IMG/VR virus record: IMGVR_UViG_3300008624_000009
Span: 1 to 62,365 of that record
Origin: a virus
Lineage: Duplodnaviria; Caudoviricetes
Direction: 5' to 3' (one strand)
Length of the DNA: 62,365 bases
A model generated the notes under the pieces. The model worked only from the letters and a program-made list of their open reading frames with translations, made no database searches and had not been told where the DNA came from. This document shows positions 1-62,365 of this stretch, one piece after another; positions within the stretch are counted from its first letter, which is position 1; every line of letters begins with the position of its first letter. Both the position numbers and the translations under genes were made by a program.

Positions 1-185
1 TTCATTTCAATTTCAAGTTTATTCAATTCATCAAAATCCATATTGTCAATCATTTCCAAGAGCCATTCCATTTTCCATGTAACGCCCTCATTGTCATACC
101 AAGTTCCTATATTATGTTTTCTACGTTCCTTGCGAAAATCATTTACTTCCATATAAGCAGTTGCATATCCTTTTTGAGTTAGCAT
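1..185 (-). CDS. Hypothetical early protein, runs off the window edge (MLTQKGYATAYMEVNDFRKERRK...)
   Basis: Manually translated open frame from ATG at 185. The start overlaps the TAA of the 179..430 ORF (ATGCTAA), and there is no stop before position 1. Confidence 0.7.
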   Translation of the reverse strand, partial: MLTQKGYATAYMEVNDFRKERRKHNIGTWYDNEGVTWKMEWLLEMIDNMDFDELNKLEIEM

Positions 186-430
186 CGAGCAGCCTCCGCA
201 TCTAAATAGTTTTCAAGTTCCTCAACAGTATGGACATTATATTCAGCCCAATGTTTCGGATCATTACAAAGTTTACAGATAACCATATCGGGGTTATCTT
301 TCATAACTTGGTCAGCGACCTTATTAAGATCATTTATATAGTTTGTAAGTTCTTTTTCTTTTACAATTTTCCCCATTTCAGCATACCATTCTAAATTAGA
401 TTCTTCCATATAATTTCCATATCCAGACAT
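179..430 (-). CDS. Hypothetical early protein, 83 aa
   Basis: ORF track; GGAG-type RBS upstream; part of a tightly packed minus-strand cluster. Confidence 0.75.
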   Translation of the reverse strand: MSGYGNYMEESNLEWYAEMGKIVKEKELTNYINDLNKVADQVMKDNPDMVICKLCNDPKHWAEYNVHTVEELENYLDAEAARC

Positions 431-441
431 AATATTATCTC

Positions 442-666
442 CTAATTCATAATTTCGTTAAGTTGTTCTTGCGTTACCAATTCATAATCTAAACCAGCTA
501 ACCATTTATTGATATGTTTTGTAGTGGTATTAGAGTATTTAGTTTTAGTAACATAAACATTATTCATAGTTCTAGCAGCAACTAAGGTTTCATAAGAAAA
601 GAATAATTGCACACCTTCTTTAGTTGTAATTTCAGTTTGATTATTTCCAATTACTTTTAATCTCAT
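442..666 (-). CDS. Hypothetical early protein, 74 aa
   Basis: ORF track; GAGG RBS; the FSYET...TTTKHINKWL motif resembles small phage early proteins (recalled, not searched). Confidence 0.8.
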   Translation of the reverse strand: MRLKVIGNNQTEITTKEGVQLFFSYETLVAARTMNNVYVTKTKYSNTTTKHINKWLAGLDYELVTQEQLNEIMN

Positions 667-668
667 TA

Positions 669-932
669 TTAGTCCTCTAATTGTTCATTATGTGATGCAG
701 CATCAAACAATTCACGAGCTGCTTTTTCAGTTTTACAATTCCATGTTTCAAAAGGATTAGAGTGTTGACAAACAGCCCACTCTGCTAAAACCCATTGTTT
801 GTATAACCAGAATTTTGTTCCAGAAGGTCTAACACAATACATGGTTGCGTTGTCAATAATATTTCTATAATACATTCGATTAACAGTTATAACTACATTT
901 TTTAAACTTTTTTCTGTTTTTGTATCGTGCAT
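669..932 (-). CDS. Hypothetical early protein, 87 aa
   Basis: ORF track; AGGAG RBS upstream. Confidence 0.75.
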   Translation of the reverse strand: MHDTKTEKSLKNVVITVNRMYYRNIIDNATMYCVRPSGTKFWLYKQWVLAEWAVCQHSNPFETWNCKTEKAARELFDAASHNEQLED

Positions 933-936
933 ATTT

Positions 937-1023
937 TTAAACTCCTAAACTTAATCCTAAAATAATACAAATTCCTAAAACTATAAACAATAAAAGGGAT
1001 TCAACAATTTCTCGTAAATTCAA
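937..1023 (-). CDS. Small membrane peptide, 28 aa (MNLREIVESLLLFIVLGICIILGLSLGV)
   Basis: Manually found. TTG start with AGGAG RBS (plus-strand ctcct 1032-1036), one hydrophobic helix, and it fills the gap between its neighbours. Confidence 0.55.
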   Translation of the reverse strand: MNLREIVESLLLFIVLGICIILGLSLGV

Positions 1024-1043
1024 TTTTTTAACTCCTTTATTCA

Positions 1044-1208
1044 TTATCGTTTTTTTCCAGAACGCCAAACTCTTTTCATGGGTACTGGTTTAATTTTTTT
1101 CATTTCGTATCGGGTAATAGTCGCGCCATTATAACAGTCGCCATTTTCATCATACTCGGTATATTCTTCTTCCGCTTTATATTTAGATTTTCTCAAAGAT
1201 TTTTTCAT
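1044..1208 (-). CDS. Hypothetical basic early protein, ~54 aa
   Basis: ORF track 1044..1280; start moved to ATG 1208 (MKKSLRK), which follows AAGGAG and avoids overlap. Confidence 0.65.
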   Translation of the reverse strand: MKKSLRKSKYKAEEEYTEYDENGDCYNGATITRYEMKKIKPVPMKRVWRSGKKR

Positions 1209-1218
1209 TATCTGCTCC

Positions 1219-1530
1219 TTACGCATAAAATGGTAAATCATTAATATTAACTTCTTTAATGCCGGTGAAGTTACCAACAATCATACGCTCGTTATCATTC
1301 ACGGGCGTTACAAAAATCATTTCCATTTGGAATGGTGCAAATGTTGCATGACAGGGTGACCAATAATGTTTAGGGCCACCATTAATAATGTTATATAAAC
1401 CTTGCAACATTTTTTTACGTTTTGCGCCATATCGTTCATAAATGACATTTGCAATAAACGCCTCAGGTGAATTTCCATTTTGTAGGAAAGTTCCGTATAG
1501 ATTTTTAAGATTCATTTTATAAACACTCAT
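1219..1530 (-). CDS. Hypothetical early protein, 103 aa
   Basis: ORF track; AAGGAG RBS; first gene after the promoter at 1560-1588. Confidence 0.8.
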   Translation of the reverse strand: MSVYKMNLKNLYGTFLQNGNSPEAFIANVIYERYGAKRKKMLQGLYNIINGGPKHYWSPCHATFAPFQMEMIFVTPVNDNERMIVGNFTGIKEVNINDLPFYA

Positions 1531-1559
1531 TTTTTATAATCTCCTTAATTGTTAAGTAT

Positions 1560-1588
1560 ATTATCCCATATTTTAGGGTAAATGTCAA
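1560..1588 (-). promoter_or_regulatory. Sigma70-type early promoter
   Basis: Minus strand TTGACA-17 bp-GATAAT with TG extended -10. Confidence 0.8.
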
Positions 1589-1594
1589 GGCCCC

Positions 1595-1750
1595 CTACCG
1601 CGATTTTTTCAAAATATCCGCGATTCTTTGTAACTCCTTTGTTTCCAATGGCTTACCAGAGGCCCAATCCCTATCTTCAGCGGTAATTATTACCCATCCC
1701 CGCTTCTGCGACTTAACTTTTCTGAATAATTTTGAAATATCTATTTTCAT
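1595..1750 (-). CDS. Hypothetical early protein, 51 aa (MKIDISKLFRKVKSQKRGW...)
   Basis: Manually translated; AGGAG RBS (plus ctcct 1761-1765) directly downstream of the promoter at 1779-1807. Confidence 0.6.
   Translation of the reverse strand: MKIDISKLFRKVKSQKRGWVIITAEDRDWASGKPLETKELQRIADILKKSR
1630..1656. promoter_or_regulatory. 27-bp imperfect palindrome upstream of early promoter 1 (IHF-like or operator)
   Basis: GTAACTCCTTTGTTTCCAATGGCTTAC; a related copy lies at 1826-1852. Confidence 0.5.
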
Positions 1751-1778
1751 TTTTTAAATTCTCCTATTTGTTACCCCT

Positions 1779-1807
1779 ATTATAGGCTATTTTGAGGTAA
1801 ATGTCAA
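1779..1807 (-). promoter_or_regulatory. Sigma70-type early promoter (consensus)
   Basis: Minus strand TTGACA-17 bp-TATAAT; spacer similar to the 1560-1588 promoter (CCTTGACATTTACC shared). Confidence 0.85.
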
Positions 1808-1825
1808 GGCTTTTTTACTATGTCG

Positions 1826-1852
1826 GTAACTCCTTGTTTTATAAAGAGTTAT
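1826..1852. promoter_or_regulatory. 27-bp imperfect palindrome upstream of early promoter 2 (IHF-like or operator)
   Basis: GTAACTCCTTGTTTTATAAAGAGTTAT (TAACTC...GAGTTA arms). Confidence 0.5.
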
Positions 1853-1889
1853 TGGCATATCTTTATTTAAGATAACGTGTTAAAAGTCT

Positions 1890-1897
1890 TATAAATA
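1890..1897 (+). promoter_or_regulatory. T4-type late promoter
   Basis: TATAAATA 35 bp before the first plus-strand gene. Confidence 0.8.
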
Positions 1898-1931
1898 TAG
1901 AAAAATATCAATATATAGGGGTTATTAAACT

Positions 1932-2210
1932 ATGAAAACATTTAAATCATTACTTTCAGAAAAAAATGAAAGTGTTATTGAAGAAGCATTAAATATATCT
2001 AAATTGAAAAGATTGAATTTAGTTGATAATGAGAAATTTTCTAAATTTGTTGTGATTATGAGAAAGATGGATGCAGATAAGCCAGTTACTATTAAAGAAA
2101 AAGATATTATTATGGATGTGTTTGATGAATTAATTAATGTTGTAGTTAATGATCAGACACTATTGAATAAAATAAGCAAAAGAAAAACAGGGGATAGTGA
2201 GGGTAAATAA
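1932..2210 (+). CDS. Hypothetical protein with capsid-targeting-like N-terminus
   Basis: MKTFKSLLSE resembles the T4 internal-protein CTS (MKTYQEFIAE). Confidence 0.75.
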   Translation: MKTFKSLLSEKNESVIEEALNISKLKRLNLVDNEKFSKFVVIMRKMDADKPVTIKEKDIIMDVFDELINVVVNDQTLLNKISKRKTGDSEGK

Positions 2211-2731
2211 TGAAATCATTTAAAGAGTTTTTAGAAGAAGAAAAGAAAAAATCATATCAAGTCTATTGTGATATGGATGGAGTTCTTGTAGATTTTATTG
2301 GTGGAATTAAAAGTGAATTAAATCTAAAAAGAGAACCAAATCAAAAAGAAATAGATACTTTTCTTTCTACGTTATATGGCAGTAGTAAAGAATTTTGGAG
2401 TGAATTGGAATGGATGCCAGATGGTAAAAAGCTTTGGGATACATTAAGAGATTTAAATACAGAGATTCTATCTGCTTGTCCAAATAATTGTAAGCTGCAA
2501 CCTAGTGTTATTCGTGGAAAAAAAATGTGGTGTAAAGATAATCTTAAAATATCAACAGGAATTAACATAACTACATCCAGAGGTAAATTAAAATTTGTAG
2601 GTGATAAAACTATTCTTATTGACGACTATATTAAAAATGTAAATGCATGGAAAGCGAAAGGTGGAATTGGTATTCATCATAGAACTGCGAGAGCAACTCT
2701 ATCTGAATTGAAAAAAATCTTACTTGGATAA
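2210..2731 (+). CDS. HAD-superfamily 5'(3')-deoxyribonucleotidase-like phosphatase
   Basis: Motif I YCDMDGVLVDF, motif II ILSA, motif IV LIDD; N-terminus MKSFKEFLEE. Confidence 0.85.
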   Translation: MKSFKEFLEEEKKKSYQVYCDMDGVLVDFIGGIKSELNLKREPNQKEIDTFLSTLYGSSKEFWSELEWMPDGKKLWDTLRDLNTEILSACPNNCKLQPSVIRGKKMWCKDNLKISTGINITTSRGKLKFVGDKTILIDDYIKNVNAWKAKGGIGIHHRTARATLSELKKILLG

Positions 2732-2737
2732 ATACCA

Positions 2738-3004
2738 ATGCCAAAGTTCAAAGAAAAGTTTAACGCAGATACCGAGGCGCTTAGTTTATCATGGAAGGAT
2801 GAGTTAATTGTTATTGTCTTATTACTTCCAATTCCTATAAATTTTTTGAGTACTTTTTTCACAGACGAAACAATGAGGGATGCTTGGGCTAACTTAGAAT
2901 TGATGCCAGAGTGGTATCAACATTTATTATACATTGTAACATTGGTAGTATTTGGTTTGAAGGCGTTGGTCTTTAGAATCGCGGAGAAATTATTTAAAAC
3001 ATGA
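2738..3004 (+). CDS. Membrane protein, putative holin (3TM/GTA-holin-like)
   Basis: Two hydrophobic helices with an SWKDE...PEWY...FG pattern recalled from that family; an endolysin lies 2 kb downstream. Confidence 0.5.
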   Translation: MPKFKEKFNADTEALSLSWKDELIVIVLLLPIPINFLSTFFTDETMRDAWANLELMPEWYQHLLYIVTLVVFGLKALVFRIAEKLFKT

Positions 3005-4467
3005 AAACCTTTATAGAATCAATAATAGATAAAAATAAAACAGACAATGATGGTTATACAGAATTAGAAGAAGAACAAGAAAATATAAACATAATTCTAT
3101 TAACTGGCTCTAAATCAGAAGATGATGAATTAGTAGTAGGGCAGATGATTAAAACTGCTGAAAAGATGGGACAAAAAGCTAATAAGGTTGTCGTAGGACA
3201 CGCATGGGTTTCTGATTTTGATTTAGAAGCAAAGACTATGACTATTATGAATTATGAAGATACTGGAAAATCTCTTGTTATAAAAGATACAAGTAAGACG
3301 GTTGTTATAGTTAGGGCTGGTGCTTTTACAGGAGAGAATAGTGAAATAGGTCGTGCTATAATTCAAGCATTTCAAGAATCAGGCTGTACTATGTTGAATG
3401 ATTTGAAAGCTTCTGTATTATGTGATAATAAATTTTTATCTTACATAGCATTTTCTAGGAATAATATTCCTATTCCAAGAACAGCATTGATTCCTACGGA
3501 ACAAGCAATCGAAAATGCACACGAAAGAATTGGCGGAAAGTTTCCAGTAGTTATAAAAACTCTATCAGGTACACAGGGTATTGGTGTTTCGATTGTTGAC
3601 AGTATGCAATCATTAGTATCTGTTATACAGTCTCTTAAAAAGTATAATGCAGACCTCTTAATTCAAGAACATATTAAACTCAAATATGATGTTAGAACAC
3701 TTGTACTAGGTGGAAGAATAATAGCATCAACCAAGAGAAATAAAGTTCCTGATGATTTCCGTTCTAATGCTCATTTAGGAGCAACAACGGAACCATATAT
3801 ATTATCAGATAAAGAACAAGTTATTGTAAAAGCTGCTGCAAGAGTTATGGGCGGTTCTTTAGTTGGTGTTGACCATTGTATTGTTGAGAATGAAATTTTT
3901 GTTTTAGAATGTAATGCTTCTCCTGGCATCGCATCTAATTATCATAATTACGATATTACAACAGTACCACAAAGAAATATGGATGAGGTCGGTACAACAA
4001 ATGATATTTATAAAACAATAATAAATTATTTAAAATATCCTTCTAATAGAAAATTAACATCATTCCGAGAATGTGGTTTCTTGGAACAATTATCTATTAA
4101 AGGATGTGGTAAAGTAATTGGAAAGTTTGATACTGGTAATGGTACTAAAGCTTCTATGTTAAAAGTTGACAAGATAGAAGTTGATGGGAATAAAGTGAAG
4201 TGGGAATTACATGAAAAAAAATATATACATAAGTTAGAAGGATGGAGTAAACCAATAACATCTGATTCTAATAGGACACCCAGGCGTCCTATTATTTTAG
4301 TTGATATAATTTTTAATAATAAAACATACTTGAATATTCCAATAGCACTTGACTTGGAATCAACTAGTAGCTTTTTAGTTAATAGAAAATTAATGGAAAC
4401 ATTTAAGGTAGCAGTTAATCCATCTCAGAAATTTCTATTATCTGAATGGATGGAAACAAAATATTAA
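3001..4467 (+). CDS. rimK: RimK-family ATP-grasp amino-acid ligase fused to a C-terminal RimB-like (retropepsin-fold) protease
   Basis: FPVVIKTLSGTQGIGV, LIQEHI, DVRTLV, DFRSNAHLG, VGVD, LECNASPG. The C-terminal ~135 aa carry KFDTGN, RRPII and FLVNR. Confidence 0.88.
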   Translation: MKTFIESIIDKNKTDNDGYTELEEEQENINIILLTGSKSEDDELVVGQMIKTAEKMGQKANKVVVGHAWVSDFDLEAKTMTIMNYEDTGKSLVIKDTSKTVVIVRAGAFTGENSEIGRAIIQAFQESGCTMLNDLKASVLCDNKFLSYIAFSRNNIPIPRTALIPTEQAIENAHERIGGKFPVVIKTLSGTQGIGVSIVDSMQSLVSVIQSLKKYNADLLIQEHIKLKYDVRTLVLGGRIIASTKRNKVPDDFRSNAHLGATTEPYILSDKEQVIVKAAARVMGGSLVGVDHCIVENEIFVLECNASPGIASNYHNYDITTVPQRNMDEVGTTNDIYKTIINYLKYPSNRKLTSFRECGFLEQLSIKGCGKVIGKFDTGNGTKASMLKVDKIEVDGNKVKWELHEKKYIHKLEGWSKPITSDSNRTPRRPIILVDIIFNNKTYLNIPIALDLESTSSFLVNRKLMETFKVAVNPSQKFLLSEWMETKY

Positions 4468-4478
4468 AAGGACAAATT

Positions 4479-4952
4479 ATGAAAACTTACAAATTATTTA
4501 CTGAGGGAATTAAAAAATGGCGTGATGTGAAAAATCCTCATGCTAAAAGAGAAGCAGGAAAAATGTTGAAAGCACTTGACACAAAAGAAGTTTTAGCATA
4601 TAGTGTCCAGCATGGTGAGTTCTCAAAATTTAAAGATGAAGAAGAATATAAGAAAGCCTTAAAGGGTAGTAAGGGTCGAGCTATGAAATGGGTAAAGGTT
4701 GAAGGACAATCTATTAGTGGACAGGAATTAGAAGAAGCTTTTAATTTCAAACACGCAGTTAAACATGGTTTCTTACATAAGACAGATGAAAAGTATGTTA
4801 AGGATTTAAAAAAGAAAGGCTGGGATATACATGAATTTGTTATGACCAGTAAAGGATTTGAAATTGTTATTAAAAAAGGTTCTAAAAAAATGGAATATTC
4901 TGATAAGCTTCCTGAGAAAGCTCTTATGCAGGCAGCAAAGAAAGCGAGGTAA
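4479..4952 (+). CDS. Basic hypothetical protein with capsid-targeting-like N-terminus
   Basis: ORF track 4446..4952; start moved to ATG 4479 (MKTYKLFTE) after AAGGA. Confidence 0.75.
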   Translation: MKTYKLFTEGIKKWRDVKNPHAKREAGKMLKALDTKEVLAYSVQHGEFSKFKDEEEYKKALKGSKGRAMKWVKVEGQSISGQELEEAFNFKHAVKHGFLHKTDEKYVKDLKKKGWDIHEFVMTSKGFEIVIKKGSKKMEYSDKLPEKALMQAAKKAR

Positions 4953-4995
4953 TATGCCGAACGCTTTTCTATACAACATGGAAGGAGAAAAAACA

Positions 4996-5361
4996 ATGTT
5001 GCAAAAGGGAAGATTAACTGAGCATTTTACTAAAAAAGAATTTGATTGTAAGTGTGGTTGTGATACTGGACCAATTAATATGGTATTAGTAGAAAGGTTA
5101 GAACAAGCAAGACGCGATTATGGTAGACCTATGAGAATTAATAGTGGTATCAGATGTTTGGAACATAATAGAAAGATTGGCAGCACAGATACATCATCCC
5201 ATATCAAATGTTTAGCTGCAGATATAAGTTGTATTGGTATGGGTGATAGACACAAGATGCTTAGTATATTTCTTAAATATTTTAAACGAGTTGGCGTACA
5301 CAAAGAGTTTATTCATGTTGACGTTGATTCAGAAAAACCAAACGGAGTATTTGTCTATTAG
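4996..5361 (+). CDS. Peptidase M15A family Zn peptidase, probable endolysin
   Basis: HF..KEFDCKCGC, INSGIRC..HN, SSH...AADI, FIHVD. Start at 4996 follows GAAGGAG; 4954 is an alternative. Confidence 0.88.
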   Translation: MLQKGRLTEHFTKKEFDCKCGCDTGPINMVLVERLEQARRDYGRPMRINSGIRCLEHNRKIGSTDTSSHIKCLAADISCIGMGDRHKMLSIFLKYFKRVGVHKEFIHVDVDSEKPNGVFVY

Positions 5362-5386
5362 GAATAGGAGGCTTAATTGAAATCTA

Positions 5387-5863
5387 ATGGCTATCTTGAA
5401 GGATGCAATCGCAACTTTTAAAAAGTTCGATAATTACAAAGAACCAACGTCTATTAATTGGTTTGTATGGTTAATTGAAAATCCGAAATCACCAATAAGT
5501 TTAGCAGGAGCAGTTGACCTATACAATCACGATATTATCCATATCATTCTCAATCGGGGTATGGATGTTAAAGATGAGGCGATGGTAATAGGATTCACTA
5601 TGGGCAATAGTGAATCTTCTAGTGGTTTGTCCAAATGGCTATTTTTATTGTGTGCAAGATTATTATATCCAGATGGATATAGATTTAGTGCAGAAGAAGT
5701 TAAAGAATATAATAAGGGGTACTCTTATGGTATGACTCGACGCAAGAGGAATATCCATTTAGAAAAATTTAATGTTAGTGAAGATGTAGCAGATATACGG
5801 AGACGCTTTGGTGTCAATACTATTGACATAAAAGATTATCCTAACTTATCAACATTTGGATAA
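5387..5863 (+). CDS. Coq4-like metal-binding protein
   Basis: HDIIH-x11-E matches the Coq4 HDxxH(x)11E motif exactly. Confidence 0.55.
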   Translation: MAILKDAIATFKKFDNYKEPTSINWFVWLIENPKSPISLAGAVDLYNHDIIHIILNRGMDVKDEAMVIGFTMGNSESSSGLSKWLFLLCARLLYPDGYRFSAEEVKEYNKGYSYGMTRRKRNIHLEKFNVSEDVADIRRRFGVNTIDIKDYPNLSTFG

Positions 5864-5879
5864 AAATTTAGATTAGAGT

Positions 5880-5887
5880 TATAAATA
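5880..5887 (+). promoter_or_regulatory. T4-type late promoter
   Basis: Intergenic TATAAATA. Confidence 0.75.
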
Positions 5888-5901
5888 AAGGGTAAGAAGA
5901 T

Positions 5902-7458
5902 ATGTCAGAAACAACTAAATTTGAAAGTTGTCAAGCATTATTTTGTGCATATGTTGATTATGTAGGTAAAACTAAATCTATAAAAAAATTGTTCGGTAAA
6001 GCTACATCCAAAGGACAATGGCAGGAAAGAAATCTTTTATATGAATCTTATGATGATTTTATTAAAGATAAAGAAAATAAAATTGCAATAGCACAATCAT
6101 TTAAACGTGTAGATACACCTGGCATGAATCTTGCTTCTATGGAAACTTTTTTAAAGAAGAATCCTAAATGGTTTTATTCTTCATGCATAATTGCTGTTAA
6201 AATTATATCTTCTTTAAGTGGAATGTCTACCCCGAATGTCAGCTTAACAAAGTTTGCTAGAAGATTAAATGGGCCAGGAATAAAAATGGATTATGTTCGT
6301 GGTGATCAACAGGTAATGGTAATAATAGGAAAACTATTTTCTATTGTAAAAAAAAATACAGAATCAAAGAGTAAAATACTTAAAGGTATGTCTGCTGTAC
6401 CATTCGGTGATGTAAATAAATGGAATCCTGCTGATATTTATTATGCTACTGATAAAGCAAGTTTATCTTTAAAGGGAGCATTAAAAAAAGCTGAAAAAGA
6501 TAAATCATATGGTTTTCCACAATTAAATGATCTAATAGAAGGACTTATGGTATCAGCAGATTTATTACCTCTGTCATTGAAAAAACAAACAAATCCTGCA
6601 AACGCTAAAATTGAATTAGTAAATTTTAATAAAGCAGTTAAAAAAGATAGAATTAGTCAAGTTCAATATCATTCAATAAAATATGAAAAATATACACCGT
6701 CAACCAGAGGGTCTAAAGGTGATGATAAAGAATTACCTTCAGGAGACACAATAGCAAGAGATATATATATTAACATTTGCAATAAAGCCAAACAAAAAAT
6801 AGGACATATTCAAATGAGACACGATCCATCTGGTACTGGTTCTTGGAAAGTTGATTTAAAATATACTGCATCAGAAGCAAGAGGTGGGTCAGTTGTTTCT
6901 TATAAGATCTTTGCTGATATATGGCATTTATCTGATCCTCAATCAGCAGCGAAATTCCGTACAGCATATGAAAAGGGATGTGGTGAATTTCTTGCGAATG
7001 TTTATTCAACAGGTAAAAGAAGTGCAACAGCAAAAAATCCGCCAAAGGAAGATCCAGATGCTAAAATACCAGTAAAAAAGCCAACAAAAAATAAAAAATT
7101 AAACGGTGATTTGACTTATTTTGGTGTTGGTGGTCTTGCACATCATATACCAACAAAAAATAAAAAAGATAATAACGATATTAGGAAAGCAAAAGAATTT
7201 AGTAATCAAAAACGACTTTGGAAAATACCATACCGCGGGGGTATGGGATATAATGATAAGAAAGGTAGATACAAATCATCTGCTTATGATTTTCAAAAAG
7301 GGGAGATTAGTGCTATAACAATAATGAATAGGGTTGGCCCTCTGATAGATAATTGGTTTAAGAATAATACAAAGTTAAGGGATGGCTTTATTCAAAACTT
7401 ATATCAATATGTAAGTTCAAGACATCCTGATTCCAGTAAATTCGTAATTGCAAAATAA
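5902..7458 (+). CDS. Hypothetical 518-aa basic protein, possible PD-(D/E)xK nuclease
   Basis: KWNPADIY...PLSLKK motif; lysine-rich. The CDS is secure but the function is tentative. Confidence 0.5.
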   Translation: MSETTKFESCQALFCAYVDYVGKTKSIKKLFGKATSKGQWQERNLLYESYDDFIKDKENKIAIAQSFKRVDTPGMNLASMETFLKKNPKWFYSSCIIAVKIISSLSGMSTPNVSLTKFARRLNGPGIKMDYVRGDQQVMVIIGKLFSIVKKNTESKSKILKGMSAVPFGDVNKWNPADIYYATDKASLSLKGALKKAEKDKSYGFPQLNDLIEGLMVSADLLPLSLKKQTNPANAKIELVNFNKAVKKDRISQVQYHSIKYEKYTPSTRGSKGDDKELPSGDTIARDIYINICNKAKQKIGHIQMRHDPSGTGSWKVDLKYTASEARGGSVVSYKIFADIWHLSDPQSAAKFRTAYEKGCGEFLANVYSTGKRSATAKNPPKEDPDAKIPVKKPTKNKKLNGDLTYFGVGGLAHHIPTKNKKDNNDIRKAKEFSNQKRLWKIPYRGGMGYNDKKGRYKSSAYDFQKGEISAITIMNRVGPLIDNWFKNNTKLRDGFIQNLYQYVSSRHPDSSKFVIAK

Positions 7459-7470
7459 AGGAGATACATA

Positions 7471-7611
7471 ATGGCTAAAGCAAAAGATCATATTCAAAGA
7501 GAACGTATTAAGAAGGTTACTTCTATTGGTGCTCATCCAACAAGAAGTACACCGAAAAATAAGCATAAGAGAAGGTGTTGGAAACGATATAGAGGACAAG
7601 GTCGAAAGTAA
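7471..7611 (+). CDS. Small basic protein, 46 aa, ending KRYRGQGRK
   Basis: Manually translated; AAGGAG RBS; YRGQG-ending peptides are recalled next to gp25 in marine T4-like phages. Confidence 0.7.
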   Translation: MAKAKDHIQRERIKKVTSIGAHPTRSTPKNKHKRRCWKRYRGQGRK

Positions 7612-7679
7612 ACTTGAACCGCACCACATATCAATAATACCATAAAAAAATTACCAACGCAAGGAAAAAGGCGAAAAAA

Positions 7680-8096
7680 ATGCCAACTATTTTTACAAAA
7701 GGTTTAAGTACAAACAGTCGTCGCTGGAGTGATTTGGATTTAGATTTTAATGCTCATCCAGTTACGAAAGATATTTCTACTAAAACTGATGTTGAAGCAG
7801 TAAAGAGATCAATCAGAAATTTGATTCTTACTAATAAGTATGAGAGGCCATTTCAGCCACAAATAGACGGCGGTGTTACAAGACACCTATTTGAATTAGC
7901 TACACCCTTAACATATTCTGATATAGAGAGTACCATAAAGAATACAGTTTCTAATTTTGAACCAAGAGCAGAAGTCATTAGTGTAGATGTTAGTGGAGAT
8001 TTGGATAAAAACGGTTTTAATGTAATTATTAATTTTAAAGTTTTAAATACAGCAGATCCTGTAACAATAGAATTATTTTTAGAAAGGCTTAGATAA
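7680..8096 (+). CDS. gp25: Baseplate wedge protein gp25
   Basis: AVKRSIRNLILTNKYERPF, FEPR; lies directly before gp6. Confidence 0.93.
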   Translation: MPTIFTKGLSTNSRRWSDLDLDFNAHPVTKDISTKTDVEAVKRSIRNLILTNKYERPFQPQIDGGVTRHLFELATPLTYSDIESTIKNTVSNFEPRAEVISVDVSGDLDKNGFNVIINFKVLNTADPVTIELFLERLR

Positions 8097-9925
8097 TGCC
8101 AACATCCGATAAATTACAAATTACAGATTTAGAGTTTGATGATATTAAGTTAAATATAATCGAATTTCTTAAAGGACAAAATAAATTTCAAGATTATGAT
8201 TTTGAGGGTAGTGGTATGGCTGTATTGATAGACCTTCTAGCATACAATACACATTACATGGGTTACTATGCAAATATGCTTGGTAATGAAATGTTTTTAG
8301 ATTCTTCTTCTCTAAGAGAGTCAGTTGTATCTCACGCAAAACTTCTTAACGTACATCCAACATCAAAGAAAGCTTCTAAAGCAAAAATAGATATTACTTT
8401 TACTCCTGAAGGAAATCCCGCATCTTTAACAATAGAAAAAAATACTGCTTTTACTTCAAGCATTAATGGTACAACATATAGATATATTACGAATGAAACA
8501 ACGTCTATACCTCGTTCTCTTTCTGGTACATATTCAGTTACAGGATTAGAGCTTATAGAAGGAACTATTTTAAATAAATCATATACAGTATTAGGTACAG
8601 ATAAAACACAAAGATTTATTATTCCTAATGCTGATATTGATACAAGTACAATTTCTGTTGTAGTACAAAAATCAGCAACGGACTCGGAAGTATATTCTTA
8701 TCAAGATGGCAACTCACTTGATATTACTACAATAAAAGGTACTGATAGAATTTTCTTTCTCCAAGAAGTAGAAGGAGAAAAGTATGAAATTATATTTGGT
8801 GATGATGTTATTGGGAAATCTTTAACTGATGGTAATATTATCTTTATTGAATATATGATAACAAGTGGTATTGATGGAAATTTTGCATCAACATTTACTG
8901 CTGTTGGTACAGTTGCTGGCCTTGGTTCAGATAACTATATATTGACAACGAATGAAGTTGCGATAGGTGGAGCAGATAAACAGTCAATGACTTCTTTACA
9001 ATATCAAGCACCTAAACTTTATCAAGCACAGGGTAGAGCAATTACTAGTGCTGATTATAAAGCTATTGTTTTACAACAAAGACCAGATGTTGAATCAATA
9101 ATTGTTTATGGTGGTGAAGAAGCAGAAGAAGTACAATATGGTAGAGTCTTTATTGCTGTTAAGTTATCTGGAACTAATTTACTTAGTACCTCCGCAAAAT
9201 CATCTATTAAAGAATCTATTTTGAAAAAAGTAAATGTTGTAACAGTTGAGCCAATTATTATTGATCCAACATTCTTTTATTTAGTTATAGAAAGTACAAT
9301 TAACTATGATCCTGTTACAAATTTAATTGATGAAGATACTTTAAAACTTAATATTTCCAATAATATTAAAAAACATTTACAAGAAAATTTAGAAAAATTT
9401 AGTCAGAAGTTTAGATATTCGCAATTAGTTAATGATATTGATAAAACTGATAATTCTATTAGGAACAATAAAACATCTATTAAATACCAACAAAGGATAA
9501 GGCCACTTCTTTTTAATACACCTCAAACTTATACATTAAATTTTAATAATAAATTAGAAAAGGGAAGTATATCATCTTCATCTTTTATTACTCCTAATGG
9601 AAATACATATTCATTAATTGACGATTCGGAAAATAATATTAAAGCTGCAAGAACAACAAATGGTATTGTAGATAGTCCAAAAGAATATATGATACAATCT
9701 GATGGTTCAACAAATCAAGGTACTATTGATTATGATACAGGAAAAATAGTTTTAAATAGTATGACAGTATCTTCAATCACAGATGATACTGATACTATAA
9801 GATTTAATGCTTCACCAGAAATTAATAATAGTGATGTTTCTCCATTAAGAGAACAAATACTAACTTATGATTCAACAGATCCATCATCAATTACTATTAA
9901 CATGATAGCAGAAACAATAATCTAA
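8096..9925 (+). CDS. gp6: Baseplate wedge protein gp6
   Basis: DYDFEGS...LAYNTHY, RAITSADY, YGGE, YGRVFI. Confidence 0.93.
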   Translation: MPTSDKLQITDLEFDDIKLNIIEFLKGQNKFQDYDFEGSGMAVLIDLLAYNTHYMGYYANMLGNEMFLDSSSLRESVVSHAKLLNVHPTSKKASKAKIDITFTPEGNPASLTIEKNTAFTSSINGTTYRYITNETTSIPRSLSGTYSVTGLELIEGTILNKSYTVLGTDKTQRFIIPNADIDTSTISVVVQKSATDSEVYSYQDGNSLDITTIKGTDRIFFLQEVEGEKYEIIFGDDVIGKSLTDGNIIFIEYMITSGIDGNFASTFTAVGTVAGLGSDNYILTTNEVAIGGADKQSMTSLQYQAPKLYQAQGRAITSADYKAIVLQQRPDVESIIVYGGEEAEEVQYGRVFIAVKLSGTNLLSTSAKSSIKESILKKVNVVTVEPIIIDPTFFYLVIESTINYDPVTNLIDEDTLKLNISNNIKKHLQENLEKFSQKFRYSQLVNDIDKTDNSIRNNKTSIKYQQRIRPLLFNTPQTYTLNFNNKLEKGSISSSSFITPNGNTYSLIDDSENNIKAARTTNGIVDSPKEYMIQSDGSTNQGTIDYDTGKIVLNSMTVSSITDDTDTIRFNASPEINNSDVSPLREQILTYDSTDPSSITINMIAETII

Positions 9926-9926
9926 T

Positions 9927-12900
9927 ATGACAACTGTAATTCCAAATCATCCGATACATCCAGATTTTCATGAGCGAATAAGTGTTAAGGTTGAAGGACA
10001 ATTACCTGGCTTCGTAAAACACGACCATGAACTCTTTGTTTCTTTTTTAGAAGCATATTATGAGTATATGGAACAAGTTGGCAAACCTTATGAAGTTATT
10101 GGCAATCTTAATAATTATGCTAATATTGATAAAACTATTGATGAGTTTTTACAATACTTTAAAAAACAATTTGGTGATGATATACCAGAATCAATTTTTG
10201 CTAATTCTAATAAACCATTTATTTTAAAGCATCTTAGAGATTTTTATAGAACTAAGGGAAGTGAAAAATCTTTTGAATTTCTTTTTAGATTATTATATCA
10301 AGAAGAAATTACAATTACATATCCAGGCAAAGATATTCTTCGCACCTCTGATGGTAAGTATGATACGAGTTATGTTATTAGAACGATTGATATGTCCGAG
10401 AATATTTTTTCTATGGAAGGAAAAAGAATAACAGGACAAACCTCTGGTGCAAAGGCAACAGTAGAAAGTATCATTGTTGAAATATTAGGAAGTGCTTGTA
10501 TTACGTCTTTATTTCTTTCTGAGGTTCTTGGTGAATTTCAAACAAACGAATTAATTTCTGATGGCATACATAGTTTTTCTATTGGAAATATGATTATTGA
10601 CTCAGAGGTAACTAACTCTGGTTCTTTATATAGTGTTGATGATATTATTCCATTGATGGGTGTAGCTAAAAATTCTGGTGCTTTAATTAGAGTTCGTGAA
10701 ATTACATCTGGTTCTTTAACTACTACTATTATTAATAATGCTGGTAGTGGATATAAGGTTGGTGATAAATTAACTATTAACAATACTAATAAATTATCAT
10801 TAGATGGAAGGCCTGCTAGTTTAATAGTACAAGATGTAGATGTAAACGGTTCTATTACGAAATTATGGTTAGAGAATAAAGGAAGTGGTTATATTGCTTT
10901 ACCTACGATTGATGGTGGTGGCTCAGGAACAGATGCTGATATTGTATTTAATTTAGAAGGTACTGGTATAGGTGGTATAAAAAAATTAGAAATTATCAAT
11001 AGTGGATTTGGTTATAATAATATACCAACTTTAGATTTTTCTGGACAAGGTGATGGAACTGCTACTGCTACACTTAGTATTGGTGGTTTTGATACAACAC
11101 CAAAAACTAGGTTTATTAATTCTGATGGTTTTTTAAGTGCTAATAAATATATACAAGATAGTTATTTTTATCAATTATTCTCATATGAAATTGAATCATC
11201 ACAAAATATTATTCAATGGCGAGATATTGTTAAGAGACTGATTCATCCTGCTGGTTTAGCATTATTTGGAAAAGTACAATATACATCTAGGTTTGCTGCA
11301 CCATTAAGTATTACAAGTATTGTTCCAGATACATTAGATAGATATACTATTGTATTCCATGATGGTACACTTACACCGCCATATATTTTAGATTTAAATA
11401 TAGAAACTTGTGATGATGCACAGGATATAAGAGTTTTTCATCCAACAGATAATTATGGTGGTTTTATATTGGATGATGATTTTGAAGATTATCAACCATC
11501 ACCAGACACATTAAGTACTGCGTTTTCTGTTGATGAAGATTATCAACCATCACCAGAAACATTAAGTACAGTATTTTCGTCAGAAGAAAATTATGGACAA
11601 TTAATAGAACCAGCTGCTACTACCCAATCTGCTAATATTGGTTGCCCTGGCGATATAGATTTTCCATTTACAGTTGGTATATGTTCTCCTACTGATTTTG
11701 GTTTAATTACTGATAGTGATATAAATGGTGGAGGGGCAGATCTTCAGCCAGAAGATTATGGTGAAGTTAGAGATCCAAATTTTTATTTCCAACCAACAAA
11801 ATGTCAAACTTATGAGATAGACTTAGGAATAGAAAATTTACTTGAAAATTATGGGTATGATGATTATCTTTATACTTATATTAGTGAAGGTTCACATACT
11901 GGGCGTTCAGATACAGTAGAAGATTATGGAAGTACTATTGAAGCATCCACAGATAAGGAAGATTATGGAAAGGTTAATTGGTTTAATACATACTTCGGCA
12001 CACAGAAAAAACTTGGGCCGGTATTAAGAACACAAGATACTACAAAATTTCATTCTAGTTATAGAACAACTGAGAATATAGGTACGATACAAAGAATTTT
12101 TGTTTTTGATGGAGCTGATGGACATAAGATTGCTCCTACTGTTACAGTTGAAGCTCCTGTTAATGGTGGAACTACTGCTATAGCAAAAGCATATTTTAAA
12201 GATCCATTAATACCAGATTTACAAGTTGGTCAAGGAGATGATACAACAACTCCTATTATTCTTACACAAGAAGTAAATGATGTATCACATATTACAGTTA
12301 GTTTAAATGGACTTATTCAAGTGCCCAATGTAGATTATACTGTTAGTGGTACTACGATAACATTTGATGAAGCTGTTAGTACTGATGAATCTATTATGAT
12401 TTATTATTTAAATTATAATGATGAATATAGTTTACAAACAGGACAGGGAGATGATACAATAACTCCTATTATTTTAACACAAGTAGTTAATAATCCAGAA
12501 GATATTATTGTTAGTCTAAATGGCGTTACTCAAATTCCTACGACAGACTATACTGTTAGTGGTACTACGATAACATTTGATGAAGCTGTTAGTACGGATG
12601 AATCTATTGTTATACAATATTTGGGTGATGGATGGACTACAATTCAACAAGGACAGGGAGATGATACAACAACTCCTATTGTTCTTTCTCAAGTAGTAAC
12701 TGGTAATGCTAATTCAAGTGAATCAAAAAAAGAACACGTTATAATTACTTTGAATGGTATTAGACAAATACCGATTAATGATTATACAATAGATGGTACG
12801 ATATTGACATTTAATGAAGTTATGAGTTCTGATGATAATATTCTTATTTATTATTTGGATGAGAATATGAGACCAAGTAGTGAAGAATTAGATTATGTTG

Positions 12901-13208
12901 CTGGTATTAGGGTTATTGATTCGGGAAGTGGATATACTTATGAGGAGATTCCTACTGTAACTATGACACCTTCTGAATCTGGACAAACAGCTATCGCATC
13001 TGCAACAATAGTTAGGGGCCCACATTATAGTCCTATTAGTATAAGACAAAATGAAAAGGCAGCAGATTTTCTAATATTTAGAGGGAATAAGACTAAGAGA
13101 TGTGTTGAACCAATTATAACCCAGTATAAACTCATTTCAGATCCAAATAATGCTGGGAGTTTTTATGAAACAACGCCACCTATTACGGATAGATTGCAAG
13201 GAATTTAA
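9927..13208 (+). CDS. gp7: Baseplate wedge initiator gp7-like, with inserted repeats
   Basis: FLEAYYEY, FYRTKGSEKSFEFLFRLLY, IQDSYFYQ.FSY, HPAG; lies between gp6 and gp8. Confidence 0.8.
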   Translation: MTTVIPNHPIHPDFHERISVKVEGQLPGFVKHDHELFVSFLEAYYEYMEQVGKPYEVIGNLNNYANIDKTIDEFLQYFKKQFGDDIPESIFANSNKPFILKHLRDFYRTKGSEKSFEFLFRLLYQEEITITYPGKDILRTSDGKYDTSYVIRTIDMSENIFSMEGKRITGQTSGAKATVESIIVEILGSACITSLFLSEVLGEFQTNELISDGIHSFSIGNMIIDSEVTNSGSLYSVDDIIPLMGVAKNSGALIRVREITSGSLTTTIINNAGSGYKVGDKLTINNTNKLSLDGRPASLIVQDVDVNGSITKLWLENKGSGYIALPTIDGGGSGTDADIVFNLEGTGIGGIKKLEIINSGFGYNNIPTLDFSGQGDGTATATLSIGGFDTTPKTRFINSDGFLSANKYIQDSYFYQLFSYEIESSQNIIQWRDIVKRLIHPAGLALFGKVQYTSRFAAPLSITSIVPDTLDRYTIVFHDGTLTPPYILDLNIETCDDAQDIRVFHPTDNYGGFILDDDFEDYQPSPDTLSTAFSVDEDYQPSPETLSTVFSSEENYGQLIEPAATTQSANIGCPGDIDFPFTVGICSPTDFGLITDSDINGGGADLQPEDYGEVRDPNFYFQPTKCQTYEIDLGIENLLENYGYDDYLYTYISEGSHTGRSDTVEDYGSTIEASTDKEDYGKVNWFNTYFGTQKKLGPVLRTQDTTKFHSSYRTTENIGTIQRIFVFDGADGHKIAPTVTVEAPVNGGTTAIAKAYFKDPLIPDLQVGQGDDTTTPIILTQEVNDVSHITVSLNGLIQVPNVDYTVSGTTITFDEAVSTDESIMIYYLNYNDEYSLQTGQGDDTITPIILTQVVNNPEDIIVSLNGVTQIPTTDYTVSGTTITFDEAVSTDESIVIQYLGDGWTTIQQGQGDDTTTPIVLSQVVTGNANSSESKKEHVIITLNGIRQIPINDYTIDGTILTFNEVMSSDDNILIYYLDENMRPSSEELDYVAGIRVIDSGSGYTYEEIPTVTMTPSESGQTAIASATIVRGPHYSPISIRQNEKAADFLIFRGNKTKRCVEPIITQYKLISDPNNAGSFYETTPPITDRLQGI
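11484..11597 (+). repeat. 51-bp (17-aa) tandem repeat EDYQPSP.TLST.FS in gp7
   Basis: Copies start at 11484 and 11535, with a partial third at 11586. Confidence 0.85.
12227..12860 (+). repeat. Three ~70-aa GQGDDTTTP..LNG..Q.P..DYT.SGTTITF modules in gp7
   Basis: Visible in the protein; 12336-12395 and 12549-12608 match at 59 of 60 nt. Confidence 0.85.
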
Positions 13209-13227
13209 AAATTATTTAAATAAGTAT

Positions 13228-13235
13228 TATAAATA
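13228..13235 (+). promoter_or_regulatory. T4-type late promoter
   Basis: TATAAATA upstream of gp8. Confidence 0.75.
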
Positions 13236-13271
13236 CACAATAAGGATAACCAATATTAAAGGAATTACAAT

Positions 13272-14762
13272 ATGAGTGCAATAATTAATAACAGTTTTAG
13301 GAAGTTTCAAGCTGATAATTTTATAGACAGCTTTACAGAAGCAGATGCTAATGGTGCATTGAAGTCGAATATCTATTTAGCTATCGGCAAAAATGACGCA
13401 TGGAGTGGACTTACGGAAGATAATATTTCTGAATTTCGTGTAACAAGTTCTCTAACAGATGCAGCAAGTGATACTAATATCCCTTTACCAGTTGATACTG
13501 TTCAAGCACCATCTCTCCATTGGGAAGATATAGCTGCTATAAAAAAGATTAATGAAGTATCTCATGTAATTGCTAGATATGATTGGACAAGTGGTACAGT
13601 ATATCGTGAATATTCTCACGACAGAGATGATATTATTGATAATGTTAATCCTGGCGCAGCATCGTCAACAACAGAAACACCATTTTATGTTTTTACAGAA
13701 GATTTCAGAGTTTATAAATGTATCTGTAATAATAATGGAGCTGCATCAATGGAAAAACCTACGGGTGCTTCTACTGGATTAACTAAAACTGTTTCGGATG
13801 GTTATATTTGGAAATTTATGTATGAGGTAGAACAGGCAGATGTATTGAAATATTTAACTAAAGATTGGATTCCTGCTAATTCTCCTGCTAAAGCACATCA
13901 AGTAGAACAACTTGCAGTAGAAGGAGCATCAGTTGATGGCACTATTGATTATATTAAAATAGTAGATGGTGGTTCTGGATATAGATATACTACTGGAACA
14001 CCAGCAGCAAATGCATCTGTAAGTACACTTCCGTTACAAAATGCAGCTGCAGGAGCTACTACAATGGTTGCAGATAATACAGATGATTTTTATAATGATT
14101 TATCTGTATATATTACATCCGGGCCAGGTGCTGGACAGTATAGAACAATCACAGATTATGATGGGCCAAATAGAACAGCAACAGTATCTCCTGATTGGGA
14201 TTCTAATGATGTACCAACTACCTCAAGTGTTTATATGGTAGCACCTAAAGTTAGTGTTGATGGAATGGCTGGTGGACAGGTTCCGGGCGGACTTGGTTTA
14301 ACAGCAAGAGTATCTAAACTTAGTGCTAATGGTGCAGTAGAGGAAGTAGCTATTGTTAATAAAACACCTAATGCAAATACTTTTTATAGAAAAGCAACTG
14401 CTGTTGTTGATGGTGGAAATGGTGCTGGTGCTATTCTTAAACCAATTATTAATCCTAGAGGTGGACACGGTTCAGATTGTGTAAGTGAATTAGGTGGTGC
14501 TTTCGTAATGATGAATGTTAGATTGCGTGGAGAAGATGGGGATGGTGATTTTGAAACTGGTGTCAATGCAGATTTTAGAAAAGTACATATATTAGTTAAT
14601 CCTAAAAAAAGTATTGAAGATTTAGGTACTGCAACTGGCCCAACATATAATATAGCAGAATTACAAAAAGATACGGGGACATTTTTATATACAGAATTTC
14701 GCCCACCTATTCATAGATCACCAGATTCAACTGAAGATATTAAATTAGTAGTTGAGTTCTAG
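13272..14762 (+). CDS. gp8: Baseplate wedge protein gp8
   Basis: RYDWTSGTVY, VYKCICNN, DGYIWKFMY, C-terminal EDIKLVVEF. Confidence 0.9.
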   Translation: MSAIINNSFRKFQADNFIDSFTEADANGALKSNIYLAIGKNDAWSGLTEDNISEFRVTSSLTDAASDTNIPLPVDTVQAPSLHWEDIAAIKKINEVSHVIARYDWTSGTVYREYSHDRDDIIDNVNPGAASSTTETPFYVFTEDFRVYKCICNNNGAASMEKPTGASTGLTKTVSDGYIWKFMYEVEQADVLKYLTKDWIPANSPAKAHQVEQLAVEGASVDGTIDYIKIVDGGSGYRYTTGTPAANASVSTLPLQNAAAGATTMVADNTDDFYNDLSVYITSGPGAGQYRTITDYDGPNRTATVSPDWDSNDVPTTSSVYMVAPKVSVDGMAGGQVPGGLGLTARVSKLSANGAVEEVAIVNKTPNANTFYRKATAVVDGGNGAGAILKPIINPRGGHGSDCVSELGGAFVMMNVRLRGEDGDGDFETGVNADFRKVHILVNPKKSIEDLGTATGPTYNIAELQKDTGTFLYTEFRPPIHRSPDSTEDIKLVVEF

Positions 14763-14794
14763 TACATAAATAATTAAAAAAATAAAAGGTAATT

Positions 14795-17700
14795 ATGTCT
14801 AATAATATTACAATCAATACAAATCAGAATCCTTACTTTGATGATTTTGATGATGATAAGAATTTTCATCAAGTTTTATATAAACCATCTCTACCAGTAC
14901 AGGCTAGAGAATTAACTACGCAACAGAGTATTCTTCGCGATCAAGTTAAAAAGTTTGGTGATCATATTTTTAGAAATGGTAGCAAGGTAACTGGTGGTGA
15001 ACTTGTTTTAAATTTGGACTATGAATATGTTAAATTAAAACCACAATACAATGGAGTAGATATTAATGTATCTGGTTTTACTGGAAAAACAATTATAGGT
15101 TCACAGACAGGTACTAGGGCTATTATACTTGGATATTCAGAAAAGGATGCTGTTACAGGTGATCCTGATACTGTCTATGTTAAATATATTACTGGTGGTT
15201 CTGTTACTAATAGTTTACAAGGAATAAGTATATCTAATCAAGGTGATGGTTATACAGTTGCACCAACAGTTCAAATATCTGGTAATGGAACTGGTGCTGA
15301 AGCAGAAGCTATTATTAGTTCAGGAAAAGTTATTGCAATTAATATTACAAACAGGGGAACAGGATATACTAGTGTTCCTACAATTACTTTATTTGGTGGT
15401 AATGGAAATGGAGCTATCGCAGTTGCTAGTCTGGAAACTTCTCCACAATTTTTAGCAGGAGAAAGAATATATGCTTCCGACTTAACTATGTCGGCAGATA
15501 TTGTTGACTCTACTCCTACTAGTATTAAATCTATTACAGTTACGAAAGGTGGTGCTGGTTATACTGAGGCACCAGTTGTAACGATTGCTAATGCTCCTAC
15601 TGACGGTACTACTGCTACAGCAGCTGCAACTATAAGTAATGGTGTCGTAACTGCCGTTACAGTAATTACACAAGGTTCTGGTTATACATCACTTCCAGCA
15701 GTAACTATTGCAAATGCTCCAGCCGGTGGTGTTAATGCAACAGCAGAAAGTGTTTTAGCAACAGCTGTTGGTAAGGGTAGTTCTGCATCTATATCAGAAG
15801 GTGTGTTTTATCTTAATGGTAATTTTGTTAAGGTAGGACAACAAACATTAGTATTAGATAAATATTTTAATGATCCTACATATCGGGTTGGACTTTCTGT
15901 AACAGAAAAAATTGTAAATTCTGGTGATGATGCTACTCTCCTTGATAACTCACAAGGTTCTTCAAACTTCGCAGCTCCTGGCGCAGATAGATTAAAGTTA
16001 TCCTTAACTCTTTCAAAGAAAACAATAGACTCAACAGATGATACGGATTTTTATGAACTTCTGAGAGTTAATAAAGGTGTTAAGGAAAAAAATATTCAAG
16101 TTCCTATATATTCTACTTTAGAAGATACATTTGCTAGAAGGACTTTTGATGAGTCTGGAAGTTATACTGTAAGGTCTTTTAATATTCAATTAAAAGATGA
16201 TCCAGAAGATAATTCAAAATTTATTGTTAGACTAGATCCTGGCAAAGCATTTATTGAGGGGTATGAATTTGAAACATTAGTTTCTCAAGATATTAAATTA
16301 GATAAAGCAAGAGAAGTAATGAATGTTAGTGGTTTTGACCGTTTAATGCAATACGGCAACTATGTCGTTTTAAAAAATCTTAATGGTTTATTTAATATTG
16401 CTGATCATAAGGTAGTAGATTTACATAATGTAACCCATTCTAATATAGATTTAAATAATTATAGTAATACGAAAATAGGAACAGCAAGAGTACGAAGTAT
16501 TGATTTTTCTTCTTCTACTGCTGGAGCAGATAGAATATTTAATTTATATGTTTATGATATAAAAATGTCTAGTTCTAAATTTTCTGCTGTTGAATCTATT
16601 GTTTATACAGATGATGCTGCTGCTTCTACTGTTACTCTTGATGCTAAAGCAGATATTGATAATACAGGTAAGGCTGGTGCTGTTGTTGATGGTGATACAC
16701 AGGTTTTTGAAACATCTGATAATTCTCTAGTCTTTAAACTTCCTCAACATACTATAAAAACAATTCGTGGTCTTAATAATGTAATAGATACAAATTATAC
16801 TGTTAAAAAAGTTTTTCAAGCAGTATCATTTACGAATGGTGTAGCAACTATTGCTACTGCTGGTGCATCTGAAACTTTTGTTGGTACTGGACAATTATCT
16901 GATTCTGTTAAACGAGAAAATTATCTTGTAGTAATTAAGTCTAGTGGAACATCTGGATTAGCTGCTGGAACTTTAGTTCGATTTGATACTTCTGGTACAA
17001 GTATTGAAGTTCCTGGCCCTCAGAATACAACAGCACAGTTCAACGCTAATACTTCTACAAATTTTACAGCAGATATTATTGCTACGGTAAATGTTAGTGG
17101 TAAACAAGAAAGAGTAAAAAATCTTACAAAGAATAGTACGTTGACATTTGCTACACCAAGTACTGCTGCAACTGTAGCAAATTCCCTTAACAAATCAGAT
17201 GTATGGAAAATAAAAGGAGTATTTGATTCTGGTGCTCTTGGTTCTACTCCATTATTACCAACCCTTACTGTTGATACTACTTCTGATACTTTAATTCCAG
17301 GCGAGATTATTACAGGACAAACTTCTGGTGCTAAAGGAACAGTTATTCTTGGTGCTGGTGGAACAACGGATGTTACATATGTTCCTGTATCTGGTACGTT
17401 CGAGGCATCAGAAAATATTACAGGTGAAGAAAGTGGTTTTACTAAAGAGGTTTCTGCTGTTGCAGAAGGTGATACTAATATTACTTCTAGTTATGAATTA
17501 GACACAGGACAGAGAGATAATTTATATGATTATGGAAGTGTTAAATTAAAAGTAGGAGAAACAGCACCTACTGGACAAATTACAGTTGTTTTTGATTTCT
17601 TTACACATACTGGTTCTGGCTATTTATCAGTTGATTCTTATACAGCTGCTATTGGTTTTGATAATATTCCAAAGTATTCAAGTCCAGTAACAGGTGAAGA

Positions 17701-20407
17701 AGTAGAGTTGCGTGATTGTATTGATTTTAGACCTAGAAGATCAGATAGTGATTCTACTATAATTGAAAATATTGAATTACCTGTTCCTAATACTAATTGG
17801 GAAGCTGATTATAGTTATTATCTTCCTCGTACTGATACGGTATATTTGAGTAGGGAAAGAAAGTTTGGAAGTAATAAAGGTGTTGCTTCAATGACAGCAA
17901 TAACACCAACTAGATTAGATGGTACTATGAATCTCTATACACTTCATATTCCTGCTTATACGTTTAAAGGAAAAGATGTGAGAGCAGAATATATTGAGAA
18001 TAAAAGATATACAATGAGAGATATTGGTAAGATAGAAAAAAGACTTGCTAATGTAGAATATTATACTTCACTATCATTATTAGAAAAAGATGCAGAAGCA
18101 TTAATCATTAAAGATGCTGCTGGTTTAGATAGATTTAAAAATGGAATTTTAGTTGATGGATTTAATGGACATAGCATTGGTAATGTTCTAAGTCAAGATT
18201 ATCAATGTTCTATTGATTTTGATAATAAGATTTTACGACCAAGATTTAATTCTGATATTAGAGATGTTTTCTATGATGAAACTGCTTCAACTGGTGTAAG
18301 AAAAACAGGTGATTGTATTACATTACCTTATGATAATATACCATTTGTTAAACAGCCTATTGCAAGTAGATCAATTAATGTTAATCCGTTTGCAGTATTG
18401 GCTTGGGTTGGTACTGTTAGTTTAACTCCTCCGAGTGATAACTGGAATGATACTACAACAAATCCAGAAGTTGTCGTTAATCTTCAAGGTGAGAATGATG
18501 CATGGCAAAGTTTAGTAGGATTGTCATTTGGTACACAGTTTAATGATTGGCAGGTTTTTGGAACTGGTAGAGAAAGAGTCCTTGCTTCTCAAAGTGGCCG
18601 AAGGGGTAGAGCAATTACAGTTTCACAAACAGTAGAGCAAGAAGTATTACAAACAAGAACTGGTATTCGTAATGAAATTACGGGTTCTGATGCTGTAAGA
18701 AATAGCATTGGAGAAAGAACGGTTGATGTTTCTGTTATACCATTTATCCGAGAAAGAGATATTACTGTTAATGTAACAGGAATGAAACCAAACACAAGAG
18801 TATATGCTTTCTTTGATGGAGAGCCTGTTTCAGAATATTGTACTCCTAGTGGTGGTATATTGGGTGATGTTATTAATACAGATGATAAAGGTTCTATTAC
18901 TGGATTAACTTTTTCTATTCCTAATTCAGATACATTGAGATTTAGAACTGGTGAAAGACAATTCTTATTATGTGATAATACATCTGGTGATTTGGTTTCT
19001 GCTGGAACATATGGTGAAGTTGTTTATCAAGCACAGGGCTTGTTATCTACTAGAGAAAATGTTGTAGTATCTACTAGGGTTCCTCGTATTCAGCAATTTG
19101 CACAAGGTAGTGCTACTGAATTTCGTACTACTACAAATACATTTAATCGTGTTAATGTTGTTGGGTGGGTTGACCCACTTGCAGAAACATTTTTGGTTGA
19201 CCCTGCTTTATATCCAGATGGAGTATTTCTTACAGATGTTGATTTGTTTTTTAAATCAAAAGATACAGATGGATTACCAGTAACATTACAAATCAGAGAT
19301 ACACTAAATGGATTTCCTGCTCAAACGGTTGTACCGTTTTCGGATGTTAGCAAATTTCCAGAGGATGTTAATGTAAGTGAAGATGCTTCAGTTGCAACGA
19401 AGTTTACATTTCCATCATTAGTTTATTTACAGCCTGGTGAATATTCTATTGTTGTATTAAGTAATAGTTTGAAGTACGAAGCATGGATTGCAGAGATGGG
19501 TGAAAATCAAATTGGTACTGATAGGAAAATTTCTGACCAACCTTATGCTGGTGCATTTTTTAAATCACAGAATGCTTCAACATGGACACCTGAACAAAAT
19601 CAAGATTTAGCTTTTAATATAAATATTGCAGAATTTGCAACAAACAATTCAGCATTTGCAGTATTTAAAAATGGAAATTCAACAACAACAGTTAAAGCTG
19701 ATATTATTCAAATTGTTCCACAGGAAGTTAGGATTAATAAAACAAATATTGAGTGGGGTGTTAAGTTAAGAGATGTTGGTAGTGATTTACTTGATACAGA
19801 ATACCGACCTATTATTCAAAATACTAATTACTTTCTCGATCAACAGAAGCATATTACTTTAACACCGAATAGAACAGATTATGAAGCAAGAGCAGAACTT
19901 ACATCTAATAGTAGATTTATAAGTCCTATTATTGATACTGCAAGGAATAGTGTAATTACTATTGAGAATCTTATTAATAATACACAAGATGCTGACAATA
20001 TTGTATCTGGTGGTGATGCATTAGCAAGATACATTACAAGAAGGGTTACATTGAAAGATGGTTTTGATGCTACATCCTTGAAAGTATATTTAACTGCTAA
20101 TCGACCAGCAAATTCTAGGATTTTTGTTTATTATAAAGTGTTATCTCAGTTTGATGATAATTTGTTTGATGATAGGCCTTGGACATTGATGAATGAATCT
20201 TCTAATAGTAATAGTGTTTCTGCTTCTGTTGAAGAAAGTGATTATCTGGAACTTGAGTTTTTACCAGCTGCAGGAGATACAGATTATGAATCTGATTCAG
20301 TTACATATGATAGTTTTAAAACATTTGCAGTTAAGATTGTTATGATTTCTCCAACTACGACAACCGTACCGTTAATAAAAGATTTACAAGCTATTGCATT
20401 AGCATAA
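14795..20407 (+). CDS. Large baseplate/virion structural protein, DUF4815/VrlC-like, 1870 aa
   Basis: PYFDDFD, QARELT..Q, APGADRL, RRTFDESGSY, RYTMRDIG, RFKNGILVDGF, DPLAETF; typical post-gp8 position. Confidence 0.85.
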   Translation: MSNNITINTNQNPYFDDFDDDKNFHQVLYKPSLPVQARELTTQQSILRDQVKKFGDHIFRNGSKVTGGELVLNLDYEYVKLKPQYNGVDINVSGFTGKTIIGSQTGTRAIILGYSEKDAVTGDPDTVYVKYITGGSVTNSLQGISISNQGDGYTVAPTVQISGNGTGAEAEAIISSGKVIAINITNRGTGYTSVPTITLFGGNGNGAIAVASLETSPQFLAGERIYASDLTMSADIVDSTPTSIKSITVTKGGAGYTEAPVVTIANAPTDGTTATAAATISNGVVTAVTVITQGSGYTSLPAVTIANAPAGGVNATAESVLATAVGKGSSASISEGVFYLNGNFVKVGQQTLVLDKYFNDPTYRVGLSVTEKIVNSGDDATLLDNSQGSSNFAAPGADRLKLSLTLSKKTIDSTDDTDFYELLRVNKGVKEKNIQVPIYSTLEDTFARRTFDESGSYTVRSFNIQLKDDPEDNSKFIVRLDPGKAFIEGYEFETLVSQDIKLDKAREVMNVSGFDRLMQYGNYVVLKNLNGLFNIADHKVVDLHNVTHSNIDLNNYSNTKIGTARVRSIDFSSSTAGADRIFNLYVYDIKMSSSKFSAVESIVYTDDAAASTVTLDAKADIDNTGKAGAVVDGDTQVFETSDNSLVFKLPQHTIKTIRGLNNVIDTNYTVKKVFQAVSFTNGVATIATAGASETFVGTGQLSDSVKRENYLVVIKSSGTSGLAAGTLVRFDTSGTSIEVPGPQNTTAQFNANTSTNFTADIIATVNVSGKQERVKNLTKNSTLTFATPSTAATVANSLNKSDVWKIKGVFDSGALGSTPLLPTLTVDTTSDTLIPGEIITGQTSGAKGTVILGAGGTTDVTYVPVSGTFEASENITGEESGFTKEVSAVAEGDTNITSSYELDTGQRDNLYDYGSVKLKVGETAPTGQITVVFDFFTHTGSGYLSVDSYTAAIGFDNIPKYSSPVTGEEVELRDCIDFRPRRSDSDSTIIENIELPVPNTNWEADYSYYLPRTDTVYLSRERKFGSNKGVASMTAITPTRLDGTMNLYTLHIPAYTFKGKDVRAEYIENKRYTMRDIGKIEKRLANVEYYTSLSLLEKDAEALIIKDAAGLDRFKNGILVDGFNGHSIGNVLSQDYQCSIDFDNKILRPRFNSDIRDVFYDETASTGVRKTGDCITLPYDNIPFVKQPIASRSINVNPFAVLAWVGTVSLTPPSDNWNDTTTNPEVVVNLQGENDAWQSLVGLSFGTQFNDWQVFGTGRERVLASQSGRRGRAITVSQTVEQEVLQTRTGIRNEITGSDAVRNSIGERTVDVSVIPFIRERDITVNVTGMKPNTRVYAFFDGEPVSEYCTPSGGILGDVINTDDKGSITGLTFSIPNSDTLRFRTGERQFLLCDNTSGDLVSAGTYGEVVYQAQGLLSTRENVVVSTRVPRIQQFAQGSATEFRTTTNTFNRVNVVGWVDPLAETFLVDPALYPDGVFLTDVDLFFKSKDTDGLPVTLQIRDTLNGFPAQTVVPFSDVSKFPEDVNVSEDASVATKFTFPSLVYLQPGEYSIVVLSNSLKYEAWIAEMGENQIGTDRKISDQPYAGAFFKSQNASTWTPEQNQDLAFNINIAEFATNNSAFAVFKNGNSTTTVKADIIQIVPQEVRINKTNIEWGVKLRDVGSDLLDTEYRPIIQNTNYFLDQQKHITLTPNRTDYEARAELTSNSRFISPIIDTARNSVITIENLINNTQDADNIVSGGDALARYITRRVTLKDGFDATSLKVYLTANRPANSRIFVYYKVLSQFDDNLFDDRPWTLMNESSNSNSVSASVEESDYLELEFLPAAGDTDYESDSVTYDSFKTFAVKIVMISPTTTTVPLIKDLQAIALA

Positions 20408-20412
20408 TTGAT

Positions 20413-20619
20413 ATGAAAAATATAAAAATAAATGAAACACCATATGTTCGTGATGCAGAATCTAAAGCAATTCTCAATACAAATAAAACTGCATTACAGA
20501 GTTATAAGATTGCAAGACAAAGAAAAATAGATGAAATGAATGATATAAATAACATGAAAAAAGATATTGCTGAACTTAAAGAAATGATAAAGACTTTATT
20601 AGGAAAACAACATGGCTAA
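20413..20619 (+). CDS. Small coiled-coil hypothetical protein
   Basis: VRDAESKAILNT plus a C-terminal heptad; follows the DUF4815 gene. Confidence 0.8.
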   Translation: MKNIKINETPYVRDAESKAILNTNKTALQSYKIARQRKIDEMNDINNMKKDIAELKEMIKTLLGKQHG

Positions 20620-21736
20620 AATCGTACAAATAAGAAGAGGCACAACTGAGGAGCATAAAGGTTTCAGTAGTCAAGAAGGCGAGATAACTGTCGACCTTAC
20701 CGAAAATACAATTCGGGTACATGATGGTACTATATTTCCTCAAAGTCAAGCAACGGGTTATCCTCTTGCTAGAAGTGATATGGATAATGTTTTAAATACT
20801 GTTGGCATTACACAACTTAATGTTTCAGATGGTATATCAGGACAAGTATTAGCTACAGATGGTACTGGTGGATTATCTTTTGTTAGTTTATCAGATATTG
20901 ATGGTGCTACTCTTTCTGGTGATGTTGCTGGTGTGATAGGTAGTACATCAATTCAGACAAGTTCTGTTACAACATCTACTATTGCTGATGGAAATATTAC
21001 TAGAGAAAAATTAGAAGATAATATAATTAATAATGCTAAGTTAGAAGATGATGCTGTACAAACTGGTAGTATTCTTAATGCAAATGTAACAAGAATAAAA
21101 TTAGAAGCAGATATTATTGATAATACAAAACTGGATGATAATGCAGTACAAACAGAAAATATTGTTGATTCACATATCGTAACTAATAAGATTGCTGATT
21201 TAAATGTAACAAGACCTAAAATTGATAATGATGCTATTGATAATTCTAAGTTAGCTGACAATGCAGTACAAACAGAAAATATTGTTGATGGTGCTATTAC
21301 TTCTGATAAAATTGATACGATAGATGCTAATAAAGTTACTGGTTCTTTTAATTCTATTGATGCTACTAATCTAACTGGACTTATCTATGATATATCTTTT
21401 CTTGCGGGTTGGGATGCAGAGACACTACCTACGGAATTAGTAGTGCAGGCATATGGTGAAATGGTTATGGCTAGAACAGGAGTATTTGATGGAGAGGTAG
21501 GAGTAATGGAAAATGCAGCTGTTGGTGCTGCTGTTATATGTGATGTCGAATTAAATGGTAATACTATTTATTCTTCTAAACCAACATTTGCTGATGGTTC
21601 GACATCTATGACAGATGGTGTATTAAATACTGCTGGTTTTTCTTCTGGTGATAAATTAACTTTTAGAGTTACACAAATTGGTTCTGATCCAACTTTCGGA
21701 AAAGGATTACGATTTATGTTGAAGTGTAGAGTATAA
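20612..21736 (+). CDS. Fibre protein with Mtd-N-like N-terminus and 10-aa shaft repeats
   Basis: VQIRRGTT..H..F...EGEITVD...RVHDG; V..xKI.D repeats; C-domain shared with the next gene. Confidence 0.75.
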   Translation: MAKIVQIRRGTTEEHKGFSSQEGEITVDLTENTIRVHDGTIFPQSQATGYPLARSDMDNVLNTVGITQLNVSDGISGQVLATDGTGGLSFVSLSDIDGATLSGDVAGVIGSTSIQTSSVTTSTIADGNITREKLEDNIINNAKLEDDAVQTGSILNANVTRIKLEADIIDNTKLDDNAVQTENIVDSHIVTNKIADLNVTRPKIDNDAIDNSKLADNAVQTENIVDGAITSDKIDTIDANKVTGSFNSIDATNLTGLIYDISFLAGWDAETLPTELVVQAYGEMVMARTGVFDGEVGVMENAAVGAAVICDVELNGNTIYSSKPTFADGSTSMTDGVLNTAGFSSGDKLTFRVTQIGSDPTFGKGLRFMLKCRV

Positions 21737-21753
21737 AAGAATAGGAAAATAAT

Positions 21754-22794
21754 ATGGCTAAACGAGTACAATTAAGACGAGGCACTACTGCTGAACATAC
21801 TTCCTTTATTGGTGCTGATGGTGAAATATCCATTGATGGTGATAAGGATGTAGTTGTCGTACATGACGGAAGCACGGCTGGTGGTTTTCCTTTAGCAAGA
21901 CAGGATATGAGTAATGTTGATAGCATGATTGGACTTGCTCAATTAGATATAACAAATACAGGTACGCCAGGACAAGTTCTACAAAAAGATAATGGTGAAA
22001 CATTAACATTTGTTAGTTTACCAGATACTGCTGTTTCTGCAATAGGTGGTGATTTATCGGGTACTATTGGAAATGCACAGATAAATCCTAATACGATTGG
22101 GATTAATGAATTAAATGTTACAGATTCTTCAGCAGGACATCTTCTTGCTACAAATGGTATGGGTGGATTGTCTTTTAATCCTCCAGATCAACTTACAGTT
22201 GGTGGTGAAGTTACTGGTTTTCTTGGAAGTATATCTATAAATGATAATGTAATTGATAACGCAAATTTAACAGTTAATTCTGTTGGAATGGATAATATTA
22301 TTAATGGTAGTGTTAATAATGATAAGATTACAGATAGTACAATAACAGATCAAAAAATTATAGGACTTAGTGCTGATAAACTTATAGCAGGTGGTACGTT
22401 ACCAGCACTTAAAGGGCCACAAATTACAGAACTTCCATATGATATATCTTTTCTAGCTGGTTTTGATGGAGAAACCGCACCAGCTGATCTTGCAGTACAA
22501 ATTTATGGTGAAATGGTAATGGCAAGAGATGGTACGTTTGATGGAGAAACTGGTTATATATCTACAACTGGTGAAACACAACCAGTATTAGTTGATGTAG
22601 AAAAAAATGGTACATCTATTTATTCAACTCAACCGTTCTTTGGTAATGGTACAGGTGAACAAGTTATGTCAGTTGGTGTTATGGGAAATGATAATACATT
22701 TGTTGCTGGAGATAGAATAACATTTAAAGTAACACAAACAGGTATTGGTACATTAGGACAAGGATTAAGATTTACTTTAAGATGTCGAGTTTAA
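21754..22794 (+). CDS. Fibre protein, paralog of 20612..21736
   Basis: Same N-terminus; shared C-domain YDISFLAG...YGEMVMAR...GLRF.L.CRV. Confidence 0.75.
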   Translation: MAKRVQLRRGTTAEHTSFIGADGEISIDGDKDVVVVHDGSTAGGFPLARQDMSNVDSMIGLAQLDITNTGTPGQVLQKDNGETLTFVSLPDTAVSAIGGDLSGTIGNAQINPNTIGINELNVTDSSAGHLLATNGMGGLSFNPPDQLTVGGEVTGFLGSISINDNVIDNANLTVNSVGMDNIINGSVNNDKITDSTITDQKIIGLSADKLIAGGTLPALKGPQITELPYDISFLAGFDGETAPADLAVQIYGEMVMARDGTFDGETGYISTTGETQPVLVDVEKNGTSIYSTQPFFGNGTGEQVMSVGVMGNDNTFVAGDRITFKVTQTGIGTLGQGLRFTLRCRV

Positions 22795-22817
22795 ATTAAT
22801 AATATAGGAAATGAATT

Positions 22818-23726
22818 ATGGCATTTATTAATCAAGGTAGACACGTTGGTACAGTTGGATTACAAGAAGCAGAAACATTAGGTGGTGAAGAAACATATAG
22901 AACTGAATCAGGTGTTGATTACAAAATTCATACTTTTGCTACATCAGGAACATTTGAAGTTGTTGGTACAAAACCAGTAACAATGGATATTCTTTCTATT
23001 GCCGGTGGTGGTAGTGGCGGCGGTGCTGGTGGTGGAGCGGGAGGAATGGTTGTTGAACAAGTTGCTCTTGCTGCAGGAATATATGATATAACCGTAGGTG
23101 CTGGTGGTTCAATCAGTACTCCGAGTGCTCCTCAAACAAGAGGTGAAGATACTCTTTTTAGATTTCAAGGTGATGGTACAACTAATGTTGGAGTAACAGA
23201 TGCTCTTGGTGGTGGTGCAGGATCTCAGCCTGGGCCAAGTGGGAATGGTTCGGGTGGTTCTGGTGCTGGTTATGGTGGAGCAGGTACACCCGGCCAAGGA
23301 AATAATGGTGGTAGTCCTGGCGGTGCTTGTTCTGGTACTAATATGAGAGCTCCAGGCGGTGGTGGTGGAGCTGGAGGCCCGGGCGGTAATGCTGGCGGAA
23401 TTGGTGGTTGTGGGCCTTGTGGTGGATGTAAAGGAGGCGGGCCTGGTGGTGCTGGTGGTTCAGGTTTATCAAATCCTTATAGGACAGGATCTTCAGTTTT
23501 TTATGCTGGTGGTGGAGCTGGTAGTGGAATCAATCTTAATCCAGATGCACCAGATGGTACTGCTGTATCGGGACATGGCGGTGGAGATAGAAATAACGGA
23601 TTGAATGGTGAAACAAATAAAGGTGGTGGCGGTGGTTCAACTGGATATTTTGCGCCATATAGTGGAGCTGGTGGTAGTGGTATTGTTGTTATCAGAGCAC
23701 CATTTCCAGCAAAAGATGGAATATAG
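22818..23726 (+). CDS. Glycine-rich virion/fibre protein
   Basis: YKIHTF.TSGTF, GGGG runs, GGSGIVVIR C-terminus. Confidence 0.75.
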   Translation: MAFINQGRHVGTVGLQEAETLGGEETYRTESGVDYKIHTFATSGTFEVVGTKPVTMDILSIAGGGSGGGAGGGAGGMVVEQVALAAGIYDITVGAGGSISTPSAPQTRGEDTLFRFQGDGTTNVGVTDALGGGAGSQPGPSGNGSGGSGAGYGGAGTPGQGNNGGSPGGACSGTNMRAPGGGGGAGGPGGNAGGIGGCGPCGGCKGGGPGGAGGSGLSNPYRTGSSVFYAGGGAGSGINLNPDAPDGTAVSGHGGGDRNNGLNGETNKGGGGGSTGYFAPYSGAGGSGIVVIRAPFPAKDGI

Positions 23727-23740
23727 ACGGAGATTATTTT

Positions 23741-24226
23741 ATGGCACATTTTGCAAAAGTTGTAGGTGATAAAGTAGTTAGAGTTATTGTCGCTGAACAA
23801 AATTTTATAGACAATTATAATGATGGATTAAATGATGGTGGCGTATGGATACAAACATCTTATAATACTCTTGGTGGTAAACACTACGACCCAGTAACTA
23901 GATTAGAAGATGATAAGCCACCATTAAGAAAAAATTTTGCTGGAATAGGGGATACTTATGATAAAGAAAATGATGCATTTATTCCCGTAAAACCATATGA
24001 TAGTTTTGTATTAAATACAGAAACTTTTAGATGGGAGCCACCAGTACCATATCCAGAAGGATATGAAGGGGGCCCTAGAAGGTTCATATGGGATGAAGAA
24101 TATTATCAAGAACATGGAAAATGGAGAGATTTATGGGAAAACGAATTTGCATACTGGAATCCAGATAGTAGATATTATGATCCAACTGTACCTAAAGATT
24201 ATCCAGATGTGCCATGGATGTGGTGA
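23741..24226 (+). CDS. Hypothetical protein (MAHFAK family), likely partner of the Gly-rich protein
   Basis: MAHFAKV...WIQTSYN...RKNFAGIG..YD...DAFI...W.PP.PYP. Confidence 0.75.
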   Translation: MAHFAKVVGDKVVRVIVAEQNFIDNYNDGLNDGGVWIQTSYNTLGGKHYDPVTRLEDDKPPLRKNFAGIGDTYDKENDAFIPVKPYDSFVLNTETFRWEPPVPYPEGYEGGPRRFIWDEEYYQEHGKWRDLWENEFAYWNPDSRYYDPTVPKDYPDVPWMW

Positions 24227-24235
24227 TTTTAATAT

Positions 24236-24243
24236 TATAAATA
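24236..24243 (+). promoter_or_regulatory. T4-type late promoter
   Basis: Intergenic TATAAATA. Confidence 0.7.
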
Positions 24244-24369
24244 TAAAGAAATATGGTTAATCCTTGTAAAAATAAAAAAAATAGTTTTAATTTATGATTT
24301 TTTGGGTGAAAATAGTTTTGTAATACTAATAACCATCTGTTAAAAACAACTTATTAAAGGAAGATAAAA

Positions 24370-24696
24370 ATGGCTAATGATTTTAAAGGCGTTCAAGCAG
24401 TAGGCGTAACTTCAGCAACAACGGTTTATACAGCTCCTGCTAATAAAGATAGTATTATTCTTGAGTTAGATGTTTCCAATACAACAACAAGTGCAGCTTC
24501 AGCTTCAGTAGAAGTATTAGATAGTTCTGCTGGTACAGATGCTTTTATTGTTAAAGAAGCTCCTATTCCTGTTGGTGGTGCATTACAGGTAGTTTCTGGT
24601 CAAAAAGTTATCCTTGAAACGGGCGACAGTATTCGTGTAACAGCTTCGGGTGCGTGTGATGTTATCTGTTCAATCTTAGAAGATGTTAATTCATAA
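24370..24696 (+). CDS. Small beta-rich structural protein, 108 aa
   Basis: MANDFK...TVYTAP...KVILETGDSI..SILE; AAGGA RBS. Confidence 0.75.
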   Translation: MANDFKGVQAVGVTSATTVYTAPANKDSIILELDVSNTTTSAASASVEVLDSSAGTDAFIVKEAPIPVGGALQVVSGQKVILETGDSIRVTASGACDVICSILEDVNS

Positions 24697-24736
24697 TTCT
24701 AAATTAACGGATAATAAATTTTTTAATTAATAATAT

Positions 24737-25235
24737 AAAGGATAATTAAATGGCTTATATAGGACGCGACGTACAGTATGGTACGTTAGAAAAACAGGAC
24801 TTGGTAGCAGATGGTTCGCAAACCGTCTTTACATTGAACTATGGAGTCGCGACTGCTGCAAGTTTATTGGTCTCCGTAGGTGGTGTTATCCAAGAACCTG
24901 ATACTGCTTATACTGTTAGTGGAACACAATTAACATTTACAGCTGCACCTGATGCAAATGATAATATTTATGTAGTTTTCTTGGGAAAAGAATTGATGGA
25001 TATGACAAAAAAAGAAATCTATTTCCAAACAGCTACAGGTGATGGTTCCAATGTCAATCCTATTACTTTAACCAATTCAGCTGAAAATGCTCATGAATTA
25101 ATGGTTATGCTCAATGGCGTAACACAAGTTCCAGAAACAGATTATACTGTTGATGGTACAACATTGACATTTACAACTGCACCAGCAAATGGTGTAAATA
25201 TTCTTGTTTATCACTTAGGATATTCAGTTGCATTA
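24737..25235 (+). repeat. Direct repeat of ~500 bp, copy 1 (copy 2 at 26222-26720)
   Basis: RBS and the first ~162 codons are highly similar at a constant offset of 1485. Confidence 0.9.
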
Positions 25236-25832
25236 TCTCCTGCTTCTCAATTACCAGCAGCTGGTACAACTGGAAATGTATTAACAAGTGATGGTACGAA
25301 TTGGTCTAGTCAAGCAGTTCCTGCTGGTGGTGTTGATGGAATTACAACAAGTGCGGCAGGTACAGCAATTACACTTAATGCAGATAATTCTGTTAATATG
25401 GGTAATCAACCATATTTTTTAGCAACAATGTCAGCTCATATGGAAACAGGTGATATTGCAGAAAATCAATATGTACCAATTAAGTATGATACAATAACAG
25501 ATTCTCAGGGTTCTGGTTATAATACAACAAATTATACTTATACTGTTCCTGTAACTGGTAAATATTTATTTAGTGGTTGTATTGAATGGGATATTTATGC
25601 AAATACACAACACGCTCATGCATGGTTATATACATCTAATCGTAATTATACAGTTTCTAGGTTAGAACCAATACACGCAAATATGCATAGATGGGTTCAT
25701 GGATGGGGAATAACCGTAGATATGGATGCTGGTGATACCGCTACTATGAAAATTTATTGTAATAATTGTGCTAATGCTTATAGATGGTTGTATAATACCT
25801 ATAACTTTTGGTCGGGAATATTAGTGGCATAA
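24750..25832 (+). CDS. Fibre protein with two GDGS modules and a C-terminal C1q/TNF-like domain
   Basis: MAYIG start; YTVPVTGKYLFS and VDMDAGDTA are C1q-like. Confidence 0.7.
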   Translation: MAYIGRDVQYGTLEKQDLVADGSQTVFTLNYGVATAASLLVSVGGVIQEPDTAYTVSGTQLTFTAAPDANDNIYVVFLGKELMDMTKKEIYFQTATGDGSNVNPITLTNSAENAHELMVMLNGVTQVPETDYTVDGTTLTFTTAPANGVNILVYHLGYSVALSPASQLPAAGTTGNVLTSDGTNWSSQAVPAGGVDGITTSAAGTAITLNADNSVNMGNQPYFLATMSAHMETGDIAENQYVPIKYDTITDSQGSGYNTTNYTYTVPVTGKYLFSGCIEWDIYANTQHAHAWLYTSNRNYTVSRLEPIHANMHRWVHGWGITVDMDAGDTATMKIYCNNCANAYRWLYNTYNFWSGILVA

Positions 25833-25856
25833 CAACATAATAAGGAGAAAAATAGA

Positions 25857-26207
25857 ATGACACTTACAGATAGACAAGTAGCAGTTTTGAATCATGTTGT
25901 TATAGATGCTCAATCGTGGGCTGACTCTGCTACTGAAAAACAAATGTTAGACAAAGTTGCAAGATGGAGTTCTAATTATGATGCAGCAGTTTCTGCTGGT
26001 AATTATAAAACCAGAGCAGAAAGAGATACTGCTGTAGAACAAGAGGAACAAGCAATTATGGATAACAGACCATATAATGTAAAAAGGGCTGATGAGTATC
26101 CTGATTTTAGGGACTACCTAGATGCAATCGTAAAAGGTGATGATACTCAAAAACAAAAATATATTGATGATTGTTTAGCAGTTAAAGCTAAATATCCAAA
26201 AAATTAA
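25857..26207 (+). CDS. Hypothetical protein, possible fibre assembly chaperone
   Basis: Y..KR..EYP....LD...VKAKYPK tail, also seen in 32447..32737. Confidence 0.6.
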   Translation: MTLTDRQVAVLNHVVIDAQSWADSATEKQMLDKVARWSSNYDAAVSAGNYKTRAERDTAVEQEEQAIMDNRPYNVKRADEYPDFRDYLDAIVKGDDTQKQKYIDDCLAVKAKYPKN

Positions 26208-26234
26208 TATCATATACTAACAAAGGATAATTAA

Positions 26235-27056
26235 ATGGCTTATATAGGACGCGACGTACAATACGGTACGTTAGAAAAACAGGACATAGTAGGTGATGGT
26301 TCACAAACTGTCTTTACATTGAACTATGGAGTCGCTACCGCAGCAAGTTTGATAGTCTCTGTTGGTGGTGTAATTCAGGAGCCGGATACTGCTTATACTG
26401 TTAGTGGTTCACAATTAACATTTACAGCTGCTCCTGGCGCAAGTGATAATGTTTATGTAGTTTTCTTGGGAAAAGAATTGATGGATATGGCAAAAAAAGA
26501 ACTCAGTTACCAAACAGCTACAGGTGATGGTTCTAATGTTAATCCTATTACTTTGTCAAATTCAGCTGAAAATGCTCATGAATTAATGGTTATGCTTAAT
26601 GGTGTAACGCAGGTTCCAGTAACCGACTATACTGTTGATGGTACAACATTGACATTTACAACTGCACCAGCAAATGGTGTAAATATTCTTGTTTATCATT
26701 TAGGTTATGCAGTTGCATTAGGTGGAAATCTTGGTGGAACAATGACAGCTCATATTATTCCTGATACTCATGCAGTATATGATTTAGGAACTGCTGAGAA
26801 AAAAATTCGTCATTTGTTTCTTTCTGATAATTCAATTTATATGGGTGAGAGTGGTGCAACTATTAAAGCAGAAGGTACTGCAATCGTTGTTCAAGATTTG
26901 AAAACAGGGGATTTACATTTAGATAATACTCATCGCAACGGTAATAGTGTAGATGGTACGAAAGGTTCTTGGACATTTGAAGAAGGAGCAGATGATTTAT
27001 TTCTGTTAAATAATGTAACAGGAAAAAAATATAAGTTTAATTTGACAGAAATTTAA
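26235..27056 (+). CDS. Fibre protein sharing its N-terminus with 24750..25832, different C-domain
   Basis: C-domain YDLG.AEKK...TGDLHL.N...VDGT.GSW..EEG.DDLFL.N..TGKKYKF. Confidence 0.75.
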   Translation: MAYIGRDVQYGTLEKQDIVGDGSQTVFTLNYGVATAASLIVSVGGVIQEPDTAYTVSGSQLTFTAAPGASDNVYVVFLGKELMDMAKKELSYQTATGDGSNVNPITLSNSAENAHELMVMLNGVTQVPVTDYTVDGTTLTFTTAPANGVNILVYHLGYAVALGGNLGGTMTAHIIPDTHAVYDLGTAEKKIRHLFLSDNSIYMGESGATIKAEGTAIVVQDLKTGDLHLDNTHRNGNSVDGTKGSWTFEEGADDLFLLNNVTGKKYKFNLTEI

Positions 27057-27064
27057 TAATATAT

Positions 27065-27099
27065 GAGTACTAGAAGATATCTTCTAGTACTCTTTTTTT
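27065..27099 (+). terminator. Rho-independent terminator
   Basis: Perfect 28-bp palindrome GAGTACTAGAAGATATCTTCTAGTACTC followed by T7. Confidence 0.85.
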
Positions 27100-27113
27100 A
27101 AGGTTAAATTATA

Positions 27114-28646
27114 ATGCCAGCAAAATTAGTACAGATAAGGCGAGGAACTACTCCCGAACATAGCGTATTCACCGGCAAACAAGGTGAGATCACAGTTGAT
27201 TTAGATAAGGACACTATTGTTGTCCATGATGGCAATCTTCAGGGCGGTTATCCTCTTGCAAAAGAAAATATGTCAAATGTTATTGGTAAGATTGGCATAC
27301 AGCATTTAAATCTTACCAGTACTAATGAAACTTCTGGACAAGTTTTAACGACTGATGGTAATGGTAATTTATTATTTGCAAATGATTCTACTGATGTAGC
27401 CGGTACTGCTATTGGTGGTGATTTAACTGGTACAGTTGGTAATGCACAAATAGTAGGAGATTCAGTTGGTATTAATGAATTAAATGTTATAGATGGTACA
27501 GCGGGACAAGCATTATTTACAGATGGTAGTGGTAATTTGAGTTTTAATAATGTTGTTACTGATCCAACATTAGGCGGAGCACTTTCTGGTTCAACATCAA
27601 ATGCAGTTATAAATCCCAATACTATTAATGGTACTCATATCTCTATGGGTTCTGATACTTCTGGTGATTTACTTTATTATAATGGTACAGATTATGTAAG
27701 ATTACCTAAAGGTACGGATGGAGATGTTTTAAAATTAGTATCTGGAAATCCTCAATGGGGTGAAGATTTAGGTACTGGTGGACAAGTATTTATAGAAGAT
27801 ACATTTATTGCTGATGGTACTGCAACAACCTTTTCTCCTTTATCACAGGCTGTTGCTTCTGTTGAAGGTATTATAGTTTTTATTGATGGTGTTTCTCAAC
27901 CAACATCTGCATATTCATTACCTACCGATACGAGTATTCAATTTAGTTCTGCTCCTGAGAACTCCTGTAATATTAGGATTCTGCATTTAGGAACACCTGT
28001 TCCTGTTGGCACAATCGCTGATAATTCTGTATTGACTAATAAAATTGCTAATAATGCTGTAACGAGTGATAAAATTCTTGATGGTGCTGTTACTGATGCT
28101 AAGATTACATCTGTTGATGCTAGTAAAGTTACTGGTTCATTACCAGCATCTCAACTTTCTGGTTCATTACCAGCAGGAATGGGCGGAGGCAAAGTTTTAC
28201 AGGTAGTTAATTTTGTTGATAATCAAAATTCTTCTACAACTAGTCAAACTTTTGTTGATACAACTTTGCAAGCAAGTATTCAACCATCCAGTTCTACCAG
28301 TAAAATTGCTATATTTTTAAGTTATTATTATAGTAGTCAATGGTATGCTAATAACACTAATGACCCTGGCCCGGTATTTCGTTTATTCAGAGATACTGCA
28401 CAACTATCACATGATATAACAGTTGGCCATGATAGTGGTGATTATAGTGCTGATGCAGGTCATGGATATTCATTTAATTTTTTGGATAGTCCAGATACTA
28501 CTGCTATGATATATTATTGTTTAAAATATAAAGCACAAGGTACTGCTGGCCCAGTATTTTATAATAGAGGTGCTCATTTAAACGCAACTCAACCTAGTGG
28601 TGGTACTGCTATTTCTTCTATAATGTTAGTAGAGATTGGAGCATAA
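27114..28646 (+). CDS. Mosaic fibre protein (Mtd-N-like, shaft, GDGS module, GGGKVLQV C-domain)
   Basis: Modules shared with 20612, 28656, 24750 and 31034. Confidence 0.75.
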   Translation: MPAKLVQIRRGTTPEHSVFTGKQGEITVDLDKDTIVVHDGNLQGGYPLAKENMSNVIGKIGIQHLNLTSTNETSGQVLTTDGNGNLLFANDSTDVAGTAIGGDLTGTVGNAQIVGDSVGINELNVIDGTAGQALFTDGSGNLSFNNVVTDPTLGGALSGSTSNAVINPNTINGTHISMGSDTSGDLLYYNGTDYVRLPKGTDGDVLKLVSGNPQWGEDLGTGGQVFIEDTFIADGTATTFSPLSQAVASVEGIIVFIDGVSQPTSAYSLPTDTSIQFSSAPENSCNIRILHLGTPVPVGTIADNSVLTNKIANNAVTSDKILDGAVTDAKITSVDASKVTGSLPASQLSGSLPAGMGGGKVLQVVNFVDNQNSSTTSQTFVDTTLQASIQPSSSTSKIAIFLSYYYSSQWYANNTNDPGPVFRLFRDTAQLSHDITVGHDSGDYSADAGHGYSFNFLDSPDTTAMIYYCLKYKAQGTAGPVFYNRGAHLNATQPSGGTAISSIMLVEIGA

Positions 28647-28655
28647 CCTAGAAAA

Positions 28656-29768
28656 ATGTCAATACAAAAAGTATCAACTTCTATAATAGATGATAATGCT
28701 GTAACTGGGCCGAAAATTGCTATGGGTTCAGATGTTTCTGGTGATATTGTATATTATGATGGAACAGATTACGTTAGATTACCTAAAGGCACAGATGGAG
28801 ATACCTTAACAGTAGTGAATGGATTACCTTCATGGGGTAGTGGTAATGGTGGTGCATCATCATCAGATTGGGGAACTGGACAGTTTCAAGGAACACAATT
28901 TGGTTTTTGTACTCATGGTAATCATCCACAGGCAAATAACATACAAAAATATTCTTATACTAGTGATATAAATGCTGTTAATGTAGCTGATTTAACATAC
29001 GCTTGTCAAGCATCATCTGGAGGCAGAAGTCAAGATTATGGTTATGCAGCTGGTGGTGAAATGCAAGGACATCCAAATACCGATATAATTGATAAATATT
29101 CATTTACTTCTGGACAGAACTCTGATGATATTGGCAATCTTACTGTACCACGAGCTATGTGGGGTGGACAAGGTGCATCATCAGGACTTGCTGTTTATTG
29201 GCATGGTGGTCATGATGATCCTAATTGGAAGGTTATAGATAAACGAGTAACCTCATCTGATGGTGATGCGACGAGTGTCGGTGATTTATTCTCAGGAAGA
29301 TATGGTGCTGCAGGCGCTTCATCTAATACACATGGTTATGCGATGGGCGGTTGTCAGAACAACACTAATTTTCATAATTTAATAGAGCGTTATGCTTTTG
29401 CATCTGATGGAAATTCAGTAGATACAAATCGTGATTTGTACGAAGCTGTAAATTTGCCATTTGCTAGTAATTCGACAACACATATTTATGTGTCAGGTGG
29501 AATGTTGACTGCTAATAGTGCTTATTCTGAGAATGTTACAAAATTTGCTATTGATTCAAGTACTAATGCAGCAGATATTGGTAATCTTTCTGCTGGTGTA
29601 TCAGGTAATGGAGCGGGAACATCATCTACTACGCATGGATATTGTCATGGTGGTTATCCAAGTTACAGACAACTAATAGAAAAAATTAATTTTAGTACTG
29701 ATGGCAACGCTACAGGTGTAGGCGATCTTGACCTCGGCGTATCAAATAGTTCTGGTTCACAACACTAA
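28656..29768 (+). CDS. Putative receptor-binding protein with type A propeller-like repeats
   Basis: About six ~45-aa repeats SS.THGY..GG...I.K.SF.SD.NA..VGDL. Confidence 0.7.
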   Translation: MSIQKVSTSIIDDNAVTGPKIAMGSDVSGDIVYYDGTDYVRLPKGTDGDTLTVVNGLPSWGSGNGGASSSDWGTGQFQGTQFGFCTHGNHPQANNIQKYSYTSDINAVNVADLTYACQASSGGRSQDYGYAAGGEMQGHPNTDIIDKYSFTSGQNSDDIGNLTVPRAMWGGQGASSGLAVYWHGGHDDPNWKVIDKRVTSSDGDATSVGDLFSGRYGAAGASSNTHGYAMGGCQNNTNFHNLIERYAFASDGNSVDTNRDLYEAVNLPFASNSTTHIYVSGGMLTANSAYSENVTKFAIDSSTNAADIGNLSAGVSGNGAGTSSTTHGYCHGGYPSYRQLIEKINFSTDGNATGVGDLDLGVSNSSGSQH

Positions 29769-29781
29769 ACTATCAAACAAA

Positions 29782-31020
29782 ATGGCGTTACAAAAACTAA
29801 CATCTGGTATAATTCAAGATAATGCTGTAACTGGGTCTAAAATCTCCGTAGCAACTCCTTCAGTTGGAGATATTTTATATTATAATGGAACAGAATATAC
29901 TAAATTAGCTATTGGTGCAGAGGGAGAAGTTTTACAATTAGATGATGGTTTACCTGTTTGGGAAGTTAGTGATGCTGTACAAAGTGGTGCTATTCCTGGC
30001 TTTCCTTTTCATGGAAATCATTGGTTCTATGGTGGAAATTTTGGTAGTGTTACTGGTAATACAATACTATATCATTCTTTTACATCCGATAATCATGCAA
30101 TCGTAGGACATAATGCAGCAGTAGGTTCTACTGCGATGCCCGATATTAATTCAGCTATGTCTATGAGTAGTGCTACAGAAGCAGTTGTTACTAGTGGGTA
30201 TAGGGGTAGTGGTATTCTTGATGTTACAGAAAAATTTGCATATGCATCAGCAACAACTGCGATGAATGGTGCAACTGATATTTCTCAATCTTTTGGAACT
30301 CTTGGTTCACCTCCTATTTTTGGATCAGGTGGATATTCTTGTGAATCAGGAACTCATGGTTATATTGGTGGTGGGCGCTCAGGGGAGCTTAGTTCTTTTG
30401 GATATGCAGACCCTAATGCTTATGTTAGGAAATTTGAATTTGCAACTGGAAATGTAACAGTTGGGATTGCGACTCTTGAAGATGTCAAGACAGGACATTT
30501 AGCAGTTTCAAGTCAAACAGATGGTTTTTGGTGTGCTGGACATTATGGCCATGCGAATAGTCAAAACCCATATTCAACAAGGTCTATTGATAAATTTACT
30601 TTTGCATCTGAAAATATGCAACATAATTGGGATAGTTTATCAGATGATCGTATGAATGGTGCAACTGGGTCTAGTAGTACCACACATGGTTATATGTATG
30701 GTGGACATATTTGTTGTTACCAGCCGGGTGAAGGTACAGCAATAACTACGATAGAAAAATTTTCTTTTGCATCATCAGGACAGAAAACTAATCATGGTGA
30801 TATTTCAACAACAGTAGGTAGGTCTGGCCCGACTGGTGGACAAACACAAACTCATGGTTATGAAATTGCTGGTTATGAGTATGGTACAGGACTACTGCTT
30901 ACGACTGTTGATGGATATTCTTTTTCCAGTAATACAACAGCAACACAAACTGCCGATATTGGAATAACCGTTGATAATGCAGCTTGTGGATGTCAAGCTC
31001 CAACATTTTCATTTTCTTAG
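29782..31020 (+). CDS. Putative receptor-binding protein with type A repeats
   Basis: Start moved to ATG 29782 (MALQKLTS), parallel to MSIQKVST of the previous gene; same repeats. Confidence 0.7.
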   Translation: MALQKLTSGIIQDNAVTGSKISVATPSVGDILYYNGTEYTKLAIGAEGEVLQLDDGLPVWEVSDAVQSGAIPGFPFHGNHWFYGGNFGSVTGNTILYHSFTSDNHAIVGHNAAVGSTAMPDINSAMSMSSATEAVVTSGYRGSGILDVTEKFAYASATTAMNGATDISQSFGTLGSPPIFGSGGYSCESGTHGYIGGGRSGELSSFGYADPNAYVRKFEFATGNVTVGIATLEDVKTGHLAVSSQTDGFWCAGHYGHANSQNPYSTRSIDKFTFASENMQHNWDSLSDDRMNGATGSSSTTHGYMYGGHICCYQPGEGTAITTIEKFSFASSGQKTNHGDISTTVGRSGPTGGQTQTHGYEIAGYEYGTGLLLTTVDGYSFSSNTTATQTADIGITVDNAACGCQAPTFSFS

Positions 31021-31033
31021 AAAGAATAAAATA

Positions 31034-32419
31034 ATGCCAATAATTAATGTAAATTTAATAGATACTTTTGACCAATGGAGAATTAAGACTAATAATATTA
31101 GTAATAATTTTGGTGATTTATCCCTTCTCACTACAACTGAAAATAGTAATGTTGTATCAGCAGTTAATGAACTTAAAGGTATTGTTGATGCTGCTTCTAA
31201 TAAAATTTCAGAGATAGTTCAAGATACTTCGCCAGAATTAGGGGCCGATTTAGATTTAAATTCTAAAAATATTATTGGTACTGGTAATATTAATATTACA
31301 GGAACGGTTACGGGTACAATTAATCTTGGTGGTGGATTAACTGGAACAGTTGATAATGCTCAGGTTGCAACGGATTCAATTACGACAAATAAACTTGCAG
31401 ATGATGCTGTCTCAACTAGTAAAATTTTTAATAATGCTGTTACAACAATAAAGATGGCTGATGATGCAGTAACGAGTGATAAAGTTTCTGATCTTGCTAT
31501 CACAACTGATAAACTTTCTGATGGTTCAGTAACAGCTACAAAGGTTGCAACCAATTCTATTGGTATTTCAGAACTTAATGTATCAGATGGAAGTAATGGA
31601 CAATATTTATCTACTGATGGTTCAGGTAATTTATCTTTTATTTCTGATACATCTAATTTAGCAAATACACCTGTTGGTGGTGATTTAACTGGTACAGTTA
31701 GTAATGCACAGATTGCTGACGATTCTGTAACAGATACAAAGATTGCTAATAATGCAGTAACAGATAATAATATTGCTGATGGTTCAGTAACACATCCTAA
31801 ACTTGCTACGGATTCAGTAGAAGAAGATAATATTAAGAATAATGCTGTAACAACAAATAAAATATTAGACGGAACTATTACAGATGCTAAAATTAGTACA
31901 TTAGATGCTAGTAAACTTATAGACGGAACTATTACAGATGCTAAAATTAGTACATTAGATGCTAGTAAACTTACTGGTTCATTACCTGCGGGAATGGGCG
32001 GAGGCAAAATTTTACAAGTATTGGGTGCTGCTAATACAACTCAAGTTAGCTCAACTTCAACCTCTTGGGTAGATGCTTCTAATACTTTAACGATTAATAT
32101 TACACCAGCATCAACGAATAGTAAGTTTTTTATTACAGTAAATGGTTCTTATTCACATGGCAGTGGATCTGGATTGGGATATATGGCTACGGTGTTTAGA
32201 GATTCTACAAACTTAGGTGATGCAGATTATGGATTTACTAGTTATTTAGTGATTAATAATTCACCGGCAAATAGAACATTTGCTTTTAATTATCTTGACA
32301 GCCCTAACACACTCTCACAAATTACTTATCAGGTGAAGTTTAAGGTTGATAGTGGAACAGGAACTCTAAGTCAAAACGGTGCAACAAGTCATATAACAGT
32401 AATGGAAATTAGTGAATAA
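31034..32419 (+). CDS. Fibre protein (DTFDQWRIKTN N-terminus, shaft repeats, GGGKILQV C-domain)
   Basis: Start moved to ATG 31034; many V/IT..KI.D repeats. Confidence 0.75.
   Translation: MPIINVNLIDTFDQWRIKTNNISNNFGDLSLLTTTENSNVVSAVNELKGIVDAASNKISEIVQDTSPELGADLDLNSKNIIGTGNINITGTVTGTINLGGGLTGTVDNAQVATDSITTNKLADDAVSTSKIFNNAVTTIKMADDAVTSDKVSDLAITTDKLSDGSVTATKVATNSIGISELNVSDGSNGQYLSTDGSGNLSFISDTSNLANTPVGGDLTGTVSNAQIADDSVTDTKIANNAVTDNNIADGSVTHPKLATDSVEEDNIKNNAVTTNKILDGTITDAKISTLDASKLIDGTITDAKISTLDASKLTGSLPAGMGGGKILQVLGAANTTQVSSTSTSWVDASNTLTINITPASTNSKFFITVNGSYSHGSGSGLGYMATVFRDSTNLGDADYGFTSYLVINNSPANRTFAFNYLDSPNTLSQITYQVKFKVDSGTGTLSQNGATSHITVMEISE
31866..31973 (+). repeat. Perfect in-frame 54-bp tandem duplication
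   Basis: TAGACGGAACTATTACAGATGCTAAAATTAGTACATTAGATGCTAGTAAACTTA occurs twice. Confidence 0.92.
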
Positions 32420-32446
32420 AAATAAAAATAAAACAAGGAGTAAATT

Positions 32447-32737
32447 ATGTATGATATATGTTCAGCGATATTAGCTATTAATCCTAATGCACAAGTATCT
32501 ATTGCTGATGAAGATTATGATAAAATCACTTGGCATGGAGATACAACACCTATTAGTAAGGAAGAAATCCAAGCTAAGCAAGAAGAACTAAAAAATAATT
32601 ATAATTCTAATCAGTATCAAAGAGATAGAAAACCTGAGTATGGTACATGGGAAGAGCAGTTGGATATGATGTTTCATAATATGGATGATTGGCGTGCTCA
32701 TGTTCAAGCAATAAAGGATAAATATCCAAAACCTTAA
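32447..32737 (+). CDS. Hypothetical protein, possible fibre assembly chaperone
   Basis: YQRDR..EY..WEEQLDM...IKDKYPKP; AAGGAG RBS. Confidence 0.65.
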   Translation: MYDICSAILAINPNAQVSIADEDYDKITWHGDTTPISKEEIQAKQEELKNNYNSNQYQRDRKPEYGTWEEQLDMMFHNMDDWRAHVQAIKDKYPKP

Positions 32738-32754
32738 AAAAAGGAAAATAACAA

Positions 32755-34029
32755 ATGGCTTTTACAAAAGTAAATGTTAGCATGATAAATAATCTACCAG
32801 AAGCAGATACGACTTCTTTGGAACAATCAATATCCACGCTTGGATTACATATGGCGGTTTCAGATAATAAAGCATCTTTTAATTTAACTGATTCATTTAT
32901 AGATCAATTTGAAGATACAAACGGTATTAGTTCAACTACTGATGTAACATTAGACGCAGAATCATATAAAACTATGATACCGTATAATTATCATGTTGCT
33001 GATTCAAATACTTCTATGTTAATACAAGCACGTGATGTTGCAAGTGGTTCCCAAGTATTTACTGATTATAGTGGTAATAACTTAGCTACTTCTCATATTG
33101 GAGGCCCTGCTTGGTCAAATGATAAATCTAAATTTGAGTCAAGTAGTACTTCATTAAAGTTGACGAATGGAAATATTCGTGTTGGTTTTCTAAGTGGAAA
33201 TAGTAGTGATTGGTCTAATTCTCATAGTGCTTTGCATCTTGATGGTGATTGGACAATGGAATATTGGGTTTGGGCTCCATCATCAAATATTTCTAGTAGT
33301 CGTATTATAAGTGTGCATCCAAATAATCAGGGCAGTAAACAAATAGCTATGCGTCCTGTTTCCAGTACTGGTGGTGGACAATGTTATGTTGATTATGGTT
33401 CAGGTGGATCATATGGTGGAGATATATCACCAGATCAAATTTCTGTTGATGATTGGGTTCATGTTGCTACAGTTAAAGAAAGTACTTATTGTCGCAATTA
33501 TATTAATGGACAACAAGTAAATTCATTTAATATTATTTCACCCTCTAGTCAATTTCCTAGAACTACTTGGGTAATAGGACAAGATGGTATGATGAATAGT
33601 GAAGCTGCTGCTAATCCAACTTATGTGGATGATATTAGAGTTTCAAACATCAATAGATACCCAAGTGGGACAAATTTTGCTGCTTCTTTACAAAGTGTTT
33701 CTAATGCAACTGGTTCGATTGAATCAATAGCATCAACTGCTGATGATACAGTATCATCTCTTTCTGGTGTAATTCTCTATGAAGATTCAGCTGGAACTGC
33801 TACATTAGGAACAGATTTAGTAATTTCTTTTTCTGCGGATAATGGATCAAATTGGACACCAGCATCTTCTTATGGTACTCCTGTTACTTTTGCTGGTTCA
33901 GTTAAGGTTGTTAAGATAGGAAAAACGACAATTTCTAATACGGGTACAGAAGTTAAAATAAAAGCAGAGTGGGCAAATCAAAGTACAAACAAGATTACTC
34001 AATTATCTGGTTGGGCAGTAAACTATTAA
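32755..34029 (+). CDS. Virion protein with LamG/ConA-like domain
   Basis: DWTMEYWV...WVHVATV...YING...YVDDIRVS. Confidence 0.75.
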   Translation: MAFTKVNVSMINNLPEADTTSLEQSISTLGLHMAVSDNKASFNLTDSFIDQFEDTNGISSTTDVTLDAESYKTMIPYNYHVADSNTSMLIQARDVASGSQVFTDYSGNNLATSHIGGPAWSNDKSKFESSSTSLKLTNGNIRVGFLSGNSSDWSNSHSALHLDGDWTMEYWVWAPSSNISSSRIISVHPNNQGSKQIAMRPVSSTGGGQCYVDYGSGGSYGGDISPDQISVDDWVHVATVKESTYCRNYINGQQVNSFNIISPSSQFPRTTWVIGQDGMMNSEAAANPTYVDDIRVSNINRYPSGTNFAASLQSVSNATGSIESIASTADDTVSSLSGVILYEDSAGTATLGTDLVISFSADNGSNWTPASSYGTPVTFAGSVKVVKIGKTTISNTGTEVKIKAEWANQSTNKITQLSGWAVNY

Positions 34030-34087
34030 AATCATAAAAAATCGTAAATATTTTTTTAAAAAATTATCATTTATACCTAACTAAAAT

Positions 34088-34095
34088 TATAAATA
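34088..34095 (+). promoter_or_regulatory. T4-type late promoter
   Basis: Intergenic TATAAATA. Confidence 0.75.
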
Positions 34096-34135
34096 ACAAG
34101 TATATAAAGATTTTCAAGAATCTAAAAGGTTTAAA

Positions 34136-37100
34136 ATGGCTCGTACAAGAATAAAAAGTTCTAACATAGAAAATAATTCAGTTAAGAACGAAGATATATC
34201 ATCCACAGAAGGTTTGGATGCTTCTAAGATTATTTCTGGTACTACATTACCCGCCGTAGATGCCTCCCAATTACTTAATACACTTGATTCTATATCTGAT
34301 AATTCCATTCCCTTTCAAAAATTAACAGATAGTTCCATTCCTCTATCAAAATTATCTACAACCAATGCTGGAACTACTGGGCAAGTATTAATTAGAGATG
34401 ATACTGGTGAAATTGAATTAGTTGATGCACATACTGTTATATCTGATAATTCCATTCCTCTAACAAAGTTATTTACAGCAAATTCTGGAACCGCAGGACA
34501 ATTACTCAAAAAAAATGCATCTGGTGAATTAGAGTTTGTTGACGACCAAGTTTCGGATGTTGGAGCATCAACAGTTGGTGGTGATCTTTCTGGTAGTGTT
34601 AATAACGCACAAATTAATGATAATGCTATTGGTATTTCAAAACTTAATGTTTCTGGTAGTGGTACTAATGGACAAGCTCTAGTAACAGATGGTAGTACTG
34701 GATTATCATGGGCTGATGTTACTTCTGATCCAACAATGGGTGGAGATTTAAGTGGAACTGCATCTAATGCTCAAATTAATAATGGAGTTATAGGTAACGC
34801 ACAAATTTCAGATGTTGATGCTAGTAAAATATCTGGTACATTACCTCACGGTGTTTCAAGTGGTGGTACTCTTGGTTCATTACATAAATCTTCATGGGCA
34901 GATGATAATACAGTAATTGTTAATCTTACAAATAGTGCTACTGGAATAGGAAATGCAGTTGTTAAAGTATATGAAGAATATCTTGATCCAGCAAAACAAA
35001 ATATAACTAATAATGACTGGGATCTTACTACCAACAATGATATTGGTGGAGAATTTCATTTAAATAATTTTACTCAAGGTGCTACTATTACCCCACAAGC
35101 TACAACAGGCACAGGGGTTCAGTTTATATTTACTGGGCCAGATGGTGCGAGTAATACATGGGAAACTCTTGGGTTTAGTGCTGGTTCATATACTAGTGGA
35201 GAATTTTATACAATTAAAAACAGTCAAGGTAATGGTGTAGCTAAAATTACAAGTACAAGTGGAAATATTGCAACTTGTGATATAATAGAAGATTTCCCTA
35301 ATACTAATCCTTTAATCCTGCCATTGGTAAGAAATTGTGAATTTACGGATGGTAAATTTCAATTATCAGGGAAAACTGATATTGATACATCACCACAAAT
35401 GCATGGTGGTAGTTTTGATATATCACCATCAAGTAATGACAATGATTCAAATCTTTATCATTCAGATATTATTGGAATAGATGATACCAGAGCTCTTACG
35501 TTATGGAATGGTACTGATGGTGGAAATCATGGTTCAAATGATTATGGTGTTGCAATAGTTAAAATGTTTGATGATCCGAGTACATTTAAAACGCTTGAGA
35601 CACCACATAATTCCAGTCCCAGCAATTTTGATGATTATAGTACAGATTGGTTAAAGGGTAATAGTATATTTGGTGTTACCGTACAGCAAGTAACTATTTG
35701 TAAATTATCTGAAGAAAGATTTATAATTGCTGGAGTATCAACTAATAATGCTACAACATTTAAATTAGCTTCTCTTACTATACCATCTGCTTCTACTCTA
35801 ACTCAGGAAGTCTCAGTACAAGGAAGCATTAGTGATATTGGCCCTCCTTCATCACACAATAATCAAAATGTTCGGGATGTTAGACTTGCTAGAATTTCTG
35901 ATACTAGATTTATGGCAGTTGCTTCGGTGCAATCTTCAGCTCATGGTAGTAATTGGGTTCCTTTTTATTCTATGCATGAGGTTGATGCTTCTGGTAATTT
36001 ATCTCAATTGGCTTATCACGAATTATTAGATGGTGATAATGGTACAGCTCAGGGGATAGGTTCACCAAATGAAGGAACACCTATTTTTCAAATATTTGGA
36101 GCAAATGATCCAACTCTAAATACCTTAACAGGGGTATATATTTTTTACGACAGTTATGGTGAAAATCCGAACTTTATTCAAACTAAAATTAATAGAAATA
36201 CTGGAAGTGGAAACGGCCCTCAATCTGTGTATCTATATTCGACAGTAGCTGGTGCTTTCAAAGATTCATTTGGAGATAGTAATGGATTAACTCGTATTGC
36301 TCAACCAAACAAACATTGTTTGATACCTTTTGAAAGATTAGATAATCAAGATCTTTATGGAGTTTATATGTGGGCAGATTCCACACATGGAATAGAAGCA
36401 GCTGTTTTGCGTATAGCTCCAGATGTAAGTGGAAATCTTAATAATCTTAATTCTTCTGCAAGGCCATTATGGTTTGGGGGAATACCAGTTAGTAATGGAA
36501 CTCCAAATTTTAGTGGTTATGGTGGTTCAGCAACAAATGTTACCTCAGAACAATGCACGACTTTATCTGGAACATTATATGCTACTGGTAGTTTTAGTAG
36601 TCCCGACACAATGCATGGTTTATATTCTTATAAACAGCCAGGAGTAAATCAACTCAAACAAGGTAAATTTGTTGGTGGTGATGATTTTAATACTCAGACT
36701 ACTTCCCACGGCCATGGTTCAAATTTAACTTTTACTTATTTAGCAAATATTAGTGGACATTCAACTACTGGTAATGTTGATAAAATGGCATCTACAACTT
36801 TAGGAGTACATGACCATACACACGGGCAAGAAGAAGATGTTTTACCAAACTGTTCACTCGTAACGTATAAACATGGTGATGATCATATTTATGCTAAAAT
36901 AGTAAGGCATTCCACAGAAGTAACGACTTATGTTAGTGCAGAATGGGCCACAACAATATCTGGTGTAGATACAATAGATACTACAAATTATGAACAGATA
37001 AATTCAATTACCCCAACACAAACAGGTGGTAATGATGATATTCTTTATGCATTTGCTACTGATATAGATCAAGATAGTGGTGGAGAAATCATGGGTGGAA

Positions 37101-37615
37101 CTTTTTGGGTACTTGATCCCACATATGGACTTAGAAACGTACTTACATCTAGGGCTTCCGTACATGGTGGAACAGATACAGAATGGTACTATAATAATGC
37201 TAGTGATGGAAGTGCAGCATGGGATGCAGCGTGGATCGGTTTGGAGTCTAATAATTATATTGGGCCAGGTTTTCAAACTGGTTTTAATATACAGGCGAAT
37301 AGTGCTTTTCGTGCAGCAATAAAAGCTAATTCTTCAAATGGAATGACTAAGACAGATCTAGATTTTCGTAATGCAGGAGGTTGGCAAGATTTTCCCACAG
37401 CAACTAACAAATTAGCTGTTGCTATTGGAATTAGAACTTATAATAGTAGTGTTACACCAACAGTAGATAAAGTAACTATTACTTATGGTTCTCCAGCAGT
37501 ACACAGGGATAAGACACACGAATATACAATCGACATAGTGGATGTAGATACTATTGAAGTAACTTCACCTAATAGTGGTGGGCCTCGTAATGCTAGGATA
37601 TATGTAACCTCATAA
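34136..37615 (+). CDS. Large fibre/spike protein, 1159 aa
   Basis: N-terminal shaft modules (DASKI, GGDLSG...AQI) then ~900 aa unique, S/T/N/G-rich. Confidence 0.7.
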   Translation: MARTRIKSSNIENNSVKNEDISSTEGLDASKIISGTTLPAVDASQLLNTLDSISDNSIPFQKLTDSSIPLSKLSTTNAGTTGQVLIRDDTGEIELVDAHTVISDNSIPLTKLFTANSGTAGQLLKKNASGELEFVDDQVSDVGASTVGGDLSGSVNNAQINDNAIGISKLNVSGSGTNGQALVTDGSTGLSWADVTSDPTMGGDLSGTASNAQINNGVIGNAQISDVDASKISGTLPHGVSSGGTLGSLHKSSWADDNTVIVNLTNSATGIGNAVVKVYEEYLDPAKQNITNNDWDLTTNNDIGGEFHLNNFTQGATITPQATTGTGVQFIFTGPDGASNTWETLGFSAGSYTSGEFYTIKNSQGNGVAKITSTSGNIATCDIIEDFPNTNPLILPLVRNCEFTDGKFQLSGKTDIDTSPQMHGGSFDISPSSNDNDSNLYHSDIIGIDDTRALTLWNGTDGGNHGSNDYGVAIVKMFDDPSTFKTLETPHNSSPSNFDDYSTDWLKGNSIFGVTVQQVTICKLSEERFIIAGVSTNNATTFKLASLTIPSASTLTQEVSVQGSISDIGPPSSHNNQNVRDVRLARISDTRFMAVASVQSSAHGSNWVPFYSMHEVDASGNLSQLAYHELLDGDNGTAQGIGSPNEGTPIFQIFGANDPTLNTLTGVYIFYDSYGENPNFIQTKINRNTGSGNGPQSVYLYSTVAGAFKDSFGDSNGLTRIAQPNKHCLIPFERLDNQDLYGVYMWADSTHGIEAAVLRIAPDVSGNLNNLNSSARPLWFGGIPVSNGTPNFSGYGGSATNVTSEQCTTLSGTLYATGSFSSPDTMHGLYSYKQPGVNQLKQGKFVGGDDFNTQTTSHGHGSNLTFTYLANISGHSTTGNVDKMASTTLGVHDHTHGQEEDVLPNCSLVTYKHGDDHIYAKIVRHSTEVTTYVSAEWATTISGVDTIDTTNYEQINSITPTQTGGNDDILYAFATDIDQDSGGEIMGGTFWVLDPTYGLRNVLTSRASVHGGTDTEWYYNNASDGSAAWDAAWIGLESNNYIGPGFQTGFNIQANSAFRAAIKANSSNGMTKTDLDFRNAGGWQDFPTATNKLAVAIGIRTYNSSVTPTVDKVTITYGSPAVHRDKTHEYTIDIVDVDTIEVTSPNSGGPRNARIYVTS

Positions 37616-37619
37616 AAAA

Positions 37620-37627
37620 TATAAATA
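37620..37627 (+). promoter_or_regulatory. T4-type late promoter heading the 7-gene array
   Basis: Intergenic TATAAATA. Confidence 0.75.
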
Positions 37628-37665
37628 ACAATAAAGATAAAAACATTCAAAAAAGGATATAGTCC

Positions 37666-38805
37666 ATGAGTGTAACGAAGGTAACTAACGATAATATAGT
37701 TGATATTTCTGCTGAAACAGTAAGTGGTACTTTACCAGCATTAAACGCAAGTGCAGTTTTAAATATGCCTACTGGTGAATCAATCATAGAATCAGCAAAT
37801 GATCCAGCTTTTGATTCCGATTTAGAATTAGGAAAAATGTGGTTGAATACGACAAACGGTGAAATGTTTGTTTGTACTGATGCTACGCCAGGGCTCAATG
37901 TTTGGAAAAATATTGCAGCTGGTTCTGACCATGTAGAGCCTCCTTTTCAATATGCGGGTACACAAACTGCTTGGATTGTTGGTGGTCATGCAAGTATGTC
38001 TAATGTCGATAATATGGAAACATTTTCATTAACTTCTGATGGTAATGCTACAATGTTGAGTGATGTTACCATGAATAATAATTATGCAGCTACTGGGACA
38101 AAATCAAATACTAGTGGTTATATTCTCGGTGGCGGGTGGCCTATTAATAGCGATATAGAAAAATATTCTTTTGAAAGTGGTGGAGATTCAACAAATGTAG
38201 GTACACTTAATACAGGAAGATATTGTATTGCTGGATTTTCAACAGGATCACATGGTTACGGTGTTTCTGGACTTCTAACTTCAACTGGTAGTGGAGCAGT
38301 AGATAAATTTTCATATAGTAATGAAGGCAGTGCTGTTGAGGTTGGTAATATGCCTTCTACGGGTTATGCTGCTGGAGTTACCGGCCCTGATAATGGTTAT
38401 ATCTATACAGGAAACGGAAATTCAGATATTGAAAAATATACTTATGCATCTGATAGTAGTGCTGTTCATTCTACTATGTATAATACAAGACATTCCCAAG
38501 CTTGTCATTCTACTTCAACTCATGGATATAGTTCTGGTGGGCATACTGGATCATGGGTATCTACTATTGATAAATTTTCATTTGCAAATACTAGTAATGC
38601 AGTTCATATTACGGATTTAGCATATGATAAATGTAGATGTCATGGTTATTCATCTGAAACACATGGATATACAAGTGGTGGATCTTCTAATCAACCTGGC
38701 GGTCCAGAAAGATTAGAAAAATTTTCATTTGCATCTGAAACTACTGCAACAATAATTGGTTCATGTATTAATAGAGATTCTTGGTCTAGTGGTACACAAT
38801 TTTAA
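37666..38805 (+). CDS. Array member 1: conserved ~95-aa N-module plus type A propeller-like head
   Basis: WLNTTNGEMFVCTDAT..NVW module; THGY/KFSF repeats. Confidence 0.75.
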   Translation: MSVTKVTNDNIVDISAETVSGTLPALNASAVLNMPTGESIIESANDPAFDSDLELGKMWLNTTNGEMFVCTDATPGLNVWKNIAAGSDHVEPPFQYAGTQTAWIVGGHASMSNVDNMETFSLTSDGNATMLSDVTMNNNYAATGTKSNTSGYILGGGWPINSDIEKYSFESGGDSTNVGTLNTGRYCIAGFSTGSHGYGVSGLLTSTGSGAVDKFSYSNEGSAVEVGNMPSTGYAAGVTGPDNGYIYTGNGNSDIEKYTYASDSSAVHSTMYNTRHSQACHSTSTHGYSSGGHTGSWVSTIDKFSFANTSNAVHITDLAYDKCRCHGYSSETHGYTSGGSSNQPGGPERLEKFSFASETTATIIGSCINRDSWSSGTQF

Positions 38806-38820
38806 AAAAGGAAATTACAA

Positions 38821-39966
38821 ATGTCTGTAACTAAAGTAACTAACGATAATATAGTTGATGTTTCTGCTGAATTAGTAAGTGGTACTTTACCAGCATTGGA
38901 TGCAAGTGCAGTTTTAAATATGAATACTGGTGAATCAATAACAGAATCAGCAAATGATCCAGCTATAGATTCTGATTTAGGATTAGGGAAATTGTGGTTG
39001 AATACTACAAATGGCGAAATGTTTGTTTGTACTGACGCAACGGCTGGACTTAATGTTTGGAAAAATATTGCAGCTGGTGCTGATCATGTAACACCCCCAT
39101 ACTCATTTCAAGGTACTCAGAGTGGATGGGTTACTGCTGGTAATGCTGCTGATAATACTTTTGAAACTTATTCTCTTGCTTCAAATAATAATGCAGTAGC
39201 ATCTGGCAGTACTTTAGGGACTGTTACAGAAGGCCCTGTTATTTCTAAATCTAAAACAGATATGTATGTCATGGGTGGTTATGTGCCTGGGGCACTTATT
39301 ACAGATGTCCAAAAAGTTTCATTTTCAACTGCTGCAGCATCATCTACTGTTAATAATTTAAATTCAGGAAAATATTGTGGTGCTGGTGCAAGTAGTGAAC
39401 TTAGAGGGTATCAAATCGCTGGTTGTGATGGTCATGACCATGTTGAATATCAAAGTCATGTAAACGACGGCGATAGTGCTGATATTGGTAATTTATATCA
39501 AAATGAAGCTGGATTTGCAACTTCTATGTCTGGGCCAACCGAAGTTCTTACTGATGTAGGTTGGTATAATCTTAATGCCGTTCATCATTTTTCATTTGCA
39601 AATGATGCTACTAAAACCAAACATTGTGATATGGTTGGGAATGGTTATGCACAAGGCGGTTGTTCATCAACCACACATGGTTATACTGCGTCTGCTCATC
39701 AATGGCGTACTACGATTAGGAAAGTAGGATTTGCTAGTGGTTCAACACAGATTAATCATCCTACTTTAGCAGTAACAAATCAAATGGGTTCTGCTGGTTG
39801 TGGTACTTGTTCAGAAACTCATGGTTATCAAAATGGGGGTTATCCTGATAACGGAAATAGTAATACTCATTATATTGAATCATGGAGTTTTGCTAGTGAA
39901 AGTGGAGTATCACATATTGGAAATCTCACACAAAAAAGAGCTTGGAGTGTAGGAGCACAAAATTAA
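38821..39966 (+). CDS. Array member 2 (sister of member 1), type A head
   Basis: 5' DNA 38821-39090 closely matches 37666-37935. Confidence 0.75.
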   Translation: MSVTKVTNDNIVDVSAELVSGTLPALDASAVLNMNTGESITESANDPAIDSDLGLGKLWLNTTNGEMFVCTDATAGLNVWKNIAAGADHVTPPYSFQGTQSGWVTAGNAADNTFETYSLASNNNAVASGSTLGTVTEGPVISKSKTDMYVMGGYVPGALITDVQKVSFSTAAASSTVNNLNSGKYCGAGASSELRGYQIAGCDGHDHVEYQSHVNDGDSADIGNLYQNEAGFATSMSGPTEVLTDVGWYNLNAVHHFSFANDATKTKHCDMVGNGYAQGGCSSTTHGYTASAHQWRTTIRKVGFASGSTQINHPTLAVTNQMGSAGCGTCSETHGYQNGGYPDNGNSNTHYIESWSFASESGVSHIGNLTQKRAWSVGAQN

Positions 39967-39994
39967 ATTTATAAAATAAAAAGGAAAATAAAAA

Positions 39995-41197
39995 ATGGCT
40001 GTAACCAAAATCACAAAAGAAAATATTAGTGATGTATCAGCAACTAAATTAACTGGTTCACTTCCTGCTATTGATGGACAATACATTACGAATGTACCAG
40101 CTGGTGAGGTAATGATAAAATCAGCAGCAAATCCAACTAATACCTCTAATCATTCTGCTGGAACCATGTGGGTAAATACAACAAATGGCGAAATCTTTGT
40201 TTGTACTGATGCTTCGACAGATGAAAATACTTGGACAAATGTTGGGCCTGGAACAACTGAAGTTGCAACAGTAGTGTGGACATATCAGGGAACACAATAT
40301 GGTTATGTAGTTGGGGGTTATCATGGTAGTCCCGGCCGTAATGATGAAATCGAAAGATATTCTTTTACTTCTAATAATGTTAATAATAATATTGGTAGTT
40401 TGATAGCACTTAATACAGTTCCTAGTGGACATAGTAGTACTGATTATGGATGGGTAACTGGTGGATGGAATGGTGCTGATATTACTACTATCGAAAAGTT
40501 TTCTTGGGCTTCATCAGCAAGTTCTGCTGCAACTGGAGCAACTGTTGGTGGTAATATGTCTTTGGCTACTGCAGCTAGTACTCAGACTGGGACTACTGCT
40601 TATTTAACAGGTGGATTTGATAATCCGAATGTTACAACTCATCATACTACTAGGAAATTTTCATTTGATTCAACAACAGATGCTGTTATCGTAGGAACTA
40701 TGGCATTTTCTGGTGGAATTTATCACAATATTGGTTGGTCTTCAGATACACATGGTTATTCTGCAGGCGGATATCCTTATGGGCGTTCTCCAAATACTGT
40801 TTCTCACATTGAAAAATTTGCATTTGCAACAGATACACAACAAGCTGTTGGTTGTGGAGATCTTGCTTCACCAGCTTCATATGTTTCTGGTTCAAACTCT
40901 ACAACGTATGGTTATCGGGATGGTGGATGGAATGGTGGTAGTTATACAGCAAATATGGAAGCTTATTCTTTTGCATCAGAAGGTACTGCTTCTACAATAG
41001 GTGTTCTTACTTATGCTCGTAATTGGTCTGGTGGCTCATCATCAACTACGCATGGTTATCATCATGGCGGTAGAAATACTAGTGGTACTTATATGACAGA
41101 TGTTCACCAATATTCATATGCATCACACGGTAATGCTAATAATATAATGAATGTAGCAACAGCACGTGGCGGAGTTCCTAGTAATATACAATTTTAA
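39995..41197 (+). CDS. Array member 3, type A head
   Basis: Same architecture. Confidence 0.75.
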   Translation: MAVTKITKENISDVSATKLTGSLPAIDGQYITNVPAGEVMIKSAANPTNTSNHSAGTMWVNTTNGEIFVCTDASTDENTWTNVGPGTTEVATVVWTYQGTQYGYVVGGYHGSPGRNDEIERYSFTSNNVNNNIGSLIALNTVPSGHSSTDYGWVTGGWNGADITTIEKFSWASSASSAATGATVGGNMSLATAASTQTGTTAYLTGGFDNPNVTTHHTTRKFSFDSTTDAVIVGTMAFSGGIYHNIGWSSDTHGYSAGGYPYGRSPNTVSHIEKFAFATDTQQAVGCGDLASPASYVSGSNSTTYGYRDGGWNGGSYTANMEAYSFASEGTASTIGVLTYARNWSGGSSSTTHGYHHGGRNTSGTYMTDVHQYSYASHGNANNIMNVATARGGVPSNIQF

Positions 41198-41218
41198 TAA
41201 AATAAAAAGGAAAGTAAA

Positions 41219-42454
41219 ATGGCTGTAACCAAAATCACAAAAGAAAATATTAGTGATGTATCAGCAACTAAATTAACTGGTACGCTTCCTGCTATTGATG
41301 GACAATTTCTGTCTAATTTACCAGCTGGTGAGATAATGGTGAAATCAGCATCAAATCCAACTAATACTGCAAATAATTCTGCTGGAACCATGTGGATAAA
41401 TACTACAACTGGCGAAATGTTTGTTTGTACTGATGCGACAACAGATGCTAATGCTTGGACAAATGTTGGGCCCGGTGAAACAGAAGTTACAACATCATAT
41501 GCTCCTGCTGGTGAACAAGGAATGACATATGGATATGTGTGTGGATCACATACTGGAGCAGGGATGGATCCATTGGCAGCAATCGACAAATATGCTTTTG
41601 CAAGTGCTAGTAATGGAATTGCTAATGTTGGTTCTCTTTCTACGACCAGAAATGGGCCAAATACTAATCATTCATGGACTCATGCTTTTATATCAGCAGG
41701 TGCTCAAAATGGGAATGATTCAACCATAGAAACTTTTGCATTTGCTTCTGATGGTGCTTGTACTAATTGGGCTGACATGGCTGCCCATACTCAGTATGGT
41801 TATGGTTGTGGTTCTAGTGATAAAGATGGTGGATATGGTTATTTAAATGGGGGAAGAAGAACAAGTGGTAGTGGGCCATCATATACAACTAATAAAGTTT
41901 CTAGGTTTCCATTTGCATCTCAATCAAATGCTACTAATATTGGTACTTTGCAAATGTGGCAAGATTGCCCAGGCAATACAGTAGATAGGGTTAATGGTTA
42001 TGCTAATTATCATGGTGGTGCGGATGCGGGTTCTAATCATTTACCAAGTTATAATTATAGATATGCATTTGCATCAAGTGTTAGTTCATCTCAATTTTCT
42101 AATATGTTATCTGGAAATTGGCATTATTATGGAGAAGGAAGTCAAAGTGCTACTGATGGTTTTTTAGCTGGTGGATATGAACCATCCACAGCTAATTATA
42201 CAGCAGCTCAAATTCAACAACATTCATTTGCAAGTCTTTCTAATAGTGTTCTATGGGGTTCATTAACACATGGCAGATATGCTGCAGCGTGTCATTCATC
42301 ACCCGATCATGGATGGAGTGCTCATGGAATGGCAGGTTCGGGATGGAATCAAAATTGTCTGGATAAATTTTCATTTGCTTCATCTGGTAATTCTATTGAT
42401 GTGGGAGATATGTTATTTCAACCTAGATGTTATAGTCCTGGCGTTCACGTTTAA
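41219..42454 (+). CDS. Array member 4 (sister of member 3), type A head
   Basis: 5' DNA 41219-41494 closely matches 39995-40270. Confidence 0.75.
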   Translation: MAVTKITKENISDVSATKLTGTLPAIDGQFLSNLPAGEIMVKSASNPTNTANNSAGTMWINTTTGEMFVCTDATTDANAWTNVGPGETEVTTSYAPAGEQGMTYGYVCGSHTGAGMDPLAAIDKYAFASASNGIANVGSLSTTRNGPNTNHSWTHAFISAGAQNGNDSTIETFAFASDGACTNWADMAAHTQYGYGCGSSDKDGGYGYLNGGRRTSGSGPSYTTNKVSRFPFASQSNATNIGTLQMWQDCPGNTVDRVNGYANYHGGADAGSNHLPSYNYRYAFASSVSSSQFSNMLSGNWHYYGEGSQSATDGFLAGGYEPSTANYTAAQIQQHSFASLSNSVLWGSLTHGRYAAACHSSPDHGWSAHGMAGSGWNQNCLDKFSFASSGNSIDVGDMLFQPRCYSPGVHV

Positions 42455-42478
42455 TTTTAATAAAAAAGGAAATAAAAA

Positions 42479-43672
42479 ATGTCGTCAACTAAAATACAAG
42501 ATACTGTTATAGAAAGTTTAGATGCTAGTAAACTTACAGGAACATTTGGAGCAATAGATGGAAGTAATTTAACAAATTTGCCTCCATCTGGTGAAGTTAT
42601 AACAAAAGATACAGTTAATCCAGAAGCAAATAGTAATCCAGCAACTGGTGTAGGTACACTTTGGTTAAATACGCAAGATGGTGAAATGTATTGTTGCACA
42701 GATGCTACTACTGATGCTAATGTTTGGAAAACTGTTAGTACTTCTTCTGGTTCAGGTGGTTCTGGTTCTCCCGCTCCGGCAAATGAATCTTTTGTGATGG
42801 GTGTAAGTGATGGATATATGTCTGGTGGAGAAAATGATGCAACAGGTATAGATGTTCACAAAGTATCTTTTTCAAGTGATGGTGATGCTGCAGATCATGG
42901 TGATTTAACAGAAGCAAGAAATGCTGTTTGTGGATCCTCATCTGGTACACATGGATATATGATGGGTGGCTATAAACCCGGCTATCCTAGTAGTGCATCA
43001 ACCAGAGTTGATAAATTTGCTTTTGCTAGTAATGCATTTGGTACACAAGTATCAAATTTGCCTTGGGGTGATTTTAATTGTGCTGGACATTCATCATGGG
43101 CAGAAAATAAAAGTTTTATGAGTGGTGGATCTTATTATGGTCATGCTGTTCTTTCTTGGGGTCATGCTACAGACAATTCGATAGGACATCCACTAAACTT
43201 ATCAGGTACTAAAAATGAACACGCAGGTACTAGTTCAGCTACACATGGTTATTTAGCCGGAGGCAATCCTAATAATGGTATGCAAAAATTTCAATTTGCA
43301 AGTGGATATGCTGTTTCTGCCGGTATTGGAAATTTACACACTTATGTTCAGGAAATGGGTTCTTCAAATTCAGCTGACTGGGGTTATACTCATGCTGGTC
43401 ATGATGGAAGTTGGAACAATACAGCTACAATTCAAAAACACTCTTTTGTTTCAGATGGAACTGTTGGATTTGTTGGCAATTTATCAGAACCAAAAAATGC
43501 AAGTGGTGGTTTTTCTTCAACAACATATGGTTATTGTGGAGGCGGAAAACCAGCTGCTGGTGGACATACTGATAGAATTGAAAAATATCCTTTTGCTTCA
43601 GATTCAGGTGCTAGTACTGTTGGCGTTTTAATGAATCAATTACAACATCTTCCTGCTGGAAATCAAGTTTAA
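42479..43672 (+). CDS. Array member 5, type A head
   Basis: Same architecture with a Gly/Ser linker. Confidence 0.75.
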   Translation: MSSTKIQDTVIESLDASKLTGTFGAIDGSNLTNLPPSGEVITKDTVNPEANSNPATGVGTLWLNTQDGEMYCCTDATTDANVWKTVSTSSGSGGSGSPAPANESFVMGVSDGYMSGGENDATGIDVHKVSFSSDGDAADHGDLTEARNAVCGSSSGTHGYMMGGYKPGYPSSASTRVDKFAFASNAFGTQVSNLPWGDFNCAGHSSWAENKSFMSGGSYYGHAVLSWGHATDNSIGHPLNLSGTKNEHAGTSSATHGYLAGGNPNNGMQKFQFASGYAVSAGIGNLHTYVQEMGSSNSADWGYTHAGHDGSWNNTATIQKHSFVSDGTVGFVGNLSEPKNASGGFSSTTYGYCGGGKPAAGGHTDRIEKYPFASDSGASTVGVLMNQLQHLPAGNQV

Positions 43673-43696
43673 ATTATAAAAAAAAGGAAATAACAA

Positions 43697-44941
43697 ATGG
43701 CTGTAACTAAAATAACAGATGAAAATATAGTTGATGTTGATGCTTCAAAACTAGTAGGTTCTTTTGGAACGCTGGATGGTTCTAATTTGACTAATGTAAC
43801 AGTAGGTAAAACAGTTACTAAAGCAACTAGTGATCCAACACAGGAAACAAATCCTGCTGATGGCGTAGGAACATTATATTTGAATACTTCTAGTGGTGAG
43901 CTATTCTGTTGTGTAGATGCTACTACGGATTTTAATGTTTGGAAAAATACTGGATTAGGTACAACAGGTACAATAAAATATGTAGTTCCGAACAATTATG
44001 TATATCAAGGAACACAGAATGGTTATTCATTGGGTGGGCATTTAGATTTTGGTGATATTCAAAAGTTTTCATTCACATCTAATGGAAACAGTACAACTAT
44101 TGGCCAATTAGCTTGGTCTACTTATAATGGTGTAGGAAGTCAGAGTGAAACAGATGGTTATAAATGTAAAGGAACAGATTGGGGTGGTACACCATCTTCA
44201 CGATATGATATTCAAATGTTTTCATTTGCTTCTGAAGGTAATTCAGTAGCTACTGGATTTTATGCTTTGGATGCGGGTACTGAATATTCACATGGTGGCT
44301 CTTCTAGTTCCACAGACGGAATCCATTGTTATTTTACTGGTGGTTGGAATAGTACTCTCGGTGGTGGTATTACTGCTATTCAAAGTTTTTCATTTCCTGC
44401 AACATCTGATGCTATTGATGTTGGTGATTTAAGTACAGATGCCAATTCTGGCTGGGGTTGGTCATATGATAATACCTATGGTTATCATGCTGGTGGTTGG
44501 GGAGATAGTAATGGGGGTGAAAATGTAAAAAGAATACAAAAATTTCCATTTGCTCAATCTGGTATAGCAGGTTCAGTTATCAGTTCTGAATTAACAGTTG
44601 CAAGACGGCATTGTAACGGACAAGGTATATGTTCAACAACTCATGGTTTCGTAGCGGGTGGAGATACTGGGAATAATAATGAAACAAATGTTATTGATAA
44701 AATGTCATTTGCAACAGAAGCAACTATGACAGATCATGGCGATTTAAATTATGCTGTTTCTTATATGGCTGGAAACGCAAGTTCAACAACTGATGGCTAT
44801 GTTTTTGGTGGACAGTATATGCCAAATTATACGAAAGTAGATCACATTCAAAAATTTGCATATTCGTCTAATACAACTGCTAGTGATATTGGAAATATAT
44901 CAGCGGGTCCTCTTAAATCAGTTGCAGGATGTCATAACTAA
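43697..44941 (+). CDS. Array member 6, type A head
   Basis: Same architecture. Confidence 0.75.
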   Translation: MAVTKITDENIVDVDASKLVGSFGTLDGSNLTNVTVGKTVTKATSDPTQETNPADGVGTLYLNTSSGELFCCVDATTDFNVWKNTGLGTTGTIKYVVPNNYVYQGTQNGYSLGGHLDFGDIQKFSFTSNGNSTTIGQLAWSTYNGVGSQSETDGYKCKGTDWGGTPSSRYDIQMFSFASEGNSVATGFYALDAGTEYSHGGSSSSTDGIHCYFTGGWNSTLGGGITAIQSFSFPATSDAIDVGDLSTDANSGWGWSYDNTYGYHAGGWGDSNGGENVKRIQKFPFAQSGIAGSVISSELTVARRHCNGQGICSTTHGFVAGGDTGNNNETNVIDKMSFATEATMTDHGDLNYAVSYMAGNASSTTDGYVFGGQYMPNYTKVDHIQKFAYSSNTTASDIGNISAGPLKSVAGCHN

Positions 44942-44966
44942 TAAGTCTTTAAAAAGGAAATAACAA

Positions 44967-46178
44967 ATGTCTGTAACTAAAGTAACAGATGAAAATATAG
45001 TTGATGTTGATGCTTCAAAACTAGTAGGTTCTTTTGGAAATGTTGATGGTTCTAATTTGACTAATGTACCTCTTGGCAAATCAATTACTAAAACAACTAG
45101 TGATCCAACACAGGAAACAAATCCTGCTGATGGCGTAGGAACATTATATTTGAATACTTCTAGTGGTGAGTTATTCTGTTGCGTAGATGCTACTACGGAT
45201 TTTAATGTTTGGAAAAATACTGGATTAGGTACAACAGGTAAGATTGAATTTTCTTCTGGGCCACAATATTTTGGAAATAGAGGATTATTTTTTGGTGGTA
45301 ACTGGACTCAGATGACAACTGATGCTATTCAATATCTTAGTATACCATCATTAAGTAATACAACTACATTTGGTGATTTAAATAGGTATCATCAATCAAG
45401 GCCTGGATGTTTATCTAATGGAACACGAGCAGTTTGTGTTGCTGGTAATATGGATGGGCCGAATACAGGAATGGATTATGTTACAGTAGCAACACCTGCT
45501 ACTTCACAAGAGTTTGGAACATTTGCTTATGCTAATACTTATCTTGATGCTGTAAGTAATGGAACAAGAGGACTTATTACTCCTGGCGCATATGGTAGTG
45601 CTAGTATGCCTATGGAATATATTACTGTTCAAACTAATGGTAATTCTACAACTTTTGGTTCTGTTGTATTTAGTAATGGTTCATATGATCAGCATTGTGG
45701 ATGGATGCCAGTTGTTGGTAATGGTACTAGAGCAATAATGTTGGGTGGTTATCCACATACTCCAAATGGCCCTCTCATTGGTGGAATTATAAGTTATGTA
45801 GTTATAGCTACTCAGAGTAATGCATCTCAATTTGGTACTTTAAATCAATATAGATACGGTGCAGCAGGATTAAATGATAGAACTTATGGTGTATGTTGGG
45901 GTGGACAATATTATGATAATGGTTATATTCCAGCTGGAAATGAATGGATAACAATGGCAACAAATGGTAATGCACTAGTATTTGGTGGAGTAACTGTGAG
46001 CCATCAAAACGATACAGGTGCCTGTTCAAATTCAGAAAGAGGTGTAATACAAATGTATACTAATAATGAAATTGAATATATGACAATGGCAAATCCAAAT
46101 GCTAATGCTGTTGTATTTGGACAAAATTCTATATCATCTAATCAAGCTGGTTGTGGTGCAACATCAGGTAATGCATAA
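44967..46178 (+). CDS. Array member 7 (sister of member 6), type B head
   Basis: 44951-45240 closely matches 43681-43970; head repeats are SNGTRA/G...M.Y.T.AT..N...FG. Confidence 0.75.
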   Translation: MSVTKVTDENIVDVDASKLVGSFGNVDGSNLTNVPLGKSITKTTSDPTQETNPADGVGTLYLNTSSGELFCCVDATTDFNVWKNTGLGTTGKIEFSSGPQYFGNRGLFFGGNWTQMTTDAIQYLSIPSLSNTTTFGDLNRYHQSRPGCLSNGTRAVCVAGNMDGPNTGMDYVTVATPATSQEFGTFAYANTYLDAVSNGTRGLITPGAYGSASMPMEYITVQTNGNSTTFGSVVFSNGSYDQHCGWMPVVGNGTRAIMLGGYPHTPNGPLIGGIISYVVIATQSNASQFGTLNQYRYGAAGLNDRTYGVCWGGQYYDNGYIPAGNEWITMATNGNALVFGGVTVSHQNDTGACSNSERGVIQMYTNNEIEYMTMANPNANAVVFGQNSISSNQAGCGATSGNA

Positions 46179-46179
46179 T

Positions 46180-46220
46180 TATAAATAATGCAGATAAGAG
46201 TAAAATGAGTATTATAAATA
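46180..46220 (+). promoter_or_regulatory. Two T4-type late promoters
   Basis: TATAAATA at 46180-46187 and 46213-46220. Confidence 0.75.
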
Positions 46221-46255
46221 CAAGTAATTATTAAATTATTTTTTTAGGAGTCAAC

Positions 46256-47092
46256 ATGAGTGAAGAAAAAAGTGAATCAAAAGATTTAGTTGTAAATACA
46301 TTTAAAAATGATTCTCTTGCAACAAAGTATGAATCATATGGTGGAAAATCATTAGTTCAAAATTTACAAAATGCTGAACTTGCAGTAAATAAGGTTAAAT
46401 ATACAGAACGCATTTGGGATAGGTCAAGAAGTCAATTTATGTTGAAACACTTGACTTGTTCACAAGCTGATGATTGGACAAGACTACGACAAGTCTCTGC
46501 TGAGATGGCAAGTAAACGAATGGCTCTTAATGAAGCAAAATTTGGTTACATGGAAGCAGTTACAAAAACTAAAATCAAAAGACAAAAAATTGATCAAGAG
46601 GATGATCCTCTTAAAAGAGAATTACTTGAAATTCAAGTTGCTAGAATGGAATCAGGTAATGCAGAGCTTTTGGTTAAAGTTGAAGGTGCTTTAAAAGAAA
46701 TTGAAACTCTTGGGCAAATGCATGACCAGTTGAAAGATATTATTGGTGATGTTTCTGAGGAAGAATTTGAAAAAGCTCAAGTTTTATCACATATTAAACG
46801 TGCTATGACACAAGCAATTCGTGAAGTTAGGGAACGGGGAACTATTGGTTGTGGTAATCAGGAATATTTAGAACAAGTTGGTGTTTCTGTTACAAATGCA
46901 CATAAGGAAATAAGAGAGTTTTTAGCACAAGAAGCAAGTACGGGTGTTGCTAATACTTCATTATTACACTCTTTTGTTAATGATTTTGCAGATAGGCATG
47001 AAGGAGTAGCAATACAACAAGCAGACTTTTTAGGATTTTCATTAGATGCAAATAAATTATTAACGTACACACCAGAAGAAGAAAACCAATAA
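46256..47092 (+). CDS. Coiled-coil hypothetical protein, 278 aa (paralog of 55137..55973)
   Basis: Helical and charged; LRQ..AE...KR.AL.EA.F, ALKEI, EYLEQ.G. Confidence 0.8.
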   Translation: MSEEKSESKDLVVNTFKNDSLATKYESYGGKSLVQNLQNAELAVNKVKYTERIWDRSRSQFMLKHLTCSQADDWTRLRQVSAEMASKRMALNEAKFGYMEAVTKTKIKRQKIDQEDDPLKRELLEIQVARMESGNAELLVKVEGALKEIETLGQMHDQLKDIIGDVSEEEFEKAQVLSHIKRAMTQAIREVRERGTIGCGNQEYLEQVGVSVTNAHKEIREFLAQEASTGVANTSLLHSFVNDFADRHEGVAIQQADFLGFSLDANKLLTYTPEEENQ

Positions 47093-47108
47093 AAAAGGAT
47101 TTATACAA

Positions 47109-48860
47109 ATGTATATAGGAAAACCATACCAAAGTACCGCTGTACCAAGTAAAACATTTGATACTTTTACTGGTAACGGATCAATAACAACATTAACATT
47201 ATCACAAACACCATCTTCTGTTAATAATGTGTTTGTATATTTTGATGGTGTTGCTCAAAGACCAACTACGGATTATACCTTAGCTGGAAATACATTAACA
47301 TTTTCTTCTGCTCCTTCTAATGGTGTTGTTGTTTTTGCAATAGTAGGTGGTGGAGAACATATTTCTACACCTATGGGTGGTTCAATAGGTGCTGAAGATA
47401 TTGTTGATGCTGCTATTACTAATGCAAAAATAACATCTGTTGATGCAAGTAAACTTAGTGGTAGTGCATTTCCAGCAATTAATGGTGCTAATATTTCAAA
47501 TCAATTTGAACAAGCTAGTCCTTTTATAGAATCTACATCTGATCCTGCTATAGATAGTAATTTGACATTAGGAACAGCATGGCTTAATAAAACGACTGGC
47601 AATATATATATTTGTACGGATGCTACGACAAACGAAAATAGTTGGCAAAGTGTCGGTGATGGTTCTGGACATATATTAAAAAATCAACTACCTGGCGAAG
47701 CTACTGATGATGTACCTAATATAGAAGAAAGTACAACATTGAGTCATACCTTTACTGGTGGTACTGATGCAGACGGTACTGTTACACACTATGTCGTAGA
47801 TCAAATCTCTGATCCTATTTTATCAGTTGCTGCTTCAGAAGTTGCTGCTGGTTCAGCACATGAATTTACTGCTTCAGCAGTTAGTGGTGATACGAATGTT
47901 ACATTTCGTGTAAGGACAAAGGATGATGCTGGTATGTATAGTCCCGGCATAACTGTTACCGTAACCGTAGAAGATTATGTACCTTTTTGGTCAAATTATG
48001 CTCAAATGCACGCATATAGTGCTGGTGGCTGTTGGGGACACGATAAAATTGAAAGATTTTCAGTATTAACGGATGCAAATAATGCTGAGATTGGTACACT
48101 TTCTCTTGCGGTGGAATATGGAACGGGTACAAATAGTATATCACATGGATATATTTACGGTGGGGTAAATGATTGGGCTAATGGGTCTGAAAGTGTTGTG
48201 CAGAAAGTTCAATTGGCTGCATCAGCGAGTTCTTCTAATATATCTAATATGGTGAAACATTCTTATCAGCATGGTGCTGCTAATGAAGAAAATTATGGAT
48301 GGAAGTTTGGTGGTGATAGTACTCCTGATCCAGATTGGCGGATTCTTGAAAAACAATCTTATGCTTCTGATTCAAATATGACTAGTCCAGGCAATATGGT
48401 TGGTGGTGATCGTGGTAATATGAATGATGGAGTTTCTGGCCCTACACATGGATTTGCTATTGGTAATAATTATTATTCTTGTATTGATAAATGGTCTTAT
48501 GCTTCTGGTACAGATGCAGCAGATCATGGTGATAATTCTGAATATAGGTCAGGTGTTGCTACACAATGGACTACAACTCATGGTTATTTAAGTGGTGGAT
48601 ATAAATTAGGTGTTGGATCTAAAACCCATGTTGATAAATTTTCTTTTGCTAGTAATTCAACTGCTACACAAGTAGGAAATATATCGAGTTACAGATATGG
48701 TAATCTTCAAGGATGGTCTACACAAACTCATGCATATACTGGTACTGGTTATGGTGGTTATAAAACAGTTGATAAATTTGCATTTGCAAGTGAAGGAACA
48801 GCAGCACATTGTTCAGACTTACTTAATAATACAGTAGGTGCATCTAGTTTTCAAAGATAA
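47109..48860 (+). CDS. Putative receptor-binding protein: GDGS module, WLN module, Ig/cadherin-like spacer, type A head
   Basis: MYIG start; TDADG...VRTKDDAG spacer; THGY repeats. Confidence 0.7.
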   Translation: MYIGKPYQSTAVPSKTFDTFTGNGSITTLTLSQTPSSVNNVFVYFDGVAQRPTTDYTLAGNTLTFSSAPSNGVVVFAIVGGGEHISTPMGGSIGAEDIVDAAITNAKITSVDASKLSGSAFPAINGANISNQFEQASPFIESTSDPAIDSNLTLGTAWLNKTTGNIYICTDATTNENSWQSVGDGSGHILKNQLPGEATDDVPNIEESTTLSHTFTGGTDADGTVTHYVVDQISDPILSVAASEVAAGSAHEFTASAVSGDTNVTFRVRTKDDAGMYSPGITVTVTVEDYVPFWSNYAQMHAYSAGGCWGHDKIERFSVLTDANNAEIGTLSLAVEYGTGTNSISHGYIYGGVNDWANGSESVVQKVQLAASASSSNISNMVKHSYQHGAANEENYGWKFGGDSTPDPDWRILEKQSYASDSNMTSPGNMVGGDRGNMNDGVSGPTHGFAIGNNYYSCIDKWSYASGTDAADHGDNSEYRSGVATQWTTTHGYLSGGYKLGVGSKTHVDKFSFASNSTATQVGNISSYRYGNLQGWSTQTHAYTGTGYGGYKTVDKFAFASEGTAAHCSDLLNNTVGASSFQR

Positions 48861-48944
48861 AGATAAAGAATAATTGAGATAAGTTATATTATATTAAGTT
48901 AGAAATAATAATTTAAAAATAAAATTTAAAAAAGGATTCATAAT

Positions 48945-51908
48945 ATGTCAATAGTAAAAAGTACTTTAGGGTTGGTTTGTAGTGAACAGAAACCTTCCGA
49001 ACTTGCCTTTTCTCGTAATAGTATCGGTACAAGAGTTAATGCCATCGGTTTAGTTGAAACGCTTCCGGCTAATACTATTCGACTAGATTACAAGCCGGAA
49101 TTGGTTGGTGAAACAAATGGATGGTTATTAGAAGAAGCATCAACAAATCTTTGTTTACATTCAGAAGCATTTGATAATGCAGTTTGGATGGGTGGGTCTA
49201 ATGAAGTTACAGCTACACCAAATGCACATCATTCTCCAACTGGTGATAATATAGCTACATATGTAAAAGCAGTAGAGAATGCTAATGATATGGCATATGT
49301 TAGACAGGATGTAGGTGCTTTTACTGCTTCAAGTAAATATACTATTTCTGTATATGCAAAAAGAGGAGAAGCTATTGGAAGTCCAGATTATTTAGAAATT
49401 ACTAATGCAACTGGAGCATCTCCTTCTTCACAAACATTTAATTTATCAAATGGAACTAAGGGTAGTGCTATTGGTGTGGATTCATCAAACATTGTAGAAT
49501 ATCCTTATGGATGGTATCGTTGTGAAATGACATTTGTAGCTGATGCAGATTCTGGTTCTAATGCATATTTTATGTTAAGAAAAACTGATGGAAACAGTAG
49601 TGCTGAGACTTGGGGAGCTCAAGAAGGTGTATATTTATGGGGTGCTCAAGTTGAACAAAAGAGTTATAGTACTTCTTATATTCCAACAACAGATGCTACT
49701 GTAACTAGAGAAGAAGATGTTGCTTCTTATACAGTTGATGAAGAAGATTATAACTGGCGTGTTGGTTGTGCTATGACTATGCGTGGTAGATCACATGGCG
49801 GAGAAACTGGTGCTATTTTTCATTACGCAAATAGTGTTGGAGTAGATGGTGGTGCTGCTGATGATAACTCAATTACATGGTATAATAATGGCGATGTTAA
49901 AGTTATTAAAGATGGAGCATTACAAAATGAAACGAAAGTTAGTTCTGGATTATCTGTAGCAGTAAAATCAGATTTTAATATGGCGATGAGTGTTGAACCT
50001 AGTCGTTTACACGTTGCACAAGGACAAACCTTAGCTCCAAATCTACCAGATACTTCTATTGACGTACCAAAGAATATTACTGGTAGTAATTTTGTTGTTA
50101 AATTTTTTCATGGTGCTGGAGTTAGTGGTAGTGGACATCTAAAAACATTTTCCATTCAACCACAAAAACTTACTGATACACAACTTCAAATAAGCAGTAA
50201 TATACAAGGAACGTATGATGGTTCTGGTAATCTTAATAGTGCTTCTTCAGTTCTTGATGGTTCAATTACTACAGCAAAACTTGCTAATAATGCAGTTGAT
50301 GGAACTAAAATTGCTGACAATTCAATTACTTCAGCACATTTGGATGTAAATGTTATTCTTGCTGAAGATATTGCAGCAAACGCAATTACTGTTGCAGAAA
50401 TTCAAAACAATGCAGTTGAAACTGCAAAAATTCAAGATGGTGCAGTAACAGGTGAAAAGATTGCATTAACAAGTCAAGCATCTAGTGATCTTATGTATTT
50501 CAATGGTACTAAGTGGGTTCGCCTAGAAAAGGGTACTAGTGGACAGTTGTTATCAACAAATAATAGTGGAGTACTTGAATGGAAAGATGATGGTAGCTCT
50601 GCACCTGCTAATCCTGATACTCAACTTGGACTAGGTGGTGGTGATATTACAGGTACTATCAATATTCCAACTATCGTACCTAATAGTGTTGGTATTATTG
50701 AATTAGAGACAGATAATGTTGGTACTACTGGACAAGCATTGATGAAAACTGTTGGTGGTACATTGGAATTTGGTGATGTTTCTGCTGACCCAACAATGGG
50801 TGGAGATTTGTCCGGGCCTGCTTCTAATGCACAAATTGCTAATGATGCAGTTGGTAGTGATGAAATTGCTGATAGTGCAGTAGTAATGGCACATCTTGCA
50901 GATGATGCTGTTACAGCTGATAAATTGCGTGATAGTACTGTAACAGATTCGGAACGTGCAGTTACAACAAATCATATTAGAAATTCTAATATTACCGCAG
51001 ATAAAATTGCTAATGATGCTGTTACCTCTGATAAAATTGCTGATGATGCTGTTCTTAGTGCTCATCTTGCAGATAATAGTGTTCTTGAAGCAGCAATACA
51101 AAATAATGCTGTAACAAATTCTAAAATTAATGTTAATGCTGTAACAAACTCAAAACTTGCTACAGATGCAGTAACAAATTCCAAAATTGCTGATGGTGCA
51201 ATTACAGCTGCTAAAATTGCAGCGGGTGTTATTGTTGCACAAAATATTGCTTCTAATTCAGTTGGAGTTGATGAATTAAATGTAGCAGAAGGTACTGCTG
51301 GACAAGTACTTTCTACGAATGGTGCTGGTGCATTATCATTTGTTGATGCTGGTGCAAATGATCCAGCAGTAGGTGGTGCTTTTACTGGTACAGTTTCTAA
51401 TATCCAAATTCCTGATAATACAATTACCTCTGCGATGATTGCTGCAGATGTTATTGTTGCCGAGGATTTGGCAAATAATTCTATCACAGTTGCAGAACTT
51501 TCTGATGGTGCAGTAGCAACAGCAAAAATTGCTGACAATGCTGTTACTGGTGCTAAGATTTCTATGGGTGGTGATGCTGGTGGTGATATTATGTATTTTG
51601 ATGGTACAGATTATGCACGTTTACCAGTTGGTACAGCTGGACAAGTACTTACAATGAACTCTGGTGGTAGTGCTCCTGAATGGGCAGCAACTTCTTCAAA
51701 TGCATCAACAACAAATGTAGGTGGTGATTTGTCTGGTACAGTTGCAAATGCACAGATTATTGCTAATGCTGTAACTATTGCAGAACTTGCTGTTGCTGAT
51801 GGTACTAATGGACAAGTACTTCAAACGGATGGTGCTGGTACTTTAAGTTTTGTTACTCCTGCTTCTGGTGGTGGTACTGATGTAGCTATGGCGATTGCCT
51901 TAGGTTAA
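48945..51908 (+). CDS. Long fibre with N-terminal carbohydrate-binding-like domain, shaft and C-terminal AIALG
   Basis: LLEEASTNL..HSE.F, GWYRC, WGAQVE...TSYIPT; ~500 aa of 10-aa repeats. Confidence 0.7.
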   Translation: MSIVKSTLGLVCSEQKPSELAFSRNSIGTRVNAIGLVETLPANTIRLDYKPELVGETNGWLLEEASTNLCLHSEAFDNAVWMGGSNEVTATPNAHHSPTGDNIATYVKAVENANDMAYVRQDVGAFTASSKYTISVYAKRGEAIGSPDYLEITNATGASPSSQTFNLSNGTKGSAIGVDSSNIVEYPYGWYRCEMTFVADADSGSNAYFMLRKTDGNSSAETWGAQEGVYLWGAQVEQKSYSTSYIPTTDATVTREEDVASYTVDEEDYNWRVGCAMTMRGRSHGGETGAIFHYANSVGVDGGAADDNSITWYNNGDVKVIKDGALQNETKVSSGLSVAVKSDFNMAMSVEPSRLHVAQGQTLAPNLPDTSIDVPKNITGSNFVVKFFHGAGVSGSGHLKTFSIQPQKLTDTQLQISSNIQGTYDGSGNLNSASSVLDGSITTAKLANNAVDGTKIADNSITSAHLDVNVILAEDIAANAITVAEIQNNAVETAKIQDGAVTGEKIALTSQASSDLMYFNGTKWVRLEKGTSGQLLSTNNSGVLEWKDDGSSAPANPDTQLGLGGGDITGTINIPTIVPNSVGIIELETDNVGTTGQALMKTVGGTLEFGDVSADPTMGGDLSGPASNAQIANDAVGSDEIADSAVVMAHLADDAVTADKLRDSTVTDSERAVTTNHIRNSNITADKIANDAVTSDKIADDAVLSAHLADNSVLEAAIQNNAVTNSKINVNAVTNSKLATDAVTNSKIADGAITAAKIAAGVIVAQNIASNSVGVDELNVAEGTAGQVLSTNGAGALSFVDAGANDPAVGGAFTGTVSNIQIPDNTITSAMIAADVIVAEDLANNSITVAELSDGAVATAKIADNAVTGAKISMGGDAGGDIMYFDGTDYARLPVGTAGQVLTMNSGGSAPEWAATSSNASTTNVGGDLSGTVANAQIIANAVTIAELAVADGTNGQVLQTDGAGTLSFVTPASGGGTDVAMAIALG

Positions 51909-51917
51909 AATAAACTC

Positions 51918-51945
51918 ATAGCACATGGAATTGTCCATGTGCTAT
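51918..51945. terminator. Stem-loop, possible terminator or processing site
   Basis: ATAGCACATGGA-ATTG-TCCATGTGCTAT; no U-tract on the plus strand. Confidence 0.5.
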
Positions 51946-51962
51946 AAACCTAAATCTAAATA

Positions 51963-51970
51963 TATAAATA
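51963..51970 (+). promoter_or_regulatory. T4-type late promoter
   Basis: TATAAATA just after the hairpin. Confidence 0.75.
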
Positions 51971-52000
51971 AATAACAATGCTAATAGATAGGAAAAAAAT

Positions 52001-53494
52001 ATGTCATATATAGGAAAAGATGTAAAAAGTGTATCAACTGCTAACATAACAGTTGATTCAATGACGGGAGATGGTTCTGCTAATACATTAGCATTATCGC
52101 TAACGATGGTTGATTCAATATATGATGTAGCAGTTTATATAGATGGAATTGCTAGAACTCCAGGCATAGATTATACATTATCAAATACAACAATAACTTT
52201 TGCAACACCCCCTAGTGTTGATCAAAAAGTTGTAGCTATATCAACAGGAGATGCACTAAAGGATAATGTTATAGATAACTCATTTACGGTTGATAGTATT
52301 AAAGATAATTCTATTACAGATGCAAAAGTTGTTGGATTAGATGCAAGTAAATTAACTGGGGCATTACCCGCAGTAGATGGTTCTGCAATAACTGGCATAG
52401 ATGGTACGATTGCTATAATACAACAATCCTATAAACCTACTTATAATGCTGATGTTGGAGAAGGAGCTATATGGCTAAATACTTCAACTGGCCAATTTTA
52501 TGTTTGTACTAATGGTACTCCTGGCAACAATACTTGGGTCAATGCTGGAACTGGTACTGGACTTATTGAGTACGTGCCTTGGTCTTATACAGGAACATTG
52601 TCTGCACATACATTTGGTGGATATATTGCTCATTATGGTACTGATATGATACAAAAGTGGAATTTTGCTTCAAATTCTGGTGCATCACATAAAGGTAGTA
52701 TTGAAGGAGCTGGGGGTCGTGGAACAGATGGTCCGATTGGTGTTTCTGGTGCTACACATGGGTACGTTTGTGGTGGTCATAGTGCTGATACTGGTGGTTA
52801 TGTATCAAATATATCTAAAGTTGCTCATGCTACAGAATCAGAAAGTTCTGTTAATACTGGTGCTAATTTGTCAAATTCTAGGTCTAATACTGATGGAATT
52901 GGATCAGAAATTGCTGGTTATGTTTTTAATGCTTATCCATATACAACTGCTATTGATAAATTTTCTTTTGCTAGTGATGGTAGTTGTTCTGCTGTGGCTA
53001 ACACAGGTGTACCTGCTCATGGGACTCAAGGACAAGCTTCAACAACTCATGGATATTGTTCTGGTGGGCATGATTGGGTAGCTGGAGCTAAAATAACAAC
53101 AATACAAAAATTTGATTTTGCATCAGATTCGGATTCAACATCAGTAGGAGATATAGCAGGTGTTGGTAGATATATGGGAGCAGGATGTAATTCTGTAACT
53201 CATGGTTATGTAGCTGGTGGTCAGAAGGGTAATCCTTCTGCAAGAGTGTCAACTATTGATCAATTTTCTTTTGCTAATGAAAACAATTCAGTAGGACACG
53301 GTGATTTAGCAGGTATAAGATATGGAAATGCTGGACATTCTTCAACTACTGATGGATATAGTTCGGTTGGTGGAACCGCATATAATGGTAAACAAAATGA
53401 TATTCACAAATTTTCCTTTTCATCTAATACAACCGCAGTAGGACATGGCAACGCTGGTATGTCCGTTTATATGGCTGGTGGACACCAATATTAA
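52001..53494 (+). CDS. Putative receptor-binding protein: GDGS and WLN modules, type A head
   Basis: MSYIG start; THGY/KFSF repeats. Confidence 0.72.
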   Translation: MSYIGKDVKSVSTANITVDSMTGDGSANTLALSLTMVDSIYDVAVYIDGIARTPGIDYTLSNTTITFATPPSVDQKVVAISTGDALKDNVIDNSFTVDSIKDNSITDAKVVGLDASKLTGALPAVDGSAITGIDGTIAIIQQSYKPTYNADVGEGAIWLNTSTGQFYVCTNGTPGNNTWVNAGTGTGLIEYVPWSYTGTLSAHTFGGYIAHYGTDMIQKWNFASNSGASHKGSIEGAGGRGTDGPIGVSGATHGYVCGGHSADTGGYVSNISKVAHATESESSVNTGANLSNSRSNTDGIGSEIAGYVFNAYPYTTAIDKFSFASDGSCSAVANTGVPAHGTQGQASTTHGYCSGGHDWVAGAKITTIQKFDFASDSDSTSVGDIAGVGRYMGAGCNSVTHGYVAGGQKGNPSARVSTIDQFSFANENNSVGHGDLAGIRYGNAGHSSTTDGYSSVGGTAYNGKQNDIHKFSFSSNTTAVGHGNAGMSVYMAGGHQY

Positions 53495-53519
53495 ACTATT
53501 TAATCAAAGGAAATAACAA

Positions 53520-55091
53520 ATGGGATTTATAGGAAATAACTTAAAAAATGTATTAACAGAAGCAAAATCTGTTGATACAATGACGGGTGATGGTTCTACT
53601 ACTACAATAACATTATCTAAAACGCCCGGTTCTGTTAATAATACTACTGTTTTTTGGGATGGTGTATTTAAAACTCCAATTACAGATTATACTTTATCAG
53701 GAACTACAATTACATTTGGAACAGCACCAGCACAAGATGTTCATGTAATGGTGTTTAGTGGTAATGATAGTTTAGTTGAAAGTCCAGAAAATATTACTGT
53801 TACATCTAGTATGATTGCTGATGGTTCTATTACATCTGATAAAATTGCTACGGTAGATATAAATAAATTAGATGGAACATTACCCGCTGGAGTAGATGCA
53901 TCAGCATTAACAGGAATGCCCGATCTTCCTAGTTTATATACAACAGTTTCTGCTTCTAGTCCAACAAGGACATCTAATCCTACGGGTGGCGTAGGAACAA
54001 TGTGGATCAATTCAACAGATGGAGAACTTTTTGTATGTGTTGATGCTGGAACAGATAATAATGAATGGCGGAATGTTGGAGAGTCGCAAGAATCAGATAA
54101 TGTTGCACCAGCACCACAATATCTTGGTGATATAGGAATGTGGATGGGTGGATATACTGGTACTGGTTTTTATGGTACTGATAATACTCATTCTATGGTT
54201 ATACCAACCCAAGCCAATACAGTACTTTTTGGAAGTACAACTTATGGTCATGGTGATATGCCCGGTGTGTGTTCAAATGGAACACGAGCAGTTGTTGCTG
54301 GTGGTTGGAATAATCATAATGGTTATGGTAGAACTCCTGTAATAGAGTATGTTACAATCGCAACGCCAGGTAATGCTACTTGGTTTGGCAATCTTACTTG
54401 GGGAGGGCAAACATCTTGGGGTACTCAAAATATTCATGGAACAGGAAATGGAACAAGAGGTATATACAATACTGGAGCATATGGTGGTTCAAGTGGAGCT
54501 CCATCACCTAGAAATATGCAATATATAACGGTTGAAACACCAGCTAATGCTCAAGATTTTACTTCTGATAATATGACTTATGGAGGTGGACAACACCGAT
54601 GGCAAGCTATATGTAGTAATGGTGTTAGATGTGTTATATGGAATGGTTATTATTATGGTGATGAAACTAATTCTGGTAACTTGACAGGCCCAATTAGATA
54701 CATTAATATGGACACCACAAGTAATTCAATATCATTTGGAAATCAAGCAGGAAGGGGACTTGGTGGAGTTGGACTTAATGATAGAACATATGGTGTTTCT
54801 TATCATAACAAGAATGGTTGGACACAATGTGAACCTGCTGAGTACCTTACTATGGCTACTGAAGCTAATGCACAATTTTTTGCTAATCAGTATTCAGATA
54901 GATATTTATCACCTGCTGTTTGCACAGATACAGCAAGTCGTGCAGTTATTAAGTCTGGATTTTCAGCAGGTTGGGGTGGAGTATCAGGTACAGCAGAAAT
55001 GGTACAATGTAATAAACCTGATCAAAATGCTGTATTTTGGTTAAGTCTCGGTACTCGTAATCATCCAGGCGGAGCATCTGGAAACGGATAA
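53520..55091 (+). CDS. Putative receptor-binding protein: GDGS and WIN modules, type B head
   Basis: SNGTRA, GNGTRG, LNDRTYGV, as in 44967..46178. Confidence 0.72.
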   Translation: MGFIGNNLKNVLTEAKSVDTMTGDGSTTTITLSKTPGSVNNTTVFWDGVFKTPITDYTLSGTTITFGTAPAQDVHVMVFSGNDSLVESPENITVTSSMIADGSITSDKIATVDINKLDGTLPAGVDASALTGMPDLPSLYTTVSASSPTRTSNPTGGVGTMWINSTDGELFVCVDAGTDNNEWRNVGESQESDNVAPAPQYLGDIGMWMGGYTGTGFYGTDNTHSMVIPTQANTVLFGSTTYGHGDMPGVCSNGTRAVVAGGWNNHNGYGRTPVIEYVTIATPGNATWFGNLTWGGQTSWGTQNIHGTGNGTRGIYNTGAYGGSSGAPSPRNMQYITVETPANAQDFTSDNMTYGGGQHRWQAICSNGVRCVIWNGYYYGDETNSGNLTGPIRYINMDTTSNSISFGNQAGRGLGGVGLNDRTYGVSYHNKNGWTQCEPAEYLTMATEANAQFFANQYSDRYLSPAVCTDTASRAVIKSGFSAGWGGVSGTAEMVQCNKPDQNAVFWLSLGTRNHPGGASGNG

Positions 55092-55136
55092 AAATTATTA
55101 TAATATTATTAATTTAAATTATAGGAGTTATGAATA

Positions 55137-55973
55137 GTGAGTGAAAATGAAACAGAACAATCATTAGCAATATCAAAAACAGTAGTTAATGATTTAATAC
55201 CCAATACAAGCATAAGTCAAGAAGCTTTAACTAAAATTTGTAATAGATTACCAGAATTAGAAAGAGCAAAGGGGGCAGTAGGTAGAACTAATAGTCAAAC
55301 AACAGCTACATTAATGACTATGACAATGTTAGCAGATAGTCCTTATCGTCAATTAAAACAATGTTTAGCACAGATAGATTCTAAAAGAAATGCTTTGATT
55401 GAGGCTCATTTTAAAACCCAAAAAACTCATGTTAAAATTAAAGAATGGGAACAAAAGGGTGATGAATTAAGTTTGATAAAGATACAAGAAGCTGAAAGTG
55501 GTATGAAACAAATGAGATCAAGTGTTGAAAATGCTATGAAAGAAATTGGAATGTATCAAGATATGTATGATAAAATTCGTGATGCAAACGGGATACCTGA
55601 GAATTGGGATGAAAAAGATTTTGAATCATCTGAAATTGCAAATGCAATTAGAATGGGTTTTAGACAAGCAATTCAGAATTTAATGTCAAGTGATAGAATT
55701 GCAATATCAACTGTTGAATATTGGGAGCAATTTGGTATTCATCCAATGGTAGGTGAAAAATTAACTAGAGATTATATGAATAGTGTTCGTGCAGAAATAA
55801 ATGAGAATAAGCTCCCAAGTGTTCAAAGTATGCATATATTTTTAGAGCAAATGGTTGAAACATTTAAAAATGAACATCAACATTCATTAAAGAGAATGGG
55901 TTTAGAAAAGATTGTAAATGAGGATTATATTTACAAAAAACCAGTAAGTACTGATAAACATCTTGAAGAATAA
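55137..55973 (+). CDS. Coiled-coil hypothetical protein, 278 aa (paralog of 46256..47092)
   Basis: GTG start after AGGAG; LKQ..AQ...KR.AL.EA.F, AMKEI, EYWEQ.G. Confidence 0.8.
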   Translation: MSENETEQSLAISKTVVNDLIPNTSISQEALTKICNRLPELERAKGAVGRTNSQTTATLMTMTMLADSPYRQLKQCLAQIDSKRNALIEAHFKTQKTHVKIKEWEQKGDELSLIKIQEAESGMKQMRSSVENAMKEIGMYQDMYDKIRDANGIPENWDEKDFESSEIANAIRMGFRQAIQNLMSSDRIAISTVEYWEQFGIHPMVGEKLTRDYMNSVRAEINENKLPSVQSMHIFLEQMVETFKNEHQHSLKRMGLEKIVNEDYIYKKPVSTDKHLEE

Positions 55974-55998
55974 CTATAAAATGTATCATTATTGAGTG

Positions 55999-56015
55999 TA
56001 TAAATATTATAAATA
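55999..56015 (+). promoter_or_regulatory. Two adjacent T4-type late promoters
   Basis: TATAAATA at 55999-56006 and 56008-56015. Confidence 0.75.
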
Positions 56016-56063
56016 AGTAGATAGTTAAAAACATTAACATCATTTAAAAAAGGATTTAAAACT

Positions 56064-56381
56064 ATGAAACTCGTAGAATACAAACTTCATGCCTCTGTTT
56101 TTGGTCGTGGAAAAACAACTCCTGCTTGGATTAGTCATGGCGGACACTACATGAACCCTGATGATCATACATTGATGGGTTTTGTTGAAGATCCATGTGA
56201 GTATTATCTTCCAGATACATTGGAATATTATACATTACCTGAAGCAGTAACAAGACAACTTGCAATTCATGCTAAACATCCAATGAATAAATTTGATCCT
56301 GAATCGGGTGATATGTCCGTTATGACTGAAGCTGAAGTTCAGGAACAAATGGAAGCATGGTATAACGCAATTACTTCATAA
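56064..56381 (+). CDS. Hypothetical protein, 105 aa
   Basis: ORF track; AAGGA RBS; has its own late promoters. Confidence 0.8.
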   Translation: MKLVEYKLHASVFGRGKTTPAWISHGGHYMNPDDHTLMGFVEDPCEYYLPDTLEYYTLPEAVTRQLAIHAKHPMNKFDPESGDMSVMTEAEVQEQMEAWYNAITS

Positions 56382-56467
56382 TATAAATTTAAAATAAAAT
56401 TTAAATCCATATATTGTAACAAACACAATACTAGTTATGCTATTTTGATTTAAATATATATCATTAT

Positions 56468-57034
56468 ATGGCTAATATTATTAAAATAAAAAGAAGTGAA
56501 ATATCTGATTCAATACCTACTGTAAATGATTTAGAAGTAGGTGAGATTTGTATGAATATTGCAGATCAAAAGCTTTATACTAGAAAATCAGATGATTCGA
56601 TTGTTACAATTTCAGATGTTATATCGGGTAAATCCGAATTAGAATTAATATCTTCAGATACTAGTTCTAATTCGGGGCCGGTTTTAGATTTATATAGAGA
56701 TTCATTTTCTCCTTTTGATTCTGATGCTATTGGAGAAATTAAATTTCAAGGTGAAAATGATAATAGTGATAAAGTAGTATATGCTAAAATAACAAGTAAA
56801 ATAGAGGATGCAACAGCTTCTAGTGAAGATGCTATTATAGAATTTTATGTTCAAGAGAATGGTACAAATAATGCTATCATACAATTAAAGAGTGATGGTA
56901 TTCATATTATGTCTGGAAAACAACTTACTTTTCCAGATGGTACAACATTGAATACTGCTTCTGGTGCATCTTCAAGTGGTGCAACACAAGCACAGTTGGA
57001 TCAAGTTACTACAATAGCAATCGCATTAGGGTAA
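56468..57034 (+). CDS. Short fibre-related protein ending AIALG
   Basis: IKIKRS...P...L..GE...N.AD.KLY fibre N-terminus. Confidence 0.7.
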   Translation: MANIIKIKRSEISDSIPTVNDLEVGEICMNIADQKLYTRKSDDSIVTISDVISGKSELELISSDTSSNSGPVLDLYRDSFSPFDSDAIGEIKFQGENDNSDKVVYAKITSKIEDATASSEDAIIEFYVQENGTNNAIIQLKSDGIHIMSGKQLTFPDGTTLNTASGASSSGATQAQLDQVTTIAIALG

Positions 57035-57040
57035 TAACAA

Positions 57041-57379
57041 ATGGCTACTGTAAAATGGAATCAAGATATTAATGCTGGTTCAAATTGGTTTGCTGATATT
57101 AATATATTAGATAGTAATGGTGCTGCTAGAGATGTAACTGGACAAACATTTCAAAGTTATATAAGACGGCATTATAAATCAATCAATAAAGAAGAAATTA
57201 CAATAACAGTTGTAAATCCAGTAACAGGAAATGTTACATTTGAATTATCAGCAGCACAAACTTCTGCATTAAAACATGGTAAATATCTTTATGATATTGA
57301 AATGACAGAAACAGCTACAGGAATAGTAGAAAGAATAATTCAAGGTGTTATAACAATTCGCCCAGAGATAACAAAATAA
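57041..57379 (+). CDS. Conserved phage structural protein (BppU-like beta fold)
   Basis: I.AGS.W...G.VT..L.A.QT..L..GKYLYDIE...RII.G.I..RP.IT. Confidence 0.65.
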   Translation: MATVKWNQDINAGSNWFADINILDSNGAARDVTGQTFQSYIRRHYKSINKEEITITVVNPVTGNVTFELSAAQTSALKHGKYLYDIEMTETATGIVERIIQGVITIRPEITK

Positions 57380-57380
57380 A

Positions 57381-57608
57381 ATGCCTATACAAGTAAATAG
57401 AAATTGGGGAAATCCTATTTTTACACCACAATTATCTACTGGTAGAACAGGGCTAGGTGCTGGTGAAGTACCTCCACTAGTAGATTTATCGGATGTAAAT
57501 AAAATTGGTTTGAATGATAATGATGTTTTGGTTTATGATGCTGCAACAAAAACATTTAAACCAATAGATGTCGAAGTTATAAACGATAATGATGGTGGTA
57601 CATTTTAA
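57381..57608 (+). CDS. Small fibre-related protein ending DGGTF
   Basis: L.DLSDV...VLVYD module. Confidence 0.65.
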   Translation: MPIQVNRNWGNPIFTPQLSTGRTGLGAGEVPPLVDLSDVNKIGLNDNDVLVYDAATKTFKPIDVEVINDNDGGTF

Positions 57609-57709
57609 AAAGTTTAAAAGTTTTATTGGTAAGTTGCAAAATAATGATTAATATGAAGTTTTGAATTAAATATATTTAATTTACTAAAACAAAAAAAGGA
57701 AACAAATAA

Positions 57710-58942
57710 ATGGCTAATACAATACAAATTAAAAGGTCGTCTACTGCTGCTGATATGTCGGGGCAAACCCTCGCATCAGGTGAATTAGCATGGGTTGATG
57801 ATAGTGGAGCTGGTACAATTTATATCGGTGATGCTGCTACTGGTGCAATTAAAGCTATTGGTGGTGATAAAGGTGGTAACTGGGGTGAGGACTTCCGTAC
57901 AGATACAGCATTGTTAGGTACAACAACAATGGCAGCTATGACAGCTGGTGCTGGTGCTTTTGATATGTCTGGTGCAACATCTGTTACTGCACCAACAGCA
58001 GCAAGTCCAACAGAAAATTCAACCAAAGTTGCAACAACAGCATGGGTTAATACTCGTATTGCTACATCTGGTGGTGCATTTAGTACTTTGACAGATGTGG
58101 ATTTTAATGCATTAGCAAATGGCCATATGGCTATCTATGATGCAGATGCGGATAGTGGAAATGGTAAGTGGGAAAACAAAGCATTGTCTGGTGATGTTAC
58201 TATTGACAAAGATGGTGTTACCGCAGTTAGTGGTGTTCAAGCTAATGCTATTAATCTTCTTACAGATACAGCATCTAATTATGTTGCAAGTATTACTAAT
58301 TCAGATAGTAACTTAGCTGTTACTGGTTCTGGTGCAACTGATGCAGCTGTACAAATTGATTTAGCTACAAATGTTAGTATTGCTGGTAACTTGACAGTTG
58401 GTGGTACAACTACACAAGTTGATTCTACTACTGTTACTGTATCTGATCCAGTACTGGTTTTGGGTGAAGCTACTCAAGGCTCTCTAAAAGATAGTGGTGT
58501 TGAATATAATTGGCATGATGGTACTGATAATCAGGGAGGTTTCTTTGGTTGGGATCGTTCTGCTGATGAATTTACTTTCATTCCAGATGCTACTAATATT
58601 CTTGATAATAATGGCGATACTACTGAAGTATTTTCTGGTAATGCTGGTAACGCACGATTTGCTAATATTGCTGGTACATTGACAACAGCTGCTCAGCCTA
58701 ATGTAACAGATATGGTTGCTTTGCAAGTTGTTGGTACAATTTCAACTGGTGTTTGGAATGGTACTACGGTTGCAGAAGGTTATGGTGGTACTGGACAAAA
58801 TACTTATGCTGCTGGTGATATTCTTTATGCTGATGGTGCAGATTCACTTGCAAGATTAACTAAAGGTTCTGATGATATGTTCTTGCAAATGAATGGTAAT
58901 GCTCCAGCATGGTCAAGCACACTTGATGGTGGTACATGGTAA
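57710..58942 (+). CDS. Tail/collar fibre protein ending DGGTW
   Basis: IQIKRS...L..GELA; GNLTV.GTTT.V.STTV.V.DP; YGGTG. Confidence 0.72.
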   Translation: MANTIQIKRSSTAADMSGQTLASGELAWVDDSGAGTIYIGDAATGAIKAIGGDKGGNWGEDFRTDTALLGTTTMAAMTAGAGAFDMSGATSVTAPTAASPTENSTKVATTAWVNTRIATSGGAFSTLTDVDFNALANGHMAIYDADADSGNGKWENKALSGDVTIDKDGVTAVSGVQANAINLLTDTASNYVASITNSDSNLAVTGSGATDAAVQIDLATNVSIAGNLTVGGTTTQVDSTTVTVSDPVLVLGEATQGSLKDSGVEYNWHDGTDNQGGFFGWDRSADEFTFIPDATNILDNNGDTTEVFSGNAGNARFANIAGTLTTAAQPNVTDMVALQVVGTISTGVWNGTTVAEGYGGTGQNTYAAGDILYADGADSLARLTKGSDDMFLQMNGNAPAWSSTLDGGTW

Positions 58943-58987
58943 TTTAATTTTTACCAAATACCAACATAGTAGTTTAAAGTTTTACCG

Positions 58988-59034
58988 AAAGGGGGATTGG
59001 GGCCTTGTCCTCAATCTCCCTTTTGTTTTTTTTT
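58988..59034 (+). terminator. Rho-independent terminator
   Basis: AAAGGGGGATTGGGG-loop-CCTCAATCTCCCTTT then a T-run. Confidence 0.85.
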
Positions 59035-59038
59035 CACA

Positions 59039-59046
59039 TATAAATA
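59039..59046 (+). promoter_or_regulatory. T4-type late promoter
   Basis: TATAAATA directly after the terminator. Confidence 0.8.
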
Positions 59047-59061
59047 ACAATAGGTGGACAA

Positions 59062-59361
59062 ATGCAACTTAACGAAACCGCTGACCTGATTGAAAAATTA
59101 GGTGTGCCAATTGTAGGTTTGTTATTGGTTGGGTGGGGTTTCTGGAAGATTGTGAAATGGTTACAGGATTCTATGACTGGCAAGATCGGGTATCAGACTG
59201 ATATATTAGTTCAGTTGATAGATAGGATTAGAGTATTACAAACGGATATTTTACGCTTAGATACAATGATACGCACCAGATATGGGTTAGAAGCAGATGA
59301 AAAACGTATAGCAAGAGCTGATGAACCTGTAAAGAAAACTGGTAAAAGAAGTAAAGATTAA
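59062..59361 (+). CDS. Membrane-anchored coiled-coil hypothetical protein
   Basis: LGVPIVGLLLVGWGFWKIV helix followed by heptads. Confidence 0.7.
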   Translation: MQLNETADLIEKLGVPIVGLLLVGWGFWKIVKWLQDSMTGKIGYQTDILVQLIDRIRVLQTDILRLDTMIRTRYGLEADEKRIARADEPVKKTGKRSKD

Positions 59362-59387
59362 TAATTCTATATTAAAGGAATAATGAT

Positions 59388-59642
59388 ATGAATGATAAAG
59401 TAGAAGAAAATGTTGTAGATAATGATATGACTAAAGCAGGTTCAGAAGTTACAAAAGAACAATTACAGGTACAATTAAATTATGCTCAAAAAATAATTAC
59501 TGTACTTCAAAATAAAGTAAATGATCTTAATGGAAAGATGGTACAAATAGAAGCTCAATTACTTTGTTCTAATGAAGATAGAGAGACTTTGATAAAACAA
59601 CGTCTTGAATTAGAAGGTAATACAGAACAACAAAAAGGATAA
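59388..59642 (+). CDS. Coiled-coil hypothetical protein
   Basis: ORF track; AAGGA RBS. Confidence 0.7.
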   Translation: MNDKVEENVVDNDMTKAGSEVTKEQLQVQLNYAQKIITVLQNKVNDLNGKMVQIEAQLLCSNEDRETLIKQRLELEGNTEQQKG

Positions 59643-59646
59643 TAGT

Positions 59647-60393
59647 ATGGCTAGTGTAACCTCAAGGCAAGGACTGATAGATTATTGTTTACGAAGATTG
59701 GGACAGCCTGTTGTTGAAATAAACATTGATGAAGATCAATTAGAAGAACGAGTTGATGATGCTCTTGAGTATTTTCAAGAATATCATTTTGACGGTGTAG
59801 AAAAAGTTTTTCTTAAACATATTATAACAGCAGATGATATTACAAATGAATATATCCCTATGGGTAATCCTGTAATTAGTGTTGTTAGAGTATTACCTAT
59901 ACCTAGTTTTGATTCTTTTTCTGGTGGTTTCTTTAATGAGGAATATCAGTTACGATTAAATGATTTAAATAATTTTTCTGGTACAACATTAATTCAATGG
60001 GAAATGACACAACAAAATTTTTCATTAGTTGAACAATTATTTTCTATTGCACCAACAATGCTTTTTAATAGAAAACAAAATAGAGTTTACTTAGAAACTG
60101 ATTGGACAGAAAAATTTAATGAAAATGATATTTTAGTTATAGAAGCATATCGTGCTTTAGACCCGTCTACTTATCCCGAAATCTGGAATGATATGTTTTT
60201 AAAGAAATATACTACTGCTTTAATTAAAAGACAATGGGGAGAAAATCTTAAAAAGTTTACAGGAGTTGTATTGCCAGGTGGTATTTCACTTGATGGAAAA
60301 ACTATCTATGATGAAGCAGTAGAAGAAATAAGCCAAATAGAAGAAGAAATAAATCTTAAATATGAACTCCCTGTTGATGGATATGTAGGTTAA
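59647..60393 (+). CDS. gp13: Neck protein gp13
   Basis: YCLRRLG.PV.EIN, EYHFDG, KRQWG.NL.KF.GV.LPGG. Confidence 0.95.
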   Translation: MASVTSRQGLIDYCLRRLGQPVVEINIDEDQLEERVDDALEYFQEYHFDGVEKVFLKHIITADDITNEYIPMGNPVISVVRVLPIPSFDSFSGGFFNEEYQLRLNDLNNFSGTTLIQWEMTQQNFSLVEQLFSIAPTMLFNRKQNRVYLETDWTEKFNENDILVIEAYRALDPSTYPEIWNDMFLKKYTTALIKRQWGENLKKFTGVVLPGGISLDGKTIYDEAVEEISQIEEEINLKYELPVDGYVG

Positions 60394-60394
60394 T

Positions 60395-61258
60395 ATGGCT
60401 ACTAATCATTTCTTTAAAAATTTCAATTCTTTTCCACAACAAGAATTAGTTAATAGTTTATCAAAAGAAGTTATCCAAATTGCTGGACTTGATGTTTTAT
60501 ATCTTCCTAGATTTGATTCTTATGCAAAAGATACTTTACTTAATGAAGATGCATTAATAGAATATAATAAAGGTTATCAAGTAGAAATGTATGTAAATAC
60601 ACCAGATGGTTATGGTGGCTCAGGAGATACATTATCAAAATTTGGTTTGGATGTTCAAGATGAAATAATTTTAATTGTTAATAAAGAAAGATTTAAAGAC
60701 GAAACATTTATAGATCAGCCAAGAGAAGGAGATTTAATTTATTTTCCTTTAGGAAAAACTATATTTACAATTAAATATGTTGAACATGAACAACCTTTTT
60801 ATACATTAGGAAAAACTAATGTTTTTGAAATAACAGCAGAAACCTTTAGATATAGTAATGAAAGATTTAATCTAGCTGGTGAAGAAGCTGGTGAAATTTT
60901 TAATAAAATAGAAAGAGATAATGCTACGACTGTTGAATTTACTGTTACATCTGGTTCATCAATAGTATTTAGAGATGGAGAAACAATTTTTCAAGGTAAT
61001 ACTCCTGAAACTGCAACAGCAATGGCAAGAGTTTCTAAGCAAGAAGCAAATAAAATATATGTTTATAGAGTTCAAGGACAGTTTGTATTAAACGAACTTG
61101 TTACTGGTATAAAATCTCTAACATCAGCATATTTAACTGGAATTGATGATCAGATTATATCAACATCAGAATTTGATGATAATAAAGAATTTGAAGTCGA
61201 GGGGGATGATATTTTAGATTTTAGTGAAATTGATCCGTGGTCTGAAGGAGATATTTAA
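60395..61258 (+). CDS. gp14: Neck protein gp14
   Basis: YLPR, SKFGL, PREGDLIYFP, VEHEQPFY.LGK. Confidence 0.95.
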   Translation: MATNHFFKNFNSFPQQELVNSLSKEVIQIAGLDVLYLPRFDSYAKDTLLNEDALIEYNKGYQVEMYVNTPDGYGGSGDTLSKFGLDVQDEIILIVNKERFKDETFIDQPREGDLIYFPLGKTIFTIKYVEHEQPFYTLGKTNVFEITAETFRYSNERFNLAGEEAGEIFNKIERDNATTVEFTVTSGSSIVFRDGETIFQGNTPETATAMARVSKQEANKIYVYRVQGQFVLNELVTGIKSLTSAYLTGIDDQIISTSEFDDNKEFEVEGDDILDFSEIDPWSEGDI

Positions 61259-62022
61259 TGTTTGGAAAATATTTTTATAATAAAAATATTAGAAATATTG
61301 TTATATTATTTGGTACGCTATTTAATGATATAAACATACGGCGTTCTCAAAATAATACATTAATACAAGATCTTAAAGTACCTATTGCATATGGCCCAGC
61401 ACAAAAATATCTTGCAAAAATAGAACAAGGTAGTACTGATGATGAAGATTTCCGTATTGGAATATCACTTCCAAGAATGTCATTTGAAATAACATCAATG
61501 GTATATGATAATGCAAGAAAATTACAAACAACACAACAAATTAAATCACTAGATCCAAATTCAACTGATAAGTTGTTATCTACTTATACACCTGTGCCAT
61601 ATAATTATGAAGTTGATTTATCAATCATGGTTTTAAATAGTGATGATGGTGCTCAGATTTTAGAACAAATATTGCCATATTTTACACCTGAGTTTCAAGT
61701 AACAATGAATGAAATGAAAACATTGGGAATTAAAAGAGATATACCAATTATATTAAATAGTATGACATCAGAAGATGATTATGAAGGTGATTTTCTTACA
61801 AGAAGAACATTAGTTCATACGCTTTCATTTACAATACAAGGACATATATACAAACCAGTTTCTGAACAAGGTATTATTAGAGAAGTAGATGTAAATGCTG
61901 GAACATTTACGAGTGAGTTTGATACAAAATTAATTAATATTGATATTAAGCCAAGCCCAACTGATACTGAAGCGAATATGACAACTGATCCAAATGTTAC
62001 AACAACTATAACTAATTTATAA
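61258..62022 (+). CDS. gp15: Tail sheath stabilizer/terminator gp15
   Basis: FGTLFNDI, VPIAYGP, LPRMSFE, QILEQILPYF.P, DYEGDF. Confidence 0.95.
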   Translation: MFGKYFYNKNIRNIVILFGTLFNDINIRRSQNNTLIQDLKVPIAYGPAQKYLAKIEQGSTDDEDFRIGISLPRMSFEITSMVYDNARKLQTTQQIKSLDPNSTDKLLSTYTPVPYNYEVDLSIMVLNSDDGAQILEQILPYFTPEFQVTMNEMKTLGIKRDIPIILNSMTSEDDYEGDFLTRRTLVHTLSFTIQGHIYKPVSEQGIIREVDVNAGTFTSEFDTKLINIDIKPSPTDTEANMTTDPNVTTTITNL

Positions 62023-62365
62023 TGAAAAAAGAAACAGTAAAAAAATTAAATGATATATTAGATATTGCAGATGATATTATTGATATTGAAGAACCTGAAA
62101 TAAGTCAAGATATTGAAGCAGAAAAAAATGATGTGGTTGACGATTATGAATTTTCAAGAGATCAATATCATAATCTAATTGCAAAAGGAAATATAGCATT
62201 AGAAGAATTATTATCTATTGCTAAAGAGGGTGAGCAACCAAGGGCGTTTGAGGTTGCTACTCAGTTGATTAATTCTTTATCGGCAACGACTAAAGAACTT
62301 TTGATATTACAAAAAACCAAGAAAGAAGTTGAAGGAACAAATAAACCCACTAAAAATGAAAATAA
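62022..62365 (+). CDS. gp16: Terminase small subunit gp16, truncated by the window edge
   Basis: Manually translated from ATG 62022: DDYEFSR...KG..ALE...A.E.EQPRAFEVA; canonical position after gp15. Confidence 0.88.
   Translation, partial: MKKETVKKLNDILDIADDIIDIEEPEISQDIEAEKNDVVDDYEFSRDQYHNLIAKGNIALEELLSIAKEGEQPRAFEVATQLINSLSATTKELLILQKTKKEVEGTNKPTKNEN

What the first reader, a model, noticed from the sequence alone, without database searches (positions are those of the whole stretch)
37620..46178. Seven-gene tandem array with a constant adaptor and variable propeller-like heads, arranged in sister pairs
Seen: seven consecutive ~400-aa genes after one late promoter. Each has the same ~95-aa N-module (M..TK....I.D.SA.KL.G...W.NT..GE.F.C.DAT....W) followed by about six ~45-aa repeats. 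Genes 1/2, 3/4 and 6/7 have nearly identical 5' DNA (37666-37935 vs 38821-39090; 39995-40270 vs 41219-41494; 43681-43970 vs 44951-45240). Identity stops abruptly at the same protein boundary in every pair. Inference: this is a plug-and-play receptor-binding repertoire, with the adaptor kept homogeneous by recombination or gene conversion while heads are swapped or diversified. No invertase, reverse transcriptase or integrase is present in the window.
Basis: partly seen in the sequence, partly recalled or inferred. Interest (0 to 1): 0.85.

Follow-up and report, generated by a model that had tools for sequence, protein, structure and literature searches.

The report
Tandem array of swappable propeller tail fibres
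An uncultured marine T4-like phage carries seven back-to-back genes, each joining a short stalk module to a six-bladed propeller head, and recombination at the stalk/head joint keeps reshuffling them, probably to vary which hosts the phage can grab.

Summary
Seven same-strand genes of 379-414 aa (37666-46178) follow one T4-late-type TATAAATA motif. Each has a ~90-aa N-module and a six-bladed Kelch-type propeller.

Three adjacent pairs share 5' DNA: 86.9%, 87.8% and 94.5% identity over 290-303 nt. Identity ends at codon 90-92 in each pair. "Nearly identical" fits only g6/g7. "Constant adaptor" is overstated, because non-sister N-modules are 38-60% identical.

At identical residues, sister N-modules reuse the same codon at 80-96% of sites; their heads do so at chance (48-57%). 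So the N-modules are much younger than the heads. This is recombination or gene conversion, not purifying selection. The g6 and g7 heads are not sisters (AU p 8e-43).

A related contig (L029) has a g6 head 98.9% identical but an N-module only 89.7% identical. It lacks g7, carries an extra cassette, and joins a g5-type N-module to a g9-type head.

The same N-module subtype sits on at least five head lineages. Elsewhere it sits on an unrelated Gly_rich_2 head.

The N-module is predicted to trimerise. Virion location and receptor binding are inferred from context only.

Verdict: a new variant of modular multi-receptor-binding systems, in a large unannotated marine family.

The parts
37620..37627 (+). 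TATAAATA, T4-late-promoter-like motif 38 nt upstream of g1
   Evidence: No further copy until 46180. The motif is not enriched window-wide.
37666..38805 (+). g1, 379 aa: N-module (37666-37935) plus six-blade Kelch-type head
38821..39966 (+). g2, 381 aa. Its N-module (38821-39090) is sister to that of g1: 86.9% nt identity.
   Evidence: Its head is sister to the g1 head but saturated at synonymous sites.
39995..41197 (+). g3, 400 aa: N-module 39995-40270 plus Kelch-type head
   Evidence: Kelch_1 scores 17.9 bits, below the 20.1 cut-off.
41219..42454 (+). g4, 411 aa. Its N-module (41219-41494) is sister to that of g3: 87.8% nt identity.
   Evidence: A g3+g4 head clade is neither found nor rejected (p-AU 0.21).
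42479..43672 (+). g5, 397 aa, unpaired. Its N-module is nearest to the g6/g7 type.
   Evidence: AF2 model with pLDDT 85.4. In L029 the gene at this position has a g9-type head.
43697..44941 (+). g6, 414 aa. The shared 5' segment is 43681-43970.
   Evidence: The L029 ortholog has a head 98.9% identical and an N-module 89.7% identical.
44967..46178 (+). g7, 403 aa. The shared 5' segment is 44951-45240 (94.5% to g6). The head belongs to a divergent Kelch subfamily.
   Evidence: The whole cassette is cleanly absent from L029.
46180..46187 (+). Next TATAAATA motif, directly after the g7 stop; it marks the end of the unit
47109..48860 (+). g8, 583 aa: ~100-aa tail-fibre-type N-terminal domain, then the N-module (aa 102-183), an insert and a Kelch head
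52001..53494 (+). g9, 497 aa: N-terminal domain, N-module (aa 104-182) and Kelch head
   Evidence: A head of this type sits on a g5-type N-module in L029.
53520..55091 (+). g10, 523 aa: N-terminal domain, N-module (aa 103-187) and a head that is not Kelch and has no known family
28656..31020 (+). Two adjacent genes (28656-29768 and 29782-31020) with Kelch-type heads but a different ~75-aa N-terminus
   Evidence: head HMM E 1e-45 and 4e-29, no N-module hit.

Best explanation
The array is a set of seven short trimeric fibre or spike proteins. It lies in the host-recognition cluster of an uncultured marine T4-like myovirus whose nearest cultured relatives infect Pelagibacter and OM43.

Each protein has a ~90-aa N-module that intertwines into a homotrimer. 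A short low-confidence linker follows, then a six-bladed Kelch-type beta-propeller that most likely binds a host surface ligand. The seven genes are probably transcribed late as one unit.

The N-module/head joint (codon ~90-92, just after the conserved W-x-N-x-G motif) is a recombination boundary, where two things happen:
(a) N-modules of neighbouring genes overwrite each other by gene conversion. This produced three events of different age, with N-module dS of 0.34, 0.23 and 0.11.
(b) Whole head cassettes are gained, lost and exchanged between related phages.

Shown: the anatomy, the fold, the age mismatch between N-module and head, and the discordant head partners. Predicted only: the trimer. 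Inferred from context: virion attachment, receptor binding and a host-range benefit.
For: Context. Baseplate wedge genes lie upstream, neck genes downstream, and tail-fibre PHROGs all around. The DUF4815 giant protein is at 14795-20407. The layout fits the published VrlC-to-gp14 'host recognition cluster' (PMC7029224, passages). The nearest gp6 is that of Pelagibacter phage HTVC008M, at 38%.

Fold. The g5 model has pLDDT 85.4 and matches KLHL12/KEAP1 Kelch domains at TM 0.86-0.91. The family profile hits Kelch chains in the PDB down to E 1.4e-14. The g7 model also matches Kelch.

Trimer. Three copies of residues 1-104 gave ipSAE 0.75 against a best control of 0.00. In the tool's calibration this mark was reached by 20 of 30 proteins solved as pairs of one chain and by 1 of 23 solved as single chains; that calibration used two copies, not three. 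The runs share at least 70% of their contacts, and the partner's pLDDT is at least 80.

Recombination.
- Same-codon share at identical residues is 60/75, 62/68 and 76/79 in sister N-modules, against 43/90, 46/86 and 39/68 in their heads (Fisher 2e-5, 2e-7, 8e-9). All 18 non-sister pairs are at chance.
- The N-module tree pairs g1/g2, g3/g4 and g6/g7 at 100% support.
- The head tree puts g7 with a head from another contig (100/100), and a g6+g7 clade is rejected at p 8e-43.
- Between the window and L029, 13 sites group the N-modules by genome and 4 by orthology, while the g6 head is 98.9% identical.
- L029 lacks g7 cleanly, has an extra cassette, and carries a g5-type N-module on a g9-type head.
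- An N-module at least 88% identical is found on at least 5 head lineages that are under 45% identical to each other.
- In other viral contigs the N-module sits on Gly_rich_2 heads (6 of 6 proteins tested).

Not an assembly chimera. Each exact protein recurs on 2-5 contigs from JGI, ENA and/or Logan.
Against: - No evidence here places these proteins in virions or shows that they bind anything.
- No Pfam Kelch model passes its cut-off for any of the seven. The best is g3, at 17.9 against 20.1 bits.
- The N-module has no Pfam match at E below 0.09 (0 of 19 members) and no PDB sequence match at E up to 10. Its role is therefore a prediction.
- g1-g7 lack the ~100-aa tail-fibre-type N-terminal domain that precedes the same module in g8-g10. 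How they would dock on the particle is unknown.
- Homogenisation is local, not array-wide. It is absent from three other arrays (0 of 33 pairs).
- The g1/g2 heads are sisters, so no swap occurred there.
- The population variants that carry sister-type residues, and the single 5-kb contig L029, come from short-read assemblies that can mis-phase 290-nt repeats.
- Read-level checks could not be run.
- TATAAATA is not enriched over shuffles.
Confidence: 0.65

Rival explanations
1. The proteins are virion-attached but are not the primary receptor binders. They would be accessory fibres or whiskers that give weak, reversible adhesion to polysaccharide, particles or cell surfaces, or that sense the environment. 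Infection specificity would be set by other fibres in the cluster.
For: The cluster holds several much larger fibre proteins: 1159 aa at 34136-37615 and 987 aa at 48945-51908, the latter with strong tail-fibre PHROG hits. g1-g7 lack the N-terminal tail-fibre-type domain that g8-g10 have.
Against: Cassette turnover between close relatives, and many divergent heads on one stalk type, are the pattern expected of specificity determinants. No data here separate primary from accessory binding.
Confidence: 0.2
2. Plain tandem duplication. Strong purifying selection keeps the N-module alike, and fast divergence of the heads accounts for the rest. No recombination is involved.
For: The g1 and g2 heads are each other's closest relatives (98/95). 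A g3+g4 head clade is not rejected (p 0.21). In other arrays N-modules are simply more conserved than heads, 55-74% against 30-54% aa identity.
Against: Purifying selection does not preserve synonymous sites. Sister N-modules keep 80-96% of codons at identical residues, while their heads are at chance. The g6+g7 head clade is rejected at 8e-43. The g6 ortholog pair has a head 98.9% identical and an N-module 89.7% identical.
Confidence: 0.03
3. The paired 5' ends are artefacts of metagenome assembly across a repeat.
For: The record is a metagenome contig. Repeats of ~290 nt with exact runs of 55-77 nt can be mis-phased by short-read assemblers. Some 'converted' variants in other assemblies could arise this way.
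Against: The copies differ at 16-40 positions per pair, so they are not collapsed. Each exact full-length protein, joint included, recurs on 2-5 contigs from different sources, the longest being 95,376 nt.
Confidence: 0.03
4. The Kelch proteins are non-structural. They would act inside the cell on host proteins, as poxvirus Kelch proteins do.
For: Kelch propellers are classic protein-protein interaction domains. The structural matches include poxvirus Kelch proteins.
Against: The genes sit inside the late structural block behind a late-type motif. The N-module carries fibre-type motifs that it shares with neighbouring fibre genes and with tail-fibre-type proteins g8-g10. It is predicted to trimerise. 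There is no BTB or other intracellular adaptor domain.
Confidence: 0.05

Closest known systems
Host recognition cluster (HRC) of pelagimyophages and cyanomyophages (PMC7029224, passages read; PMC12379486, passages read)
   Same: It is a hypervariable, non-syntenic block of tail-fibre-like genes between VrlC and the neck gene gp14 in marine T4-like phages. Long reads have shown structural variants there. The window has the same layout: DUF4815 giant protein, about 39 kb of fibre-like genes, then neck genes.
   Different: The passages I read describe the cluster as poorly annotated and name other domains. 'Kelch' and 'propeller' occur 0 times in PMC7029224. Those passages do not describe the N-module, the tandem Kelch array or the conversion between neighbours. 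Supplementary tables were closed and may list the protein clusters.
Mosaic tail-fibre genes with a conserved N-terminal part and exchangeable C-terminal adhesin (P2/Mu/T-even fibres; 'His-box' recombination in T-even gene 37/38). Recalled, not read here.
   Same: Conserved sequence next to the variable binding part serves as the crossover point, so specificity domains move between genes and phages.
   Different: Here there are seven or more paralogous genes in tandem in one genome. The heads are Kelch propellers. The conserved part is itself overwritten between neighbours. No sequence similarity to gp37/38 appeared in the PHROG scans.
Multi-receptor-binding-protein phages such as CBA120 (four tailspikes) and Klebsiella phage PhiK64-1 (about eleven depolymerases). 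Recalled, not read here.
   Same: Several binding proteins are encoded side by side. Each has a short conserved N-terminal attachment or assembly part and a different head. This is thought to widen host range.
   Different: The heads there are beta-helix depolymerases and the attachment domains are known from structures. Here the heads are propellers with no enzyme signature. The N-module has no Pfam or PDB match, and the docking site is unknown.
Staphylococcal phage phi11 receptor-binding protein Gp45, a trimer with a five-bladed propeller platform. Recalled, not read here.
   Same: It is a trimeric phage receptor-binding protein whose binding part is a beta-propeller.
   Different: Five blades there against six Kelch-type blades here. 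The stem differs and it is a single gene. No similarity was tested beyond the PDB fold search, whose listed top matches were all Kelch domains or designed Kelch-type propellers.
Kelch-type proteins of other phages in the BFVD fold search (Burkholderia phage BcepSaruman; 'virion structural proteins' of PhiPA3, Noxifer and Phabio; Synechococcus phage S-SKS1)
   Same: Predicted six-bladed Kelch folds, some annotated as virion proteins.
   Different: Sequence identity is 12-23%. The N-module was not seen there, and no tandem array is reported in that output.

Membership tests
Kelch-repeat beta-propeller superfamily | Five to seven repeats of ~44-56 aa, each forming a four-stranded blade closed into a propeller | tested here: met
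   The g5 model has 24 strands in residues 105-397 and TM 0.86-0.91 to Kelch domains. The g7 model has TM 0.76-0.83.
Kelch-repeat beta-propeller superfamily | Repeat signature with a GG doublet and a conserved aromatic residue | tested here: met
   The consensus repeat (T-H-G-Y-x-x-G-G ... I-x-K-F-x-F) recurs six times. The definition of the signature is recalled.
Kelch-repeat beta-propeller superfamily | A Pfam Kelch model above its gathering score | tested here: not met
   0 of 7 pass. The best is g3 with Kelch_1 at 17.9 against 20.1 bits. The family profile does hit Kelch chains in the PDB at E 1.4e-14 to 3e-10.
Phage tail fibre or receptor-binding protein (functional class) | Encoded in the late structural block among baseplate and fibre genes | tested here: met
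Phage tail fibre or receptor-binding protein (functional class) | Homotrimer | tested here: inconclusive
   Prediction only. ipSAE is 0.75 against a best control of 0.00 for three copies of residues 1-104.
Phage tail fibre or receptor-binding protein (functional class) | Present in the virion and binds a host surface receptor | not testable with these tools
   No cultured phage carries a head relative. tblastn of g3, g5 and g7 against 50,697 phage records found only the N-module, in 2 records.
Diversity-generating retroelement, or invertase-driven fibre switching (Mu Gin / P1 Cin type) | Reverse transcriptase with template and variable repeats, or a serine invertase with inverted crossover sites | tested here: not met
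   No RVT_1 and no Resolvase match in the window. There are 0 inverted repeats in 37500-46300. The record is only ~35% of the genome.
Pfam PTL_trimer (PF26696), Phage_tail_fib (PF12571) | Sequence match of the N-module to the family model | tested here: not met
   These came up only as Atlas leads, all under 0.9. The Pfam scan of 19 N-modules gave no hit at E below 0.09, and none to these families.

The most novel reading that the evidence does not exclude
The N-module has two jobs. As protein it is the trimerising stalk. As DNA it is the homology that flanks every head, so the phage's own T4-type recombination works as a recombinase-free cassette exchanger, and populations hold a combinatorial head repertoire. 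Neighbouring genes whose N-modules have been made alike could also co-assemble into mixed trimers that carry two kinds of head on one fibre.
Probability: 0.2. Interest if true: 0.85.

Novelty: new variant of a known kind. Interest (0 to 1): 0.65.

Why it matters
The host-recognition cluster of marine T4-like phages is known to be hypervariable but is largely unannotated. This analysis gives it a concrete building block: a trimerising ~90-aa module joined to a Kelch propeller.

The family profile finds 11,985 representative clusters at E up to 1e-3 and 2,068 at E up to 1e-30. No cultured phage in a collection of 50,697 records carries a head relative.

The analysis also shows how specificity parts turn over between near-identical phages. 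The joint is a crossover point. Whole cassettes come and go. The 'conserved' stalk diverges faster than the head between close relatives, because neighbours overwrite it.

This gives testable candidates for host-range determinants of phages that infect abundant, hard-to-culture marine bacteria. It also offers a defined joint for comparing repertoires across metagenomes.

Tried and rejected
- Near-identical DNA in deposited phages: none found for 37000-47000.
No reads were laid, so the assembly question rests on recurrence of the exact proteins.
- Scans for close relatives of the g6 N-module returned one metagenome locus, L029, and no viral contig. The comparison between relatives therefore rests on one 5-kb contig plus protein records.
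- Sigma-70 promoter-like sites and terminator-like sites in the array were not above shuffles.
- Gene conversion as a general trait of such arrays: rejected for L010, L011 and L012, where 0 of 33 pairs reach p<1e-3.
- Array-wide homogenisation: rejected.
- DGR or invertase switching: no parts found.
- Literature. No paper held Kelch + receptor-binding protein + bacteriophage + propeller together. In a broader search, only 2 of the 20 papers listed showed any 'Kelch' occurrence, and neither was on this topic judging by the listing or the passages read. None of the 15 papers listed for concerted evolution / gene conversion / tail fiber concerned fibre paralogues, by title and abstract.
Full report
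WHAT THE WINDOW IS. The window is a whole IMG/VR virus record of 62,365 nt, linear and estimated to be 35% complete. It encodes T4-type baseplate wedge proteins at 8096-14762 and neck proteins at 59647-61258. A 1870-aa DUF4815 protein lies at 14795-20407. Between these lie about 39 kb of genes, many of which hit tail-fibre PHROGs. This is the layout published as the 'host recognition cluster' between VrlC and gp14 in pelagimyophages and cyanomyophages (PMC7029224, passages read). Equating DUF4815 with VrlC is recalled, not tested. The nearest cultured gp6 homologs are Pelagibacter phage HTVC008M (38%), Methylophilales phage Melnitz (37%) and Pelagibacter phage Mosig (36%), followed by cyanomyophages at about 35%. 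The host is unknown.

THE OBSERVATION. Seven + strand ORFs of 379-414 aa fill 37666-46178. Spacers are 15-28 nt with AAAGGAAA-like ribosome-binding sites. TATAAATA stands at 37620 and next at 46180 and 46213, with none inside the array. The motif is not enriched window-wide: 17 found against 14.3 expected, with 26 of 100 shuffles reaching 17. No convincing terminator or sigma-70 site lies inside. All seven proteins share a ~86-92-aa N-module, and 20 of the 27 invariant columns of the alignment fall there. Identity ends within a few bases of 37935, 40270 and 43970, which is codon 90-92 each time.

THE FOLD. An AlphaFold2 model of g5, built on a 65-row alignment, has mean pLDDT 85.4. Confidence is above 90 for most of residues 105-397, which hold 24 strands. 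It is low for residues 1-40 and 88-102. Foldseek against the PDB gives KLHL12, KEAP1 and designed SAKe6 Kelch propellers at E about 1e-18, with TM 0.86-0.91 normalised to the target. The family profile also hits these by sequence, at E 1.4e-14 to 3e-10. No Pfam Kelch model passes its cut-off for any of the seven. The g7 repeat consensus differs from the others. Its model (pLDDT 75.6) is still a Kelch-type six-blade, with TM 0.76-0.83. Kelch-like predicted structures exist in other phages, some annotated as virion proteins.

THE N-MODULE. It has no Pfam match (0 of 19 members at E below 0.09) and no PDB sequence match at E up to 10. Three copies of residues 1-104 were predicted to bind one another. 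The ipSAE score was 0.75 against a best control of 0.00. The three runs share at least 70% of their contacts and the partner's pLDDT is at least 80. The interface covers residues 4-43 and 58-88. The tool's calibration used two copies, not three; there the mark was reached by 20 of 30 proteins solved as pairs of one chain and by 1 of 23 solved as single chains. The model supports a trimer but does not show one. ESM Atlas leads, all under 0.9, point to phage tail trimerisation and tail-fibre N-termini.

The same module occurs internally, after a ~100-aa tail-fibre-type domain, in 47109-48860, 52001-53494 and 53520-55091. Kelch heads without it occur at 28656-29768 and 29782-31020. At least twelve genes of the cluster therefore use one or both parts.

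AGE MISMATCH BETWEEN N-MODULE AND HEAD. Nei-Gojobori dS is 0.34, 0.23 and 0.11 for the three sister N-modules. It is 0.85-0.98 for their heads and 0.8-1.4 for non-sister N-modules. Head alignments are poor, so I also counted codon identity only at aligned identical residues. Sister N-modules reuse the same codon at 60/75, 62/68 and 76/79 sites, where chance is about 0.55. Their heads do so at 43/90, 46/86 and 39/68 sites, which is at chance (Fisher 2e-5, 2e-7, 8e-9). All 18 non-sister pairs are at chance in both regions. Purifying selection cannot produce this pattern, so the N-modules of each pair share a much more recent ancestor than the heads.

TREES. The N-module tree pairs g1/g2, g3/g4 and g6/g7 at 100% support and puts g5 beside g6/g7 (92/89). 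In the head tree, g1 and g2 are sisters (98/95) but on very long branches: path 2.9 against 0.13 for their N-modules. g3 and g4 are unresolved, and holding them together is not rejected (p-AU 0.21). g7 groups with a head from another contig, L014 (100/100), and a g6+g7 clade is rejected (p-AU 8e-43). So g1/g2 look like old duplicates whose N-modules were later made alike. In g6/g7, two unrelated heads share one young N-module.

RELATIVES. A related 5,174-nt contig (L029) carries, in order:
- a g4 ortholog (84% nt identity);
- a gene with a g5-type N-module joined at the boundary to a g9-type head (85% to 52579-53523);
- a gene with a g6/g7-type N-module and a g3-like head;
- a g6 ortholog (96.7%);
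- directly after it, the sequence that follows g7 in the window (98.8%).

The g7 cassette is thus absent, cleanly between the g6 stop and the TATAAATA motif. The g6 head is 98.9% identical between the two genomes (957 nt), but the g6 N-module is only 89.7% identical. Within each genome the neighbouring N-modules are 94.1% alike. Thirteen sites group the four N-modules by genome, 4 by orthology and 0 the third way. This is concerted evolution of neighbours, or replacement of N-modules by recombination.

In the protein database, an N-module at least 88% identical to that of g6 is joined to at least five head lineages that are under 45% identical to each other. A head 92% identical to that of g7 carries an N-module only 80% identical. 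A head 84% identical to g7's sits in a 504-aa protein. In other viral contigs the N-module precedes a Gly_rich_2 (PF21722) domain instead (6 of 6 proteins tested). Tandem arrays of 3-6 N-module/Kelch genes occur in L010, L011 and L012. None of their 33 within-locus pairs shows the young-N-module signal at p<1e-3. Conversion between neighbours is therefore a feature of this lineage, not of the family.

POPULATION VARIANTS AND THE ARTEFACT QUESTION. Each exact g1-g7 protein recurs on 2-5 contigs from JGI, ENA and/or Logan, the longest being 95,376 nt. That argues against a chimeric joint. Within the 90% clusters, the N-module has at least as many variable columns per site as the head in 7 of 7 clusters. 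Several variants carry the sister gene's residues. One g7-head protein has 7 of 7 g6-type residues in positions 25-43 and no other change in its first 100 aa. One g6-head protein has 5 g7-type residues. This fits ongoing conversion. Short-read mis-phasing of a 290-nt repeat with exact runs of 55-77 nt would look the same. Read-level checks could not be run.

WHAT IT IS NOT. There is no reverse transcriptase, serine recombinase or tyrosine integrase in the window and no inverted repeats in the array. The record is only about a third of a genome.

FAMILY SIZE AND PRIOR DESCRIPTION. The seven-gene profile finds 11,985 representative clusters at E up to 1e-3, 8,043 at 1e-10 and 2,068 at 1e-30. Among the 150 listed are many ~380-410-aa proteins, ~480-530-aa proteins with an N-terminal extension, and giant multi-propeller proteins. 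The sources give no informative names for them. Against 50,697 deposited phage records, tblastn with g3, g5 and g7 finds only the N-module, in Pelagibacter podophages HTVC103P and HTVC104P, in a hypothetical protein beside putative structural genes. My literature searches found no description of this family or of fibre-paralogue conversion in marine phages. Supplementary tables were closed and may list the clusters.

VERDICT. The stalk is homogenised only between neighbours. One pair is an N-module overwrite rather than a head swap. The receptor-binding role remains an inference. The general principle, a conserved N-terminal part with an exchangeable binding head and several binding proteins per phage, is well known (recalled literature). 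The parts, the scale and the conversion between neighbours are new.

Noticed in passing
window 24737-25235 and 26222-26720: A fourth pair with the same pattern but a different N-terminal module. Genes 24750-25832 (360 aa) and 26235-27056 (273 aa) share 499 nt at 90.4% identity, covering the first ~162 aa, and then have unrelated C-termini. The same codon is used at 115/143 identical residues in the shared part against 12/23 after it. A 116-aa gene lies between them.
   Followed up: partly
window 20612-21736, 21754-22794, 27114-28646: Three fibre-like genes share another N-terminal module (phrog_9648 'tail protein') with different C-terminal parts. The cluster seems to be built from a few N-terminal modules and many heads.
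   Followed up: no
L009 5860-7185 (Pelagibacter phage HTVC103P gp66; HTVC104P likewise): These are the only deposited phage records with the N-module (aa 35-126 of a 441-aa hypothetical protein beside putative structural genes). They are podophages of Pelagibacter HTCC7211. This is a weak hint at a gene pool shared with SAR11 phages.
   Followed up: partly
window 34136-37615 and 48945-51908: Two giant fibre proteins (1159 and 987 aa) flank the array. Both carry repeated fibre motifs that resemble the first ~35 aa of the N-module, with weak N-module HMM hits. They are candidates for the structure on which the short trimers dock.
   Followed up: no
window 3001-4467 and 2210-2731: Upstream of the baseplate genes lie a match to a ribosomal protein S6 glutaminyl transferase-like PHROG and a 5'-3' deoxyribonucleotidase, both auxiliary-type genes.
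   Followed up: no
window 12218-12697: An internal tandem repeat of ~270 nt at 79% identity lies within the 1093-aa baseplate wedge-like gene 9927-13208.
   Followed up: no
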